Source of the DNA: Synergistales bacterium
GTDB taxonomy: Bacteria > Synergistota > Synergistia > Synergistales > JAFGMB01
Length of the DNA: 64,000 nt
NCBI GenBank assembly: GCA_963666205.1
Contig: OY762654.1
Coordinates: forward strand, 672,001-736,000
Reading direction: 5' to 3'
Part shown: positions 1 to 64,000 of the stretch, one piece after another
How positions within the stretch are numbered: position 1 is the first letter of the stretch
How the letters are laid out: each line of letters starts with the position of its first letter
Notes under the pieces: generated by a model
What the model saw: only the letters and a program-made list of their open reading frames with translations
Told to the model about the DNA's origin: nothing
Databases searched by the model: none
Made by a program: the position numbers and the translations under genes

Positions 1-264
1 TCCGTTGATGGTACCCCTTGAAGTGCTTCTGGGTGTTCTGACACCGGTAGAGCGTGGGAGCATGGAGTATTCTGCAGTTATCCACCCCTGGCCCGTACCT
101 TTTAAAAAAGATGGGACTTTGTCCTCTACCGAAGCTGTACAGATAACACGGGTATTTCCACAACTTATGAGCACAGAACCCTCAGCGTAGAGAGTATAAT
201 TCCTCTCTATGCTGACTTTTCTTAATTCATCATAAGCGCGTCTGTCTATCCTTTCAAATTTCAT
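1..264 (-). CDS. rph: Ribonuclease PH (5' part; runs off window start)
   Basis: Not in ORF track. Manual translation from ATG 264 (SD GGAGGAGG): [73 protein letters not shown], with RNase PH motifs AEGS, TRVIC and [11 protein letters not shown]. Confidence 0.93.
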
Positions 265-298
265 CCAATTTCCTCCTCCAAAAAACCGTACCTGTTCA

Positions 299-982
299 TC
301 AAGATGATGAAAGCTGCCAGGGAACAGAAAGGTCAACCGGATCTGCTCCAACAGGGACTCGACCCTCGATCATTATCCGGACCTTGGTAACAGGAGAAAA
401 ATTATCCACCATTGTTCTCACTATACTTGTCATGACAATAGCGGCCCGTTCTTTTTCTATCTTCTGGAGCGATCGAAGAAAGGGTTCATTCAAGTCTAGA
501 TACAGTATCTCTCCATTTCTGAAAACATGCAGAACTTCAATATCCTTCTGTAAATATCCTGCAGAGACTCCCGCCGTAACCAGGCTGGATATGACCTTTT
601 TAACATCATCCTCCATCAGACCAGAAAGTATGGGGACCTGTCTGGATGAGACACCTCCATCTGAAGGAACGTAAAGGTTAAACAGAATTTTTTTGGCAGG
701 AATACCTGCAGAAACTTCCTGAGAGTTTTCTTTTGATATGAGATCTGCTGTTTCCATAGAATTGGATACCACGTCCTCCTGTACGACTATGTCCTTTTTC
801 GTAAGGACCTTAAGTGCAAGGGAAGTACCACCATACCCAATACCGAAACAGACAATCACAAGGGATATCCAGGCAATAATCCTGAAAGGAAGAGGAGCCT
901 TCAATGTCGACTCCGATCTTCTTTTCTTTCTTGTTTTCAACACTTCCTTTTCGATATCAAACTGATCCTTTTCCTGTTCCAT
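299..982 (-). CDS. GerMN domain-containing membrane-anchored protein
   Basis: One N-terminal TM helix; C-terminal 'LYLDLNEPF...IVRTM...[10 protein letters not shown]' is GerMN-like; lies directly upstream of rph, as gerM often does. Confidence 0.7.
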
Positions 983-1081
983 AAATAGCGGATATAAACT
1001 GAAAATTCATTTCAGCCCTATCCAGACCCTCCTTTCGATAGCGACCTCGCATCATTAAACAAATTCTTCTCCTGGCTCGAA

Positions 1082-2707
1082 CTACATCTTTTCCAGGTAT
1101 GCATAAATACCTTCTGCAAGAGAAGCGGCAAGCTTTTCCTGGTAACTGGAGGATGCAAGAAGCCGTGCTTCTTTTTTTTCGGTGATAAATCCCGTTTCTA
1201 TCAATATGGCAGGCATTCCCGCACCTCTAAGAACATAGAAAGGAGCCTGTGCTACACGCCTCATGGGAAGCCCCTTCCTTTTCCCTGAACTGAAGAGCAC
1301 TTCTGCTACCTGGGTACTTTCATCGATCTTGGCATTCTGCTGCATATTACCCAGAATATTGAGAAGCATTCGTGTTTTTTTGTCTGAAGCCTGGATACTT
1401 TCAGCATTACCATCTCCATTGGCAAGCTCCTTGTTCTCAATAAGGGCAAGTTGCATGGCATCCTTATCGGTAGGTAGGGCCATAAGATAGATCTCCATAC
1501 CTGTGGCATGTCTTCCAGGGGGAAGGGCATTGGCATGAATGCTCACAAACATTGCAGCATTCCACTCATTGGCCAAATGGGTTCTCTCCTGAAGTCTGAG
1601 ATAACTGTCTCCCGTTCTGGTAAGTCTTGCAGGTATGCCCCTTCGTGTCAGATGGGAAACTATTCGTTTCGATATCTGAAGATTTATATCCTTCTCTCTT
1701 ATACCATTGGCTACCGCTCCAGGATCCTTCCCTCCATGGCCTGGATCAATAACAACAAGTTGAGAAGTTGCTGTACTGGAAATATTTTGTTTTCTGTCTT
1801 CCATGGATTTCCAATCTTTTAAAGTTGAAACAGGATTTTTTTGTACAGGATTTAACTGTCCGACCTTGTCCAGCATAAAATCGACAACCAGTCTTTGCGG
1901 ATCTTCAAGTCTGAAGTGCTGCACATTAACAGATGCGTGGCTAAGACTCAGGATAAAGCTGCTTCCATAGTTGGTTACCCCCGCTTTCACTACTGACGGA
2001 TAGGGGGAAAAGACATTGGCAGGGTTAAAGGAAGAAGAAAATGCGAATGGGATCTCCAGCCTGCCCGACAATGTTTTTATATCAGGAAAATCCTTTCCGG
2101 CAAGATCAAGAACAAGCCTCACCTTATCCTCATATTTCCCCCATCTGAGGTCTCTCAGTCTTGCACTGGGAGCCTTTATGACAGGTGTTTTGTCGTTTGT
2201 TGTTTCAACAGTCATCAAAGAACCTGCGATATTGTCATTTTGACCGGAAGGACTTATCGGACCGCCAGGAGAAGGATCACCCATTTCGGATCCTTTCCAT
2301 GCTATAGACTGGCCTTTTCCCACCGAATTAAGAAGCATCTGCATTATTTTCAGAGCTGATCTTGAATCCATCCACCATCGCTGCCCATCAAAAGATGCAG
2401 GAGCTGCAAGCGGGACAAGCTGGACATTAAACCATACAGCAGCTGCATCTTTAACTACCTGCACCTTATCCTTCCCGACACTGATAACCAGAGTATCATC
2501 CTTGGGCTTAAGGTTAAATTCAAGTAATTCTCCCATCTTGCCCAGGGAAACAAAGACATTCCCGCCCCGGGAATCCACCGGAACTACTCCAAGTGATCTC
2601 CCATTCAGCCACAGTTTCCAGCCTTCGGATGCAGAGTAAGAAGAAGAACAGAACAGAAAAAGGCAGAAAAACACCAGGAAGGAATTAAATACCAGCCGCC
2701 GCAACAT
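1082..2707 (-). CDS. N-acetylmuramoyl-L-alanine amidase (Amidase_3, AMIN-like domains)
   Basis: Signal peptide from Met at 2707; motifs VVIDPGHGGKDPGA, EKDINL, FVSIHAN, PAILIETGFIT; AMIN-like RLVLDL and PQRLVVDF. Confidence 0.9.
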   Translation of the reverse strand: MLRRLVFNSFLVFFCLFLFCSSSYSASEGWKLWLNGRSLGVVPVDSRGGNVFVSLGKMGELLEFNLKPKDDTLVISVGKDKVQVVKDAAAVWFNVQLVPLAAPASFDGQRWWMDSRSALKIMQMLLNSVGKGQSIAWKGSEMGDPSPGGPISPSGQNDNIAGSLMTVETTNDKTPVIKAPSARLRDLRWGKYEDKVRLVLDLAGKDFPDIKTLSGRLEIPFAFSSSFNPANVFSPYPSVVKAGVTNYGSSFILSLSHASVNVQHFRLEDPQRLVVDFMLDKVGQLNPVQKNPVSTLKDWKSMEDRKQNISSTATSQLVVIDPGHGGKDPGAVANGIREKDINLQISKRIVSHLTRRGIPARLTRTGDSYLRLQERTHLANEWNAAMFVSIHANALPPGRHATGMEIYLMALPTDKDAMQLALIENKELANGDGNAESIQASDKKTRMLLNILGNMQQNAKIDESTQVAEVLFSSGKRKGLPMRRVAQAPFYVLRGAGMPAILIETGFITEKKEARLLASSSYQEKLAASLAEGIYAYLEKM

Positions 2708-4046
2708 CTCGCACCACCAAAGTACATCCCCCGATATTTCCAAAGAACCGGAGGTCATTACCGATAATATCTATTTTATCAAGAAGCTCCAGGATGTTTC
2801 CCGCGATTGTCATACCTGATACAGGAGACCTGAATTTGCCATCCTCAATGAAGGTTCCCTTGATCCCGAGAGAAAAATCTCCGCTTACCGGGTCTATTGT
2901 ATGGAGACCAAGGAGTTCAAGTACGTAGATAGCCTTTCCGGCTGATGAAACAATATTGTCATGGCTTGCAGTTCCTGGCACGATATACAGGTTGCTGATA
3001 TCGACATCCGGAAGAGAAGAGATTCCCCTTGCGGCATTTCCTGTCGATACTACTCCATCTATTTTCGCGTATTTCAGATTGTATAGATATGATTGAACAA
3101 CCCCGTCTTCAAGTATGACAGTGCGAGTGGTGGGACATCCCTCTCCATCAAAGGGGGATGAAGCCGCACCCCAGGGGATGGTACCGTCATCAATAAGGGT
3201 AACAGACCCTGCTGCGATCTTTTTGCCAAGACTTTCCTTAAGGAGGGATTTATTCTTGTGGATGTTAGGAGCAAGGAAGAGCTCTCCCAATACTTCTATG
3301 AATGAGGCGGTAGTTTCAGGATCAAGGAGTAGATCATACTTACCTGTAGGCAAAGGAGTACCGTCTAGAATAGCAAGGGTCCTTTGAACTGCCTGAGAAG
3401 AGATTTCACAGGGGTTAAGAGATGCCAGTAACCGTGATTCATCACCATAGCCTCCCATCTCCATGCCATTTTCGCCTTTGAGGACTACCGCTACTCCACA
3501 ACTTGCTGAACTGCCTCTGTACCAGCCAGAGAAACCGGAACTTGATAAATAAAGTATCTCACCCTGCCCATCCGCCCAGGATGCGCTTCTGACAGATTCC
3601 ACTCGAGGATCTGCCGAACGGGCTATTTCTGTCATTTGAGAACAGACTTCCATACGATACTCAGGATCGATCTTTTCTATCTCCGGATCTTCCATTTCCA
3701 GATCATAAGATGGAGATGGACCATCATAAAGGCATATATCAGGGTCCGGCTCAGACACCCTGCAGTTGTTCCAGCTCCAATTGAGGAGGGAATCAAGATC
3801 ATCCTTTTCCATACTGCTCACATAGGCTATTCCCTGTCTTCCCTGTGAGTCTATTGTCCTCAGTCCAATACCAATACTATAGCCAGTTGTATTCTCTTCG
3901 GGTTGACCTTCCCTGAGGCTTAACAGATGCCCCCTCCTTGCACTGAAGAGGACATCTGAACCTATGGCACCCAGAACCCTGGACCTGTCAATAAGATAAT
4001 GAGCCCTGTCTTCTACCTTATCTCGGGAAAAGAACTTCAAGACCAA
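2685..4046 (-). CDS. TldD/PmbA family protein (PmbA/TldE-like)
   Basis: PFDGEG, STGNAARG, SGDFSLG, GMTIAGN motifs; no HExxH; TTG start with SD GAGGTG. Confidence 0.85.
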   Translation of the reverse strand: MVLKFFSRDKVEDRAHYLIDRSRVLGAIGSDVLFSARRGHLLSLREGQPEENTTGYSIGIGLRTIDSQGRQGIAYVSSMEKDDLDSLLNWSWNNCRVSEPDPDICLYDGPSPSYDLEMEDPEIEKIDPEYRMEVCSQMTEIARSADPRVESVRSASWADGQGEILYLSSSGFSGWYRGSSASCGVAVVLKGENGMEMGGYGDESRLLASLNPCEISSQAVQRTLAILDGTPLPTGKYDLLLDPETTASFIEVLGELFLAPNIHKNKSLLKESLGKKIAAGSVTLIDDGTIPWGAASSPFDGEGCPTTRTVILEDGVVQSYLYNLKYAKIDGVVSTGNAARGISSLPDVDISNLYIVPGTASHDNIVSSAGKAIYVLELLGLHTIDPVSGDFSLGIKGTFIEDGKFRSPVSGMTIAGNILELLDKIDIIGNDLRFFGNIGGCTLVVRDVAAAGI

Positions 4047-5070
4047 TATTGCACCTCTTTGGCTATGATATTGGCTGCCTGGATAACCTGTTCCCTGGAT
4101 ACATCAATATGAGTTACAAGCCGGAAACGGCCAGGTTCTACACTGTTGAACTGTACTCCCTTGAGAAACAGGAACTCAGGAACTTGTCTTCATCAAGGGA
4201 AGAAGGGGTCTTGAAGAAGACCATGTTCGTGCTTTGGGGACTTTCTTCGACTTCTATCCCTGTATCGGCAAGGATACCAGCCATCATAGCGGCGTTACAA
4301 TGATCTTCTGCGAGCCTTTCAATATTGTTTTCAAGAGCATAAAGGCCCCCTGCTGCAATAATACCAGCCTGACGCATTCCCCCACCTACTTTTTTACGCC
4401 AGTAACGTGCCTCATCAATGAAAGTCGAAGATGCACATATCAGTGAACCGACAGGTGCTCCCAGTCCTTTGGAAAGACATATCTGAACGGAGTCGACATG
4501 GGTGGTATACTCATCAGCACCAACATTCCATGCGGCCGCTGCATTGAAGATCCTGGCACCGTCAAGGTGAATTGCAAGACCCATTTCCCTTGCCCCATCC
4601 GCAACTTCCTGAAAAGTTGAAGGAGAAACAGCTATGCCTCCTCCTTTATTATGGGTGTTCTCCAGGCATAGAAGTCTTGCGGGAGCGAAGTGGACATTGG
4701 CGGGTCTGCACCAGTGAGAGATATCTTCGAGTGAAGGAATCCCCTGGCTGTCATTTACTGTGAGGGGAAGGATACCTCCAAGGGCGGACATCCCACCTGC
4801 TTCATAGTAATAGATGTGGCTCTTCTGCCCCAGAATAGCTCCATCTCCAGGAGAGCAATGGGTCAGGAGGGAAACCAGGTTGCCCATGGTACCCGAAACG
4901 ACAAAAAGGGCGGCCTCTTTACCGGTCAGAGCTGCTGCTTTTTCTTCAAGAGCAATGACGGTCGGATCCTCTCCATAAACGTCATCTCCAACTTCAGCCT
5001 CGTACATGGCTTTGCGCATTTCTTCACCAGGTTTTGTGACTGTATCACTTTTCAGGTCTATAACTGCCAT
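4037..5070 (-). pseudogene. ltaE: Low-specificity L-threonine aldolase, frameshifted near the 3' end (real mutation or sequence error)
   Basis: IDLKSDTVT, GDDVYGEDP, SGTMGN, LENTHN, HLDGARIFNA, CLSKGLGAPVGS. The ORF stops at 4138, but the conserved tail (KGVQFNSVEPGRFRLVTHIDVSREQVIQAANIIAKEVQYWS*) continues in the adjacent frame to 4037. Confidence 0.8.
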
Positions 5071-5293
5071 GTCAATCTCCCCCTGTTCAGAAATTTAAAG
5101 GTTTAACTGCATAAGGAATTCCGAATGATTTTAACACAAGGATCAAGAAAGTAACTCCGCAGATATTGTATGACAGGCAAAAAGAGATAACAACTGCCTT
5201 CTTTCAGGTTCCCAATTTATATATCCCCAACACATTTACTTATAGAAAAGTAGCTCTCATTCTATTTCGGGGCTGTAATACTGCTCCCCTGAT

Positions 5294-6121
5294 CTAAAGA
5301 GTGACATTCAATCGGGCCCATGGAAGAAAATCGTCCCTCACCAGCATCCCAAGATCGGTTCCCTGCCTGTTGTTGCCATGGAAATCAGTTCCGGCTGTAG
5401 GAAAAAGATCCATTCGAGATGCCACCTGGAGATACCGGAGGATGGCCTGAGAACTATAACCAGGATATACACACTCCATTCCCCATAAACCCATCTCCTT
5501 CAATTCTGCAAGAATAGAGAGGAGGCTTTCCTCATCCAGGGTAGTCTGTGAAGGATGAGCAAGGACAGGAAGTCCTCCTGATTGAGTAATAGCGTCTATG
5601 CATTCCCGGGGAGAAAGTTTTACTCTGTCAACATAAGCAGAAGCCCCTCTTGCCAGATATTCCATGAAAGCTGCATGCATATTTCGGGAATATCCTTTTC
5701 TGACAAGGATCCTGGCAAAATGGGGTCTGGCTATAACATCCCCCCCAGCTTCTCTTAGGAGTTCCTCATAGCTGATCTTTATACCCTTCTGAAGGAGTTT
5801 TTCCAGTATGATCCGGTTTCTTTCATTCCTGTGACATCTGAGTGCTGCAAGTTTTTCTTCCAGCGCTGAAGTATCTTTCCCGATCCGATACCCCAGGATG
5901 TGTAATGTAGAGGGGTATCGGGCAGAAAGCTCCACGCCCCTTATCCCTTTTATGCCATGTTTAATGCAGGCCCTGCTAAAATCATTTAAACCATCGAGAG
6001 TATCATGATCGGTAAGGCTAAGGACACTTATCTTCTTTTTTTTTGCCCGGATAACAAGCTGTAATGGGGAAAGGGTACCATCTGAATAAGTGCTGTGGGT
6101 ATGAAGATCTATTACCATCAT
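5294..6121 (-). CDS. PHP domain metal-dependent phosphoesterase (YciV/TrpH-like)
   Basis: DLHTHSTYSDG, LTDHDT, GVELS, HILGY, LAHP, GTDFHG. Confidence 0.9.
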   Translation of the reverse strand: MMVIDLHTHSTYSDGTLSPLQLVIRAKKKKISVLSLTDHDTLDGLNDFSRACIKHGIKGIRGVELSARYPSTLHILGYRIGKDTSALEEKLAALRCHRNERNRIILEKLLQKGIKISYEELLREAGGDVIARPHFARILVRKGYSRNMHAAFMEYLARGASAYVDRVKLSPRECIDAITQSGGLPVLAHPSQTTLDEESLLSILAELKEMGLWGMECVYPGYSSQAILRYLQVASRMDLFPTAGTDFHGNNRQGTDLGMLVRDDFLPWARLNVTL

Positions 6122-6157
6122 CTTGCCAGGACTCCTTATCGAGAAATATGAATCACA

Positions 6158-6700
6158 TTACCATTCCTGTCTATGAAGGACATCTCCCTGAAGGGTTATT
6201 ATCCTGATTTCCCTGTCCGTTAATGTGGCAACGCTCTCAGGATCACGTCCTTTGGGGAGGCTTGCCGAACCGGGATTCAGGTATGTGATCTCATTTTCCA
6301 CAATTAGAGAAGCAACATGGGTATGTCCGGTAATAACAAGGTGAGGTTTAAATTCCATGGCAAGACTCCTGATTTTTGAAAAATCAGTACCATGGGATAC
6401 CAGGATAAATCGACCTTGCCACCAGATAGTGACAAAAGGAGACAGGAGAGGCCACTTTATAAGGTCCTGGTCCACATCAGCATCACAATTTCCCCTGGCT
6501 ATCAGAATTGGAACTTCAGATCTATTCATGGCTGCAGGTAAGGCAAGAGTGTCATACCCTTCCGTAATAACATTTTTCGGACCATGGTAAAGGATATCTC
6601 CACAATGTATCACTGCCTCTACGTCAGTCCATATATTCCATGCTTTTTTCCAGGCGCTCAGACTTCCATGAGTATCAGAAATAACACCTATAGTATTCAC
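6158..6700 (-). CDS. YfcE-family metallophosphoesterase
   Basis: ISDTHG, HCGDILYHGP, RGNCD, GHTH, NPGS; start overlaps the stop of the upstream gene (GTGA). Confidence 0.9.
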   Translation of the reverse strand: MNTIGVISDTHGSLSAWKKAWNIWTDVEAVIHCGDILYHGPKNVITEGYDTLALPAAMNRSEVPILIARGNCDADVDQDLIKWPLLSPFVTIWWQGRFILVSHGTDFSKIRSLAMEFKPHLVITGHTHVASLIVENEITYLNPGSASLPKGRDPESVATLTDREIRIITLQGDVLHRQEW

Positions 6701-7746
6701 TTTTTCTTCTTTCCCCCTTTCCAGATAGAGATAATATCCCTTAAGACTGCATAAGCAGTTTCTCGAGAACCTGCTCCTGCTCCTTTAACACATACCTCTC
6801 CAAGGGTATCTGTAAGAAAAAGAGCTCCATTTGTTACACCCGAAACAGAATGGAGGGGATGGTTGGACGGCAGGACTGAAGGTCGAACCCTGATTCTCAA
6901 AGTTCCATTATCCCTTTCAACACAAGCAACCAGTCGGACTGATCCACCAAATCTCTGGGCTTCTTCGAACATCCTGGGACTAACAGAACGAATCCCCTTT
7001 ACCTCCATTTCTTCGAATGGAATGTAGGGAGCTCCCATAACAGCCTGGGCAACTATGGATGCCTTCACGGCCGAATCCCAGCCATCAACGTCCAGTACAG
7101 GATCCGGTTCGGCATATCCCCTCCTCCTTGCCTCAAGAAGGGCATCATCAAAACCGGACCCATTAGACATAAGGCCAAGAATGTAATTGGATGTACCGTT
7201 TACAACCCCTTCAAAACTCTGTATCTCACAACCACAGAGACATTCGCTGGCAAATGAAAAAAGAGGCGTTCCTGCCATTACAGTACCTTCGAAAAGGCAC
7301 TTTACGCCCTTGGAAAAAGCCAGTTCACGGATTTCATGAAAATAGTGAAAGATGGGACCCTTGTTTGAAGTCACCACATGCTTTTCTCTTTTCAGTGCTT
7401 TCTCTAAGAAGGAAAAAGCTGGCTGACCGCTTTCGATCTGGAATGGAGTTGTCTCTACAAGAAGATCATATTCCCCATCCGAAAGGAGATCTTCTACAGT
7501 CAGGCCCACAGAGAAACCGGATTGAGATGAAGAGTCCACTCTTCCTGTAAAGTTCTCTGACCTGAGAAGGGACCCGAGTTCAAGCCCGGATTCTTTGTAG
7601 ACAGTACCTTTTGATCTGGTCCCGACTCCAACAACAGACAATTCGAGGTCGAACTTTTTTTTCAGAAGGTCACGCTTGGAATCTATCAATGCAACAAGGT
7701 TGTGTCCCACATTTCCAAAACCCAGAAGCAATATTCTAAAGGACAT
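6697..7746 (-). CDS. hom: Homoserine dehydrogenase (no ACT domain)
   Basis: GFGNVG Rossmann motif, VVTSNKGP, EGTVMAGTP, NGTSNYIL, GYAEPDP-DVDGWD, GAGAG. Start placed at MSFRILL (7746). Confidence 0.88.
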   Translation of the reverse strand: MSFRILLLGFGNVGHNLVALIDSKRDLLKKKFDLELSVVGVGTRSKGTVYKESGLELGSLLRSENFTGRVDSSSQSGFSVGLTVEDLLSDGEYDLLVETTPFQIESGQPAFSFLEKALKREKHVVTSNKGPIFHYFHEIRELAFSKGVKCLFEGTVMAGTPLFSFASECLCGCEIQSFEGVVNGTSNYILGLMSNGSGFDDALLEARRRGYAEPDPVLDVDGWDSAVKASIVAQAVMGAPYIPFEEMEVKGIRSVSPRMFEEAQRFGGSVRLVACVERDNGTLRIRVRPSVLPSNHPLHSVSGVTNGALFLTDTLGEVCVKGAGAGSRETAYAVLRDIISIWKGGKKKK

Positions 7747-7932
7747 TAAAAAGATCTCCCCCTTGTAATTCGGGTTGGGAAAAAACATTTTATGATTGAT
7801 AATGGAAAATATGGTAATCTATGTATCTGCTTGATATGGGTTATATCCTATTATATAGACAATAGGATCACAATAAAGTTAATCTTTTAGCAAGCCCTTT
7901 TGTTTTCATAGTGGATAAAGGAGGAATTTACA

Positions 7933-8307
7933 TTGAAGGAATTAGACAAGGGCTCCGAAGAATTGTTTGAAGACTGTAAACGGATTATAGACTCTACAAG
8001 CCTCGTTACTGCCCGGATGATAGAGTCTATTGTGAGAAATTCCCAATTGGCAAGTTCCACTACACCAGAAATGCTGGAGATGTTCCAGAGTTGGCTGAAA
8101 CTTGTTTCCGGCGAGGTTATCAGAAATATCGGAAATGATCCAAAAGATATCAATATAGAGGAAACCGCAGGCCGAATAGGTCTTACCTCGGCAACGCTCC
8201 TGTCTCTCCTGTTATATCTTCACCGGAATGGAAGTATAAAGATCTCCGGAATAACCATTGAAAGGGAGTCAGGAGACAATACGGAGATATGTCACGATCT
8301 GATATAG
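7933..8307 (+). CDS. Hypothetical protein, possible C-terminal winged helix
   Basis: 124-aa ORF, TTG start with strong SD AAGGAGG; HTH-like stretch IEETAGRIGLTSATLLSLLLYLHRNG; followed by a long hairpin. Confidence 0.65.
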   Translation: MKELDKGSEELFEDCKRIIDSTSLVTARMIESIVRNSQLASSTTPEMLEMFQSWLKLVSGEVIRNIGNDPKDINIEETAGRIGLTSATLLSLLLYLHRNGSIKISGITIERESGDNTEICHDLI

Positions 8308-8356
8308 AATAACGAATGGGCCGATTACGATGATCGGCCCATTCGTTATTCTATAT
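8302..8356. terminator. Long inverted repeat between convergent genes (probable bidirectional terminator)
   Basis: Perfect 24-bp arms ATATAGAATAACGAATGGGCCGAT / ATCGGCCCATTCGTTATTCTATAT with a 7-nt loop. Confidence 0.7.
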
Positions 8357-8370
8357 TTTAAACAACCAGT

Positions 8371-9765
8371 TTATACAAATAGACTATTTACAGGACCAGC
8401 ACCGCTGTAGAAATCAGCCATTTTGGAACGGATATCAGTGGGGGTAGTCACCATAAGCTCAATATTCAGGCCTGTAAAAGTACGAAGTTCATCAATAGCG
8501 AGAAGATTAAGTGGTTCAGCTATCGCTATCCTGAGAATGGAATTACCCTCTATTGAAAGGGGTATTACTTCCAGCCTTTGAGCAAGAATTTGCGGAACAA
8601 GGTTAAGGGCTTCAGGAGAAGGCCTGTAATGTCCCAGAGATATCATGGGTAGCCCAAGTTGGGCGCTTATTGCCCTTGCAAGCTGTTTTTCGGTTATTAC
8701 GCCGTTTTTGATAAAGATGTCACCAAGACGCATCCGGTTGACCCTTTGCTCTTCTAATCCATCATTAAGCTGACTACGGGTGAGAACACCATCATTCATA
8801 AGCAGATCTCCAAGAAGAGCCCCTTTCTGGGTTATTCTCTCGGAAATAAGCCCCTCCATTTCAATAACCCTGTAGAACCTGGGTAATTCCCTTCTCAAGG
8901 CTGAGGGGAGAGCCAATACATACTCAATATTGCATTGGGTGAGTGTTCTAAGCTCTTCTACTGCAGAAGCGCTTAAAAGATTGGAGACAGCAAGCTGTAA
9001 TACATTACCCTGCAAAACAGAGAGAGGCAGGACTGCATATTTTTCAGCAAAGGAACGGGGAACTTTTTTTAATGCTGGTGGGGAAGGTTCATGGCTGGCA
9101 AGGAGAACCATGGGAATGTGCAATTGTCTACTCATGGCATCCGTGAGTTGAAGTTCATTTATCCATTGATGCTCAACTATTATCTCACCCAGTTTTTTAC
9201 CTGAGGTTTTCTGTTCTTCAAGGGCCATATTAAGCTGTTTTTCTGATATAAGGCCAGCAGTAAAAAGAACCTCGCCGAGACGAAAGCTTTTTTCAGATTC
9301 AAAACTGGCATGAGCACAGTTCTTGAGCCTGTAAAACCTGTCTATAGCAGCTTTGATATCAGAACAGGTCGCTACAGCAAGTTCTACCTCAAGACCGGTT
9401 ATAAGGTGGATTTCATCAATCGCGAGCACATTAAGTGGTTCCGAGATGGCAATTCTGAGCTTGCTTTCATCTAATATCTCGATAGGAAAGATATCCAGTC
9501 TTTCTGCCACATTGCTGGGTATAAGTTCTATGGCGGCAGTTTCAGGTATTATTTCCGGAAGACTTATGAATGGAATAAAAAGCTGTTGGCTTATCCCTTT
9601 CATAAGGCCAATTTCAGAAATCCATCCATTGGAAACAAGGATTTCCCCAAGGCGTTTTCGTGTTGTTTTCTGTTGGGTCAAAGCCGAGTCCAGCTGGGCT
9701 TCAGTTATCAGACCGTGAGCTACAAGGACACTCCCCAGAAGATTACTTTTACCATGATAATCCAT
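8371..9765 (-). CDS. Protein of three tandem MshEN/GSPII_E-N modules (putative c-di-GMP receptor), no ATPase domain
   Basis: Three ~155-aa repeats, each opening with two (R/K/L)LGxx(L/I)xxxGxIxxxQLxxALxxQ-type motifs; no Walker A/B. Confidence 0.8.
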   Translation of the reverse strand: MDYHGKSNLLGSVLVAHGLITEAQLDSALTQQKTTRKRLGEILVSNGWISEIGLMKGISQQLFIPFISLPEIIPETAAIELIPSNVAERLDIFPIEILDESKLRIAISEPLNVLAIDEIHLITGLEVELAVATCSDIKAAIDRFYRLKNCAHASFESEKSFRLGEVLFTAGLISEKQLNMALEEQKTSGKKLGEIIVEHQWINELQLTDAMSRQLHIPMVLLASHEPSPPALKKVPRSFAEKYAVLPLSVLQGNVLQLAVSNLLSASAVEELRTLTQCNIEYVLALPSALRRELPRFYRVIEMEGLISERITQKGALLGDLLMNDGVLTRSQLNDGLEEQRVNRMRLGDIFIKNGVITEKQLARAISAQLGLPMISLGHYRPSPEALNLVPQILAQRLEVIPLSIEGNSILRIAIAEPLNLLAIDELRTFTGLNIELMVTTPTDIRSKMADFYSGAGPVNSLFV

Positions 9766-10037
9766 TAGGTCAACCTCTCTCCTCTGTAATATACCGATAC
9801 AGCCAGACAGTACATATTTTCTTTTTATCAGTTAATAAGTATATCACTTATTTCCGACACTCGTTAAATGATATTAATATGTGAATATTAAGCAATATAT
9901 AATATATAACTAGTTAGAAAACAAGGGGAGGAAAGAACAGAGACAAAGAAGACTTTTCAATTATTCCAGGGAAAGATCGGGAATAGGGAATCCTGAAAAG
10001 ACTGGACCAGATATCATGTTTACCATAAGAAAAAGAC

Positions 10038-10154
10038 CTCTGGCAGCGACCTACTCTCCCACGGATACCCTCCGCAGTACCATCGGCGCTGGAGGGCTTA
10101 ACTGCCGGGTTCGGCATGGAACCGGGTGTACCCCCTCCGCTATTACCACCAGAG
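10038..10154 (-). rRNA. rrf: 5S rRNA (distal copy)
   Basis: Reverse complement has 5S hallmarks (CACCCGGTTCCATGCCGAACCCGGCAGTTAAG...GGGAGAGTAGGTCGCTGCCAG). Confidence 0.95.
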
Positions 10155-10204
10155 ATCTTCTAAAAGAAATCAGCACTTAAAGTTGTGTAAAAAGCAAAAA
10201 AGGT

Positions 10205-10321
10205 TTCTGGCAGCGACCTACTCTCCCACGGATACCCTCCGCAGTACCATCGGCGCTGGAGGGCTTAACTGCCGGGTTCGGCATGGAACCGGGTGTACCC
10301 CCTCCGCTATTACCACCAGAA
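10205..10321 (-). rRNA. rrf: 5S rRNA (proximal copy)
   Basis: 10206-10320 is identical to 10039-10153. Confidence 0.95.
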
Positions 10322-10390
10322 ACCTTATTTAAATCTATACCCGTACGGGTCAAGACAGAAGAACAAGGTGTTTTACTTAAATCAGTAGAA

Positions 10391-13384
<2,994 letters not shown>

Positions 13385-13513
13385 TTACATTCTACTGATT
13401 TAAGTAACTTCACCTATTCTGCTGTCAAGGTCCTGTACGGGCAGTTCTTATAGACAGGTAAAAGAAAGAATAACTCACCATCATTTCGTGTTACATAAGC
13501 CCCTGAGGGCTCT

Positions 13514-15050
<1,537 letters not shown>

Positions 15051-15139
15051 TAATCCTGTCTGGCTCGCTCTTCTTTCTCTTCCTGCCTATAAAACTGTCA
15101 AGGTTCTTGAAACCGCGCTCAGTCGTGCAGCGCTCGGGT

Positions 15140-15167
15140 ATAATATCATTTTTAAAATAGAAGTCAA
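15140..15167 (-). promoter_or_regulatory. rRNA operon sigma70-type promoter
   Basis: TTGACT-16 bp-TATTAT with TG extension and a GC-rich discriminator. A boxA-like ACCTTGACAG occurs in both the leader (~15095) and the ITS (~13422). Confidence 0.65.
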
Positions 15168-15576
15168 GACCTAAACTGTCTTTTTCTTTACATAGTTGTA
15201 ATATTTTCAGCACCCTTTCAGGTCACTCATTGCTACTGGGTACTATATGTCCTTGTGAATACTGGTTTTTTACACATTATTACTACCCTTTCAAATTATA
15301 CGACCTATCCGGTTTTCTTTATGAAAATCTCGTGCACGAATCCTTCTAGCACTAATTAACATGTTAACGATTGACATGTTTTCGATAGAATGCAATTATA
15401 TGATTAGTTGTATATTTGTATAGTCAACTTTTCTTCATACCCATCCTTAATATGTAAACTTCTTTTCATTCTTTTCTAGCCACATCCTGAATTCCGGGAG
15501 GTGATAGAACTTACCGTATTTCCAGGGGGAAGTATTTCGGGGTTGAAAACAAGTATTACTAGAAAGGAAGGGGAAA

Positions 15577-17208
15577 ATGAATAAGAGATCTTTTCTGATA
15601 ATTGCGCTGTTTGTATGTCTGACTATTATCACGTCCGGTGTTGGTATGGCAGCTGATGCTCCTAAATATGGAGGAGTACTGAAATGGCGGGAAATAAATG
15701 ACCCACCCAAGGGCGATCCGGCAATGGCTACTGACACTGTATCCAGCAGGATGATACTTTGTATCTTTGATACTCTTGTTGAGAACCATCCTGATGGAGA
15801 GGGCATCCTTCCAGCCCTGGCCGAAAGTTGGGAAGGTAATGAAGACGGCACAATCTGGAAGTTCCACCTACGTAAAGGTGTAAGATTCCAGAAAGAACAC
15901 ATGGGAAAGCCTACAGAGAATAAAGGAAGAGAAGTTAAAGCAGCTGACTGGAAATACTCCTTCGAAAGGCTCGTCCATGTAAATTCACCGAGAGCATATT
16001 TCCTGGACATGCTTAAGGGATACCAGGATTTTGTTGATGGCAAGGTTCAGGAATGGACTGGTATCAAAGTAATTGATGACTATACCCTTCAGTTTGAACT
16101 GGAATATTCCTTCGCCCCCTTTGTTTCAGTCCTTGCCTATAATTCCTTTATGGTGATCCCCAAAGAAGATGCAGATAAATGGGGCAAGGATTTTAATTTC
16201 CACCCCATTGGAACAGGTGCTTTCGTTCTGGATAAGTGGGAACATGATCAAAAAGTGGTTCTTAAGAGAAACCCCGATTACTGGAGAAAAGATGCGGATG
16301 GAAACGCTATGCCCTATCTTGACTCGGTGGAAATAATGGTCATTCCCGATAACACTATAGCTTATCAGGAGTTTAAAAAGGGTAATATTGATGCCTTCCC
16401 TGATTTCCCGGATGAATTCTACGTTGAAGCAAAGGAAAAGTTCGGGAACTTATTCCAGGAACGACCATGGGTAGGTACCTATTATTATGGATTCAACAAC
16501 AGCAAACCACCATTTAAAGATAATAAAGATCTCCGTCAGGCCTTCAACTATGCAGTTAATAGGGAACTTATCAGCGAGCTTGTCCTGGAAGGTCGTTATT
16601 CTGCCGGTAAAGGCGTTCTTCCTCCGGGTATGCCCGGATATAACAAGGACCTGAAGGGGTATTCCTTCGATCCGGTCAAGGCAAAGACTCTCCTTGCAGC
16701 TGCTGGATATCCAAATGGGATAGAGGTCGAACTCCAGGTTAACAACAACCCAAGACACAGAGCTGTAGCGGAGGCTATACAGGCTCAGCTTATGGATCTT
16801 GGAATCAAACTCAATCTCAAGATCCTCGACTGGGGCGTCCATCTTGATATGTGCGAAAGAGCTGAAACCCAGATGTTCCGCATGGGTTGGGTAGTTGACT
16901 ACATGGACCCGGATAATTTCCTCTTTGTACTGCTTCATTCTGACAATCACGGGGCAAAAGGAAATTATTCATTCTACAAAAACCCGGAAGTAGATAAGCT
17001 TCTTGCTGAAGCTCGAATAGAGACTGACTGGAACAAGAGGATGTCTCTTTACCGGAAAGCCGAGCAGATGATCGTGGAAGATGCTCCCTGGATATTCCTT
17101 TTCCACTACTCCACCAGTCTTCTTGCCCAGGAGTGGGTCAAGGGTATTTACCTCCCAGCAATGGGTGATTATTATACTGCCCTCTACAACGTCTGGATAA
17201 ACAGGTAA
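15577..17208 (+). CDS. Peptide ABC transporter substrate-binding protein (DppA/OppA family)
   Basis: Signal peptide; LAESWE, FHLRKGVRF, PIGTGAF, RQAFNYAVNRE, GWVVDYMDPDNF. Confidence 0.92.
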   Translation: MNKRSFLIIALFVCLTIITSGVGMAADAPKYGGVLKWREINDPPKGDPAMATDTVSSRMILCIFDTLVENHPDGEGILPALAESWEGNEDGTIWKFHLRKGVRFQKEHMGKPTENKGREVKAADWKYSFERLVHVNSPRAYFLDMLKGYQDFVDGKVQEWTGIKVIDDYTLQFELEYSFAPFVSVLAYNSFMVIPKEDADKWGKDFNFHPIGTGAFVLDKWEHDQKVVLKRNPDYWRKDADGNAMPYLDSVEIMVIPDNTIAYQEFKKGNIDAFPDFPDEFYVEAKEKFGNLFQERPWVGTYYYGFNNSKPPFKDNKDLRQAFNYAVNRELISELVLEGRYSAGKGVLPPGMPGYNKDLKGYSFDPVKAKTLLAAAGYPNGIEVELQVNNNPRHRAVAEAIQAQLMDLGIKLNLKILDWGVHLDMCERAETQMFRMGWVVDYMDPDNFLFVLLHSDNHGAKGNYSFYKNPEVDKLLAEARIETDWNKRMSLYRKAEQMIVEDAPWIFLFHYSTSLLAQEWVKGIYLPAMGDYYTALYNVWINR

Positions 17209-17230
17209 ATTCAGTAATTGCACTCAATTA

Positions 17231-17257
17231 CAGGAGGACGGTAATACCGTTCTCCTG
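17231..17257 (+). terminator. Intra-operon hairpin after the SBP gene (partial terminator or mRNA stabiliser)
   Basis: CAGGAGGACGGT-AAT-ACCGTTCTCCTG followed by a short T run. Confidence 0.55.
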
Positions 17258-17289
17258 GCCTTTTCCATGAAAAAGCACAAAAGAGAGGC

Positions 17290-18225
17290 GTGATCAGAAT
17301 GCTTTCTTACATTATAAGAAGACTTCTCTATACTGTCCCGGTGATCTGGGGAGTTGTAACGGTAGTATTTCTTTTGATGGCTGTTGTCCCAGGGGATCCA
17401 GCCAGAATTATGATGGGACAGAGAGGAGATCCGGAAACCCTTGCCCGAATAAGATCTGATCTGGGTCTGGATCTTCCTATTCACCAACAGTATTTCCGTT
17501 TTTTAAAGGAAGTTGCAAAAGGGGATTTCGGAACATCCTACAGGACAAACCAGAAAGTTTCCCATGCCATCGTCGAAAGATTTCCTGCTACATTCCGACT
17601 TGCCTTCTGGGCCATGATATTCGCTTCAACAATCGGAGTAACGGCCGGCATCCTATCAGCGGTAAAACAATACTCATTCTTCGATTATTCTGCCATGTTC
17701 TTCGCGATAGCAGGTGTTAGTGCGCCGGTTTTCTGGGTTGGGCTGATCCTCCTTTTCATATTTGCCTATAACTTGAATTTCATTCCGGGGGTCGGATATG
17801 GAGATGGAAGTGTCCTGTATCTTATACTTCCGGTTATAACCCTGGGTGTCAGACCTGCTGCTCTTATTGCCCGTCTTACCCGTTCCTGCATGCTGGAAGT
17901 ACTGAACCAGGACTACATAAGAACTGCTCGAGCAAAGGGATTAGGAGAAAAAACAGTGATCCTAAAACATGCTCTTAAAAATGCCATGATCCCTGTCATC
18001 ACGATAATAGGCACTCAACTTTCCGCTCTTCTCTCCGGGGCAGTTCTTACAGAGACTATTTTCGCATGGCCCGGAATAGGCCGTCTTGCTGTTGAAGCAC
18101 TGGTAGCAAGAGATTTTCCAATGATCAGAGGAACGGTTATTTTTATGGCTCTCATTTTCCTTGTCGCAAATATCGCAGTAGATATCTCTTACGGCTTCAT
18201 TGACCCAAGGGTCAGATACAGCTAG
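17290..18225 (+). CDS. Peptide ABC transporter permease (DppB/OppB)
   Basis: PGDPA, GDFGTS, DYIRTARAKGL EAA loop, ETIFAWPGIG; start may be ATG 17299. Confidence 0.93.
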   Translation: MIRMLSYIIRRLLYTVPVIWGVVTVVFLLMAVVPGDPARIMMGQRGDPETLARIRSDLGLDLPIHQQYFRFLKEVAKGDFGTSYRTNQKVSHAIVERFPATFRLAFWAMIFASTIGVTAGILSAVKQYSFFDYSAMFFAIAGVSAPVFWVGLILLFIFAYNLNFIPGVGYGDGSVLYLILPVITLGVRPAALIARLTRSCMLEVLNQDYIRTARAKGLGEKTVILKHALKNAMIPVITIIGTQLSALLSGAVLTETIFAWPGIGRLAVEALVARDFPMIRGTVIFMALIFLVANIAVDISYGFIDPRVRYS

Positions 18226-18230
18226 AGGTT

Positions 18231-19133
18231 ATGATCATGGGCAAAGGGAAAAATAACAACAGCACCAGACATGGTAATTTATGGTATGAAGCCTGGCTCA
18301 GATTTAAAAGGAACAGGCTTGCCATGGTAGGATTGATAATGGTCATATCCGTAATTCTGATCGCCATTTTTGCACCCTACATAGCCCCTTATGATCCATT
18401 CAAACAACTGATCTGGACAGAGGGTAAAGCCATCAAACTCGCACCACCAAGTTATTCTCACTTAATGGGGACTGATTTCTACGGAAGGGACGTTCTAAGC
18501 AGAATAATTTTCGGAGCAAGGATATCTCTTCAGATAGGTATCTTTGCTACCATTGTCTCCCTTCTTATAGGAGTTCCTCTTGGTGCCCTTGCAGGTTACT
18601 TCCCGGGTTGGGTGGACGACATGATATCATGGCTCATCAATGTGGTTTTTGCCTTTCCCTTCATTCTCTTTGTCCTGGCCGTAGTAGCGGTATTCAAAAA
18701 CCCCAGCATGATAGTTATCTATCTGGCCATAGGACTTGTAACATGGGTACAGATCGCTCGAGTCGTGAGAGCCCAGTTCATCTCCCTCCGTGAAAGAGAA
18801 TTTGTCGAAGCAGCAAGAGCTCTAGGTCTTCCAACCTGGAGAATAATCTTTATTCACATTCTACCTAATGCGCTGGCACCTGTAATCGTTCAGGCAACTC
18901 TGGGCATGGGAAGTATCATAATGATAGAAGCCGGACTTGCATTTCTCGGATTCGGTGCTCAACCCCCAACTCCAAGCTGGGGACTGATGATATCCATAGG
19001 ACAGAAATTCCTTGCTACAGGGCACTGGTGGTGGGCTATTTTCCCTGGTCTGGCAATTATGTATACTGTGCTGGCCTTTAACTTCCTGGGTGACGGTCTA
19101 CGGGATGCCCTTGATGTGCGCTTGAAGAGGTAG
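18231..19133 (+). CDS. Peptide ABC transporter permease (DppC/OppC)
   Basis: MGTDFYGRDV, EFVEAARALG, HILPN, PPTPSWG, GDGLRDALD. Confidence 0.93.
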   Translation: MIMGKGKNNNSTRHGNLWYEAWLRFKRNRLAMVGLIMVISVILIAIFAPYIAPYDPFKQLIWTEGKAIKLAPPSYSHLMGTDFYGRDVLSRIIFGARISLQIGIFATIVSLLIGVPLGALAGYFPGWVDDMISWLINVVFAFPFILFVLAVVAVFKNPSMIVIYLAIGLVTWVQIARVVRAQFISLREREFVEAARALGLPTWRIIFIHILPNALAPVIVQATLGMGSIIMIEAGLAFLGFGAQPPTPSWGLMISIGQKFLATGHWWWAIFPGLAIMYTVLAFNFLGDGLRDALDVRLKR

Positions 19134-20138
19134 GTGGCTCAAATGACATTACTGGAAGTCAAGAACCTCAAAACATATTTTGATACTGACCGAGGCACTG
19201 TGAAGGCGGTAGATGACGTTTCTTTCTGTATCAACCCAGGGGAAACACTTGGTATCGTTGGCGAGTCTGGCTGCGGGAAAAGTGTAACTTCCCTCTCCAT
19301 CATCCAGTTAGTTGCTAAACCCGTTGGAAGAATAGCTGGAGGAAAGGTCCTTCTGAAAGGAAAGGATCTCCTTCAACTTTCAGAAGACCAGATGCAGTCC
19401 ATAAGAGGAAATGATATTTCAATGATCTTCCAGGAACCGATGACAAGCCTTAATCCAGTCTTCACAATAGGCGATCAGATAGTTGAACCATTAACTCTCC
19501 ATCAGAAACTACGAAAAAAAGAGGCTAGAGAAAAAACAATAGAAATGCTGAAAGTTGTCGGTATCCCTAACCCCGAACGAAGGGTTGATGAATATCCGCA
19601 TCAACTCTCCGGCGGACAAAGACAAAGAGCCATGATTGCAATGGCCCTGGCATGTAATCCAGCCCTTCTGATAGCAGATGAACCGACTACAGCTCTCGAT
19701 GTAACAGTACAAGCCCAGATCCTTGAACTTATGAACAACCTTAAGAAAGAGTTTAATTCAGCTATAATGCTTATTACTCATGACCTTGGAGTTATTGCTG
19801 AAACAGCCCAGAGAGTTGTAGTGATGTATGCTGGCAAAGTGGTCGAAGAAGCTGAAGTAGTCGCTCTTTTCACATCTCCGCGACATCCCTACACAAAAGG
19901 CCTTCTAAGATCCATTCCAAAACTGACTGAAGAAAGGGAAAGACTTGATGTCATAGAAGGAATAGTCCCTAATCCCCTTGATTTCCCCTCTGGATGCCGG
20001 TTTCACAATAGATGCCCCCATTGTTTTGAAAAATGCCGAGCAGAGGAACCTCCCCTCTATCTGCTTAAAGGGCAAAGAACTGTACGATGCTGGCTATTTG
20101 AATCATCTTCAGACAAGGCTGGTGATGAAGATGATTAA
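19134..20138 (+). CDS. Peptide ABC transporter ATP-binding protein (DppD/OppD)
   Basis: [29 protein letters not shown]-terminal oligo_HPY with cysteines. Confidence 0.94.
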
Positions 20139-21114
20139 ACCCGGAAATGATTATCTGACAGTAACAGGATTGAAAAAATATTTCCCCATCAGGAAGGGGA
20201 TCTTTAAAAAGACAATAGGGCATGTTCATGCTGTAGATGATATTTCCTTTTTCGTCAGAAAAAGAGAGACCCTGGGGCTGGTCGGAGAATCCGGCTGCGG
20301 TAAAACGACTGCAGGGAGAACCCTGCTTCATCTTTTGGAGCCCACAGAAGGTCAGGTATATTTCCGCGGCGAGGACGTAGCGCTTCTACTTGCAAAAGAC
20401 CCAGCAAAGATCAGACGTAATATGCAGATAATCTTTCAGGATCCCTATGGAAGTCTCAATCCGCGGATCACTGTAAGAGATATTGTAGGAGAAGCTGTTA
20501 AATATCATGGTCTTTACAAGGGAAAAGACCTTGATAATTATGTTGCTGAGGTCCTTCAGAAATGTGGTTTGAGGCCTGAACATCGATTTCGATATCCACA
20601 TGAATTTTCAGGTGGGCAGAGACAGAGAATAGGGATCGCAAGGGCCCTTGCACTCAAGCCCAGGTTCGTAGTCTGTGATGAACCCGTATCAGCACTGGAT
20701 GTTTCCATTCAGAGTCAGATTCTGAACCTTCTAAATGATCTCCAGGAGGAGATGAATCTTACATATCTTTTCATTTCCCATGATCTCTCTGTAGTTAAAC
20801 ATATTTCAGACAGGATAGCCATTATGTACCTGGGAAAGATCGTTGAACTTGCTGCAAAAAAAGAGTTCTTTGCAAATCCGCTTCACCCATATACCCAGGC
20901 GTTGCTCTCTGCGATTCCCATACCGGATCCGACCATGAAAAGCACCAGGGTTATTCTTGAAGGAGATGTCCCTTCTCCTGCCAATCCACCATCGGGCTGC
21001 ACTTTCCATACAAGATGTCCCTACGCTATGAAAAGATGCAGAACGGAGGAACCCAGATTTGAGAATCAGGGGAATGAACATTTTGTTACATGTTTCCTGC
21101 ATCAGAATGACTGA
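20131..21114 (+). CDS. Peptide ABC transporter ATP-binding protein (DppF/OppF)
   Basis: [30 protein letters not shown]; start trimmed to the ATG overlapping the end of dppD. Confidence 0.94.
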
Positions 21115-21388
21115 ATTTATCCGGGGGATGGTGCAATTTCATCCCCTTCAGACTTCCAGTTATTATCAAATAATCACCAGATATTTACTCTTTCTCATAA
21201 CAGCTTTTTTAAACTTTCTCCTCGGGCTCGAACAATTATTCTTGTTTCCTCTTGTAATGAAGATCTATAAGGGCCTTCACGTTCTTTTTAAAGGGAAATA
21301 TGGCTTGACAGGTATCTGAAATAGAATAATAGAGGGCACTCCGCAAAGGATTTACACCTTCAAATTAAGGTTCTATAGCAATTGAATA

Positions 21389-21414
21389 TAAAAAAAGCTC
21401 CCCTTCCGGGGAGC
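21389..21414 (-). terminator. Rho-independent terminator of proS
   Basis: Minus strand GCTCCCCGGAAGGGGAGC followed by a long T run, ~30 nt after the stop. Confidence 0.7.
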
Positions 21415-21442
21415 AATAATACAGGATATAGAAAATGGAATA

Positions 21443-22882
21443 TCAGTACGATCTGGCAAAAATAGCCATTTTAGCGTTATCCTTACCGGTGAAGAAGCAC
21501 TTTCCTGTAGAAGTATCCTCCAGCGGGAAACAGCGGACGGTAGCACCTGTTTCCTCTTTGATCTTCTTTTCTTCAGCAATTCCGCCTGCAAAATAGGCTT
21601 TAAGAAAACCTCCACTGGTCTCAAGGACGGATTTGAATTCTGCAAAATCAGAAACCTGAAAAGTATTGTCATTTCTGAAATTCAAGGCCCTGTTATAAAG
21701 ATCATTATGGATCTGTTCCAGAATTGCGGGAACGGAAGTTTCGACATCAGAGATGGGTAACAGCATCTTTTCCCGGTTATCCCTTCTAACTGCAAGGACA
21801 GATCCCTGCTCCAGATCCCTTTCTCCAAGTTCCAGTCTAAGGGGAACTCCTTTCTGGAGATGTCTGAAGAAACGATCTCCAGGTCTCATATGGAATTCGG
21901 TATCTACAACTACACTTCTCGAACCCAGAACATTATTAAGCCTGTTCGCCAACTCCGTTGCTGAAGGGAGAATACTGTTGTTCAGTTTATTTTCATCTTT
22001 GCTTATTGGTATTATAACTACCTTAACAGGAGCAACTCTGGGAGGAAGGATCAGTCCGTCATTATCTGAGTGGGTCATTATTAAAGCACCGATAAGCCTG
22101 GTTGAAACACCCCAGCTTGTTGTCCATGCATATTCCAGATCGAGGTTCTGGTTCTGGAACTGTATTTCAAAGGCTTTAGCAAAGTTCTGCCCCATGAAAT
22201 GGCTTGTCCCCGACTGAAGTGCCTTTTTATCGCTCATCATTGCTTCACATGTAAATGTGTTCTCTGCACCGGGGAAACGTTCCCCTTCTGATTTTTCGCC
22301 TGCAATGACAGGGAGTGCAAGTATCTCAGTCATTATGGTCCTGTAAACTTCAAGCATTTTAAGCGTTTCTTCCAAAGCCTCTTTTCTGGTGGCATGGGCT
22401 GTATGGCCCTCCTGCCAGAGAAATTCAGAAGTCCTCAGGAAAAGTCGGGATCTTTTTTCCCACCTCATAACATTTGCCCACTGATTGATAAGTATGGGAA
22501 GATCTCTCCAGGACTGAACCCATTTGCTATACATATGCCCGATAACAGTTTCCGATGTGGGACGGATCACAAGGGCTTCCTCCAGCTCTTCACCTCCAGC
22601 ATGGGTTACAACTGCGCATTCAGGAGCAAAACCTTCAACATGCTCAGCCTCTTTTTCAAGAAATGAAATTGGTATCAGAAGTGGGAAATAGGCGTTAACA
22701 TGGCCGGTTTCCTTAAAAGCTTCATCAAAATATTTCTGTATGGATTCCCATATGGAATAGCCTGTAGGACGAATAACCATACAGCCACGTACCGGAGCGT
22801 AATCTGCAAGTTCCGCCGTTCTGATAACGTCCAGATACCATTGGGAATAGTCCTGTTCTTTAGGTGTTATATTTCTAGCCAT
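21443..22882 (-). CDS. proS: Proline--tRNA ligase (archaeal/eukaryote-like type)
   Basis: RPTSET, QWANVMRWE, FLRTSEFLWQEGHT, GTSHFMGQNF, SWGVSTR; C-terminal ...FARSY; no INS editing domain. Confidence 0.96.
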   Translation of the reverse strand: MARNITPKEQDYSQWYLDVIRTAELADYAPVRGCMVIRPTGYSIWESIQKYFDEAFKETGHVNAYFPLLIPISFLEKEAEHVEGFAPECAVVTHAGGEELEEALVIRPTSETVIGHMYSKWVQSWRDLPILINQWANVMRWEKRSRLFLRTSEFLWQEGHTAHATRKEALEETLKMLEVYRTIMTEILALPVIAGEKSEGERFPGAENTFTCEAMMSDKKALQSGTSHFMGQNFAKAFEIQFQNQNLDLEYAWTTSWGVSTRLIGALIMTHSDNDGLILPPRVAPVKVVIIPISKDENKLNNSILPSATELANRLNNVLGSRSVVVDTEFHMRPGDRFFRHLQKGVPLRLELGERDLEQGSVLAVRRDNREKMLLPISDVETSVPAILEQIHNDLYNRALNFRNDNTFQVSDFAEFKSVLETSGGFLKAYFAGGIAEEKKIKEETGATVRCFPLEDTSTGKCFFTGKDNAKMAIFARSY

Positions 22883-23022
22883 TCTTCCGCCTCACAATCA
22901 AAAGGATTTCGAGAAAAGGATACTGGCAAAAAGAACTCTTTTGCCAGTATCCTTATGTTCATTACTCCTAAAGGATATTTGACATTTTAGTCGTTTTTTA
23001 CTCTACAATGCAAGTATCCCTT

Positions 23023-25107
23023 CTAATACCTTAACGGACAACTTTCCCACAGGGGGTTGCCCAGAGCAAACCCAAGGGTAAAATCATTCTCTTCGTTCCA
23101 GAGAATCAGAAACTTGCCATCAAAAAAATATCCTGGAACAGAGAATCCAAGACCTGCCTCCCATACCTCAGTAATACCTTCCCATTCATCATCCCAGGCA
23201 TATCCATATCCAGCCATAAAATCAGCAGTCAGCCTACCCCACCAACTGGAAAAAAGCTCTTTCCTCAATACGATGTTTGTCCATGCCATTCTTTCTGCTC
23301 TTACGGGGTTATCAGCATAACTATATAATTCTTCACGAGCACCAAGATAGACAGAAAGATCAGGATTTGAAAGATCCCCTTCAGCAAAACCAGCCCGGAA
23401 TGCAGAAGACCACTTATCTGAAAAACAAGATGCACTTGTAAATTCTGTTCTCATAACAGGCTCATCCATGTCAGGCCACCAGATACAACTGGTAAGGTTC
23501 ATCCCCTTCTTCTTATCCTTATCAAAAGTATCGATGGAGGCAAAGAATAAGGGTCCCCAGAATGAGTTATCAAAATCATCCAGAGTATTCAATTTAAACA
23601 CCAATCCCAGCCCTAGATCGAAAAGACCAGCCTTGAATATACGGGAGAGGACCATGCTATAATCTTCCCATTCAAGAAATGGGGAATTCGAGGGGGTCAG
23701 GTCCCATTTCTCAGCTGCCAGGGACAGGTTCCAACTCCCATAATCATCAGCCGAGGACATGTAATCCAGGCCAAGACCCCACTGATCTCCTATTCGAAGA
23801 TCCAGCAACAGTTTATCACCATAATTGATGTAATCCCTATGGTTCAGATTGAACCTCAACCAGCGGTTGGAATGAAGGTTGGTGGCATATCCACCCATTT
23901 TTATTTCATAGGCAGCTTTTCTCTGAACTTCCAGAACTACCCTTACTTTATTTTCCGATTCTTCTATGTAATATTCTACCGAAAAAACATCATCCCTGGA
24001 TTTCAGGTCATTGCAGGCAACACGTATTTTCCCGGTATCTACAGGAAGGCCTATCCAATCACTATATTTTTTCTCAAGCTCTGTTTTAATCACCGGAGGG
24101 AATCCCCTGATCTTTATTTCATCAACTATCTTTGCTATGAGGGGTCTTGCGCACTCCAGAGGGGGAGCCTGCTGAACAAGTTTTAGAATAAGCGGGATAT
24201 CATCTTCTATGGCGATCCTGCCAGCATGAATGATCTCTGATGATCTCGCAACATCCAGAAGTGGAATATCTTCATGTATATCCGGCCTGATAACTATTTC
24301 TGCAGTAGCGATTTCCCTGTCTATATTCTGCATTGTCATGATCGTAATGGATTGATCGACCACGTCTATGATGGACCTGAGGTTATTTCTCATGAGAAGC
24401 GGACTTGTCACATTCACCGCTATCACAGGATAACCAGGGAATAGTTCTCGAGCTGTTGAGACGGGCATATTTGATACCAGGCCCCCATCTACAAGCAGTT
24501 TCCCCTCTATTGGCCATGGTTCAAATATGGCAGGAATAGCCATTGATGCCCGCATGGCAGAAGCAAGACTTCCCCGCCTTAGAACTACCTTTTTACCAGT
24601 TTCAAGATCTGTTGCTATCGCAGCAAAGGGAATACAAAGGTTATTAAAATTTACAACATCTACATTCAATGCAAGCTGGGCAAATCTATCAAGTAACTCG
24701 ACTCCAGATTCACTTCCCAATGGCCCAGTGATCTGACCTTTTTCATTGAGAGATATCCAGGGCAATCCCCCCGCAGAGAGCTGCTCTCTTCCCAGTGCAA
24801 CAAAAATCCTTTCAGATGGGTGGCTTAAAAGAGCGGTCAGATCTGTTCCTGAAATTATATCTCTGAGTTGTGATGCCTTATAACCGCTGGCATATAGACC
24901 TCCGATTATCGCTCCTATACTGGTACCAACGATCCCGGCAACGGGAATATTATTCTCTTCAAGGACTTCCAGAACACCAATATGAGCAAGCCCCCTGCTT
25001 CCTCCACCAGAAAGGGCAAGGACAACCCCCCCTTGTGCATAAAGAGAAGAAGTACACAGATGAATTACCAGAAGAGACAGCATAAAACAGCCGGATAGAG
25101 ATCTCAA
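23023..25107 (-). CDS. Patatin-like phospholipase with POTRA-like and predicted beta-barrel C-terminus (PlpD-like)
   Basis: Signal peptide; LSGGGSRG, GTSIG (catalytic Ser), LVDGG (catalytic Asp); amphipathic, aromatic-rich C-terminal ~300 aa. Confidence 0.8.
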   Translation of the reverse strand: MRSLSGCFMLSLLVIHLCTSSLYAQGGVVLALSGGGSRGLAHIGVLEVLEENNIPVAGIVGTSIGAIIGGLYASGYKASQLRDIISGTDLTALLSHPSERIFVALGREQLSAGGLPWISLNEKGQITGPLGSESGVELLDRFAQLALNVDVVNFNNLCIPFAAIATDLETGKKVVLRRGSLASAMRASMAIPAIFEPWPIEGKLLVDGGLVSNMPVSTARELFPGYPVIAVNVTSPLLMRNNLRSIIDVVDQSITIMTMQNIDREIATAEIVIRPDIHEDIPLLDVARSSEIIHAGRIAIEDDIPLILKLVQQAPPLECARPLIAKIVDEIKIRGFPPVIKTELEKKYSDWIGLPVDTGKIRVACNDLKSRDDVFSVEYYIEESENKVRVVLEVQRKAAYEIKMGGYATNLHSNRWLRFNLNHRDYINYGDKLLLDLRIGDQWGLGLDYMSSADDYGSWNLSLAAEKWDLTPSNSPFLEWEDYSMVLSRIFKAGLFDLGLGLVFKLNTLDDFDNSFWGPLFFASIDTFDKDKKKGMNLTSCIWWPDMDEPVMRTEFTSASCFSDKWSSAFRAGFAEGDLSNPDLSVYLGAREELYSYADNPVRAERMAWTNIVLRKELFSSWWGRLTADFMAGYGYAWDDEWEGITEVWEAGLGFSVPGYFFDGKFLILWNEENDFTLGFALGNPLWESCPLRY

Positions 25108-25413
25108 GATATCACTCCCTCGTGCCAGTTCAGGGGGTAATGAATTTATTTTACAAGACCATTTTAACTTAGCAAATCAATGAAAACAAACATTTCCTTT
25201 TTCAGCTTTTTTAAAGTTCTGGAGGACATGAAAGGTTTGACAGTTATCTGTTTATCTGGAAATACATCAGTTTCAATAAATTTACAGATTTTTTACAAAG
25301 ACTCCTGCTGATCCGGATGTAAAAGGGAGAACACAGGAATTCAGTCTTTTTCAGAAGAAGTTATATGCTGGAGGAGGGAATGGTTTCAGGACTCCATTTA
25401 ACCAAAAGGTTTA

Positions 25414-26811
25414 TCAGGGTTTTTCCTTTCCATCCCATTCATTCTTCAATCTCTGGACAATTTGGGGGAAATCCCTGATGATCTGAAAAAAACGCAGACC
25501 TATAAGGTTAAGCTTTGAAGAAGAAGACTCTACAGGTTCCTCCCCTGCAAGTTCTATAACAGGAGATTTCGGTCGGGCAAGGACCTGACTCGGATAAACA
25601 CTTCTATGCCCACAGACAAAGAAGGAGGTAATGCACGAGATAGCCGCCATAGCGGCTATTTTCCCACCAAACAGTTCAATGGCCATTATAGTAGCAGCGA
25701 TAGGAGTATTGGCACATCCGGAAAGGACAGATACAAAACCAAGGGGACCATAAAGAAGGGGACTCAATCCAAAGATTGACGCAAAGGTTATACCGGAAGT
25801 GGCACCTATAAAGAATACTGGAGTGACAATTCCACCACTGCCCCCACAGCTGAGGGTAATACTTGTAAATATGGACTTCCAGAGGAAACTCCAGAATGGA
25901 ACGGTACCTCCGGTAAGAGCCGCATCGATGGTTTCTGTCCCAAGGCCAAGATACCTGTTACCAAGAAAAAGAGTAAGACCCAGAATTGTAATGGAACCAA
26001 CCAGAGCTTTGGAAACAAGGCCGCCCTTCATCCTCTTAAAAAGGAACTCGAAGAATCTGAGTATCTCGATATGCATGAAAGATACCATTCCAAAAAACAC
26101 ACCTGCAATTATAAGCCACATGAAAGAGGGAGCGGAAAGAGAAGGAATGATAGTTTCAGGAAGGGAATAATATGTCATTCCCAGTTTTTCTGCAACATGG
26201 TAGGATACGACACCGCTGATAAAAGACGGCAACATGACATCATAGTACATCTGCCCGATATAGAGCACTTCAAGGCCAAAAACAGCCCCGGCTATCGGGG
26301 TTCCGAAAACTGCTGAAAAACCAGCTGATATCCCGCATATAACAAGTTTTTTCCTATCAGTCTCATTAAAGCCCATAAAGTCGGCGAGACTTGACGTAAG
26401 ACCTGCTCCGATCTGCGCAGCAGGACCTTCCTTGCCGGCAGAACCACCAACTGCAAGTGTAATTATTGTAGTAACAAGCTTTACTGGAATAACTTTTATA
26501 TCGATTCGACCTGCTCGCTTGTGGATGGCCTCAATAACCTTTTCAGTTCCATGTCCCCTTGCTTCCGGGGCAAAATACCTGATGCTCAAGGTAGTAACAA
26601 TAATGCCAACGGGAAGAAGAAGATAGACCGAATGGGCTGGGAGATTCTTCACAAAATCAATGGCAAATTCAAGATTGTCAATAAAGAAAGCGGTCATTGT
26701 CCCTACCAGGGCTCCTGCAACCACAGCCATTATCAACCATTTAACAAGTGCATAAGTTAAAATAAATTCTTCTTTCATCACATGACCGATCTTATGTTTC
26801 AGCAGTACCAC
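25414..26811 (-). CDS. ClC-family chloride channel/H+ antiporter
   Basis: GSAGKEGP, FGTPIAG-FGLE, GGIVTP, many TM helices. Confidence 0.9.
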   Translation of the reverse strand: MVLLKHKIGHVMKEEFILTYALVKWLIMAVVAGALVGTMTAFFIDNLEFAIDFVKNLPAHSVYLLLPVGIIVTTLSIRYFAPEARGHGTEKVIEAIHKRAGRIDIKVIPVKLVTTIITLAVGGSAGKEGPAAQIGAGLTSSLADFMGFNETDRKKLVICGISAGFSAVFGTPIAGAVFGLEVLYIGQMYYDVMLPSFISGVVSYHVAEKLGMTYYSLPETIIPSLSAPSFMWLIIAGVFFGMVSFMHIEILRFFEFLFKRMKGGLVSKALVGSITILGLTLFLGNRYLGLGTETIDAALTGGTVPFWSFLWKSIFTSITLSCGGSGGIVTPVFFIGATSGITFASIFGLSPLLYGPLGFVSVLSGCANTPIAATIMAIELFGGKIAAMAAISCITSFFVCGHRSVYPSQVLARPKSPVIELAGEEPVESSSSKLNLIGLRFFQIIRDFPQIVQRLKNEWDGKEKP

Positions 26812-26978
26812 TCCGATTTGAATTGAAAAGATTTGATTCTGCAGATTCAGTATTACACAGTAACCCTATCGAGATATAACATTCTTTCATCACGTAAACA
26901 TTAGGAATATTATCACAATAGGGACCTAAACCAAAGGGAAGAGAACAGGTTTATTCTAAAAATACAAAAAATAAGAGG

Positions 26979-27431
26979 TTATACGGATATTACTAGAGCA
27001 TTCAGCACTATTTTCCATGCGGCAAGATCATCTATCTCTCTTGGTGGCAACTGGAGGGAAATGGGTATAAGTTTCCTTATACCTTTGGGAGGATGGAGTT
27101 TCCAATAAAGAGACCTGGCTCCAAGGGTTGTGCCATACTCCGATACAATTCGGGGAATATACCCCTTACTTTGTAAAAGGCCAAGATAGAAATTAGAGTA
27201 TGTACCTCCTCCAAGGATGATCTCCGGTTGAAAAACATCAGGAAGGCTATCAATAAAACCTTCGACAACGAAAGGTTTTAACTCATACCAGTTCGAATTC
27301 TCCAGAATAATAATAAATTCCTCAAAATCACTCCGGGAAATAATTCCTGAGAGAAGGAGTTCTCCCTTTCCAGAAACAAAAGCCCAACCGACCTTGAAAG
27401 TTCCCGGATCGATGCCTAGGTAAATATTCAT
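26979..27431 (-). CDS. RNase H-fold resolvase-like protein (RuvC/YqgF-like)
   Basis: Starts MNIYLGIDPGTFKVGWA (ATGA overlap with the upstream stop); E-x-x-TT and DDLAA acidic motifs. Confidence 0.7.
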   Translation of the reverse strand: MNIYLGIDPGTFKVGWAFVSGKGELLLSGIISRSDFEEFIIILENSNWYELKPFVVEGFIDSLPDVFQPEIILGGGTYSNFYLGLLQSKGYIPRIVSEYGTTLGARSLYWKLHPPKGIRKLIPISLQLPPREIDDLAAWKIVLNALVISV

Positions 27432-28306
27432 TTCCCTAGTGTACTTGCCCATCTGGGATAAAGCCAGAACCACTGCTCCGGGTAAAGCTTTATCCATGTA
27501 CTCAGGATGTCATTACATACTTCTGTTGATCTCTCAACATCCTCTCCGAAGGGTTTCCCTTCCGGATCTTCAAGGGGAGGCAGTATATGGATATCATGGT
27601 GGATATGATCTTCCTTCCTCACTATAAAAACAGGAAGGACAGGACATCCCAGTTTATGGGCAATCTTCACCGGACCATAGGGAGTACTTGCAGGCAGGTC
27701 AAGGAAAGGAACGACGACTCCCTTTTCCTTGGCATCCTGATCAATCAGGATGCCAAGGATCTCTCCTCTTCGAAGACACTGGATGGCGCTTTTCAGGCTG
27801 AAACCCTTGCTGATAGTTTTCACACCCAACTTATTTCTTGTTTCAATGATAAGATCAGTGATCCTGGGATCTCTCTGCCGGGCACCAATGGCATTCATGG
27901 GAAATCCTCGTTTTGCAACGCTGGCTGCAAGCAATTCCCAGTTTCCGAAATGGGCAGTCAGGAAAATGACACCCTTTCCCTTTTTCATTGCTTTTACAAG
28001 GTTGTCCTCTCCATGGAAGGTTACAAGCTCCTCAATGTTCTCAGTTTCTGACATCCGGAGAATCTCTGCTACTGAACGCCCAAGATTAGCATATGATTCT
28101 CTGACGATCTTTCTAGCCTTTGTCACACCTGTTCCCAGGGCCATTACAGCATTCTTTTCAGCTTTATCAACTTTTGTTTTGCTCAGGATCCATAACAGCA
28201 CCCCCATATCTGCTCCGACCCTTATGGAAAAGAAGCCCGGCAACTTTACAAATATGAATTTCAAAACATTGACAGTAATCCAAGTAAACTCCATTTTAAG
28301 TTTCAA
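27428..28306 (-). CDS. Lipid A biosynthesis acyltransferase (LpxL/HtrB family)
   Basis: LTAHFGNWE, ILIDQ, PEQWFWLYPRW; TTG start at 28306 after SD AAGGAGG. Confidence 0.88.
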   Translation of the reverse strand: MKLKMEFTWITVNVLKFIFVKLPGFFSIRVGADMGVLLWILSKTKVDKAEKNAVMALGTGVTKARKIVRESYANLGRSVAEILRMSETENIEELVTFHGEDNLVKAMKKGKGVIFLTAHFGNWELLAASVAKRGFPMNAIGARQRDPRITDLIIETRNKLGVKTISKGFSLKSAIQCLRRGEILGILIDQDAKEKGVVVPFLDLPASTPYGPVKIAHKLGCPVLPVFIVRKEDHIHHDIHILPPLEDPEGKPFGEDVERSTEVCNDILSTWIKLYPEQWFWLYPRWASTLGK

Positions 28307-28412
28307 GTTGTTTCCTCCTTTAACTTCCATGATTATTATAGCTAAAGGTTTTGATTATGGGGCAAAATCGAGATATACTTAAATTATCAGAATATTTGGG
28401 AGGTAGTGCATT

Positions 28413-29222
28413 ATGCTTACAAGAATACTTTACCCTGTGGATCTGACGCCTCTGTCACAGAAAGGGCTTCAATGGGTTGCCAACCGTGTCTTAAGGGAAA
28501 GTTCTGAAATGGTTGCGGTTCATGTAGTAAACCCTGTTGTTGCAGGAATGGATACTCCCAGATACGTTCATGACGCAGAGATAAGTCTGGACACTCTATG
28601 TCAGACCGTCATTCCCGACCATATCCACTATAAAATAATAGCTGTTGCCGGGGAACAAATGGATATTTTACCACGAATAGCCCATTCGGAAAAATGTACC
28701 TTTGCCATACTGCCAGTCAGAAAAAATGAAGACATAGTTCCCCTTGTAAGACATATGGCCATTCCCCAGTTCCTTCTAAAGACAGAAGAAGGAGATCTAC
28801 CGGAAGAAGATGTGTTCAACCGTATAGTGATGGCTGTTGATCTATCCCCTGACAGGACAGATATTCTTATTAGCAAGATGAAAGACCTTCTTTCGGGATC
28901 ATCAGTCAATTCAGAAATAACGCTCCTTCACGGGGTGCCACTGGAAGAAGCACAAGGCTCCCAGATCCTCGTTAACGCCGCGGAAGAAGCGCTTCATGAG
29001 GTTGAGAACACGCTGAAGACATGGAACAGTTCTACTGTATCAGAACTGCTGAGCGGCCAGCCGGAGGAAGAACTTCCCCGGAGGATCAACGAGATCCATC
29101 CTACACTTCTCGTTGTGGGGCTTTCACTACATGGTGAATTATGGCAGCTCATACTGGGAAGCACAGCCATTGCTCTGATAGAAAATACGACATGCCCGGT
29201 GCTTATAATTCCCACTTCTTGA
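28413..29222 (+). CDS. Universal stress protein (tandem Usp domains)
   Basis: RILYPVDLT, second domain RIVMAVDLS, ILGSTA...TCPVLII. Confidence 0.8.
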   Translation: MLTRILYPVDLTPLSQKGLQWVANRVLRESSEMVAVHVVNPVVAGMDTPRYVHDAEISLDTLCQTVIPDHIHYKIIAVAGEQMDILPRIAHSEKCTFAILPVRKNEDIVPLVRHMAIPQFLLKTEEGDLPEEDVFNRIVMAVDLSPDRTDILISKMKDLLSGSSVNSEITLLHGVPLEEAQGSQILVNAAEEALHEVENTLKTWNSSTVSELLSGQPEEELPRRINEIHPTLLVVGLSLHGELWQLILGSTAIALIENTTCPVLIIPTS

Positions 29223-29264
29223 CAGCATACCCCCGCTTGGTATAATACCCCTAAAGGGTATTAT
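29219..29264 (+). promoter_or_regulatory. Consensus sigma70 promoter with two tandem CsoR/CstR-like operators
   Basis: TTGACA (29219) -16 bp- TATAAT (29241) with TG extension; ATACC-N7-GGTAT at 29227-29243 and 29245-29261. Confidence 0.65.
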
Positions 29265-29270
29265 CAGGAG

Positions 29271-29729
29271 GTGGATTTGTTGTTAAGGACAGGTTCAGCA
29301 GTTTTATATCTTGCTGTTATAACTTTAGGATTGAAGTTTCCATTGCTGGGAATACTTGTTTTCGGGATTCTCGGCGTAATGGTTCTGGCAGGTCGAAGAA
29401 AGAAATGGTGTTCAAGTTACTGCCCAAGGGGGAGTTTCCTTGATCTTCTTATTTCCAGGATCTCACCACGAAAACCCATACCACGGTGGTTCTTCGGCAA
29501 ATTTTCGCGATATTCTGCCCTCACCATTTTTATTACTATATTCCTGTTACAGCTCTGGCGGGGACAGTTCTTTTTCGGATGGCCCGATAATGGATTAATA
29601 CAACTGGGCAAGATATTTGTCAGGATGTGCATTATATCCTCCGGTGTAGCCATTCCCCTGGCTCTATGGAAAAATCAGAGAACGTGGTGTTCCTTGTGCC
29701 CGGTAGGAAACCTTCTCAGAAGGATATAG
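29271..29729 (+). CDS. Small membrane protein with CxxxCP motifs (NapH/NosR-type 4Fe-4S binding)
   Basis: WCSSYCPRG and WCSLCPVG motifs separated by TM helices. Confidence 0.75.
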   Translation: MDLLLRTGSAVLYLAVITLGLKFPLLGILVFGILGVMVLAGRRKKWCSSYCPRGSFLDLLISRISPRKPIPRWFFGKFSRYSALTIFITIFLLQLWRGQFFFGWPDNGLIQLGKIFVRMCIISSGVAIPLALWKNQRTWCSLCPVGNLLRRI

Positions 29730-29749
29730 GCTTGCAAATCCCATGCAGC

Positions 29750-29794
29750 AACAAGAGGAGGGCGAATTCTTCAGGAATTCGCCCTCCTCTTGTT
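29750..29794. terminator. Terminator between convergent genes
   Basis: 20-bp perfect arms AACAAGAGGAGGGCGAATTC / GAATTCGCCCTCCTCTTGTT, 5-nt loop, T run on the plus strand. Confidence 0.8.
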
Positions 29795-29803
29795 TTATGC
29801 GTC

Positions 29804-30610
29804 TCAGGATACCTGGTCATCAAAGGAAAGCTTTATAACCGCTTCAGAATTAATGACCCTGAATGTGAAGGACTCTGTCACGAACAGTCTTACTTTCTCT
29901 GTCGTTCTGCTGTGGTATCCTATGGAATAATCCTGGCCAATTATCATCTCCATATCGCCACCCCTGGTTGAGACCAGATAGGACTGATCAATGGAAGGAG
30001 AAAGGATTACACCTCCATCCGCAATCGATTCTATCCTTTTTTTCAGGGGATATCCCTCTGATTTGCTCAGAATCATATGCCAGAGATCTTTATCTGCTAC
30101 AAGGGTATATGGCCCTTCGACCGAATCTGAATCAAATTTGATCACGGCTCTTGAAAGAAGATCAACTACTCTGTTTCTGGAGCCGGAAATGATGTTCTCT
30201 TCCGCTACAGCAGAGATACCCTTTATAAATGCTGTATCCAGACCATTGTAAATGGTTTCTTCCTCGAAAAGAGCCATTTTACGGACAGCCTTTTCCAGAC
30301 CTGAAAGATCGGGATCCTTTGATCCCCTGGAAATATTATCGAGCTCCCATACATCAAGCTCAAAAAAAGCGCGACCTTCTACAAGAGGCATAACCTGGTG
30401 TATGCCATACTGGACCCCATCTTCTTCCTGATCAGGGGGAACGGATAGTCGACCCATGGAAGTGGCTGCATAATCCCAGCCGAAAGGTCCTCTTACATCT
30501 ATAAATTTCCTTGCCGAAAGGTTGGATCTGAGTATTCTCGATGCCTGGAGATCTATCTCTCCCCACGCCTCCTCAGTTATATTAGAAACTGTCCTTTTAA
30601 GGATGTCCAT
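29804..30610 (-). CDS. Family 1 encapsulin nanocompartment shell protein (Linocin M18/maritimacin family)
   Basis: MDILKR...AWGEID...ARKFIDVRGPFG, WELDNISRG, STRGGD, IGQDYSIGY, ESFTFRV closely resemble known shells; adjacent cargo gene. Confidence 0.93.
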   Translation of the reverse strand: MDILKRTVSNITEEAWGEIDLQASRILRSNLSARKFIDVRGPFGWDYAATSMGRLSVPPDQEEDGVQYGIHQVMPLVEGRAFFELDVWELDNISRGSKDPDLSGLEKAVRKMALFEEETIYNGLDTAFIKGISAVAEENIISGSRNRVVDLLSRAVIKFDSDSVEGPYTLVADKDLWHMILSKSEGYPLKKRIESIADGGVILSPSIDQSYLVSTRGGDMEMIIGQDYSIGYHSRTTEKVRLFVTESFTFRVINSEAVIKLSFDDQVS

Positions 30611-30641
30611 ATACATTCCCTCCTTTAGCTATACAGTACGC

Positions 30642-30992
30642 TTATTTAAGACTCCCTATATTAAGGCTCCCACCAGATACTGGCCTACTATCCGTTGCAG
30701 CTTCAGTATCTTCTATCTCTGTAACCGGAACAGAAGTAAAAAGGTACGTACGTAATTCATCTTCCCATGCAGGCATATTTCTTCGAAGCCATTCTATTAC
30801 CATACAGGCATGTTCTATTTCTTCATTACGGTTATGCTCAAGAATGGCCTTGAGCGTTGGATCCTGGGTTGTAGCTACTCGCTGATGATACCAGTCCACA
30901 GCTTCAATCTCTTCTTTAAGGCTGTTTAAGGCACGAGAAAAATCTCTGTCCTGTTGATTGAGCTCTTCCGCAGGTTCATTATATGCTGACAT
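30642..30992 (-). CDS. Encapsulin-associated ferritin-like protein (EncFtn/Flp)
   Basis: SLKEEIEAVDWYHQR and HNRNEEIEH ferroxidase motifs; C-terminal cargo-loading peptide GGSLNIGSLK. Confidence 0.93.
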   Translation of the reverse strand: MSAYNEPAEELNQQDRDFSRALNSLKEEIEAVDWYHQRVATTQDPTLKAILEHNRNEEIEHACMVIEWLRRNMPAWEDELRTYLFTSVPVTEIEDTEAATDSRPVSGGSLNIGSLK

Positions 30993-31134
30993 TCATATCC
31001 CTCCTCATCAGAAATATTATTTTTAATGCAAGATATGGACAATATTATATCGCGACAGAGTATTAATTCAAAGTTTGACTCGATAAACCCCTTAACATCA
31101 GGCTAGTTGACTAGAGGAATGTGAGGTGTATTTT

Positions 31135-32313
31135 TCAGGAACGGGAACTGAGCATTTTTTCCAATCGGTCTATCCTGAAATAGATCAGATCATCAATAAA
31201 TTGCACGTGGTTGAGGGGATTACCGGACATACCAAAGAGATGGGAGGGGCAATTACATTCATATGTTCCAAAACAGGGAATTGACCATTCTGCTATGCTG
31301 GAAATAGCACTGACAAGGGCACCTTCCAGGTTATCCGCTGTGCGGATAGGTATGATTGTAACAATATCTGCCTTATTTCTCAGATAGTCTATATGCCAAG
31401 ACAAGTTTGTTCTTTTTCGACGATGTCTTTCCATCATTGAATCAAGATTTTTCTCCTCAGATTGCACGTAGACATAGAAACCTTTCCTGAAATCAAGCTC
31501 TCCCAGACTTCCTACCGTTTCCTTAATGTCATGTTTCAACTCAAGTATAACCATGTAGCAACCCCTGTCGCCGGAATCCTGCTCATATATATTCCATGGA
31601 ATTTCAAGCTCTTTTACCTCATTGTTCAGAAACAGATTATAATCCCATGAAACTGAAACGGCTCTGATCCTGATCACGTTGCGGTTTTTGAAAAGTACTT
31701 CTGCAAAGAGGGGATCAGTATGATATTCAGGGAGGAAAAATTCCGGCTCGGGGGAATGCACGAGGAAAAGAACAGAAACCTGATATCCCTTTCTTCCGAG
31801 GACAGCCAGTTCACTGACATGCCTGACAGCCCTTCTGGAAGGTGCATCTGGAAACATGGCTATTCTTTTCCCAAAGAGGGAACAGGATTTCACCTCAAGA
31901 ATCATTTGATTTTCTTCCCCCTCTAAAAGAAAATCAAAACGACTTTTTCCCAGGGTATACTCCTGTCTGATTACATGATAATTTACTAATGAAGGTATCC
32001 TTTTATTGTCGAGGAGCCAGCGGACAGCATGGTTAGATGTATGAGTGTTAAGCATTACAGTAGTGCCCTTCTTTTTTATACCTATCAGAGTATAACCTGT
32101 AGTTCTAGTTCTGGAGGGCTGATTAATTGAAAGTAAAACAGGGGACCCTGGAAATAGCAACTCCCAGAGCCTGCCGGGATTAGGAAGAAATACCTTTATC
32201 AGAGAACCGTTCAATTCACATTCCACAAGGAATCTGTTAATACGTCTGAGGAAGATGGATTCAACTACATTTTCGGTAGATGCAACTCTGAATACTGTGT
32301 CAGAAGGATACAT
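31135..32313 (-). CDS. sfsA: SfsA-family nuclease fused to a DUF123/GIY-YIG-like domain
   Basis: RINRF, LPNPGRL, SRFDFLL, EVKSC, FPDAPS-RAVRHV-EL; C-terminal GCYMVIL...GFYVYV...WHIDYL...FG-x-x-CNCPSHLF. Confidence 0.82.
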   Translation of the reverse strand: MYPSDTVFRVASTENVVESIFLRRINRFLVECELNGSLIKVFLPNPGRLWELLFPGSPVLLSINQPSRTRTTGYTLIGIKKKGTTVMLNTHTSNHAVRWLLDNKRIPSLVNYHVIRQEYTLGKSRFDFLLEGEENQMILEVKSCSLFGKRIAMFPDAPSRRAVRHVSELAVLGRKGYQVSVLFLVHSPEPEFFLPEYHTDPLFAEVLFKNRNVIRIRAVSVSWDYNLFLNNEVKELEIPWNIYEQDSGDRGCYMVILELKHDIKETVGSLGELDFRKGFYVYVQSEEKNLDSMMERHRRKRTNLSWHIDYLRNKADIVTIIPIRTADNLEGALVSAISSIAEWSIPCFGTYECNCPSHLFGMSGNPLNHVQFIDDLIYFRIDRLEKMLSSRS

Positions 32314-32362
32314 GGGATAATATCTTATTTTTTCAGTATTATTATGAAAACAGGATTGATGA

Positions 32363-32848
32363 TCATTTACATATCAGTCTGGCTACTAATGGTACTGTTA
32401 ACAAAACGATTATTATCCTTATGACGTGGAAAAGTATAACTACCGGAGCATTTGCCCCCAATTCAGCAGCAGCCAGGCCAAGGCCTGAAAGACCTCCCGG
32501 GGGCATGGCAAAAAGAGCAGTGAAAAGATCTATCCCAAGATAACGGGAACATAACCAGGCTAACAGAATACTGAAACCAAGAAGGATAAAACTATAGCAT
32601 ACCGCTATAGGAACGATCGACGGCAGAGTTTTCATGGTTGAAATATCAGAACTTGCAACAATAACATAGGCTACCAGCATCTGGGTCACTATAGAAAGGA
32701 TCCTTGTATTATGGGACGGGACCCCTGATATGGCTTTATATAAAAGGCCTGCTATCAAACCACCTACAAGTACCCCTGCAGGAACTTTCATTACAAGACC
32801 TGAAAGACCTCCCAGAAAAACCATGACCGGCTGGAATATTTTCTTCAA
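32363..32848 (-). CDS. AbrB-family (AidB regulator-like) membrane protein, single repeat
   Basis: VPAGVLVG, TALFAMPPGGLS, FHVIRII; TTG start at 32848 after SD GGAGG. Confidence 0.7.
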   Translation of the reverse strand: MKKIFQPVMVFLGGLSGLVMKVPAGVLVGGLIAGLLYKAISGVPSHNTRILSIVTQMLVAYVIVASSDISTMKTLPSIVPIAVCYSFILLGFSILLAWLCSRYLGIDLFTALFAMPPGGLSGLGLAAAELGANAPVVILFHVIRIIIVLLTVPLVARLICK

Positions 32849-33004
32849 TTCAGAACCTCCACTATCTGACCAGAATCGGAAGATTTTCTTCAGTGGATCA
32901 AAAACGATGTAAAATTCTGTTCCGGCAATAAACACAAAAGGGCTCCCTGAAGAGCCCTTAAATAATACCCTAACTTTTGAGAAATACAACTTATGAGATT
33001 ATCT

Positions 33005-34123
33005 TCAGCTCAACAGAGTAAGCATAACCCCGGCAGCGACGGCAGTACCGATTACTCCGGCCACATTCGGACCCATGGCATGCATGAGGAGGAAATTGCT
33101 GGGGTTCTCCTGCTGGCATATTCTCTGGACCACCCTGGCGGCCATGGGGACGGCACTCACTCCTGCCGCTCCTATCATGGGATTTATCTTTCCCCCGCTT
33201 ATTATCTTCATAAGCTGGCCGAAGAGGGTTCCTCCGGCGGTGCTGAAGATGAAGGCCACCAGTCCCAGAAGTATTATCTTCAGAGTTCCCAGGGTCAGGA
33301 AATATTCGGCACTCATTGTGGCTCCTACCGACAGTCCGAGGAAGATGGTGGTGGCATTGAGTATCTCGTTCTGGGCCGCCTGGTTGAGCCTTTCCGTAAC
33401 TCCGCATTCCCGGAGAAGGTTGCCGAACATGAGCACTCCTATGAGGGGTACACTTGCCGGCAGGATAAGGCCGGCTGCTATGGTGCATATGACGGGAAAG
33501 AGCACTCTCTCAAGCTTGCTAACAGGACGGAGATTGTCCATCCTTATGGCACGGTCCTCCTTCGTGGTAAGCATCCTTATCACGGGCGGCTGAATGAGGG
33601 GCACCAGGGCCATGTAGCTGTAGGCCGCCACCGCTACGGCTCCCAGTATCTGGGGTGCCAGCTTGATGGTCAGGTATATGCTCGTGGGACCGTCCGCTCC
33701 TCCTATGATGGCTATGGAGGCTGCTTCCTTCACGCTGAAACCGAGCATGAGCGCTCCGAAGAGGGCTATGAATACTCCCAGCTGCGCCGCCGCTCCAAGA
33801 AGAAAGGTTATGGGGTTGGCCAGAAGGGGCGCAAAGTCCGTCAGCGCTCCCACTCCCATGAAGATTATTACGGGATATATCTCGTGCTGGGTTCCGAAAA
33901 ATATGTAATACAGAAATCCGCCTTCGTCCATTATCCCCGACAGAGGCAGGTTAACAAGGAGGCATCCGAAGGCTATGGGTACGAGCAGAAGGGGCTCGAA
34001 TCCCTTCCTTATGGCCAGGTAGAGCATGACGAAGGCCACAAGGAGCATGGTGATGTTACCTCCACTTATGCCGGCAAAGCCGGATTCGTTCATTATCTTG
34101 ACAAGTGCTTCAAAATATACCAT
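33005..34123 (-). CDS. mmdB: Na+-translocating decarboxylase beta subunit
   Basis: FEPLLLVPI, IIGGADGPT, AYSYMALVP, GVSAVPMAAR, HAMGPNVAGVIG. Confidence 0.93.
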   Translation of the reverse strand: MVYFEALVKIMNESGFAGISGGNITMLLVAFVMLYLAIRKGFEPLLLVPIAFGCLLVNLPLSGIMDEGGFLYYIFFGTQHEIYPVIIFMGVGALTDFAPLLANPITFLLGAAAQLGVFIALFGALMLGFSVKEAASIAIIGGADGPTSIYLTIKLAPQILGAVAVAAYSYMALVPLIQPPVIRMLTTKEDRAIRMDNLRPVSKLERVLFPVICTIAAGLILPASVPLIGVLMFGNLLRECGVTERLNQAAQNEILNATTIFLGLSVGATMSAEYFLTLGTLKIILLGLVAFIFSTAGGTLFGQLMKIISGGKINPMIGAAGVSAVPMAARVVQRICQQENPSNFLLMHAMGPNVAGVIGTAVAAGVMLTLLS

Positions 34124-34194
34124 AGGGGCGTTTCTCCCTCCTTTGTCCTCTTTCCTGTTTCCCAGTCCGGTAACTGGTTAAAGGGGAGGGACTT

Positions 34195-34602
34195 CTAGCC
34201 TATCACTAACAGAAGGTCTCCGGTGTTTACGGAGTCACCGTCATGTGCCCTTACTTCCTTCACTGTGCCGCCGGCGGGAGCAAGTATCTCGTTCTCCATC
34301 TTCATGGCTTCCAGAACCAGAAGAAGATCCCCTGCGTTCACCGCTGCTCCACTCTGGACAACCACCCTCAGTACCTTGCCGGGCATGGGGGCGGATATCT
34401 CCGTTCCCTCTACGGGGCCTGCCGGTGCCGGCGCTGCTGCTGGTTTGGGGGCAGGAGATGCTGCCGGCGCCGCTGCTGGTGCCGCTACTGCTGCCGTAAC
34501 TGGTGCTGGGCTCGATGATGCGGGTGCACTGCTGCCTCCGAGTTCTTCCACTTCTACTTCGTAACTCGTTCCATCTACGGTCACTCTGTATTTCTTTGCC
34601 AT
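34195..34602 (-). CDS. mmdC: Biotin carrier (gamma) subunit of the Na+-pumping decarboxylase
   Basis: Ala/Pro-rich linker and EAMKM biotinylation motif. Confidence 0.92.
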   Translation of the reverse strand: MAKKYRVTVDGTSYEVEVEELGGSSAPASSSPAPVTAAVAAPAAAPAASPAPKPAAAPAPAGPVEGTEISAPMPGKVLRVVVQSGAAVNAGDLLLVLEAMKMENEILAPAGGTVKEVRAHDGDSVNTGDLLLVIG

Positions 34603-34635
34603 CTTATCTTCCTCCCGGACTTCCCACCTATGTTG

Positions 34636-34667
34636 GATTTTAGATTTTAGATTTTAGATTTTAGATT
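34636..34667. repeat. Heptanucleotide tandem repeat (GATTTTA)x4 plus a partial copy
   Basis: Four exact copies at 34636-34663 followed by GATT. Confidence 0.9.
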
Positions 34668-34763
34668 AAGGCCATTCAGAAACGCTGAAAACATTCAAAC
34701 AGTTTAAAACGTTTATATCCTTCGATCAGTCTGTCCCAGGGGGGGCAGTTTAATTCCCCGTCC

Positions 34764-35198
34764 TCAGGCCTTCCTCTTCCAGGGGTCCTTTACCATTCCC
34801 TGGTAGTTCTCCAGAAGGGCACTGGCCCTCCAGCCTCCTGAAAGAGTTCCCCTTACCCCACTGCCTGCGGGCGTTATGCTCTTTATCCTTACTGCCCTGC
34901 CTGTGGAGGCGAGGATGGCTGCACTTATGGCCGCTGCCAGCTTCCCTCCTTCAGGGGTCGACGGCGCTCGGGATGATACCTCTGCTGCCGGGCTTTCCTT
35001 CGGGGGGGCTGACTTTACCCTTTCCCCTCCCCTGGGGGGGGTGACTCCCTTATTACCCATTCCTCCTCCGAGGGCTGCCAGATACTTCACACAGTAGATA
35101 ATGAGGGTCAGTCCTCCAAGTACCAGAAAGACCGTAGAAAAGGCTATGAGGGCGAGGCTCAGGGCCCCTCCTATTCCGTTGCTGAACTGGTTGCCCAT
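34764..35198 (-). CDS. mmdD: Delta/OadG-family membrane anchor subunit
   Basis: One N-terminal TM (FSTVFLVLGGL), Pro-rich linker, AAAISAAI, C-terminal W; lies between the alpha and biotin subunits. Confidence 0.8.
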   Translation of the reverse strand: MGNQFSNGIGGALSLALIAFSTVFLVLGGLTLIIYCVKYLAALGGGMGNKGVTPPRGGERVKSAPPKESPAAEVSSRAPSTPEGGKLAAAISAAILASTGRAVRIKSITPAGSGVRGTLSGGWRASALLENYQGMVKDPWKRKA

Positions 35199-35224
35199 GG
35201 TGTGTCTCTCTCCTCCCTCGTCCC

Positions 35225-36784
35225 CTACTGGGGCATTACGGAATGTTTCTTCCGGGGCAGGCTTTCCCTCTTGCCTTCCGTGGCCTTGAGGGCTTCGTAG
35301 ATCTCACCTCGGGTCTCTTCCGGAAGGATAACCCTGTCTACCAGTCCTCGCTTGGCTGCCTGGTAGGGGTTGGCAAAGGCTTCCCTGTATTCATCTATCT
35401 TCTGCTGCCTCTCTAGCTGCTGGTCCGCCGCTTTCTCGATTTCCTTACGAAATACTATGTTCGCGGCTCCTTCGGCTCCCATAACGGCTATCTCTGCCTG
35501 GGGCCAGGCAAGTACCATGTCAGCTCCAAGGGCCTTGCTGCACATTCCCAGGTAGGCTCCTCCATAGCTCTTCCGAAGGACTACCGTGATCAGGGGTACT
35601 GTGGCTTCGCTGTAGGCGTAAAGAAGCTTGGCTCCATGCCTTATAATACCGCCCCATTCCTGCGCGGTACCGGGTAGATAGCCGGGTACGTCCACAAAGG
35701 TCACTATGGGTATGTTGAAGGCATCGCAGTGGCGGATAAAACGGCTGGCCTTGTCTGAACAGTCTATGTCCAGGCAGCCTGCCATGTTGCTGGCCTGGTT
35801 GGCCACTATGCCCACTGCTTTCCCTCCGATCCTTCCGTAACCGGTGACTATGTTCTTCGCCCAGAGAGCCTGCACTTCAAAAAAACGGCCATCGTCAAGC
35901 ACTCTCTTCAGTACTTCATGAACATGGTAACTCTTGTTCGGGTTCGTGGGCACTATGTTCCTGAGTTCCAGATCCCTCCGGTAGGGATCGTCATCGCTCT
36001 CCTTAACGGGCGCATCCTCCATGTTGTTGGAGGGCAGGTAACCAAGTACTGTCCTTACCTGTTCAAAACATTCCTGCTCGCTCTTCGCAAAAAAATGGGC
36101 GTTCCCGCTGCGGCTGTTGTGCGCCATGGCTCCGCCTATCTGTTCGCTGGTAACTTCCTCTCCCGTGACCGCCTTGATCACGGCGGGCCCCGTTATATGC
36201 ATTATCCCCGTCTTGTCCACCATGAAAATGTAGTCCGTCAGCGCTGGACTGTAAACAGCACCTCCCGCTGTGGGACCTACTATCACTGACAGCTGGGGAA
36301 TTACTCCGCTGGCTATGGTGTTACGGTAAAATATACCACCGTATCCGTCCAGTGAATCCACCGCTTCCTGGATCCTCGCTCCTCCACTGTCGTTGATGCC
36401 TACTACAGGGGCTCCGTTCCTCATCGCAAGGTCCATTACCTTCCAGATCTTGTGGGCATGCTTCTCTCCCAATGAACCTCCCAGTACAGTGAAATCCTGG
36501 CTGTATACGTATACCGGACGACCTTCCACTGTCCCCCAGCCCGTCACTACTCCGTCCCCGGGATATACCTTGCTCTCCATTCCAAAATGGCTGCAGCGGT
36601 GCTCCACAAATTCGTCTATCTCTATAAAACTGCCTGCGTCAAGTAATAGCTCTATCCTCTCCCGCGCCGTCAGCTTACCCTTAGACTTCTGCTTCTCTAT
36701 CGCCCCGGGACCGCCTCCCTCGCGGACCTGCTCTCGCTTCGCCTCCAATTGCTCACATAGTTCGTCTATATGCCTCTCCGACAT
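35225..36784 (-). CDS. mmdA: Acyl-CoA carboxyltransferase (methylmalonyl-CoA decarboxylase alpha subunit)
   Basis: GKLTARERI, QDFTVLGGSLG, DSGGARIQE, GGAVYSPALTD, DVPGYLPG, GIIRHGAK; adjacent to mce. Confidence 0.9.
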   Translation of the reverse strand: MSERHIDELCEQLEAKREQVREGGGPGAIEKQKSKGKLTARERIELLLDAGSFIEIDEFVEHRCSHFGMESKVYPGDGVVTGWGTVEGRPVYVYSQDFTVLGGSLGEKHAHKIWKVMDLAMRNGAPVVGINDSGGARIQEAVDSLDGYGGIFYRNTIASGVIPQLSVIVGPTAGGAVYSPALTDYIFMVDKTGIMHITGPAVIKAVTGEEVTSEQIGGAMAHNSRSGNAHFFAKSEQECFEQVRTVLGYLPSNNMEDAPVKESDDDPYRRDLELRNIVPTNPNKSYHVHEVLKRVLDDGRFFEVQALWAKNIVTGYGRIGGKAVGIVANQASNMAGCLDIDCSDKASRFIRHCDAFNIPIVTFVDVPGYLPGTAQEWGGIIRHGAKLLYAYSEATVPLITVVLRKSYGGAYLGMCSKALGADMVLAWPQAEIAVMGAEGAANIVFRKEIEKAADQQLERQQKIDEYREAFANPYQAAKRGLVDRVILPEETRGEIYEALKATEGKRESLPRKKHSVMPQ

Positions 36785-36827
36785 GGCCTTCGCATTCCTC
36801 CTTATAGTAGGAAATATTTACCTTTTG

Positions 36828-37244
36828 TTATTGCTTTTCCATGGGTCTCTCCGAAATTTCAAGAAGAACCCCTCCACTAGCCTTGGGATGGACAAAAGCA
36901 ATCCGGCATCCGCCGGCACCAAGCCTTGGTACTTCATCAATAAGTCTTACTCCCTTTACCTTAAGATCAGCCAGCGCTTTTTCTATATCATCAACCCTGA
37001 TAGCGATGTGATGGATTCCTTCACCTTTTTTCTCAATAAATCGAGCAACCGGACTATCTTCGGCCGTGGGTTCCAGAAGTTCAATTTCAGTGTCCAGTAG
37101 AGGAAGAAAAGCTGTTCTAACCTTCTGTTCCTGAACTTCTTCTATGCCATGACACTTTATTCCCATGGCTCCTTCCCAGAATTCCAGAGAATCTTCAATG
37201 CTTTTTACTGCAATTCCGATATGATCAACAACAGTTGGGTTCAT
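36828..37244 (-). CDS. mce: Methylmalonyl-CoA epimerase
   Basis: DHIGIAV, IELLEP, GEGIHHIA, FVHPK-GGVLLE. Confidence 0.92.
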   Translation of the reverse strand: MNPTVVDHIGIAVKSIEDSLEFWEGAMGIKCHGIEEVQEQKVRTAFLPLLDTEIELLEPTAEDSPVARFIEKKGEGIHHIAIRVDDIEKALADLKVKGVRLIDEVPRLGAGGCRIAFVHPKASGGVLLEISERPMEKQ

Positions 37245-37427
37245 TATTAGCCCTCCATTAAAATTAATTGAAAGATATTTTACTCATATCAATGCATAGT
37301 AATAGTAACAGATATCATAAAAAATACATATTTTCAGAATGCTAATATTCCAGATATCCATTACGTCATAATTATATTTATAGTTATTTCAATATGTATA
37401 CTATTTATATTGTCTACTCTCCATATA

Positions 37428-37461
37428 AAAATAGCCACCATATATACCTGGTGGCTATTTT
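37428..37461 (-). terminator. Rho-independent terminator of the usp gene
   Basis: AAAATAGCCACCA / TGGTGGCTATTTT arms ~30 nt downstream of the usp stop. Confidence 0.7.
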
Positions 37462-37488
37462 CCTGTAAAAGAAGTCCTGTCTCCGAGA

Positions 37489-37947
37489 TCAGAAAACATC
37501 AAGTCCCGGTCTGTATATAAGAACCGAGCAATTGGAATAACGAGCAACATTTGCAGCTGTACTGCCCACAACCAGTCTTTCAATGGTACTCTGGCCTCTA
37601 TATCCAATTATTATCAGATTATAATTTCCCTCTTTTGCGCATCTGATGATAACATCAGATGGACTTCCTTCTTCGATAATAATCTCGTGGGACCTGTCTG
37701 CACAGTGAGGCATCGACTCCCCGGCTTTGTGGATGTAATATTTTATTTTCTTTCTTGCGATTTCGGAGATCTCAACATCAAGCTCAGGAGGAAGCCAGGG
37801 CTCATAACCTTTCCAGAGGGTGGGATGGGGAAGAACATGGATGAAGTTCGTTTCAACATCGAGTCTGTAAGATAGCGAGCAGGCATAAGCGATAAGTTTG
37901 TCCGACATTTTACTTAAGTCCACAGCAACGAGGATTTTTTTGGGCAT
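37489..37947 (-). CDS. Universal stress protein
   Basis: KILVAVDLS, G-P-D-I, IIIGYRG, VVGSTA, CSVLI. Confidence 0.9.
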   Translation of the reverse strand: MPKKILVAVDLSKMSDKLIAYACSLSYRLDVETNFIHVLPHPTLWKGYEPWLPPELDVEISEIARKKIKYYIHKAGESMPHCADRSHEIIIEEGSPSDVIIRCAKEGNYNLIIIGYRGQSTIERLVVGSTAANVARYSNCSVLIYRPGLDVF

Positions 37948-38082
37948 TCATATTCACTCCTTTCCGCAATTAACAATCCCTATCCTTTCTTTATAATATT
38001 ATACTACTGTAGCTCAGTAAATAGTCAAGATGAAATATTTCTCAGATTCTTTTAAAATAGATCCGATCTGAAAAATTCGGGA

Positions 38083-38871
38083 GTGATGCTTAATATGGAA
38101 ATCAAAGTACCTTTCATAATACTGAACATTTTCTTCGGAACCTGCATGGGGTCATTTCTTAATGTAGTAGCATTCAGAACTCTTGAGGACAGATCCTGGT
38201 GGGGGAAAGAACGGTCAAAATGCCCGAAGTGCGGGAATTTACTGAAATCGAAAGACCTTATACCCCTCTTATCTTACATCTTCCTGAGGGGTAGATGCCG
38301 ATACTGCAACACCAAGATCCCAAGGAGGTATTTTCTGATCGAACTGACTGGTGGAGCAATTGGCGGACTTCTTGCATGGAGGTGGGGTGTATCATATGCA
38401 ACGATTCTGGCCCTGATGACGGCATACGGTCTGCTCCTCAGCGGGATAACAGATTTTTTTTCAGGTTATATCTACGACTTGTATGCACTTATCATAGGTA
38501 TCGCCGGGCTAGTCCTGAGACTGCCTGGTGGATGGGTTTCCCTGGTGGATGGAATTGAAGGGGCACTTCTCGGTTTTGGTGTCATCGCAATAATAATTCT
38601 ATTAAGCCGTGGGGGAATGGGATGGGGTGATGCAAACCTTATGGCGGGAACGGGCGCTGCTCTTGGCTGGAAAATGACCGGGATCTCACTCTATCTCGGC
38701 TTCATGGTTGGAGGGATAGTTGCCATTACACTCCTTCTTCTGAAGGTTGTGAAAAGGAAGGATGCAATCCCCCTTGGTCCGTTCCTTGCTATAGGGGCAT
38801 TTCTTTCACTCCTTTTTGGAAAAGCTATTCTGAATTACTTCGGGACACACCCTGGATGGCCCTGGATTTAA
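38083..38871 (+). CDS. pilD: Prepilin peptidase (A24)
   Basis: GSFLNVVAFR, RSKCPKC, LIPLLSY-RGRCRYC, GMGWGD, IPLGPFL; start may be ATG 38095. Confidence 0.9.
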   Translation: MMLNMEIKVPFIILNIFFGTCMGSFLNVVAFRTLEDRSWWGKERSKCPKCGNLLKSKDLIPLLSYIFLRGRCRYCNTKIPRRYFLIELTGGAIGGLLAWRWGVSYATILALMTAYGLLLSGITDFFSGYIYDLYALIIGIAGLVLRLPGGWVSLVDGIEGALLGFGVIAIIILLSRGGMGWGDANLMAGTGAALGWKMTGISLYLGFMVGGIVAITLLLLKVVKRKDAIPLGPFLAIGAFLSLLFGKAILNYFGTHPGWPWI

Positions 38872-39670
38872 ACTCCAGAAGAATAGAAACCGTCATTTCC
38901 AGAGGTTTTAATGAGGGTTGACCATCCATTTGCCGAAATGAATGATCTGAACCAGGTATTACATGAAAAGATTTATCTCCGGGAAGTAAGGGAATAAGTT
39001 CGAATATCCTTCTGCACGAACTTTCACTGAAAGTAGCATCCATCTGTCCATAGAAGGATAGGAACCTGCCGCTCTTGATATTTCCAGCAGCCCTGAGCAG
39101 GATTTCTGCTGCTGGAACAGTTGAAAGAACAGGTAGGGAGAGGCTATTTCTTGCCTCGTCTTTAATTGAATCTCCGCTTCCCGAAGTAATTACCGTTTTT
39201 ATTCTCTCCGGATCAATTTGAGGAATGGATGATCCGCAGGCCGAAAGTATTTCTTTCCATACATATCCCTTGATCAAAATGGAATGCAGCCCTCCAAGGG
39301 AAAAACCCCAGAGGTTCAAAGACGAATATTCCAGGTTTTCCATAATAAAGGAAAGAGCCTTGCAGTTATCGTACAATTCTTCGCAATACTTTTTATCCTT
39401 AAAGGATTGCCAGGCCCATTCAGTCCTGTCATCCCCGAAGGATTCTCTATCTCTTCTTATACGGCTCGTTTCAACCAGGCATACATCAAATCCAAGAGGC
39501 AGAAGCATCCCTGCAAGGGATGCATACTTGTTGCCTTCCGTAAAGGATGAACATCCATGAACTCCATGAAAAAGCACTATAAGATCATCTGTACCGTTTA
39601 CATGCAGATGATCCACAAGCACTTTTCTGTCACCGAATGTCCCTTCTAATTCATACTTTGTAAACTCCAC
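38825..39670 (-). CDS. Alpha/beta-hydrolase fold protein
   Basis: VLFHG, nucleophile elbow GFSLGG, G-x-x-D, and DHSF His motif. Confidence 0.72.
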   Translation of the reverse strand: MEFTKYELEGTFGDRKVLVDHLHVNGTDDLIVLFHGVHGCSSFTEGNKYASLAGMLLPLGFDVCLVETSRIRRDRESFGDDRTEWAWQSFKDKKYCEELYDNCKALSFIMENLEYSSLNLWGFSLGGLHSILIKGYVWKEILSACGSSIPQIDPERIKTVITSGSGDSIKDEARNSLSLPVLSTVPAAEILLRAAGNIKSGRFLSFYGQMDATFSESSCRRIFELIPLLPGDKSFHVIPGSDHSFRQMDGQPSLKPLEMTVSILLEFKSRAIQGVSRSNSE

Positions 39671-39839
39671 GAAAACGACTCCCCATGCAATCTGGTTATG
39701 GATCTATTTTTGAAAGGTTTTCTATTAACAGGGTAGCACAAGAACTACAAATTCCAAAGGATGTTCTCACCACTTGAAGTTCATTCTTTTCGCACTTATA
39801 GTTGACAAATAAGGCATTCAGAGTAAAAATATCTTTTGC

Positions 39840-39927
39840 ACCTGGGGGAGTCGATAAGAATCGGCTGAGAGGAGGCTTTTTGCCTCGACCCCTTGAACCT
39901 GATCCGGGTAATGCCGGCGAAGGGAAG
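39840..39927 (+). ncRNA. TPP (THI-box) riboswitch
   Basis: GGGGAG...GCTGAGAG...GACCCTTGAACCTGATCCGGGTAATGCCGGCGAAGGGAA matches the TPP aptamer consensus; upstream of thiT. Confidence 0.95.
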
Positions 39928-39998
39928 ACGGTCGCTTCTGTTCTCACAAAAACCTTCCTTCCTCCGGCTGTATGAAAATACTTGAAGGAGGAAATCCC

Positions 39999-40496
39999 AT
40001 GAATACAAAAACCCGAATGTTAGTTGAAGGAGGACTGGCAGCAGCCCTTGCCATTGCCCTCTCTTATCTCAAATTATGGAGGATGCCCCAAGGTGGCTCT
40101 GTTACCCTTGAGAATATACCCCTTCTCATTTTTTCCCTCAGATGGGGCATCAAAGCAGGTATGGGAGCGGGTGTAGTGGCAGGCATTGTCCAGCTTATGC
40201 TGGGAGGCTATGTCGTTCACCCGGTCCAGGCTCTGCTGGATTACCCCCTGGCCTTTGGAGCTCTTGGTTTGGCTGGTTCGGTCCGTCGCCCCATTTGGGT
40301 TGGGCTGAGTTTAGGTTCTTTTCTGAGATTCGCATGTCATGTTCTTTCCGGGGTTGTCTTTTTCGGAAGCTATGCACCGGAGGGAACGAACGTATGGCTT
40401 TACTCCACCATATACAATGGCAGCTATATGCTCCCAAACCTGGTAATTGCCTTTATCCTGACATACCTTATCTGGCCCAGACTTAAAAAGATCTGA
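39999..40496 (+). CDS. thiT: ECF S-component thiamine transporter ThiT
   Basis: MPQGGSV, HPVQALLDYPLAF, HVLSGVVFFGSYAPEG, YNGSYM; under a TPP riboswitch; ATG 39999 after SD AAGGAGG. Confidence 0.93.
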   Translation: MNTKTRMLVEGGLAAALAIALSYLKLWRMPQGGSVTLENIPLLIFSLRWGIKAGMGAGVVAGIVQLMLGGYVVHPVQALLDYPLAFGALGLAGSVRRPIWVGLSLGSFLRFACHVLSGVVFFGSYAPEGTNVWLYSTIYNGSYMLPNLVIAFILTYLIWPRLKKI

Positions 40497-40599
40497 TACA
40501 AGGGTAAGGAGGAAGACTTTGCGGGAACAACTTTAGCAGCTATGGATCTGAAAATAAAAGAAACAACAGTTTAATCTGAACAATATTCAATCAACACTA

Positions 40600-40661
40600 T
40601 TCAAGAGGGTAGCTAACTGCTGAGAGAAGGCCTTCTCTCAGCAGTTAGCTACCCTCTTGAA
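40600..40661. repeat. Perfect 62-bp spacerless palindrome between convergent thiT and pssA
   Basis: TTCAAGAGGGTAGCTAACTGCTGAGAGAAGG|CCTTCTCTCAGCAGTTAGCTACCCTCTTGAA; 31 of 31 pairs match. Confidence 0.9.
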
Positions 40662-40689
40662 ATTAAATTGTTTTATTGTTTATAGTTAT

Positions 40690-41424
40690 CTAAAGCTCTT
40701 CTTTCAGATCCACATCTTCTTCCTCATGCTGGGAGAAGAACCTGCTCCAGTCTACATGGATAAAACCACTGGTAATATATATAGCCATGGCTGCAAGTAC
40801 AGATCTTGAATGAAGTCCAAGGATAAGGATAATGCATGTAATATAAAAAAGGGCAACCTTTTTCCGGTTGGTCTTTCTGACTCCCTTAAGATTTCCATAG
40901 GGCATACTGGAGATCATCAGAATTCCTGAAAAAGCAACCATAAACGCCGCCATCCATGAAGGAAGAGACAGCCCCCCTATTACAAAAGATGCAAGGAAGA
41001 GTCCACCTGCAGGGATGGGAAGACCCTGGAAGGGACCGGGAACGTGTACAATATTGAACCTGGCCAGACGTAGAGCTCCGCAGAGAGCAAAGAAAGAAGC
41101 AACAAGAGCTCCTGCGACTCCAAAGAATCCATTCAGATAAACCGAATACATAAGAATTGCAGGCGCTACTCCGAAACTGATAACATCAGCAATGCTGTCA
41201 TATTCGAGACCAAATTTGCTCCCCCCCCCGAGACTGCGTGCCACTTTGCCATCCATAAAATCAAAAAACACAGCCATGGCTATCAGCCATCCAGCAGGGA
41301 CATACTGGCCTCGAAGAGTGAGAATAAGAGAAAACATACCACACATCAGGTTTCCGCTCGTTATCATATTAGGAGCAATATCCTTGAAGGGAATGCTCCT
41401 GTATCTCTGTCTTGGTGATCTCAT
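40690..41424 (-). CDS. pssA: CDP-diacylglycerol--serine O-phosphatidyltransferase
   Basis: PNMIT, DFMDGKVAR...G-EYDSIADVISFGVAP, RLARFN, FQGLPIP; coupled to psd. Confidence 0.92.
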   Translation of the reverse strand: MRSPRQRYRSIPFKDIAPNMITSGNLMCGMFSLILTLRGQYVPAGWLIAMAVFFDFMDGKVARSLGGGSKFGLEYDSIADVISFGVAPAILMYSVYLNGFFGVAGALVASFFALCGALRLARFNIVHVPGPFQGLPIPAGGLFLASFVIGGLSLPSWMAAFMVAFSGILMISSMPYGNLKGVRKTNRKKVALFYITCIILILGLHSRSVLAAMAIYITSGFIHVDWSRFFSQHEEEDVDLKEEL

Positions 41425-42041
41425 TTGCCGGACACTCCAATCACAGTAACTCCTGCTTTCACCGCCTGACCATGTTTTACAGAGAGGTCTACTCCTACGG
41501 GTAAGTACAGGTCTACTTTAGATCCTAATTTTATCATACCGAATCTATCTCCCCGGTTAAGCTCCATTCCTTTCTCCACTCTACATACGATCCTTCGGGC
41601 CAGAAAACCTGCTATCTGGACCATCATGGCTCTTCCTTCACGGGTTTCTATTCCCGTATACATTCTTTCGTTATCTTCCGAAGCTTTGGGAGAAAAGGCC
41701 ATCCATTTTTTCCCCGGTACATATTCCAGATAGTCCACTCTACCCGGAAAAGGTATCCGGTTGACATGTACATTGAAAGGAGACATAAATATTCCTATCT
41801 TAACAGACTTCCCTGTAAACGGGTGATAAACCGACTCTATCTCTACTACTTTGCCATCGGCAGGACTGACCCATATATTTTCTTCAGGGGAAATGATCCT
41901 CTCAGGATCACGAAAAAACCAGACAAGAAAGATCGTCAGTACTGCCATAAAAAAAGAGATGAACGGAGATATCCAGAATCCTGCCAGAGTCATAAATCCT
42001 GAAAATGCTATCATTGGCCAACCGTCATGAGCTATCTGCAT
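41421..42041 (-). CDS. psd: Phosphatidylserine decarboxylase proenzyme
   Basis: FFRDPER, SPADG, IFMSPFNVHVNR, QIAG, cleavage motif KLGSKVD; start placed at MQIAH. Confidence 0.92.
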   Translation of the reverse strand: MQIAHDGWPMIAFSGFMTLAGFWISPFISFFMAVLTIFLVWFFRDPERIISPEENIWVSPADGKVVEIESVYHPFTGKSVKIGIFMSPFNVHVNRIPFPGRVDYLEYVPGKKWMAFSPKASEDNERMYTGIETREGRAMMVQIAGFLARRIVCRVEKGMELNRGDRFGMIKLGSKVDLYLPVGVDLSVKHGQAVKAGVTVIGVSGK

Positions 42042-42048
42042 ATCAATT

Positions 42049-44502
42049 TTATTGCCCTTCGCAGACAGCAGCAGAAACAATACTGGCACCTGCCACGCTG
42101 TCTCCTTCATTGAGTCTTACAACGATAGAACCCATGGCAGTCCTGCTCAGGATAGGTATCTGGTTGGATGCAACCCTTATAAGTCGTCCCTTGGAGGAAA
42201 TAACAATGATCTCATCTGAATCAACCACACCAGAACTGGATATAAGGCGTCCAGTCTTGACTCCAAGGTTCATTGCCTTAACCCCGCTCCCGCCCCGGTG
42301 ATGGGGTGTGAATTCACTGTAACAGGTCCTTTTTCCCACGCCTTTTTCGCTTATGATAAGGGAATACATTTCTTCGTTGACCACATCAAAACTTATTATC
42401 AGGTCATCTTCTGCGAGTCTCATTCCTCTTACTCCACGAGCATTTCTACCCATAGGACGAAATTCAGTTTCCGAAACCCTCAAGGCCTGTCCCTTTGATG
42501 TTATGAAGAGAAGGTGATCTTCACCCGTAGTAGCATGGACCATGGCAATATCATCACCCTCATCAAGGGAAAGGACTCTTCTGCCTGCACGTGTAAGGTT
42601 CTGTAGCTCGGATATGGGAAGACGTTTCGCCACACCCCTTCGGGTAAGGAAAAAGACAAATTTCTTTCCCTCTATAGCTGAACCTTTTATGGCGACCACA
42701 GTCTCTTCGCTTTCAAGGGAAATAAAGCGAGTTATGGGCTTCCCCTTCCCGCTTCTGGTCTCCGGGATGACATATCCCTTGATAGCCAGCACCCTTCCCT
42801 TGGATGTAAAAAGATAGATATCCTTATGGGTATTTGTGACTGCCATCAGAGATATTTCATCTTCGCCCTTCAGGGAAGCGCCCTTACGCCCCTTCCCGCC
42901 ACGACATTGGACGGCATAGTCCTCAAGGGGCTTCCTCCTGAGATAACCATCACTGGAGAGAATAACCACGATCTCGCTCTCTGGTATAAGTTCTTCCAGA
43001 GAGACCTCTGCCGCGGCATTAACTATTTCGGTTCTTCTGTCATCCCCGAATTTTTTCTTCACATCGAGAAGTTCTTCGCGGATGACAGAATCAAGGACTT
43101 TAGGATTAGCGAGGATTGTCTGATATTTTTCAATATCAGAAAGAAGCTGGGCAAGTTCGTCTTCCAGTCTTGATCTTTCCAGTCCTGTAAGCCTCTGAAG
43201 TCTCATATCGAGGATGGCCTGTGACTGTATACCTGTGAATCCGAGTTTCTGCATCAGGCCTGATTTGGCTTCACCAGCAGTTCTTGAGCCTCTGATTATA
43301 GAGATCACTTCATCAATTATATCAAGGGCCTTTACAAGACCCTCAACAACATGAGCTCTGGCCTGTGCCTTTTTCAGGCGGAAGTTAGTCCTTCTCCGAA
43401 CCACCGATCTCCGGTGATCAAGGAAAATAGTCAGCATATCCTGTATGGGCAACTCCTTGGGCTGGTTATCCACCAGGGCCAGATTAATCACACCAAATGT
43501 TGATTGCAGCTGCGTTCTGGAGTAGAGTTGCCTCAATACAAGGTTCGGATCGGCTTCCCTTGTCAATTCAATGACTACACGTAAACCATCTCTATCAGAT
43601 TCATCCCTTATGTCTGAAATACCGTCGATGTTCTTGTTCTGAACACCCTTTACGATGTTCTCTATAAGGAGAGTCTTGTTAACCATATAGGGGATCTCGG
43701 TAATTACGATACTGTCCCTTCCCCTCTTGCTTTCTTCAATGTGGGTCCGGCCACGCATAATGATCTTGCCCCGACCGGTTCTGTATGCATCGATAATGCC
43801 TTCCCTTCCCAGGATCAACCCACCTGTCGGGAAATCAGGGCCAGGAAGACGGGAAAGAAGTTCGCTGAATTCTATGTTCTCCGTTTCTGTATCAATGATA
43901 TAACATAGGGCATCAATAACTTCACAGAGGTTATGGGGTGGAATATTGGTGGCCATACCTACGGCTATACCGGAACTCCCGTTAACAAGGAGATTCGGTA
44001 TTATGGACGGTAGATACAGAGGTTCAGTAAGGGATTCATCGAAGTTGGGTCCCCAGTCAACTGTATCTTCATCAATATCGGCAAGCATGTACTCTCCTAT
44101 ATCAAAGAGTTTGGCTTCAGTGTAACGCATTGCAGCTGCTGAATCTCCGTCAATAGAACCGTAGTTCCCCTGTCCATCAACAAGGCGGTAGCGCATGCTG
44201 AAATCCTGGGCCATCCTGACCATGGTCTCATATATTGCAGAATCACCATGGGGATGATATTTACCCATTGTTTCACCTACAACCCTGGCCGATTTTTTAT
44301 AGGCCGTATTATGTTTAAGCCCCAGACCCAGCATGGAATAAAGGATCCGTCGTTGAACAGGTTTAAGGCCGTCGCGGGCATCAGGAAGAGCCCGTCCGAC
44401 GATTACACTCATGGCATAATCAAGGTAGCTGTGCTTAATCTCTTCCAGAAGAGGAAGGGGTACTACTTTGCCAAAGAGAAACTCTCCCTTTTGTTCTTCC
44501 AT
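42049..44502 (-). CDS. gyrA: DNA gyrase subunit A
   Basis: [33 protein letters not shown], GyrA-box-like QCRGGKG, beta-pinwheel repeats. Confidence 0.96.
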
Positions 44503-44531
44503 TTATTTCCGACCTCCAAGAAATATTACTC

Positions 44532-44556
44532 AAAAAAGCGGCAGACATTCTGCCGC
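44532..44556 (-). terminator. Terminator-like hairpin after the AOR gene, just upstream of gyrA
   Basis: Minus strand AGCGGCAGA-ATG-TCTGCCGCT followed by a T run. Confidence 0.6.
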
Positions 44557-44657
44557 TCCAATTTTTCTTTAACCGATATATTTTACCATGACGACGAGGG
44601 ATTTTCTCACTTCTCTGACAATCGCAACTGTTATTCGTGAAAAATCTTCAATACCTG

Positions 44658-46526
44658 CTAAAGCCCGAGCTCCTTTATTTTTAATGGACCAGGAATACCG
44701 TTTTTATTCCACCCCCGAGCCAAATAATATTCATCCAGCATTGAATCGTAATCCCTAATAGCACAATCATCTACCCCGCAATATTTACCAGATACAGGTT
44801 TCTCAAGTACCCTTGAGGGCAGATAATCATCTTTACGGGCAAAACCTTCCCTTATATTAAAAAGCCTCTGAAGGTTGTTCACTCTTTCACCTGTAGTAAG
44901 CAGTTCCCTGCCCGAAATATCCCAACCCGTAACTGAAGAGAGGAGGTCAGCATATATCTCGAGGTCAATTCCCATATACATATAGAACTTGCACGTTCCA
45001 AGCACATCCGGTATTACGCCTCCATCCTGCAGGATCTTGACAATCGCACCTTTGCCCTGCTCATCCCATCTGTCCACAAGAAGGGGGTCTGGAAGTCCCA
45101 TGGACTGAAGGCCAAAATCGATCTTTTGACTGTCATAAGCTTGAGCTTCAACGGGGTGGATGTGACACATTCCCCTATTGCCTGTTCCATAGGCAAGGGC
45201 AAGACATTTCCCAGATCTGGGATCATGGGCAGGCCCCTCCAGGCCTTTACAGTGAATCGCAAAGGAACGGGAAGCATCTCCTATGAAATCCGAAGCAGCC
45301 CTGACTCCCTTAGCCATGAGATCCCCAATGTCCTCCCTGAGAGCGATCTTCCTGATCATAACAGGAAGGTTTTCCTTTTCGCCCCAGTTCAAGCCAGACT
45401 CTTCTTCATGAATATCCTTTAAAAGGCCCTTTTCCTTGCACTCCATGAAAAATCCAATCACAGCACCTGTAGATATGGTATCAAGGCCATATTCATTGCA
45501 TAAATAGGAAGAATGAACAGCCGCATCAACATCACTGTTCATTATGAATGCTGTAAACGCTGCTATAGATTCATACTCTCCGCCATCATGTTCAGGGGTA
45601 CCGAAGGGCCCGTCAGGAACATGAACCCTGCGTCCACACCTGGCAGGACAGCCGGTATAACATCCCTGTTCCTTTATCTGGTTCCGTGCAAAAAAATGCT
45701 TTGAAATATCCACACCATTACCCCAGGAATTTGATGCCCAGTTCCTCGTAGGGAAATCACCCAACCTGTCACTGTGTTCCAATCCTCCCATGGTTCCCTG
45801 GGAACTGAAGAATGGAGTTGAAGGATCACTTTGCACTATCCCGTGAGCCTTCCGGATCTTTTTCATGAATTTTTCTCTATCAAACAAAGGGACTGATTTA
45901 TTCCCCCTCACTGCTACTGCAAGAAGGTTTTTGCTCCCCATCACAGCACCTCCGCCGCATCTCCCTGCAGCTCTGTGGCCATTCATAACTGTAGCAAAGG
46001 GAACAAGGTTTTCACCGGCCGGACCAATGGTAATGATCTCAAAACCACCTTCATTAAGTTCTTCTCTGATCCGCGTATCCTTTTCCAGTACAAGCAAACC
46101 CTCTAGAGAAGTCCCTTCACGAAACGAAACCATCCCGTTGTCGACAACAAGGTATACGGGAGAGGAGGATCTTCCCTCGATAAGAATATAGTCATATCCA
46201 GACTTCTTCATGGCAAAACCGTAGTTAGAACCCAGACGGGCTTCACCCCAGGCTCCTGTCAGGGGCGATTTGAAACATATTTCAATGCTACCACCCCCGG
46301 GAACCTGTGGCAGGGTAAGAGGACCAGTAGCTATAAAAATTTTATTACCTGGAGAAAGGGGGACCGTTCCTGAAGGTATCTCATCATAAAGGAATCTTGC
46401 ACCGATCCCTACTCCACCAAGATACTGCCTGAGCAGCTTTTCTTCCATCTTTTCGACGGAGTAAATCCTTTCAGTAAGGTCAATTCGCAAGAGGCTTCCT
46501 GCGTATCCAAACAATTCCTCTTTCAT
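44658..46526 (-). CDS. Aldehyde:ferredoxin oxidoreductase (tungstopterin AOR family)
   Basis: GYAG-LLRIDL, KSPLTG, IGPAGEN, AGRCG-GAVMGSKNL, CxxCxxxC, EYES, GLDTISTG, HDPR, YYLARGW. Confidence 0.92.
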   Translation of the reverse strand: MKEELFGYAGSLLRIDLTERIYSVEKMEEKLLRQYLGGVGIGARFLYDEIPSGTVPLSPGNKIFIATGPLTLPQVPGGGSIEICFKSPLTGAWGEARLGSNYGFAMKKSGYDYILIEGRSSSPVYLVVDNGMVSFREGTSLEGLLVLEKDTRIREELNEGGFEIITIGPAGENLVPFATVMNGHRAAGRCGGGAVMGSKNLLAVAVRGNKSVPLFDREKFMKKIRKAHGIVQSDPSTPFFSSQGTMGGLEHSDRLGDFPTRNWASNSWGNGVDISKHFFARNQIKEQGCYTGCPARCGRRVHVPDGPFGTPEHDGGEYESIAAFTAFIMNSDVDAAVHSSYLCNEYGLDTISTGAVIGFFMECKEKGLLKDIHEEESGLNWGEKENLPVMIRKIALREDIGDLMAKGVRAASDFIGDASRSFAIHCKGLEGPAHDPRSGKCLALAYGTGNRGMCHIHPVEAQAYDSQKIDFGLQSMGLPDPLLVDRWDEQGKGAIVKILQDGGVIPDVLGTCKFYMYMGIDLEIYADLLSSVTGWDISGRELLTTGERVNNLQRLFNIREGFARKDDYLPSRVLEKPVSGKYCGVDDCAIRDYDSMLDEYYLARGWNKNGIPGPLKIKELGL

Positions 46527-46613
46527 TTCAATCTACTCCTGTATTCTCAGATATCATAATTATACGGAATATTATAAATAAGGGAGGGCCAGGCCCCCCC
46601 TTGTCATATTAAC

Positions 46614-47543
46614 CTATTTTTTAATTAAACCTTCCGATATGAGATATTCCCTTGCTATATCCTCAGGGTCTTCGCCCTCATCAAATCTGTAGTTAAGTGC
46701 AGCCATGGTTTTCTCATCGATCTTGCCACTGAGCATGCTCAAGATATCCTTAACTTTAGGATATTTATCAAGGACTTCCATTCTTACAACATAAGCTGCA
46801 CTATATGCGGGGAAATATTCAAGGTCATCTTCAAGCATTACCAGATCAAGCTTCTTGATCCTTGAATCAGTGCTGTATGCAGCTATAACATCCACTTCTT
46901 CCTTGTCTATGGCCATGTACATCATTGAATACTGCATGGGAAGTACTTCCTTGAATTCGATCCCGTAGGCTTTAGACCAGCCAGGATAGGCATCGGGGCG
47001 AGTATCGAAGTTCTCATCCCCTCCTATTTTCCAGTCTTTGGCATATTGTTTAAGATCAGAAGCCTTCTTTAAATTGAATTTTTCTGCAGTCTCTCTTCTC
47101 ACTGCCATAACATAGGTATTATTGAATCCGAAGGGGTCGATCCAGGTAAAATTGAAGTTCTGTTCAAACCCTTCCTTGACTTTTCTGAAGGTTTCTTCTT
47201 TGGATAAATTAGGCCCTTCATAACGAAGGATCCCCGTTAACTGAGTACCAGTCCAGGTAACATATATATCAAGTTCTTTACCTACCATTGCCTGATGAAG
47301 CACTGAAGAAGCAGCAAATTCAGTACTGGTTTCAGTTTTCAGACTGGTATATTCATCCAGAAGCAGTTTTGCCATCCAGGCAAGGGTTATAGGTTCATTA
47401 ACTGTCTGGGCCCCCACTTTAAGTTTACCCTTGTAATTCATGGGATTATCCTCCGCTGCGACTCCGGCACCTGCAAAAAACGCAATTGCAAAGAGAACCA
47501 GTACTACCAGTGATACTGTCCTTGTGTACTTTCCGGTTAACAT
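46614..47543 (-). CDS. Osmoprotectant/quaternary-amine-type ABC transporter substrate-binding protein (OpuCC/OsmX-like)
   Basis: Signal peptide; DIYVTWTGT, GFNNTYVMAV, AYSTDSRI, LEDD-YFPAY. Confidence 0.87.
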   Translation of the reverse strand: MLTGKYTRTVSLVVLVLFAIAFFAGAGVAAEDNPMNYKGKLKVGAQTVNEPITLAWMAKLLLDEYTSLKTETSTEFAASSVLHQAMVGKELDIYVTWTGTQLTGILRYEGPNLSKEETFRKVKEGFEQNFNFTWIDPFGFNNTYVMAVRRETAEKFNLKKASDLKQYAKDWKIGGDENFDTRPDAYPGWSKAYGIEFKEVLPMQYSMMYMAIDKEEVDVIAAYSTDSRIKKLDLVMLEDDLEYFPAYSAAYVVRMEVLDKYPKVKDILSMLSGKIDEKTMAALNYRFDEGEDPEDIAREYLISEGLIKK

Positions 47544-47560
47544 GTATATCTTCCCCTTTC

Positions 47561-48262
47561 TTATTCTGTAAGATCTATACCAAGTTTCTCCGCTTTTCTA
47601 GCCATTCTTTTCGCCCTTTTTCGAGGGCTGTAATATTCCTGAAGGGATTTCAGAAACTGGTCTGCAAGCAGGGCAATTATTGTAGCCGGGATAGCACCTG
47701 CCAGTATTATTTCATACCTTATTGATGCCAGGCCTGAAAATATCAACTTGCCAAGCCCCCCTCCTCCTATGGCTGAAGCAAGTGTAGCCGTTCCAATTAT
47801 CCATACTGTAGCCACCCTTATTCCTGCAAGGAGAACGGGACGGGCTATGGGGAGCTGGACTTTCAGGAGAATCTGAAAATCAGTCATACCCATACCCTTA
47901 GCGGCCTGAACCAGATGCCTGGGGACACTTCTGATACCTGTGTAAGTATTCTGAATGACCGGCAACATGGCATAAAGGAAAAGAGCACAGATAGCATTAT
48001 CATTACCGATTCCGAAGAACAATATCAGAAATCCCAGAAGGGCAAGGCTTGGAATTGTCTGAAAAACATTAGCCAGACCAATAACATAGGGCGCAAGCTT
48101 TTCTTTTCTGGTGATATATATTCCCAGGGGGACACAGATAATAAGGGTCAGAGCAAGGGCTATAGCCGATATGGTCAGATGCTGTAATGTCAGTTTGAGA
48201 ATCCTGGGATAATATCTTGTAACGTATTTAAAAAATAGTACCAGAAGGTTATGCTGCATCAT
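47561..48262 (-). CDS. OpuC-type ABC transporter permease
   Basis: QTIPSLALL, NTYTGI, AAKGMGMT, IGGGGLG. Confidence 0.9.
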   Translation of the reverse strand: MMQHNLLVLFFKYVTRYYPRILKLTLQHLTISAIALALTLIICVPLGIYITRKEKLAPYVIGLANVFQTIPSLALLGFLILFFGIGNDNAICALFLYAMLPVIQNTYTGIRSVPRHLVQAAKGMGMTDFQILLKVQLPIARPVLLAGIRVATVWIIGTATLASAIGGGGLGKLIFSGLASIRYEIILAGAIPATIIALLADQFLKSLQEYYSPRKRAKRMARKAEKLGIDLTE

Positions 48263-49446
48263 GCTGATCCACCTCCTGTCACTCGTCGTTTCAGTCTTCC
48301 AATAGTGAGCCGGGCTATTCCGGCTTCAGTAATTACCCCAAGAAAAATATCATGTTCGTCAATGACCGGAATAGCATAGGGTCGATCGGCAAGCATTTCT
48401 GCTGCATCCCTCATGGTTGCCTCTTCCAGGTACAGTTTACGGTCCCTTCTGACGGCATCCCTTACCGAACCACCATTCCTGGATATTCGTTTAACATCCC
48501 TAAGATAGGCCATCCCTAACCATCGGTCGGCCCGTCTGTCGACTACCTGGATACATTCCATATCCTCATCTTCCATCATTGACAGGACATCAGATGCAGA
48601 TTGCTCCGGGTAGGCCTTTGCCCATGGATCCTCAACAAGGACGGCAACGGAGTCTTCCGGAGATATCTGGGAAAGCCTGTCTTCTCCGATGAAATTACGT
48701 ACAAATTCGGTGGCAGGATTTTCCTGGATCTGTGCAGGAGAACCCATCTGTTCAATCTTGCCCGACCTCATGATAACGACCCTGTCAGAAATCTTCAGTG
48801 CCTCGTCCATGTCATGAGTAACGAAAATAATGGTCTTATGAAGTTGTTCCTGGATTGACAGAAGTTCGTTCTGCAGTACCTCTCTGCTTATAGGGTCCAG
48901 CGCTCCAAAGGGTTCGTCCATAAGAATAACTTCAGGTTCTGCAGCAAGGGCCCTGAGTACGCCTATCCTTTGTTTCTGTCCCCCGCTCAACTGGTCTGGA
49001 AGTCTGTACCGGTATTTGGAGGGTTCCAGACCAGACATCTCCAGAAGTTCGTCCACCCTTTTCATGATCTTTTTACGGGGCCAGTTATGAAGCTTCGGGA
49101 CTATTCCAATATTCTCTGCTACGGACATATGAGGCATCAGTGCAATTTCCTGAACGACGTATCCAATGCCCCTTCTCAACTGTACCGGGTCGAAGGACAT
49201 AATATCCTTCCCTGCGACAAGGATCTTTCCCGAAGTACATTCCTCCAGCCTGTTAACCATTTTCAGAGTGGTGGTTTTACCACATCCGCTTGGCCCTATC
49301 AGACTTACCAGTTCTCCCTTTTCAATAATAAGATTCAGGTTTTCTACTGCTACGGTCGAATCTTCATAGACCTTTCTTACATCCTGAAAGACGACCATAC
49401 CATTATCCAGAGCCGGTTCATTTTCAGGTAAGGCTATCTGTGTCAA
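48259..49446 (-). CDS. OpuCA/ProV-type ABC ATP-binding protein with CBS pair
   Basis: GPSGCGKTT, LSGGQKQR, LMDEPFGALD, VTHDMDEA, C-terminal CBS-like region. Confidence 0.9.
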   Translation of the reverse strand: MTQIALPENEPALDNGMVVFQDVRKVYEDSTVAVENLNLIIEKGELVSLIGPSGCGKTTTLKMVNRLEECTSGKILVAGKDIMSFDPVQLRRGIGYVVQEIALMPHMSVAENIGIVPKLHNWPRKKIMKRVDELLEMSGLEPSKYRYRLPDQLSGGQKQRIGVLRALAAEPEVILMDEPFGALDPISREVLQNELLSIQEQLHKTIIFVTHDMDEALKISDRVVIMRSGKIEQMGSPAQIQENPATEFVRNFIGEDRLSQISPEDSVAVLVEDPWAKAYPEQSASDVLSMMEDEDMECIQVVDRRADRWLGMAYLRDVKRISRNGGSVRDAVRRDRKLYLEEATMRDAAEMLADRPYAIPVIDEHDIFLGVITEAGIARLTIGRLKRRVTGGGSA

Positions 49447-49448
49447 GG

Positions 49449-50564
49449 TTAATCATCCTTCCTCAATTGATCCAGAACAGAAGTAAAATTTCGAAGTAAA
49501 CTGGAATTTTCATCAGGAGTACCCACCGTTATCCTGATAGATCTTGAATACCCCCAGCCCGAACAGGGACGAATTATTATCCCTCTATCCAGCAAAGCTT
49601 CTGTGACAACAGAAGCTTCAAGGGGAGTTGTCACAAAAATAAAGTTGGATTGGGATTGGACGGGATCAAGACCCATTTCTTCAAATGCATCGAAGAGTTT
49701 CATCCTCTCCGCTCTTATCTTTGAAATAGCTTCTTTACATTCTTCCATATCCTTCTGCAGTGTCGCAAGTGCTCCTGCTATACCAACCCGGTTAGCATTA
49801 AAGGGTTCCGACACAGTATCTATGATGGTGGCAATTTCCTTTCGACAGAGGGCATATCCGACCCTTGCTCCCGCTAGAGCATAGGCTTTGGAAAAGGTTC
49901 TGACAGACACGATGTTCTTTCCCTTTTCTATATACGAAGATATGTCGGGCAGATTATCCGGGTCTGCAAATTCTGCATATGCCTCATCCAGAACTATCCA
50001 GCACGTTGCCGGTATTTCTTCGAGAAGTATATCCAGGCTTTCTTTCCTGAACATGGTCCCTGTAGGGTTATTCGGGTTATTAAGCCAGATAAGCTTTGTC
50101 CTGGAAGAAACTGCTTTCCTGATGGATGCCATATCAATATAAAAATTATCTTTCATTGGGATTCTTATAATATCTGCTCCCATAAGTTTGGATATCTCCG
50201 AGTAAAGAGGGTAAGTTGCAACAGGGATCAGAACTTCATCTCCAGGTTCGATAAAGGTTTTACCCAGGGTCTGTAGCATCCCCTCGGCTCCATGGGATAT
50301 GCAGATATTTTCGCCTTTAAGACGATAGAGACCAGCAATGGCATCCTTGATTTTCTTGAAGGAAACATCGGGGTAAGTATTAAGTTTGACAAGTTCCTTT
50401 TCCATATATTCCAGGGCAGCAGGGAACGGACCATATGGGTTCTCGTTCGAACCCAGTTTAATCACATTACTGAGACCTTTTTCGCAGATCACTTCTTCAG
50501 TAGTCTTACCAGGAACATATGGTTCTACATTAAGAACTGCTTTTCTGATTCCGTCCAGTGACAT
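49449..50564 (-). CDS. HisC-family PLP aminotransferase (histidinol-phosphate/aromatic aminotransferase-like)
   Basis: IKLGSNENP, NPNNPTG, LDEAYAEF, RTFSKAYALAGARVGY, RITVGT. The catabolic context argues against assuming a His-biosynthetic role. Confidence 0.85.
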   Translation of the reverse strand: MSLDGIRKAVLNVEPYVPGKTTEEVICEKGLSNVIKLGSNENPYGPFPAALEYMEKELVKLNTYPDVSFKKIKDAIAGLYRLKGENICISHGAEGMLQTLGKTFIEPGDEVLIPVATYPLYSEISKLMGADIIRIPMKDNFYIDMASIRKAVSSRTKLIWLNNPNNPTGTMFRKESLDILLEEIPATCWIVLDEAYAEFADPDNLPDISSYIEKGKNIVSVRTFSKAYALAGARVGYALCRKEIATIIDTVSEPFNANRVGIAGALATLQKDMEECKEAISKIRAERMKLFDAFEEMGLDPVQSQSNFIFVTTPLEASVVTEALLDRGIIIRPCSGWGYSRSIRITVGTPDENSSLLRNFTSVLDQLRKDD

Positions 50565-50567
50565 ATC

Positions 50568-52184
50568 TCAATAACACTCCTTCACTTTTATTTCTATCAG
50601 GGTAGGTCCCTTTTCATCAAAGGCCTGGCCAAGGATGCCGGGAAGTTCTTCAATAAAGGTAACAGTGTTTCCCTTTATTCCGTAGGCCCTTGCCAGGGCT
50701 GTGTAATCAAGACATTTATGGTCAACAGCAATGGTCTTGCCAGGATGACGGCCATTCTGATTCCGCCTGATCTCACCGTAGCCACAGTCATTCCAGACAA
50801 TAATGGGGAGAGTTAACCGAAGTTCTGATGCCACTGCAAGCTCAGGAAGAGTGAACTGGAATCCACCATCTCCAGCAAGAACACAGATCGCCTTGTCCGG
50901 GCAGGCCATTTTACTGCCTATTGCACCAGGGAGAGCTACTCCCAGGGTACCGAACCCCACCGGGTGAAGAAAAGATCTGGCTCCGGGGGAAGAGAACTCA
51001 CTGATCCCTACATAAGCAGGAGAAGTCATATCAGTCCAGATGGAGCCATCTTCGGGCAGACATCTCCTTATAATATTCATTAAAAGGACCATTGCGGGGA
51101 GTTCCTCACCCATACCGGTAACTTCGCCCAGGGATGCATAGCAGGTCTCTCTAAGCTTTATAACTTCTTCAGTCTTTACATGGCTATCGGCTTTACTCTT
51201 AATTTCACTGTCCAGAAACATTTGCACAACATCTTTTACATCACCCTCTATACCTATGTTACAGGTACGCTGATTGAAAAAAGATCCGGGATCAATATTT
51301 ACACATATAAGTTCCTTCCCAAGATCAATGGATCTTTTCCAGAAATCCGTAGGAGAAAATTCTGTACCCAGTGCTATAACAAGATCACTCTTTTGGAGGT
51401 AATCCTGAACAACAGGGAAATGAATACGGGCTCCAAGAGAAAGAGGATGGTCCTCTCTTACAACGCCCTTACCAGCACAAGTCGAAATTACAGGCGCTGA
51501 AATCGTTTCAGCCAGAAATGTAATCTCCTGACCGCATTTTACAGCTCCCCCACCAACCAGTATTACCGGATCTGTTGAACTTGAAATCTTCTCCACTGCA
51601 GATCTGGCAAGATCACTTCTGAAAATCAGACTATCAGGGCAGGAAGGTAAATTCTGATTGTCTACAGGCTGTTTCATAGCGAGTATATCCAGTGGTATCT
51701 CCACGTGGACAGGACCAGGCCGTCCTGAGATAGACAGGTGATAAGCTTCAAAAATCGACATCTCTATGGCAGAATGGCTCTCTACTCGACGACTTTCCTT
51801 GGAAACGGATGATACAAGCTGAGTGGAATTCCTTAATTCGTGAAGATAACCTGACCGGTAATGCAATGCAGATGTTTCTATCTGGCTTGATATGACAAGC
51901 ATGGGAATTGAATCATGATAAGCCTGCCCCATAGGAGTGATAATGTTGGTTAATCCAGGGCCAGTTATTACAAGGGCTACTCCGGGTTTACCGGATATTC
52001 TCGCATATCCGTCGGCCATAAAACCAGCACCCTGTTCATGCCTTGCCCCTACAGCAGTAATGGAACTTCCCATAAGATATTCATAAATATCCAGATTATG
52101 AATGCCGGGAATCCCGAATATATGTTCGACACCGAGTTTTTCCAAAGCCTGAATTACCAGTTCTCCTCCTGTTTTTAATTCCAT
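50568..52184 (-). CDS. ThDP-dependent 2-oxoacid decarboxylase (AruI / 5-guanidino-2-oxopentanoate decarboxylase-like)
   Basis: FGIPGIHNL, RHEQGAGFMADGYAR, GPGLTN, GYLHE, GFGTLG, GDGG...WND ThDP motif. Confidence 0.78.
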   Translation of the reverse strand: MELKTGGELVIQALEKLGVEHIFGIPGIHNLDIYEYLMGSSITAVGARHEQGAGFMADGYARISGKPGVALVITGPGLTNIITPMGQAYHDSIPMLVISSQIETSALHYRSGYLHELRNSTQLVSSVSKESRRVESHSAIEMSIFEAYHLSISGRPGPVHVEIPLDILAMKQPVDNQNLPSCPDSLIFRSDLARSAVEKISSSTDPVILVGGGAVKCGQEITFLAETISAPVISTCAGKGVVREDHPLSLGARIHFPVVQDYLQKSDLVIALGTEFSPTDFWKRSIDLGKELICVNIDPGSFFNQRTCNIGIEGDVKDVVQMFLDSEIKSKADSHVKTEEVIKLRETCYASLGEVTGMGEELPAMVLLMNIIRRCLPEDGSIWTDMTSPAYVGISEFSSPGARSFLHPVGFGTLGVALPGAIGSKMACPDKAICVLAGDGGFQFTLPELAVASELRLTLPIIVWNDCGYGEIRRNQNGRHPGKTIAVDHKCLDYTALARAYGIKGNTVTFIEELPGILGQAFDEKGPTLIEIKVKECY

Positions 52185-52452
52185 CCAATCACCATCCCTA
52201 TATTTATATTATTTTCCACTACAAAACAGCTTCAGCTGAGTGAAGAAAGGGCAGGTCTGATATCCAAAAAGAGAGCTAAATGGGAATATATTTTTTTATT
52301 TATTTGGGAAAACCAGAAATTCTATCCCCACTTAATACTGTGGGGCAAACATACCCTCTTCACAAACTGAACATACACAAATTTTGACTTACGATATTTT
52401 GGCAGGAATATAGACCTGGAGAAAAGAAACAAATATTTAGAACCTAAGCTTC

Positions 52453-52501
52453 AAAATAACTCAAGAGCAATCAAATGTCAAATAAAAATTAACATTTGAT
52501 T
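52453..52501 (-). promoter_or_regulatory. Promoter and inverted-repeat operator of the decarboxylase-transaminase-ABC-AOR operon
   Basis: Minus strand TTGACA (52481-52476) -17 bp- TATTTT; IR AATCAAATGT-N13-ACATTTGATT (52469-52501) overlaps the -35. Confidence 0.55.
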
Positions 52502-52546
52502 AATAAATAGATTATTTTTTACTTTGTTTAGATATTAGTAAAATCA

Positions 52547-53260
52547 CTAAAACGTATTCACGTGAAGGCTTATCTTACCAGTACACCTACTCATATCCCT
52601 AGTCCCTCCACCCCTTGCGACTATCCTGGCAAGCTCCTGGACATCATTAATTGATCTTCCCAATACATATTCGATGGAAGAACCTTTGTAGACAGCAACC
52701 GAAAGAGGAGCAGAAGGCCCGACCAGCCAACATCTGCATGCCGAATCAGCAAGACTCTGCCAGGTTCCATTGACAACTGAACTTGCGCTGAGAATCAGAA
52801 GATCACTCTTCGAGGCCATCCGGCACCCCATATCAAGAGGCAGGCTTTCTCCATAATGGTCATCAATTACATGAGGTGTTATCCCTGACTTCACAATAGC
52901 CTTGTAAAGAGGCTCAATAAAACCTACCATTAATACTTTTTTACAATTTCCGAGGGACGGAATAATTTCCGAGACTTTTCCCTGAACACCAAGAATAGCA
53001 TTAACAACTGCCACAGCAGCGCAACGGTCACCGGGGTATGAAGAACCTGAAAGGTCAAGAAAGGAATTTACTGGAAGGGGAAGCTTAGAAAGAAAACTAA
53101 AAAGTTTTTCATTTCTGCTAACCTTTTCAGGAAAGGAAAAGGCAAGTCCTGCAGAATCATCATCCAGTACAGCCAGAGAGTACCGGATCCCTCTTATGAA
53201 CCTTTTTAACGATCTACCCTGAGCTTTTTCTCTTGCAAAAGAGAATAATTTTTCTTCCAT
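52547..53260 (-). CDS. DUF364/DUF4213-like Rossmann-fold protein
   Basis: AVAVVNA, KVLMVGFIEPL, LILSASSVVNGT, LVGPSAP pattern. Confidence 0.7.
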   Translation of the reverse strand: MEEKLFSFAREKAQGRSLKRFIRGIRYSLAVLDDDSAGLAFSFPEKVSRNEKLFSFLSKLPLPVNSFLDLSGSSYPGDRCAAVAVVNAILGVQGKVSEIIPSLGNCKKVLMVGFIEPLYKAIVKSGITPHVIDDHYGESLPLDMGCRMASKSDLLILSASSVVNGTWQSLADSACRCWLVGPSAPLSVAVYKGSSIEYVLGRSINDVQELARIVARGGGTRDMSRCTGKISLHVNTF

Positions 53261-53355
53261 CTAATATCTCAATCTCCTTTCACATAAGAAAAGACTTTTC
53301 TTTTCAATCTAAGACTATTATATTAGATAAATAACAAAATGAAGGAGGTGGTGTT

Positions 53356-53868
53356 ATGTCAACTAATATAGCGGTTCTTGTTGAAAAGGATTTTCACGAT
53401 CTTGAGTTCTGGTACCCCTACCTGCGTCTTGTCGAAGAGGGCCTTGACCCGGTGGTAGTAGCCCCTGTCGCACCTAGAGCCTACGTCGGGAAATATGGAA
53501 CCCAGATAGAAGCCAACTACACTCCAGCCAGTCTGGAAATGGATAATATTTCAGGGGTTGTTATCCCTGGAGGATGGGCTCCGGACAGACTCAGGATCTC
53601 TCCTGAAATAGTGCAGTTCGTAAGGGATGTCTATAACAAGGGAGGCGTTATCGCAGGAATATGTCACGCAGGCAGTCTGCTTGTTTCTGCCGGTATAATC
53701 AAAGGTAAACAGGTTACATCCTACTCAAGTATCAGGGACGATATGGTAATTGCAGGTGCTGAATGGTTAGATGAAGAGGTAGTTGTATGCGATAGGATAG
53801 TAACAAGCAGACGTCCGACTGATCTGCCATTTTTCATGAAGGCCCTGCTTAAGGAAATAAGAAAATGA
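53356..53868 (+). CDS. PfpI/DJ-1 family protein (type 1 glutamine amidotransferase-like)
   Basis: FHDLEFWYP, IPGGWAPD-LR, GICHAG, TSRRP-DL. Confidence 0.92.
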   Translation: MSTNIAVLVEKDFHDLEFWYPYLRLVEEGLDPVVVAPVAPRAYVGKYGTQIEANYTPASLEMDNISGVVIPGGWAPDRLRISPEIVQFVRDVYNKGGVIAGICHAGSLLVSAGIIKGKQVTSYSSIRDDMVIAGAEWLDEEVVVCDRIVTSRRPTDLPFFMKALLKEIRK

Positions 53869-53898
53869 AAGGAGCCCGCACTTTCCTGCGGGCTCCTT
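53869..53898. terminator. Bidirectional terminator
   Basis: AAGGAGCCCGCA / TGCGGGCTCCTT arms between the convergent pfpI-like and fadL-like genes. Confidence 0.75.
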
Positions 53899-53904
53899 GA
53901 GTCT

Positions 53905-55155
53905 CTAGAACCTGTAACTGACAGAGATACCGAACATGTGAGTATCTGCATTAGTAATATCAGAATCAAAAACCCCTTCACCTGAACGACCTTCTATATG
54001 CCTCTCCTTGATATCAAGATAGGCATACGAAAGGTCATATATCCACTTGTCCCTGGTAAATCCGTAACCAATGCTGTAGATCTGACGCCCATTGGCAGGA
54101 ACTATATAGTCTACTGTCTCATCAGGGACAGGGCTATCATCATAGACATAACCAAACCTGAGCCAGGAATTTTCCGAGAGGGCATGTTCGATCCCTAACT
54201 GATAACGCCAGACATCATCCCAGTTTTTGGGAGTTGAAGTAACGTCAGAATCGGGGCCATAGAGGTCCATACCGTAATTGATGGTCAATTTATCGTAACT
54301 ACTCCATCTCGTGTATATGGCATCAGCTTCAATCGATGTTTTTTCAGTTGCCTGGAAAGCTATTCCAGCGCTGAAAGATTCGGGAAGAGTCACTTTCCCT
54401 GCTCCGGTCGTATCCGGGAAAAGATACGCCGGGGTATCTGAAGGTACGGTAAAATCAGCGTTACCCTCTATGTTCTGTTCTATCTCGCTCCTGTAGAAGA
54501 AGCCCATTCTGATACGATCAGCAGGTTTAAAGTGCATGGCAAAATTCCAGCCCCAGCCGATATCATCTCCCTTGAGCTGGGCATCGATATCCGAAGGGAG
54601 AGAAAAAAGAGCTCCAGGAATCTTTTTTTTCTGCTCGAACTCAAACCACATGACCTCCATTCCTGCGGCTATAGCGAATTTTTCCGAAAGCTTTACAGCA
54701 AGGGTAGGGGTTAGGGAGAAACTCTGGATACAGCCATAATAATTATTATATTTTCCCGGCCAATCCTGATCGAATTCGGATCCCAGACCAAAACGTGATG
54801 TCGCAGATATACCGAACCAGTATTTCTCATTAAGCTGTTTTGTATAGTAGAAGTGAGGAGGAATCCAGATCTTATCCACATTGGAAAAACTCTGACCCAA
54901 ATCATTGAATCCTACATTCAGACTTGGCTTAATAGCGGTAAGACCGAACATTATGTTTTCACCCTCAAGCTGGGTGATACCAGCAGGATTATACACCAGA
55001 GCAGAAGGATCATCTGCTCTTCCCACCAGTGTTCCTCCCAGGGCATTTCCTCTGGAACTGAATTCATAAAGGGCAAAACCTGCCGCAAAAGAAGAACCAG
55101 CAACGCAAAGAATCAAAAATATCGAAAGAAAAATAGCACGAATAAACTCTCTCAA
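53905..55155 (-). CDS. OmpP1/FadL family outer-membrane transporter
   Basis: Signal peptide followed by AGFALYE, conserved NPAG, beta-strands, C-terminal SYRF. Confidence 0.9.
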   Translation of the reverse strand: MREFIRAIFLSIFLILCVAGSSFAAGFALYEFSSRGNALGGTLVGRADDPSALVYNPAGITQLEGENIMFGLTAIKPSLNVGFNDLGQSFSNVDKIWIPPHFYYTKQLNEKYWFGISATSRFGLGSEFDQDWPGKYNNYYGCIQSFSLTPTLAVKLSEKFAIAAGMEVMWFEFEQKKKIPGALFSLPSDIDAQLKGDDIGWGWNFAMHFKPADRIRMGFFYRSEIEQNIEGNADFTVPSDTPAYLFPDTTGAGKVTLPESFSAGIAFQATEKTSIEADAIYTRWSSYDKLTINYGMDLYGPDSDVTSTPKNWDDVWRYQLGIEHALSENSWLRFGYVYDDSPVPDETVDYIVPANGRQIYSIGYGFTRDKWIYDLSYAYLDIKERHIEGRSGEGVFDSDITNADTHMFGISVSYRF

Positions 55156-55213
55156 ATCATAAGACCTCCCAGGTAGAAATAGAATGTAAAGAACAAAACT
55201 CTAGACTTCTTTA

Positions 55214-55840
55214 TTAACTATCTTCATACTGATGAAGACTGAAGAGGCTTCTGACGAGAAGTTCCAGGGCCTTCTCTATACGTTTCCAGTCTTCATCTGA
55301 ATTCAGATCTATTCCAAGGTAAGTACCTGAAGTTTTAGCCCTCAGGAGAAGATAGGTAAAACCCGCAGAAAGTATTGCGGCAACAGCTGGAATATCAAGG
55401 TCTCTGGAAAGGTCTCTACCGATGCTCAACATCTCAATTAGCTGTTTACCCTGTCTTTCCCGTATTTCCGCTGTTTCAGCAGACAGATCATTTTTACCTG
55501 CGAGTTCCCCTCGTAGCAGTTCCTGGGCCATATTTCGTTTTTTTAACTCCCTCAGATATCCATTCAGCAGAGCCAGTGAAGAATCTGCCATAGATCCTTC
55601 AGAAAGTTCCAGTTCTCCGGGAGCTATATCTGCAAGGGATGGCCAGAAATCCCCCTGTTCAGCAAATTCATGAAGCAATTCGGGCAATCCCCCGAAGTAG
55701 CGATAGATCAGGACCTTATCTATACCTGCTTCTCTGGCAATATTATTGATACCGATGTTATTAAAACCCTTCCTTTCCAGTATTGAACCCACTGCCTTCA
55801 GAATTCGTTTTTTAGTCTCTTCCCTATCTCGAATTTTCAA
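55214..55840 (-). CDS. TetR/AcrR family transcriptional regulator
   Basis: RDREETKKRIL...GINNIAREAGIDKVLIYRYFGG HTH. True start is uncertain (near 55840, after GGAGG); the 55897 start would run through the promoter. Confidence 0.88.
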   Translation of the reverse strand: MKIRDREETKKRILKAVGSILERKGFNNIGINNIAREAGIDKVLIYRYFGGLPELLHEFAEQGDFWPSLADIAPGELELSEGSMADSSLALLNGYLRELKKRNMAQELLRGELAGKNDLSAETAEIRERQGKQLIEMLSIGRDLSRDLDIPAVAAILSAGFTYLLLRAKTSGTYLGIDLNSDEDWKRIEKALELLVRSLFSLHQYEDS

Positions 55841-55847
55841 CACCTCC

Positions 55848-55902
55848 GTCACCCTGAAGTGACAACTTACCCACTTTAAGTCACTCTGGAGTGACATGTC
55901 AA
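55848..55902 (-). promoter_or_regulatory. tetR promoter with two palindromic operators
   Basis: GTCACCCTGAAGTGAC (55848-55863) and GTCACTCTGGAGTGAC (55880-55895), 32 bp apart; the latter lies between TTGACA (55902-55897) and TAAAGT. Confidence 0.7.
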
Positions 55903-56125
55903 GAATAATTTTCCCTTAACATGAAAACAATACATTTCCATGTTAATATATTTTCCAGTTCCACCGAGTGAATGTTCTCTAAAGTGTCAGAATTTTCTTG
56001 CTTGACTTTGTGGTATCGGTTTATTTCCATTTTTCCAAGAAATGGGATAAATTATATTGTTGTGTGTTCAAAGATCGAAACGTAGTACGTACAGATCTCG
56101 TTATTTTCAGGAGGAGGGCAACTCA

Positions 56126-56956
56126 ATGCAGGGAGGCAAAGAAAAAGATCTCGAAAGTATCGCAAATAATATTCGCCAGGACATCATAAGGATGATAACA
56201 GAGGCACGTTCAGGCCATCCCGGAGGGTCCTTATCGGCAGCAGATATCGTAACTGCCCTTTACTTCAGGGTTATGAAGCATGATCCTTCAAACCCCTGCT
56301 GGGATGGAAGGGACAGATTCATCCTCTCAAAAGGACACGCATGTCCAGTTATTTATGCAGCCCTTGCTGAAGCCGGCTATTTCCCCAAAGAGGAGCTGTT
56401 GACCCTCAGAAAGATAGGCTCAAGACTCCAGGGACATCCAGACAAATGCAAGCTTCCCGGATTTGAGGCCTCTACCGGCAGCCTGGGACAGGGGCTTTCA
56501 ATAGCTGCAGGTATGGCTCTGGGTCTCAAAATGGACGGCAAAACAAACAAAGTATACTGTCTTATGGGAGATGGTGAACTCGATGAAGGGCAGATATGGG
56601 AAGCTGCTATGACTGCCTCACATTACAAACTTGACAATCTCTGCGGTATTGTTGACAGAAACGGCCTTCAGATAGACGGATGTACTGCGGAAGTCAAAGA
56701 TATTGAACCCCTTGCTGAAAAATGGAAGGCGTTCGGCTGGAATGTTCTGGAAGTGGACGGTCATGATATTGAAGATATTGTCAAAAGTCTTAAACGTTTC
56801 AACCATACCCACTTCAGACCAACTGTTATCATTGCACATACAGTAAAAGGCAAGGGGGTCTCCTTCATGGCCGACCAGGCCGGCTGGCATGGCAAAGCTC
56901 CCAGTCCCGAACAGGCAGAACATGCCCTTAATGAACTTTCCACAGAGGTGATGTAG
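56126..56956 (+). CDS. Transketolase, N-terminal subunit
   Basis: SGHPGGSLS, DRFILSKGH, LQGHP, STGSLGQG, GDGELDEG; ATG 56126 after SD GGAGG. Confidence 0.93.
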   Translation: MQGGKEKDLESIANNIRQDIIRMITEARSGHPGGSLSAADIVTALYFRVMKHDPSNPCWDGRDRFILSKGHACPVIYAALAEAGYFPKEELLTLRKIGSRLQGHPDKCKLPGFEASTGSLGQGLSIAAGMALGLKMDGKTNKVYCLMGDGELDEGQIWEAAMTASHYKLDNLCGIVDRNGLQIDGCTAEVKDIEPLAEKWKAFGWNVLEVDGHDIEDIVKSLKRFNHTHFRPTVIIAHTVKGKGVSFMADQAGWHGKAPSPEQAEHALNELSTEVM

Positions 56957-57937
56957 ATGAAAGACTTAAAACTTTCAAACAATATTCTTGGTGATGTAGA
57001 AATGATACCCACCAGGTTCGGTTACGGTGACGGATTGGTAGCCCTCGGCAAGCAGAATTCTGACGTTGTAGTTCTTGGAGCAGATCTTACGTCATCCCTA
57101 TGTGCAGACAGATTCCAGAAAGCCTTTCCTGATCGATTCATTCAGATCGGTATCGCTGAACAGGATATGATGGGAGTTGCATCGGGTCTGTCAATCGTCG
57201 GAAAGATCCCCTTTGTCAGCACCTATGGAGTTTTCTGCACCGGGAGAGCATGGGATCAGTTGCGTACCACAGTGGCATATGCAAAGCTCAATGTAAAGGT
57301 TGGATCAGGCCATGGTGGTATATCTGTCGGTCCTGACGGGGCAACACACCAGGCTCTCGAGGATATAGCCATCACAAGAACTATACCCAATATGACAGTT
57401 ATAGTCCCCGCTGACTACCATGAAACTTTTAAAGCCACCATCGCTGCTGCTAACATGGATGGGCCGGTGATGATACGCTTTGGAAGAGAAAAGGTGCCCG
57501 TAATAACCACTTCTGAAACGCCCTTCGAGATCGGGAAAGCCGATATCTACCGGGATGGCAGTGATGTCTCAGTTATAGCTTGCGGCGTTATGGTCTATCA
57601 GGCCCTTGTAGCTGCGGAGAAACTGGCCAACGAGGGTATATCCGTACAGGTAATCAATTGTCACACAGTAAAACCCATAGATATGGAAACCATTATCGGT
57701 GCTGCTGCTCTGACCGGTGCAGTTGTTACAGCGGAAGAACACCAGGTAATGGGCGGTTTCGGAAGTGCAGTGGCCGAAGTTTTATGCCAGAACTGCCCTG
57801 TACCGATGAAAATGGTCGGGATACAGGACAGTTTTGGAGAATCCGGACAACCCGATGACCTGATGAGGAAATTCAACCTTCTCGATACAGATATCATAAA
57901 GGCTGTCAGAGAAGTCCTGAGAAAGAAAAGCAGGTGA
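56957..57937 (+). CDS. Transketolase, C-terminal subunit
   Basis: GIAEQDM, GPDGATHQ, EEH...GGFGSAV, FGESG. Confidence 0.93.
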   Translation: MKDLKLSNNILGDVEMIPTRFGYGDGLVALGKQNSDVVVLGADLTSSLCADRFQKAFPDRFIQIGIAEQDMMGVASGLSIVGKIPFVSTYGVFCTGRAWDQLRTTVAYAKLNVKVGSGHGGISVGPDGATHQALEDIAITRTIPNMTVIVPADYHETFKATIAAANMDGPVMIRFGREKVPVITTSETPFEIGKADIYRDGSDVSVIACGVMVYQALVAAEKLANEGISVQVINCHTVKPIDMETIIGAAALTGAVVTAEEHQVMGGFGSAVAEVLCQNCPVPMKMVGIQDSFGESGQPDDLMRKFNLLDTDIIKAVREVLRKKSR

Positions 57938-59160
57938 ATCAGATGGTAGACTTTGCTGACAGGATCAGCCGTTTGGGAACTGAGACAGCTTTTGCTGTAG
58001 GTGCGGAGGCAAAACAACTTGCCGACAGGGGATTCAAAGTTTATCCATTCCATCTGGGAGACCTCGATATTGCAACTCCGGAATATGTAGTGGAAGCTGC
58101 TGTTAAAGCTATGAAGGATGGCAAGACAGGTTATTGCGCAACTCCAGGTATTGCTCCCCTCAGGGAGGCTCTGGCAGATGATGTAGGTAAAGCAAGAGAG
58201 CTAAAGCTGGACATGGAAAACGTAAGTATACAGACCGGGGGAAAACCTGTAATAGGGAAATTCATCATGTCTCTCATGAACCCGGGAGATGAAGTCCTTT
58301 ACCCTAATCCGGGATATCCCATCTATGAATCTTTGATCAGATTTCACGGTGGAGTAGCAAAACCATATGGTTTTATAGAGAACGACCTTGGATTTGCTCT
58401 GGATTTTGACAGTATCGAAAGTCAGATAACCCCTAAAACAAAGATCTTTATTTATAACAACTACCATAACCCTACAAGCGCCGAATCAGATCCAGCTGAG
58501 ATGCAAAGACTGGCAGAATTATGCATAAGACATGATCTTTACGTTCTGAGTGATGAGGCATATTTCGATATCCTTTATGAAGGACAGGGTCAGAGCATAG
58601 CAAGCCTTCCGGGAATGTTTGATCGAACTGTTATTCTTTACACATTTTCGAAAAAATTCGCCATGACCGGGTGGCGCCTTGGTGCTGCTATAGGCCCCAA
58701 AGAAATAATATCCATAATTTCCAAACTTAACATAAATGATGAATCATGCTCAAATCATTTTGTCCAGTGGGCGGCAGTGGAAGCCCTTAAAGCTCCCGGG
58801 GATAACTACAACAGAATGCTGGCGGTTCTCAGGGAACGCAGGGATGTGGCTGTTGATATTCTCAACTCCATGGAGGGAATAAAGGTTCACCGGCCCAACA
58901 GCACTTTTTACCTTTTCCCGAACGTTACCTCTGCCATGAAACAACTGGACATCAAAGGAGTAGAGGAATTCAGAAAGGTCATCCTTGACAAAACAGGAGT
59001 TTCTTTTACCACTAGAGATCATTTTGGCACTCCCCTACCCTCTGAAACCCAGAAATATATAAGACTTGCCTATTCCGGGATCACAAAAGAAGACATCCTC
59101 GAAGGCCTTGGTTTGATGAAGGAATTTCTGGCATCTTCATCGCCCTGTAAAGCACTCTAG
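57934..59160 (+). CDS. Class I/II PLP-dependent aminotransferase (AspC-like)
   Basis: PGDEVL-PNPGYPIY, HNPT, SDEAY, FSKKFAMTGWRLG, YIRLAY; overlaps the upstream stop (GTGA). Confidence 0.9.
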   Translation: MNQMVDFADRISRLGTETAFAVGAEAKQLADRGFKVYPFHLGDLDIATPEYVVEAAVKAMKDGKTGYCATPGIAPLREALADDVGKARELKLDMENVSIQTGGKPVIGKFIMSLMNPGDEVLYPNPGYPIYESLIRFHGGVAKPYGFIENDLGFALDFDSIESQITPKTKIFIYNNYHNPTSAESDPAEMQRLAELCIRHDLYVLSDEAYFDILYEGQGQSIASLPGMFDRTVILYTFSKKFAMTGWRLGAAIGPKEIISIISKLNINDESCSNHFVQWAAVEALKAPGDNYNRMLAVLRERRDVAVDILNSMEGIKVHRPNSTFYLFPNVTSAMKQLDIKGVEEFRKVILDKTGVSFTTRDHFGTPLPSETQKYIRLAYSGITKEDILEGLGLMKEFLASSSPCKAL

Positions 59161-59175
59161 ATATCCCTGCATCAT

Positions 59176-59220
59176 AAAAGCGGGTGTTGGAGCATGTAAT
59201 AGCTCCAACACCCGCTTTTT
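59176..59220 (+). terminator. Rho-independent terminator
   Basis: AAAAGCGGGTGTTGGAGC / GCTCCAACACCCGCTTTT arms with a T run. Confidence 0.85.
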
Positions 59221-59290
59221 ATCCATTCCCAAAATCTTCTGTAAAAACATAAAGATTTACTATATAAAGGATTATTAAGACATCTTTATA

Positions 59291-59338
59291 GTTTTACATG
59301 TAGCGTCCTGGAGATCAGATTTATGCTATATGTAGTGG
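59291..59338 (+). promoter_or_regulatory. Tandem NrdR-box-like operators
   Basis: TTTTACATGTAGCG and TGCTATATGTAGTG, 32 bp apart, upstream of nrdD; resemble the CACTATATATAGTG-type consensus. Confidence 0.6.
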
Positions 59339-59417
59339 TAAAATAGTTTGGCTACCCTTAAATACATCAACTTCGAAGTGCAGAACTATGAAAGAATATG
59401 TACAGGGAGGAACACTC

Positions 59418-61457
59418 ATGTCTATTCGATATATAGAAAAACGTGACGGATCAAAGGATATATTCGATAGTAAAAAGATCAGGTATGCGGTTATCAAGGC
59501 AACGAAGGCAGTTGAAAGGAATGAACCTGATACGATAGCCGATGAGATAACTCTCGAAGTGGTGTCTTATCTTAATATTTTTTTTAACAAGGAAGGGATA
59601 CCCACAGTCGAACAGGTTCAGGACCTTGTGGAAAAAATACTTATAGAAAAAGGTTATGCTGATATAGCCAAAGCATACATCCTCTATCGCGAACAACACG
59701 CAAAACTCAGGGATACCCGTGAACTCCTGGGCAACGCAGCCCAGATGGTTAATAAATACCTTGAGAAGATAGACTGGAAGGTCAATGAGAACAGTAACAT
59801 GAGTTACTCCCTGCAGGGACTGAATAACTATATTGCGTCAGAAGTAACTGCACAATACTGGCTAAATGAAATATATCCTCCACAGATACGGGAAAATCAT
59901 ATTGGAGGAGATTTTCATATTCATGACTTGAATAACCTGTCTGTATACTGCTGCGGATGGGATCTGCAGGATCTCCTTCTGAGCGGATTTACGGGTGTAC
60001 ATACTAAAATCGGCAGTAAACCGGCAAAACATTTCAGGACTGCACTCGGACAGATCGTGAATTTCTTTTATACCATGCAGGGAGAATCTGCAGGAGCCCA
60101 GGCTTTCTCAAATTTTGACACGTACCTGGCACCTTTTATCTATTATGATGAACTAAGCTACAGAGAAGTCAAACAGGCTATGCAGGAATTTGTTTTCAAT
60201 CTGAATGTTCCCACCAGAGTAGGTTTTCAGACCCCATTTACCAATATAACAATGGACCTGATCCCGCCATCTTCCATAAAATCACTTCCGGCAATAATAG
60301 GCGGCAAGTTTCAGGAAAAGTCCCTTGGTGAATTCCAGACAGAGATGGACATGCTGAACCGGGCTTTTGCCGAAATAATGCTTGAGGGAGATGCTTCGAA
60401 CAAAGTATTTCCCTTTCCCATACCCACCTATAATATTACCTCGGATTTCTGCTGGGATAACGAGATACTGGAACCAGTATGGGAAATGACATCAAAATAC
60501 GGCATTCCCTATTTCTCCAACTTTGTGAACTCCGATATGGATCCGGACGATGCCAGAAGTATGTGCTGCAGACTCAGGCTGGATAACCGGGAATTGAGGA
60601 AACGTGGCGGTGGTCTTTTTGGATCCAATCCCATGACTGGCTCCATTGGAGTAGTGACCCTTAACATGCCCCGAATCGGTTATCTTTCAGGGGATGAAAA
60701 TGATTTTCTTCGAAGGACTTTCGACCTCATGGATATAGCAAGGGAAAGCCTGGAGATAAAGCGCAAGATCCTTGAAAGATTTACAACACATAATCTTTAT
60801 CCTTACTCAAAGTTCTATCTTCGTAACATTAAAGAATCTTCCGGGAAGTTCTGGAACAACCATTTCAATACTATCGGCCTTAATGGAATGAATGAAGCCG
60901 CCATCAATTTCATGGGGAAAGACCTTTCTTCCACCGAAGGAATTGCTTTCTGTACAAGGGTCATGGAGGCAATGAAGGAAAGGATGATCCAGTTCCAGGA
61001 AGAGACTGGCAACCTTTATAATCTGGAGGCAACCCCTGCAGAAGGAGCAACCTACAGATTTGCAAAAACAGATAAGGAAAGGTTCGGAAACAGTATCATC
61101 TGCGCCAACGAAAAGAACTACAGGGAGTATGGTGCAGATCCCTATTATACGAACTCATCCCAGTTACCGGTTGGCTATACTGATGATATCTTTGAAGCTC
61201 TTTCGCTACAGGATGATCTGCAGACTTTATATACTGGAGGGACCGTTTTCCATGGATTTCTTGGAGAAAGCATGCCCTCCGGTAAAAGCACAAAACTTCT
61301 TGTACGTCGAATTGCTGAAAATTTCAGGCTTCCCTACTATACTATTACCCCTACTTTCAGTATTTGTCCCATTCATGGATATATTCAGGGAGAGCACGAA
61401 TTCTGCCCTTACTGTGATCAGGAAATCGGATATTCCGCAGAGGAGATCATTTCTTGA
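59418..61457 (+). CDS. nrdD: Anaerobic (class III) ribonucleoside-triphosphate reductase, large fragment with ATP cone, lacking the Gly-radical loop
   Basis: ATP cone (IEKRDG...VEQVQDLVE...AKAYILYR), HIHDL, YCCGW, SMCCRL, EATPAE, Zn site CPIH...CPYC, then stop; no RVxGY. Confidence 0.92.
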   Translation: MSIRYIEKRDGSKDIFDSKKIRYAVIKATKAVERNEPDTIADEITLEVVSYLNIFFNKEGIPTVEQVQDLVEKILIEKGYADIAKAYILYREQHAKLRDTRELLGNAAQMVNKYLEKIDWKVNENSNMSYSLQGLNNYIASEVTAQYWLNEIYPPQIRENHIGGDFHIHDLNNLSVYCCGWDLQDLLLSGFTGVHTKIGSKPAKHFRTALGQIVNFFYTMQGESAGAQAFSNFDTYLAPFIYYDELSYREVKQAMQEFVFNLNVPTRVGFQTPFTNITMDLIPPSSIKSLPAIIGGKFQEKSLGEFQTEMDMLNRAFAEIMLEGDASNKVFPFPIPTYNITSDFCWDNEILEPVWEMTSKYGIPYFSNFVNSDMDPDDARSMCCRLRLDNRELRKRGGGLFGSNPMTGSIGVVTLNMPRIGYLSGDENDFLRRTFDLMDIARESLEIKRKILERFTTHNLYPYSKFYLRNIKESSGKFWNNHFNTIGLNGMNEAAINFMGKDLSSTEGIAFCTRVMEAMKERMIQFQEETGNLYNLEATPAEGATYRFAKTDKERFGNSIICANEKNYREYGADPYYTNSSQLPVGYTDDIFEALSLQDDLQTLYTGGTVFHGFLGESMPSGKSTKLLVRRIAENFRLPYYTITPTFSICPIHGYIQGEHEFCPYCDQEIGYSAEEIIS

Positions 61458-62149
61458 TTATAACTGGCATGCAGAAAGTTAGTCTCATTGATTATCCTGA
61501 ACATATTGCCTGCGTGATCTTTACAAGGGGGTGTAATCTCCGTTGTCCCTATTGTCACAACCCGGAGCTGGTGGATCCCGAAAGATACCCTGAAGAGAGT
61601 ATACCTGTTTCCGGTTTGTGGCAGTTTCTTGAAAACAGAAAGAGTTTTCTCGACGGAGTCTGCATTACAGGGGGGGAACCCACTCTCCAGGAAGACATTG
61701 AAGACTTTACAGCTAAAATACGATCAATGGGCTTTAAAATTAAACTGGACACCAATGGATCTAAACCGGATGTTCTGAAAAAACTCCTCAAGAAAAACCT
61801 TCTGGATTATGTAGCCATGGACATAAAAGTGCCTCTTGCAAGATATAAATCTGTTATGGGTTTTAAGGAAGACCCATCCTGTATAGGAGAAAGCATAGAT
61901 ATACTGGAAAATTCATACACCGTCCATGAGTTCAGGACTACAGTAGTTCCTGGAATCCACTCCTGTGAAGATATGGACATCATGGGAGATCTGGTCAAGG
62001 GAACGGATCTGTTTTTTATACAGAATTTCAGACCCAGTAAACATCTTCAACCCAGCATGGAGGGACTTAGCGGATTTCCAAAAGCAATGCTTGAGAGATT
62101 CAGGGATATCCTTGAAAAATATATAACGCATGTTTACATAAGGAACTAG
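61454..62149 (+). CDS. nrdG: Class III RNR activating enzyme (radical SAM)
   Basis: SLIDYP, GCNLRCPYCHN, ITGGEPT, KLDTNG, EFRTT; overlaps the nrdD stop. Confidence 0.92.
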   Translation: MIITGMQKVSLIDYPEHIACVIFTRGCNLRCPYCHNPELVDPERYPEESIPVSGLWQFLENRKSFLDGVCITGGEPTLQEDIEDFTAKIRSMGFKIKLDTNGSKPDVLKKLLKKNLLDYVAMDIKVPLARYKSVMGFKEDPSCIGESIDILENSYTVHEFRTTVVPGIHSCEDMDIMGDLVKGTDLFFIQNFRPSKHLQPSMEGLSGFPKAMLERFRDILEKYITHVYIRN

Positions 62150-62185
62150 ACCTTAATAATTGGACTTCAAAGGAGAGCGATGGTC

Positions 62186-62338
62186 ATGGAACAAAAGGAA
62201 CTGAAAAGAACCAGGTGTGAGGTATACTCTAGAGTGGTAGGCTATCTGACCCCGGTATCACAATGGAACAAAGGGAAAAAAGCTGAATTCAGAGACAGGA
62301 AAACCTTTGACAGTATTCTGGATGATATCAAGAAATAA
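62186..62338 (+). CDS. Stand-alone NrdD glycyl-radical domain (50 aa; 52 aa from alternative ATG 62180)
   Basis: Below the ORF-track cutoff. MEQKELKRTRCEVYSRVVGYLTPVSQWNKGKKAEFRDRKTFDSILDDIKK*; SD AAGGAG at 62170-62175. Confidence 0.9.
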   Translation: MEQKELKRTRCEVYSRVVGYLTPVSQWNKGKKAEFRDRKTFDSILDDIKK

Positions 62339-62465
62339 TTTTAATCCCCTTACCTGTTCGCAGGTAGGACCGATCTGAATAGATGAATCCCTGTACCTGT
62401 TTACTGTCGGCTATACTGTGGATCATCAAGTTTGAAGATGTAGCTTTTCGGAGGGGTAACTCAAT

Positions 62466-63239
62466 ATGAACTTTGCTGTGCTAGATCTTGAAACAAACGG
62501 TTTTAAAGGCACATCAGCAGTTTCAGCTTCATCCATTGTCTTTGACGAAAACGGAATAATTCTGAACTTTTTTAACAGGTATTACTATCCCACCGAAAGG
62601 CCTGATTATGGGGCTATAAGGGTTCATGGCCTTGACCCTTCAAGAATTACCTGGCTCAGAAAGGGGTATTCCTATCCAGAATATTTTTCTGATGACTGGG
62701 ACAGCCTCAGTTTGTTCTGGGAACATCACCATGTTGAAGCTATAACAGTACACAACCTTGGTTTTGACACATCTTTTATTCCCGACTCTGCAAAAAAGGA
62801 CCGTAAATGGTGGTGTTCCATGCTCGGACTTACCGACTTCTGTAAAATTCCGGGCAAAAATGGGCAATATAAATGGCCTAAACTCGAAGAGGCAAAAAAG
62901 ATCACGATGAATACCTTCAGTGCTGATGCCAATGTCCTAAGCACTGAAAGGGCAATATCCAGTCACATATGCCATAACTCTCTCAGCGACTGTATGGATC
63001 TTTACTCTATCTTTATAAGGATATGGAAAAACAGACCGGATCTCGTGAAATTCGCTTTTATAAAAAAAATGTTCATTCAGGCTAAATGGGAAAAATATGA
63101 ATGGGACCACTGTTGTGAACCTGACCGACATATATGGTCTGCCCTTCAGTTAAGTCTGGAAATAGCCCGACTTGCCGGTCTGGAAAAGAAAGAACGAAAA
63201 ATAATCCGCTCTCTGGAAGATCTATTTCCCGAGAGTTAA
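62466..63239 (+). CDS. DEDDh-type 3'-5' exonuclease domain protein
   Basis: VLDLETNG (ExoI), AIRVHG, HNLGFD (ExoII), KWPKLEE, HNSLSD (ExoIII). Confidence 0.78.
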   Translation: MNFAVLDLETNGFKGTSAVSASSIVFDENGIILNFFNRYYYPTERPDYGAIRVHGLDPSRITWLRKGYSYPEYFSDDWDSLSLFWEHHHVEAITVHNLGFDTSFIPDSAKKDRKWWCSMLGLTDFCKIPGKNGQYKWPKLEEAKKITMNTFSADANVLSTERAISSHICHNSLSDCMDLYSIFIRIWKNRPDLVKFAFIKKMFIQAKWEKYEWDHCCEPDRHIWSALQLSLEIARLAGLEKKERKIIRSLEDLFPES

Positions 63240-64000
63240 GACTTCCTCCTGCTCTGCGGAACAAGAGGAGCCATTTCGCGTTCAGGGAAATCATGCAATT
63301 CCCTGTTCATCGAAGCTCTTAGAAAATTGTTCACCCACCAGAATACATCCCTTCTTTTGATAGAACGTCTCATTGAAGACATTCTGTTATATTTTTCTTT
63401 TTCTGACATTGTAAAAGCCCTGAATATTGCATCGGCGGTACCTTCCCTGTCATAGGGATTCACCAGGAGAGCATTCTTTTTGAGTTGTGATGCGGAACCT
63501 GCAAACTCACTCAGGATCAGAACTCCATCATTATTTATGCGAGAAGCACAATACTCTTTGGATACCAGGTTCATCCCGTCCTTTAAAGAAGTTACGAGAG
63601 CTATATCTGCAGTTCGATACATGGCTATGAGTTCTTCCTTTGAAACAGATCTGTGGGCATACCGAACCGGCATCCAGTCGTGAGTTGAAAATTCTCCGTT
63701 TATCTGACTTATAAGCTGCTCGATGTCTCCTTTCAGATCCCTATAAGCTGGAACATCCTCCCTGCTGGGAACAAGCAACTGTAAAAGAGTGATTTTCCCC
63801 CTTAACTGTGGATACCTTTCCAGTACTGTTCTATAAGCCTGAAGTTTCTGAGGTATTCCTTTTGTATAATCCAGCCTGTCCACTCCGAGAATAAGCCTGC
63901 TTCCGCCAATACTATCCCTGCTGAACTCATTTATTCTCTCTTTGACACTCCTGGAGGCAGCAAGATCAGCAAAACTTGTAAAGTCAATACTTATGGGAAG
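63236..64000 (-). CDS. otsA: Trehalose-6-phosphate synthase (GT20), 3' part; runs off window end
   Basis: Frame open to 64000 (LPISIDF...ILGVDRLDYTKGI); DGMNLVSKEY, LILSEFAG, LVNPYD. Confidence 0.9.
   Translation of the reverse strand, partial: LPISIDFTSFADLAASRSVKERINEFSRDSIGGSRLILGVDRLDYTKGIPQKLQAYRTVLERYPQLRGKITLLQLLVPSREDVPAYRDLKGDIEQLISQINGEFSTHDWMPVRYAHRSVSKEELIAMYRTADIALVTSLKDGMNLVSKEYCASRINNDGVLILSEFAGSASQLKKNALLVNPYDREGTADAIFRAFTMSEKEKYNRMSSMRRSIKRRDVFWWVNNFLRASMNRELHDFPEREMAPLVPQSRRKS

Follow-up and report, generated by a model that had tools for sequence, protein, structure and literature searches.

A six-gene locus of a Synergistales bacterium contains what is probably a conserved module that takes up and converts a positively charged 2-amino acid, judging by its gene content and conservation. 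The module is common to three bacterial phyla, and no earlier description of it was found in the literature searched. An OpuC-type ABC importer, whose aromatic cage suits a quaternary ammonium, sulfonium or guanidinium group, would bring in the compound; a HisC-family aminotransferase would convert this 2-amino acid into the 2-oxo acid, and an AruI-clade ThDP enzyme would then generate the aldehyde one carbon shorter. Oxidation of the aldehyde to the acid would fall to a dedicated aldehyde:ferredoxin oxidoreductase (AOR) in this genome and in part of the Synergistota, ferredoxin being the presumed acceptor, and to a NAD-type aldehyde dehydrogenase (ALDH) in Bacillota and Spirochaetota. We infer all of these reactions, the electron acceptor and the direction of the pathway from sequence. 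The original prediction of a route by transamination, decarboxylation and oxidation was supported, and none of the computable objections to it held.

The window, the whole 64,000-nucleotide stretch of DNA that was analysed, carries six co-oriented genes on the minus strand (52184..44658 in its ORF list). The gaps computed from the ORF coordinates are 3, 2, -4, 17 and 87 nt, an exact match to the predicted layout, and the families proposed for all six products were upheld by domain and NCBIfam profile matches. Directly demonstrated were the gene families, a kept gene order, strict co-occurrence and enzyme swaps. Distribution was assessed in 41 related Synergistota genomes, this one (G000) included, which owing to their kinship are not independent samples. 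The ThDP gene was matched in 16 of the 41 at E<=1e-100, and the five-gene core occurs in the same order in 16, in one of them (G037) on a contig ending within the aminotransferase gene. Aminotransferase, ATPase, permease and binding protein follow in the same order at 13 of the 15 ThDP loci fetched, and G034 has all six genes. Orthologues of the ThDP enzyme, the aminotransferase and the binding protein share an identical set of 16 genomes and occur in none of the other 25; this bears out the predicted co-conservation, as does the presence of the core in Bacillota and Spirochaetota. Neighbourhoods across phyla were compared at 24 loci whose ThDP enzyme is at least 41% identical and at 56 loci with 40% identity or less. 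Genes for the binding protein, ATPase and permease adjoin the ThDP gene in 18 of the 24, and two more of these loci end within the aminotransferase gene; the 24 include Eubacteriaceae, Clostridiales, Fusibacter paucivorans and nine Spirochaetota loci. A P0005-like binding protein was found near the ThDP gene at none of the 56. The core set is thus known from Synergistota, Bacillota and Spirochaetota, and because it keeps its order in all three phyla the arrangement exceeds chance by far. By this comparison the conserved unit comprises five genes, encoding the ThDP enzyme, aminotransferase, ATPase, permease and binding protein, with the AOR as a lineage-specific add-on.

The putative ThDP-dependent 2-oxoacid decarboxylase P0001 (538 aa, 50568..52184, minus strand), placed in an AruI-like clade by family profiles and a tree, contains three TPP_enzyme domains. 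Among NCBIfam models it matches NF005712 best (5-guanidino-2-oxopentanoate decarboxylase; 498.5 bits, cut-off 500). The suggestion that P0001 might be the acetolactate synthase (ALS) of the genome was rejected, as it reaches 318 bits on the ALS model TIGR00118, far under the 538-bit cut-off, and the genuine ALS, scoring 726 bits, is encoded at C1:2318309. All 32 module-linked ThDP homologues fall into one clade of a quick tree (SH-aLRT 98); it is this enzyme that stays constant across the forms of the module. The nearest non-module homologues, at 35-40% identity, adjoin a Dpp-type ABC transporter, a HAD hydrolase and a different aminotransferase.

The aminotransferase P0002 (371 aa, 49449..50564, minus strand) has an Aminotran_1_2 domain and scores 316.4 bits on the hisC model TIGR01141, over its 276.55 cut-off. 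It is predicted to turn the imported 2-amino acid into the 2-oxo acid. Aminotransferases of this type, at 47% identity or more, are confined to the 16 cluster-bearing genomes of the 41, the next-best matches reaching at most 37%. The genome has a second, stand-alone HisC-like gene that 27 of 40 relatives have kept and that, from its distribution, is likelier to encode the housekeeping enzyme than P0002. The objection that P0002 is simply the biosynthetic HisC was therefore answered in part: its type tracks the cluster and not histidine synthesis, but no hisC was found in the his operon of this genome, and so P0002 may play a double role here, in the module and in histidine synthesis.

The importer is encoded on the same strand by the next three genes. 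P0003 (395 aa, 48259..49446), a ProV/OpuCA-type ATPase with ABC_tran and C-terminal CBS domains, scores 370.1 bits on TIGR01186 proV (cut-off 326.6) and starts at a TTG codon downstream of a GGAAGGA Shine-Dalgarno-like motif. The start of the single permease gene, P0004 (233 aa, 47561..48262; BPD_transp_1, 95.5 bits), overlaps the ATPase stop by 4 nt. P0005 (309 aa, 46614..47543) is an OpuC-type periplasmic binding protein of subcluster F-III with a signal peptide, which scores 187.5 bits on OpuAC and matches OpuBC/OpuCC structures at E about 1e-53. With the aromatic cage of F-III binding proteins defined as in the excerpted text of PMC9732360, its cage residues are W97, N142/Y144, Y223 and Y247, with Q46, T100 and R182 as further positions; among 25 cluster-linked binding proteins all of these are invariant except Q46, which varies. 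P0005-type proteins, at 57% identity or more, occur only in the same 16 cluster-bearing genomes of the 41 (next-best matches at most 39%). The OpuC/OpuB importers of Bacillus subtilis and EgtUV, an ergothioneine importer, share with the module the binding-protein fold and the CBS-domain ATPase, and their binding proteins likewise belong to F-III; the four-sided aromatic cage with an Asn base and the carboxylate-orienting Gln and Thr positions described for them also recur in P0005 (PMC9732360, excerpted text). Unlike OpuC/OpuB, which have two permease genes, the module has one; P0005 has Trp at the first cage position, there Tyr or Phe, while Q101, Y205 and S227, invariant in the cluster-linked clade, differ in the OpuBC/OpuCC alignment, and the binding protein of the module is always in an operon with two catabolic enzymes. 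P0005 keeps every ligand-contacting position of OpuCC, a promiscuous osmoprotectant binder, and ordinary betaines could be among its ligands; five other OpuAC-family binding proteins are encoded in the genome.

The AOR-family protein P0006 (622 aa, 44658..46526, minus strand; AFOR_N and AFOR_C) is a full-length match to Pyrococcus furiosus AOR (1aor, E 5e-106) and retains the Cys motif. AORs of this type, at 50% identity or more, occur in 10 of the 16 cluster-bearing genomes and in none of the 25 cluster-less ones; six of the 16 are without one, and in five cluster-bearing relatives neither AOR nor ALDH adjoins the core. The 87-nt gap before the AOR gene contains a terminator-like G/C hairpin directly after the P0005 gene (46580..46602, minus strand), then TTATTTATAAT and a second TATAAT box, giving two such boxes in total. 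A hairpin with a T-run follows the binding-protein gene in 7 of 7 aligned loci, whether the next gene is AOR or gyrA. The five core genes are probably transcribed together, and the AOR gene next to them is probably transcribed from a promoter of its own or by read-through; because of the hairpin and TATAAT boxes, a single six-gene transcript is a candidate only. Of the self-contained six-gene module originally predicted, the co-orientation and the five-gene core stand, but the AOR is an accessory that only some of the lineages have, and it is probably transcribed separately. Contigs from RNA libraries of two studies cover the core; they are assemblies of metatranscriptome libraries in which DNA carry-over is possible, and a contig spanning two genes is not proof of one transcript. 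In run X4, three overlapping contigs cover 46466-52434 at a depth of ~60, which drops to 6 upstream of the contig end at 52434. A consensus scan placed a promoter-like site (TTGACA-17 nt-TATTTT, 10/12; 52453..52481, minus strand) ~270 nt upstream of the ThDP start codon, such matches being no commoner than in shuffles; its -35 region is kept in G001 and partly in G003. Together, these data weakly hint at a promoter there.

A reading in which the genes are mere neighbours without a common pathway, with a general osmoprotectant importer beside a biosynthetic HisC, an ALS-like anabolic enzyme and an aldehyde-scavenging AOR, would accommodate the hisC score of P0002, the his operon without hisC, the resemblance of P0005 to OpuCC and the hairpin ahead of the AOR. 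It is strongly disfavoured, indeed extremely improbable, given that the three core orthologues co-occur in 16 of 16 cluster-bearing genomes against 0 of 25 others, that the gene order is repeated in three phyla, that P0001 scores so far under the ALS cut-off with a true ALS elsewhere, that 27 of 40 relatives have the stand-alone HisC-like gene, and that the AOR subfamily is confined to cluster-bearing genomes.

Enzyme swaps between phyla bear on the chemistry of the module. In nine Bacillota or Spirochaetota loci a protein of ~490 aa lies directly behind the core enzymes in the place of the AOR; the three of the nine scanned were all PF00171 aldehyde dehydrogenases, with betaine-aldehyde dehydrogenase as their top NCBIfam model (527-549 bits, under the 668.6 cut-off), and the solved structures related to the swapped-in ALDH include KauB (E 1.4e-114). 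Since a NAD-type ALDH takes the place of the AOR in these nine loci, the aldehyde step gains independent support. In two further loci (L035 and L038) a ThDP enzyme of the same clade is accompanied by a D-2-hydroxyacid dehydrogenase, an ALDH and a betaine-type importer whose binding protein is of a different OpuAC lineage; they differ from the module here in that entry enzyme and importer, in the absence of an aminotransferase from both and in having no AOR. In the quick tree, both variants fall within the ThDP branch of their own phylum. These swaps support a putative route from a 2-amino or 2-hydroxy acid through 2-oxo acid and aldehyde to acid. The solved relatives of P0001, among which no AruI-clade structure was found, include ALS, carboxyethylarginine synthase, oxalyl-CoA decarboxylase and 2-hydroxyacyl-CoA lyases, and would be consistent with a carboligase, or with a C-C or C-heteroatom lyase like Xsc, that bypasses the predicted aldehyde. 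This is very unlikely, as one flank of the ThDP gene repeatedly carries an aldehyde-oxidising enzyme from either of two unrelated families, and the other flank an enzyme that makes a 2-oxo acid, whether an aminotransferase or a 2-hydroxyacid dehydrogenase; the simplest account of both is that the ThDP enzyme decarboxylates to the aldehyde.

Candidate substrates for the proposed module rank as follows: first an amino acid with a quaternary-ammonium or sulfonium group, for example N-epsilon-trimethyllysine or S-methylmethionine, with DMSHB grouped with the latter; then arginine or methylated arginine; and last histidine or aromatic amino acids. The same chemistry might conceivably serve to make a compatible solute, the imported precursor yielding a betaine- or sulfonium-type acid kept as osmoprotectant (S-methylmethionine or DMSHB to DMSP, or trimethyllysine to delta-valerobetaine), much as Bacillus subtilis converts choline to glycine betaine. 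The osmoprotectant-type importer with its CBS-domain ATPase and the betaine-aldehyde dehydrogenase affinity of the swapped-in ALDHs point this way, as do carriers such as Alkalispirochaeta, salar and soda-lake Spirochaetia MAGs, Fusibacter and Sporohalobacter salinus, and the marine-sediment label of the runs holding the stretch, although these habitat labels come from the titles of MAGs and the descriptions of runs rather than from measurement. DMSOB, the 2-oxo acid common to S-methylmethionine and DMSHB, is moreover a recognised intermediate (PMC9135737, excerpted text). An osmolyte role is nonetheless doubtful: osmotic regulation is without evidence at the locus, the five other OpuAC-family binding proteins serve ordinary osmoprotectants, and a ferredoxin-reducing AOR suits catabolism better than osmolyte synthesis.

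The closest known reaction logic is that of the arginine transaminase (ATA) pathway of Pseudomonas aeruginosa (AruH, AruI, KauB), in which a cationic amino acid is transaminated, its 2-oxo acid decarboxylated by a ThDP enzyme and the aldehyde oxidised. The module could be an anaerobic version of it, leading from arginine through 2-ketoarginine and 4-guanidinobutyraldehyde to 4-guanidinobutyrate with the AOR replacing KauB, which is possible but unlikely. The best family of P0001 is the AruI-named NF005712, a name carried by many homologues in NCBI and JGI records, KauB is related to the swapped-in ALDH, and Synergistota are amino-acid fermenters. However, P0001 falls 1.5 bits short of the cut-off, and this automatic, subfamily-level name is the sole basis of the arginine label; the nearest homologues outside the module, at 35-40% identity, have the quite different Dpp-type transporter context. 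The module further departs from the ATA pathway in its HisC-family aminotransferase, in a dedicated importer of betaine type and not of a polar-amino-acid system, in its oxidant here, a ferredoxin-type AOR where Pseudomonas has an NAD-dependent ALDH, and in its strictly anaerobic hosts. The single ureohydrolase gene of the genome is unlinked to the cluster, and the hydroxyacid-dehydrogenase variants would require argininic acid, which is rare in nature.

The decarboxylase of the anaerobic phenylalanine route in Aromatoleum aromaticum EbN1 is of a different family from that of the module. In that Ehrlich-type route, phenylacetaldehyde is oxidised by PDH and a tungsten AOR (PMC6365974, excerpted text); the tungsten AOR and the NAD(P)-dependent dehydrogenase can stand in for one another, which mirrors the AOR/ALDH swap between phyla. 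The EbN1 substrate is aromatic and uncharged, its AOR is a three-subunit NAD-reducing AorABC, in contrast to the single-gene P. furiosus-type enzyme here, and its route has no linked importer. For an Ehrlich-type route ending in a tungsten AOR, originally proposed as undescribed, this organism provides a precedent (PMC6365974, excerpted text). The proposed route would yield no substrate-level ATP, which counts against the proposed reading in a fermenter.

The module comprises six co-oriented genes on the minus strand, whose coordinates proved exactly as originally predicted and whose computed gaps are 3, 2, -4, 17 and 87 nt; the predicted family of every product was likewise upheld by Pfam and NCBIfam. 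These genes encode, in order, a ThDP enzyme with three ThDP domains (P0001, 50568-52184), a class I/II aminotransferase scoring above the hisC equivalog cut-off (P0002, 49449-50564), a ProV-type ATPase with a CBS domain at residues 341-379 (P0003, 48259-49446; TIGR01186 370.1 bits against a cut-off of 326.6), a single permease (P0004, 47561-48262), a binding protein of the OpuAC fold (P0005, 46614-47543), and an AOR-family oxidoreductase with both AFOR domains (P0006, 44658-46526). It is probable that the module serves import, formation of a 2-oxo acid, decarboxylation and aldehyde oxidation; confidence in any named substrate is much lower. The top NCBIfam family for P0001, with a lead of more than 100 bits, is NF005712 (AruI, 5-guanidino-2-oxopentanoate decarboxylase), on which it scores 498.5 bits, 1.5 under the curated 500-bit cut-off, and the name of this family is carried automatically by many P0001 homologues. 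The alternative that P0001 is an acetolactate synthase (ALS) is ruled out at the family level, with 318 bits on TIGR00118 against a cut-off of 538.35, the true ALS of the source genome (C1:2318309-2319958) reaching 726.1 bits on the same model.

Co-conservation of the genes was borne out by a gene order that is kept within Synergistota and in Bacillota and Spirochaetota. A match to the ThDP enzyme at E<=1e-100 was found in 16 of 41 related genomes, the source genome included, and 20 kb were taken around each of the 15 matches outside it: the aminotransferase, ATPase, permease and binding-protein genes directly follow the ThDP gene in unchanged order in 13 loci, and the other two, both from one genus, have the ThDP gene alone. 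The aminotransferase query added two carriers, one with all six genes (G034) and one whose core genes lie on a 5-kb contig ending within the aminotransferase gene (G037). P0002-type aminotransferases (at least 47% identity) and P0005-type binding proteins (at least 57%) are carried by the same 16 genomes, the next-best matches among the 41 being at most 37% identical to P0002 and at most 39% to P0005. Carriers include every sampled member of families f1, f5, f7 and f9 and none of f2, f3, f4, f6 and f10; since kin are not independent, the 16 carriers amount to a handful of events. Two binding-protein duplications were seen in the order, one a tandem copy of the cluster-type gene (G028, 13854-15907 of locus L026), the other a second, unlinked copy with 62% identity and an in-frame TAA (G030:C1:1740642-1741538).

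A pattern scan with one genome per species returned 595 relatives of P0001, the best 80 of which were examined; the nearest named record among these 80 is the ThDP enzyme of a MAG labelled Acetomicrobium hydrogeniformans, at 84% identity. Of 24 loci with at least 41% identity, five of which repeat loci of the order-wide set with the same gene order and are counted once, 18 carry genes for the OpuC-type ATPase, permease and binding protein next to that for the ThDP enzyme, and in two further ones the contig ends within the adjacent aminotransferase gene. The four without an adjoining core are one contig that is too short, one lone gene and two entry variants (L035 and L038). Beyond Synergistota, the carriers include nine Spirochaetota loci as well as Eubacteriaceae, Clostridiales and Fusibacter paucivorans DSM 12116. 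An OpuC-type binding protein adjoins the ThDP gene in none of the 56 loci at 40% identity or less within the best 80 of 595. In a quick maximum-likelihood tree all ThDP enzymes linked to the module, 32 in number, fall into a single clade (SH-aLRT 98) that stands apart from a Proteobacteria-dominated group (SH-aLRT 99) and within which grouping follows phylum and family. An alphaproteobacterial locus with a near ThDP homologue outside the module (L060) was considered as a substrate clue and set aside, its context of a Dpp-type ABC system, a HAD hydrolase and an unrelated aminotransferase being uninformative on arginine.

The first five genes and the AOR gene are separated by a 10-pair hairpin with 7 G-C pairs (46602-46580, minus strand) after the stop codon of the binding-protein gene, followed by TTATTTATAAT, a second TATAAT box, AGGAG and the AOR start. 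An equivalent hairpin with a T-run follows the binding-protein gene in all seven aligned loci, whether AOR or gyrA comes next, and within family f1 the AOR gene lies between the binding-protein gene and gyrA in genus g1 only. Given the retention of the hairpin and, within f1, the restriction of the AOR insertion to g1, the core looks like a five-gene unit and the AOR gene like a neighbouring one. The stretch is represented in RNA-library contigs of two studies. In one library run (X4) three overlapping contigs cover 46466-52434 at a depth of about 60, falling to 6 upstream of 52434, a position just downstream of a TTGACA-17-TATTTT site (52481-52453), and in other runs every junction of the core (ThDP/aminotransferase, aminotransferase/ATPase, ATPase/permease and permease/binding protein) is bridged by contigs; these are assembled metatranscriptome contigs, for which DNA carry-over is possible and which do not prove a single transcript. 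RNA cover of the AOR gene is patchy, with more differences from the window, and its gaps carry no conclusion. The operon leader is conserved within the genus only, and a search of 52100-52600 with Rfam at E<=1 gave no regulatory RNA upstream of the operon. Compared with the window, the leader in the X4 contig contains 15 extra nucleotides at 52360, which reflects a strain difference.

P0006 matches PF02730 (AFOR_N, 220.5 bits) and PF01314 (AFOR_C, 372.4 bits), and its residues 6-622 align with residues 2-601 of the Pyrococcus furiosus AOR structure 1aor (E 5e-106), with retention of the C-x2-C-x3-C motif, a later Cys, and the EYE and CHI motifs. This is consistent with an AOR-family enzyme with a predicted tungstopterin and ferredoxin as predicted acceptor. 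Ten of the 16 cluster-bearing genomes have an AOR of the P0006 type (at least 50% identity), and the 25 others have none, with 40% as their best match; eight of the ten adjoin the core, one lies about 10.5 kb away and one is on a different contig, and the AOR paralogues of the source genome itself are 33-35% identical to P0006. The AOR is an accessory of the core: its subfamily is confined to cluster carriers and missing in six of the 16, and here its gene probably forms a separate unit after the hairpin. Clustering of the flanking ORFs of 28 loci revealed a family of about 490 aa which, in nine Bacillota and Spirochaetota loci, directly follows the core enzymes, the position held here by the AOR. 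All three of the nine members that were scanned are PF00171 aldehyde dehydrogenases (ALDHs) with betaine-aldehyde dehydrogenase as the top NCBIfam family, at 527-549 bits and under its cut-off of 668.6; KauB, the aldehyde dehydrogenase of the Pseudomonas arginine transaminase (ATA) pathway, is one of many solved relatives. That two unrelated aldehyde-oxidising enzymes alternate at one position is the strongest argument for aldehyde release by the ThDP enzyme. A precedent for the exchange of an AOR and an NAD-type dehydrogenase is the phenylalanine route of Aromatoleum aromaticum, for which passages of PMC6365974 describe the oxidation of phenylacetaldehyde by both PDH and a tungsten AOR.

The entry step varies as well. 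At L035 (Spirochaetia) and L038 (Erysipelotrichaceae) the gene for a ThDP enzyme of the same clade (47-49% identity) is flanked by those for a D-2-hydroxyacid dehydrogenase, for an ALDH and for binding proteins from another OpuAC lineage, with no aminotransferase gene among the neighbours. In the quick tree L035 nests in the Spirochaetota branch and L038 in the Bacillota branch, so that the entry swap occurred more than once; the Bacillota loci L036 and L039 have a D-2-hydroxyacid dehydrogenase plus an aminotransferase. Either entry enzyme would yield a 2-oxo acid, which fits the decarboxylase as the next step. Together, the non-homologous swaps of entry and exit enzymes strengthen the case for a real and widespread metabolic capability.

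It could be argued that P0002 is simply the biosynthetic HisC of the organism. Its family score favours this, since P0002 reaches 316.4 bits on TIGR01141 (cut-off 276.55) and is the sole one of 26 matches in the source genome above the cut-off, whereas its context speaks against it. The histidine operon (G000:C1:335000-341600) consists of hisD and seven further ORFs including hisB; hisD and hisB are Pfam-confirmed at C1:335-339 kb, and the remaining ORFs owe their labels only to size and order. The operon contains none of the 26 HisC-model matches, and the HisC function of this genome is therefore encoded elsewhere. A second HisC-like gene (C1:2928120-2929298, 251.9 bits) stands solitary among housekeeping genes and has orthologues of 42-93% identity in 27 of 40 relatives, with or without the cluster. 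A third type, 33-37% identical to P0002, lies beside the histidine operon in one relative (G040) and is absent from that position in four other genomes examined. The P0002 type is found in cluster carriers only (16 of 41) and the second HisC-like gene is widespread, indicating that P0002 follows the cluster; it may also serve histidine synthesis in the source genome.

The known OpuC transporter has two permeases (OpuCB and OpuCD), in contrast to the one permease gene found here and in all related loci. P0005 matches PF04069 at 187.5 bits, with E values of about 1e-53 to OpuBC/OpuCC structures and about 1e-46 to EgtUC. With regard to a role as a general osmoprotectant importer, the P0005 type is confined to cluster carriers, and the source genome encodes five further OpuAC-family binding proteins. 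Mapping by motif and spacing, rather than by structure, from the passages of PMC9732360 that describe the cage of subcluster F-III binding proteins places the cage of P0005 at W97, N142/Y144, Y223 and Y247 and the carboxylate-orienting positions at Q46, T100 and R182. Among 25 cluster-linked binding proteins all of these are invariant except Q46, which varies; Q101, Y205 and S227 are invariant in the cluster-linked clade and different in the OpuBC/OpuCC alignment. These residues fit a putative ligand that combines a quaternary ammonium, sulfonium or similar cation with a carboxylate. Two candidate conversions would be compatible with the cage, with the carboxylate positions and with either entry enzyme, namely N-epsilon-trimethyllysine to delta-valerobetaine, and S-methylmethionine or DMSHB via DMSOB to DMSP. 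The natural DMSHB isomer is the D-form. PMC9135737 names DMSOB as an intermediate in one of its figure legends. A mention of trimethyllysine in 10.1101/072470 concerns DUF971 and is irrelevant to the module. More broadly, and tentatively, the module might represent a dedicated, so far unrecognised route by which anaerobes import 2-amino and 2-hydroxy acids with a quaternary-ammonium or sulfonium group and shorten each to its betaine-type acid. Arginine, the substrate suggested by the AruI family of P0001, albeit through an automatic subfamily name, is possible but not favoured because of the betaine-type importer, the hydroxyacid variants and a single, unlinked ureohydrolase gene in the source genome; the partner aminotransferase of P0001 is of the HisC type. 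A search of this genome for downstream enzymes of guanidinobutyrate or betaine-type acids gave that one ureohydrolase and no MttB-family methyltransferase, neither of which decides the substrate.

The pathway type is already known from the ATA pathway of Pseudomonas, and also from the Aromatoleum phenylalanine route. No description of the gene set was found in the full-text literature searched, of which subscription journals and supplements are mostly not part. What is new is that the ThDP clade is constantly paired with betaine-type importers, that the entry enzyme belongs to the HisC family, that an AOR subfamily is dedicated to the module, and that the module extends across phyla with modular swaps. 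An order-keeping five-gene operon in Synergistota, Bacillota and Spirochaetota points to a real, widespread capability of anaerobes, which public records label in unconnected terms as an arginine-pathway decarboxylase, a histidinol-phosphate aminotransferase and a glycine-betaine transporter. Identification of the substrate would correct these labels and define what the whole ThDP clade acts on and what a new clade of OpuC-type binding proteins binds; it could also give anaerobes a part in how methylated amino acids or sulfonium osmolytes are turned over in sediments, in brines and possibly in guts. If the quaternary-ammonium/sulfonium route were true, it would provide the genes behind conversions for which the microbial enzymes are known in part or not at all, and the ThDP clade would consist of cationic 2-oxoacid decarboxylases mis-named after AruI. 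Homologues are carried by named isolates, including Fusibacter paucivorans DSM 12116, Thermovirga lienii DSM 17291, Sporohalobacter salinus and Alkalibacter rhizosphaerae, so that the question is directly testable.

The flanks of the cluster vary by lineage (DUF364, FadL/TetR, GntR-FCD, ROK, OTCase-like, PTPS/FolE2, MCP and others), and no substrate-naming neighbour was found among the flanking genes across lineages. A co-oriented DUF364/DUF4213 gene (52547-53260) lies upstream of the ThDP gene, is kept there in family f1 only, and is separated from it by a fall in RNA-contig depth. Further upstream on the same strand, a FadL/TodX-family outer-membrane channel gene adjoins a TetR regulator gene (53905-55897). 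Two genes at 56057-59160 encode the N- and C-terminal halves of a split transketolase and precede one for a 408-aa class I/II aminotransferase; this trio is conserved near the cluster, and the FadL/TetR pair is kept, in two relatives (G001 and G003). The Fusibacter cluster likewise has a split transketolase pair in its vicinity, next to an RraA-like gene and 2-hydroxyacid dehydrogenases. In two Spirochaetia loci (L046 and L049, about 800-9650) the cluster adjoins a set of genes shared by the two, among them an OTCase-like gene, one for an M20 peptidase and several more; only the OTCase-like gene was scanned there, the M20 call deriving from a cluster mate in L028; we take this neighbour set to be reminiscent of anaerobic purine-degradation gene sets. 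Across the whole window, Rfam at gathering thresholds detects as regulatory or structural RNA only rRNAs and one TPP element. The latter, a TPP riboswitch (76.6 bits), is directly upstream of a ThiT/YuaJ-type thiamine transporter gene in the interval 39834-40496, about 4 kb downstream of the AOR gene, and probably has nothing to do with the cluster's ThDP enzyme. The source genome is a single Synergistota contig of 2.95 Mb, of which the window covers 672001-736000, and the bacterial rRNA operon inside the window (10038-15052) contains two tandem 5S rRNA genes.

Follow-up and report, generated by a model that had tools for sequence, protein, structure and literature searches.

The window, by which we mean the whole 64,000-nucleotide stretch of a Synergistales bacterium genome that was analysed, contains three open reading frames (ORFs), all on the forward strand, that we read from its sequence as the catalytic body of a class III ribonucleotide reductase (RNR), the nrdG gene for a radical-SAM activase and a peptide of only 50 aa. 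The features of the locus are as follows.

59418..61457, + strand: nrdD body, the class III RNR catalytic subunit without the glycyl-radical loop (679-aa ORF, ATG at 59418)
59430..59702, + strand: ATP-cone domain, residues 5-95 of the body (Pfam PF03477, E 3.5e-20)
61365..61415, + strand: Cys/His metal motif C650-x2-H653 ... C663-x2-C666 at the body end (sequence motif)
61454..62149, + strand: nrdG, radical-SAM activase of 231 aa (TIGR02495 NrdG2; Pfam Radical_SAM, E 3.9e-20)
62133..62160, + strand: promoter-like site (TTTACA, 16 nt, AATAAT) just 5' of the peptide gene (10/12 match, the best of the region)
62170..62177, + strand: Shine-Dalgarno-like AAGGAGAG, 8 bases 5' of the ATG at 62186 (from sequence)
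62186..62338, + strand: 50-aa glycyl-radical peptide ('mini-NrdD'; Pfam NRDD positions 531-562 of 562, E 9.1e-11)

The body ends in EFCPYCDQEIGYSAEEIIS, its stop falling 13 residues past the last Cys of CPYC, and an alternative, longer reading from 59388 gives 689 aa. The nrdG gene starts with a TTG that overlaps the nrdD stop by 4 bases (TTGA); this start and the N-terminus are kept in L015, L016 and L021, the three related loci whose NrdG starts were compared. An alternative peptide start at 62180 yields 52 aa, and the presumed radical glycine of the peptide is Gly19 (codon 62240-62242), within the motif SRVVGY. An earlier note on this DNA had described a truncated NrdD, an intact nrdG and then a 50-aa ORF at 62186-62338 with a Shine-Dalgarno sequence of its own, all of which we confirmed.

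Terminator prediction over 59100-62600 gave none, where shuffles would give 2.9, which is no firm guide to where the operon ends. The promoter-like site is a hint only, because the 10 such sites of the region are no excess over shuffles (8.4, sd 3.3). NrdR is encoded in this genome; with up to 3 mismatches allowed, a 16-base NrdR-box consensus is not matched near nrdD, and the one match that it has in the window, at 37398, is what chance would give, 42 of 100 shuffles scoring no worse. Between 59000 and 63000, Rfam yielded two small RNA matches below threshold, with E of 0.3 and 0.58; both lie at 59173-59254, minus strand. One operon would yield the products of all three genes, with nrdD and nrdG translationally coupled and the peptide probably translated from its own ribosome-binding site.

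Family models are divided between the two NrdD pieces. Specifically, the body matches positions 1-529 of 562 in Pfam NRDD (PF13597; E 2.6e-181, 604.5 bits versus a cut-off of 26.2), positions 3-651 of 684 in NF006126 of NCBIfam (1035 bits versus a cut-off of 548) and TIGR02487 (515.1 bits versus a cut-off of 326.35), and the peptide matches only the last 32 positions of Pfam NRDD (41.5 bits versus 26.2) and positions 649-682 of 684 in NF006126. Since the peptide takes up both models where the body leaves off, the pieces abut without overlap or loss. In fused relatives the junction consists of CPxC, then three residues, then CEVYSRVVGY, and the split sits inside this three-residue gap; both the split and its exact position can be read off the sequence. 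A Pfam scan of the peptide at E up to 0.1 returned NRDD only and no PFL-type glycyl radical family, and the nrdG product scores 209.7 bits against TIGR02495 NrdG2 (cut-off 131.15). The locus has the catalytic barrel, the Cys-rich metal motif and, encoded between the NrdD pieces, the radical-SAM activase of a class III RNR; the glycyl-radical loop RVxG[YF], which in this class belongs on the same chain, lies in a separate ORF. We consider it very probable that these genes encode a natively two-subunit class III (anaerobic) RNR, formed by the 679-aa body and the 50-aa radical peptide.

Conservation, selection and spread of the split layout

The earlier note had proposed a survey of gene order, and this survey recovered nrdD-nrdG-peptide in Halanaerobiales and in 14 of 40 related, non-independent genomes of the same order (Synergistota), spanning 5 family codes; among the remaining relatives, 19 had fused-type frames and 7 gave no match. 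The body is 71-98% identical to its 14 orthologues, all of which stop 13-25 residues past CPxC, and bodies from the 5 family codes are free of internal stops. The metal motif, as a sequence feature, is preserved throughout: each of the 15 bodies retains C650, H653, C663 and C666. A frameshift or nonsense error, already dismissed in the earlier note, is ruled out by the position of nrdG between the pieces, where no such error could put it, and by the same order in 14 other genomes. For an assembly or sequencing artefact of any kind nothing was found in favour, and with the layout recurring in those genomes, in viral contigs and, across several phyla, in named records, its probability is next to nil. 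In a DNA sequencing run, too, a single contig spans all of the 3.2-kb stretch with zero differences; the run is possibly the window's own source, and recurrence in the 14 other genomes is the stronger independent support.

Start codons of 20 related peptide genes are ATG in 19 and, by manual assignment, GTG in one, with a GGAG-like motif 5' of the chosen start in nearly all of them. Across 21 aligned peptides 17 columns are invariant, including Cys11. The 15 operon peptides have a mean pN of 0.11 versus a mean pS of 0.84 and a median dN/dS of 0.04 (17 pairs with finite dS); these values indicate strong purifying selection on the peptide core. Such constraint is hard to reconcile with a decaying locus, in which nrdD would be broken, class II NrdJ would supply deoxyribonucleotides and the small ORF would be a relic. 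Decay would be compatible with the class II NrdJ that this genome also encodes (TIGR02504, 514.6 bits versus 399.95). It fits poorly, however, with a layout maintained in 5 family codes by uninterrupted bodies of high identity, with peptide synonymous sites that are saturated while nonsynonymous differences stay low, with a start codon kept at every copy and a ribosome-binding site at nearly every one, and with the genomes of genus g7, in which no other RNR was found. We therefore regard decay as very unlikely.

The earlier note had allowed that another intact RNR might serve the cell, a reservation that applies to the present genome but not to g7. In the window's genome a single loop-less NRDD body is encoded, along with a single peptide gene that lies within the operon, and the presence of NrdJ means that the split enzyme need not be essential in this bacterium. 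By contrast, neither the PF02867 barrel nor TIGR02505 was found in the three g7 genomes (97-99% complete), and on this gene content the split enzyme is the sole RNR found in that genus.

The wide spread of the layout, the existence of two gene orders and the phage-borne lone peptide genes had escaped the earlier reading. In Patescibacteria and DPANN archaea an alternative order, nrdD-peptide-nrdG, is seen. Within the best 80 genome loci, nrdD-nrdG-peptide accounts for 15, and a script assigned nrdD-peptide-nrdG to 27, one of which is a frameshifted fused gene. This latter, adjacent order appears dispersed over the tree, with 9 changes, of which supported branches force at least 5. A profile search of 1.84 billion representative proteins gave 4570 matches, of which the best 150 are, without exception, 48-149 aa long. 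Judged from these loci, the split layout is common and widespread, extending over Synergistota, Halanaerobiales, Patescibacteria and DPANN archaea; Acetomicrobium, Halanaerobium, Orenia and Dethiosulfovibrio are among the carriers in culture. As the earlier note had surmised, databases already contain short nrdD-like fragments, under the names 'hypothetical protein' or 'anaerobic ribonucleoside-triphosphate reductase'. Annotations call for correction at both pieces: peptide genes are named hypothetical or missed, and truncated bodies may be scored as pseudogenes. No published description of a split-off NrdD radical peptide was found in the literature searched, and none appears in the accessible portions of PMC4390871, PMC11528403, PMC9669993 and PMC10433244, whose supplementary tables might bear on priority.

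Assembly of the two pieces and comparison with known enzymes

Modelling of the complex, which the earlier note had also suggested, gave an ipSAE of 0.84 for body plus peptide in 3 of 3 runs, against 0.00 for the best of 3 controls; 58 of 80 solved complexes attain that ipSAE mark, as do 2 of 110 mismatched pairs. At least 89% of contacts agreed between runs, the partner pLDDT was at least 78, and the peptide was placed at the site of the fused C-terminus. In the model, C650, H653, C663 and C666 are predicted to contact peptide residues 9-14, and Cys11 of the peptide is predicted to lie adjacent to C650 and C663. The score may stem from model memory of the one-chain NrdD structures (8P23, 9D3X, 4COI, 4U3E and 1H78), and the modelled complex would speak for likeness, not binding.

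For the binding, activation and activity of the split enzyme, we infer the following course. NrdG would take hydrogen from Gly19 of the peptide, as in the family at large, and thereby generate a glycyl radical. The N-terminal strand of the peptide (Cys11-Tyr14) is predicted to extend the sheet of the body's terminal zinc-ribbon, and the peptide loop to enter the barrel in the manner of a fused C-terminus. The radical would then move to the active-site cysteine, leading, again by family precedent, to reduction of ribonucleoside triphosphates. The claim of the earlier note, a two-piece RNR with a separate small radical-loop protein, is well supported by synteny, selection, starts and ribosome-binding sites, the g7 genomes and the model controls.

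An ordinary one-chain NrdD would result if the pieces were joined after transcription or after translation, by an intron, an intein, trans-splicing or ribosomal bypass. Phage nrdD genes are interrupted by introns, inteins and homing endonucleases (PMC3653736), and several related loci carry insertions of about 1 kb within the body. At the present locus, however, the pieces are separated by an nrdG that is complete, conserved and equipped with a start codon of its own, and a search of 59000-63000 against Rfam, admitting E values up to 1, matched no intron family. With 13 residues past CPYC in the body tail and 10 ahead of Cys11 in the peptide head, both ends fall far short of split-intein halves, and tails and heads differ in length and sequence among species. 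RNA-library contigs reach over the body in 2 studies, across the nrdD/nrdG junction in 2 and over the peptide ORF in 1; these are assembled metatranscriptome contigs that may include DNA and from which transcript ends and levels are not readable. No joined nrdD-peptide form occurs among them, although rare forms can escape such contigs. Stretches of nrdG that lack coverage in individual RNA runs carry no evidential weight. Joining of the pieces is, in our judgement, exceedingly improbable.

The two-subunit enzyme shares with one-chain class III RNRs the ATP-cone, the barrel, the C-terminal metal motif, the RVVG[YF] loop and the adjacent radical-SAM activase, and its body and peptide align to residues 103-610 and 613-647, respectively, of Thermotoga maritima NrdD (4COI). 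In the one-chain enzymes (P. copri 8P23 and 9D3X; T. maritima 4COI/4U3E; phage T4 1H78) the loop is on the same polypeptide, whereas here it is the product of a separate 50-aa gene that follows nrdG; none of the solved NrdD structures found has the radical loop on a separate polypeptide. Phage genomes likewise have nrdD in pieces where introns, inteins or homing endonucleases break it up (PMC3653736), but those pieces are rejoined by splicing or interrupted by mobile elements, whereas here no intron or intein was found and the intervening gene is a complete nrdG. An RNR catalytic chain made as two consecutive polypeptides, with a C-terminal functional module on the second, is also known from the class II NrdJa/NrdJb of Pseudomonas aeruginosa and Thermus phage phiYS40 (PMC9669993, PMC3653736; also PMC4520616). 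That system differs in RNR class and in its C-terminal module, a zinc finger plus an IscU-like part that serves reduction, and its small piece is without a radical-bearing residue.

Functional parallels, the Escherichia coli protein GrcA/YfiD and the phage T4 protein Y06I, are small stand-alone proteins that carry the radical glycine of a glycyl radical enzyme (GRE); they are activated by the activase of the parent enzyme, and phages carry such genes too (PMC8683613). Pyruvate formate-lyase (PFL), for which GrcA is a spare, possesses a radical domain itself, and GrcA is homologous to the PFL C-terminus, whereas the peptide described here is homologous to the NrdD C-terminus only. Because the peptide is the only radical domain available in this genome, it would be, unlike GrcA, an obligate subunit.

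To our knowledge, class III RNR biochemistry has to date dealt with one-chain enzymes throughout. In a one-chain NrdD the glycyl radical domain must leave the barrel to reach the activase. If the two-subunit reading is true, a free 50-residue radical peptide would constitute a minimal, synthesisable NrdG substrate, activation, docking and radical transfer would become separately studiable steps, and repair of O2 damage by subunit exchange would become directly testable. For GREs other than PFL, such repair is raised, not demonstrated, in the accessible portions of PMC8683613 and PMC13450708.

Lone peptide genes in chromosomes, prophages and viral contigs

Genomes of genus g7 carry 2-4 peptide genes each. 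One copy, unlinked to the operon, adjoins thymidine kinase and a MazG-like gene and is conserved in 3 of 3 genomes (L030, L031 and L033). Further copies in prophage context (L018 and L032) lie among terminase, integrase and DnaC-like genes. Orphan peptides have a median dN/dS of 0.08 (8 of 15 pairs with finite dS) and, by this measure, are likewise under purifying selection.

Peptide genes without a body or nrdG in the fetched flanks account for 68 of the best 80 viral loci; 4 of these 68 reach the locus edge, which leaves at least 64 of the best 80 without a body in view. Of NRDD, nothing but the peptide part is present in any of the 5 whole viral records that were checked (3 are 94-100% complete), none of the 5 has an NrdG over the cut-off, and one viral peptide gene sits between endolysin and holin genes. 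A tblastn search of deposited phage genomes with the prophage peptide gave only 2 weak matches, both to nrdD-like C-terminal ends, and the only PHROGs family to which the peptide corresponds is phrog_487 (NrdD), at its C-terminal end; uncultivated viral contigs are to date the sole source of lone-peptide phages. With the layout common and lone peptides frequent in viral contigs, the split bears on dNTP supply in small-genome organisms and phages.

The two-subunit explanation can be extended, without being excluded, by a model in which the peptide serves as an exchangeable radical cartridge: O2-cleaved peptide would be replaced by fresh activated peptide on an intact 77-kDa body, the split would be kept since the peptide is replaceable, and extra chromosomal and phage-borne copies would supply the same socket. 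We advance this extension tentatively and lean somewhat against it. Extra peptide copies elsewhere and in phages make it more plausible, as far as gene content can tell: in g7 the multiple peptide genes, including the conserved unlinked copy, accompany a split enzyme that is the only RNR found, orphan copies are constrained, and most of the best viral loci and every whole viral record checked are peptide-only, with the prophage copies and the copy beside endolysin and holin pointing the same way. There is also the precedent of YfiD/GrcA and T4 Y06I, which rescue O2-cleaved PFL (PMC8683613). Conversely, the sole peptide gene of the window's genome is inside the operon, splits can be neutral, and the scattered nrdD-peptide-nrdG order agrees no less with easy, possibly neutral, splitting than with selection.

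It is conceivable, if rather doubtful, that the peptide is a free-standing exchangeable radical tip of which cells keep spares and many phages carry only the 40-90-residue gene, lacking both body and activase. With the same reserve, a phage peptide might plug into the host NrdD body or repair O2-cleaved NrdD, sustaining dNTPs. Were exchange to occur, it would be the first spare-part system outside formate-lyases, which the accessible portion of a 2026 review names as the only GRE class with known spare-part proteins (PMC13450708); the lone peptide genes would be among the smallest auxiliary metabolic genes known, and O2 damage would cost a 6-kDa peptide only. A spare alongside a parent enzyme with its own radical domain, absent from the genome of the window, does occur in three other genomes. 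Two Desulfobacterota with fused NrdD, G042 (positions 1-562) and G043 (1-546), each also encode a stand-alone 119-aa protein composed of a zinc-ribbon and the radical loop, in line with exchange, and G041 combines a fused NrdD with an orphan peptide.

The radical loop as a separate gene

In the window, class III ribonucleotide reductase (RNR) is encoded by three consecutive plus-strand ORFs, in which the activase gene nrdG lies between a 679-aa NrdD without a glycyl-radical loop (the body) and a small ORF for that loop (the peptide, in which Gly19 of the motif SRVVGY is the presumed radical glycine).

59418–61457, plus strand: nrdD body, 679-aa ORF
61454–62149, plus strand: nrdG, 231-aa ORF with a TTG start and a 4-base overlap with the nrdD stop
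62186–62338, plus strand: glycyl-radical peptide gene, 50-aa ORF (52 aa if the ATG at 62180 is used)

The sequence AAGGAGAG lies upstream of the 50-aa ORF, at 62170–62177. In Pfam, the body corresponds to an ATP-cone and positions 1–529 of the 562-position NRDD profile, and the peptide to NRDD positions 531–562 (E 9.1e-11, above cut-off). The NCBIfam model NF006126 is divided in the same way (positions 3–651 on the body, 649–682 on the peptide), and the gene between them encodes NrdG2 (TIGR02495, 209.7 bits versus a cut-off of 131.15). With the body ending 13 residues beyond CPYC, the layout described in the earlier note is borne out in every detail by ORFs, Pfam and NCBIfam.

The split falls at a precise place: fused (one-chain) NrdDs read CPxHGY, 7 residues, CPxC, 3 residues and then CEVYSRVVGY (seven fused relatives, viral contigs), and the break lies within the three-residue gap between CPxC and CEVYSRVVGY. 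Against Thermotoga maritima NrdD (4COI), the body aligns to residues 103–610 and the peptide profile to 613–647; in the PDB copy, every class III chain identified is a single polypeptide. Complex modelling, suggested by the earlier note, was run with body residues 120–679 (alignment of 15 rows), the peptide (21 rows) and a zinc ion. The ipSAE was 0.84 in each of three runs (best of three controls, 0.00), a mark attained by 58 of 80 solved complexes and by 2 of 110 mismatched pairs. The runs shared at least 89% of their contacts, with partner pLDDT of at least 78. The most confident predicted contacts join peptide residues 9–14 to body residues 646–650 and 658–663, so that the first peptide strand would complete the sheet of the metal motif (C650/H653/C663/C666), with peptide Cys11 adjoining C650 and C663. 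The model thus shows pieces that look like two parts of a normal NrdD, a likeness rather than binding, and the score may reflect the one-chain NrdD structures already solved.

Two features flank the operon. Directly 3′ of the peptide gene, a 257-aa gene (62466–63239, plus strand) without a Pfam match weakly resembles a DEDDh exonuclease in NCBIfam (E 0.0043), and its position is kept in two relatives (L015, 84% identity; L016, 51%). In the gap between an aminotransferase gene and nrdD (59173–59254, minus strand), sub-threshold Rfam matches to Spd-sr07 (E 0.3) and COG2827 RNA (E 0.58) are probably due to chance.

Conservation and distribution

The peptide was searched against 40 relatives of the same order. 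Close stand-alone matches occur in 14 (59–94% identity, open frames of 56–289 codons), weaker matches ending fused-type frames in 19 (18 of them 708–803 codons long and the other, of 197 codons, at the edge of a contig), and no peptide match was found in 7. About 12 kb was fetched around each of 20 close matches, and the order nrdD body–nrdG–peptide recurs at 14 of these loci, in 14 genomes with five family codes. The survey of gene order proposed earlier thus recovers the arrangement in 14 of the 40 relatives. A frameshift or nonsense error could not set nrdG between the two pieces, as the earlier note had argued; that assembly or sequencing created the split is highly improbable, since 14 other genomes share it. 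All 14 related bodies (71–98% identical to that of the window) end 13–25 residues past CPxC in acidic tails that vary. The peptide genes of the relatives, 20 in all, start 7–23 codons upstream of an invariant cysteine (19 ATG and one GTG, the latter assigned by hand), nearly all after a GGAG-like motif, and 17 columns are invariant in 21 peptides, including C11, S15-R-V-V-G19, W27 and N28. Synonymous sites of the 35-codon core have reached saturation (mean pS 0.84), against a mean pN of 0.11; dS is finite in 17 of 105 pairs, among which median dN/dS is 0.04. Decay of nrdD is hard to credit given the kept layout, the similarity of the bodies, the few nonsynonymous differences and the retained start codons.

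A word-index search of 5.8 billion proteins yielded 120 clusters of 39–83 aa matching the peptide. Named clusters are called ‘hypothetical protein’ or ‘anaerobic ribonucleoside-triphosphate reductase’, in line with the earlier suspicion that short nrdD-like fragments were already annotated, and span Synergistales, Aminobacterium, Dethiosulfovibrio and Pyramidobacter as well as Caldiserica and Patescibacteria. When 1.84 billion representatives were searched with a profile, 4,570 matches reached E ≤0.001 and 1,498 reached ≤1e-10; the best 150 of the 4,570 are all 48–149 aa long, and some could be gene fragments. One-genome-per-species contigs yielded at least 597 stretches coding for a relative; the best 80 were classed by script as fused (31), nrdD–nrdG–peptide (15), nrdD–peptide–nrdG (27) or without a body in view (7, including L172, cut by the contig end next to nrdG). 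One of the 27 (L132:3023–5135, record titled Syntrophomonas palmitatica) has a fused nrdD matching in several frames, so this gene may be frameshifted in that assembly. By record titles in these best 80 loci, the nrdD–nrdG–peptide order occurs in Synergistota, Halanaerobiales and other Bacillota, and nrdD–peptide–nrdG in Patescibacteria, DPANN archaea, some Thermoplasmatales and MAGs labelled Gammaproteobacteria, its pieces separated by real stops (TAA, TGA, TAG) in any relative frame, with gaps of −1 to 211 bases. The nearest named record to the window, among the matches listed, is Acetomicrobium hydrogeniformans (body 98% identical).

A quick maximum-likelihood tree (LG+G4, unrooted, tail columns omitted) was built for 89 bodies, drawn from the 80 loci most similar in the peptide, the relatives and viral loci, using query-anchored tblastn segments (10 of 99 rows dropped at <80% coverage). 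All 29 nrdD–nrdG–peptide rows lie on one side of a branch (SH-aLRT 100), where a Synergistota clade (21 rows, support 100) accompanies a Halanaerobiales/Bacillota group including one viral contig, so that in this sample the arrangement arose once and was then kept. The nrdD–peptide–nrdG order is scattered among fused forms (9 changes, of which supported branches force at least 5); in this sample, the adjacent split has arisen or reverted repeatedly.

Insertions of ~1 kb interrupt many of the nrdD bodies, and their positions coincide: one site follows query residues 271/272, the other 383/384, where the conserved Cys-Cys lies (L038, L121, L123, L125, L134, L136, L160, L168, L171, L182, L184, L185 and others); these are probably inteins.

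Possible expression of, and dependence on, the split enzyme

Contigs from metatranscriptome libraries cover the nrdD body and bridge the nrdD/nrdG junction in two studies; in one study they also take in the peptide ORF, through a 2.8-kb contig of run X1 (62103 onward) and, for part of the ORF, through run X2. Libraries of this type can include DNA, and contigs indicate presence only. Splicing of the pieces into a one-chain NrdD is very unlikely: the joined form is absent from these contigs, no Rfam intron family was found in 59000–63000, and the body tail and peptide head are too short for split-intein halves. The split phage nrdD genes described in PMC3653736 are intron, intein or endonuclease cases.

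The genome of the window also encodes a class II NrdJ (PF02867; TIGR02504 above cut-off), so essentiality of the split enzyme cannot be argued there. In three genomes of a related genus, g7 (G008, G017 and G026, 97–99% complete), searches for PF02867 and TIGR02505 gave no match and the sole NRDD is the split form, which is thus the only RNR found in the g7 genomes searched. Together with the kept gene order and the low pN relative to pS, this supports the natively two-piece RNR of the earlier note, and an obligate two-subunit class III enzyme is, with considerable confidence, the best reading. The split layout is real and widespread, and directly testable with a synthesisable peptide. It is apparently undescribed: no NrdD with its radical loop as a separate gene product was found in a full-text search spanning few subscription journals and no supplements, so that an earlier description elsewhere is possible. 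A split class II enzyme, NrdJa/b, is known (PMC9669993).

Additional and viral peptide genes

The g7 genomes contain 2–4 peptide genes each. All three keep an unlinked paralogue (RTPCEIFSRVVGF...) with Lys/Glu-rich extensions (total length 64–91 aa), after a PAS-GGDEF gene and convergent with genes for thymidine kinase and a MazG/PRA-PH-like protein. Two prophage copies and a loop protein of two Desulfobacterota genomes were also located.

L030:5908–6180 (minus), L031:5953–6144 (minus), L033:5977–6180 (plus): unlinked g7 paralogue
L018:5980–6132 (minus): prophage peptide gene after a MazG-like gene, amid an integrase and a DnaC/IstB-like gene
L032:5998–6156 (plus): peptide gene between small and large terminase genes of a Synergistaceae prophage
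L201:1486–1848 (minus), L202:1321–1680 (plus): ~119-aa protein, a Cys-rich ribbon followed by a CEVYSRVVGY loop

An orphan peptide accompanies fused NrdD in a Falkowbacteria genome, and the two Desulfobacterota genomes encode their ~119-aa protein in addition to a fused NrdD (profile positions 1–562 and 1–546). No NCBIfam model names this protein, which is similar in size to GrcA but of NrdD type, making it, by sequence, a candidate true spare part for class III RNR.

Among 196 IMG/VR stretches encoding a relative, the best 80 comprise 68 lone peptides, 11 fused forms and one split operon. The 68 loci, four touching the locus edge, have neither body nor nrdG in the fetched flanks (up to 6 kb); their frames span 41–147 codons and include 54 distinct motif-keeping peptides, some identical to the prophage copies above. 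In all five whole viral records checked (CheckV completeness 100, 100, 94, 60 and 56%), NRDD is limited to the last ~30–60 profile positions, with NrdG above cut-off in none. In a complete 49.5-kb record (L043:6001–6108, plus), the gene lies between endolysin and holin, near RecE/RecT-like genes.

Extra and phage-borne copies fit an extension of the two-subunit reading in which the peptide would be an exchangeable cartridge, by analogy with YfiD and T4 Y06I, the spare parts of pyruvate formate-lyase; these alone are validated, and spares for other glycyl-radical enzymes are considered possible, according to a 2021 paper (PMC8683613). Against this, the genome of the window has a single peptide copy, in the operon, and we consider the extension possible rather than probable.

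A viral subgroup (L045, L066, L067, L070, L083–L086, L090, L102, L107 and L115, match at ~6001 in most) shares a conserved ~20-residue N-terminal extension (NGDL..D.G..IPA) upstream of the radical-loop core. In the record of L076 (G049:C1:32227–32409), the NRDD match reaches back to position 504 with two stop codons inside; this stretch may be left over from a formerly fused nrdD, lying upstream of the peptide gene that survives.
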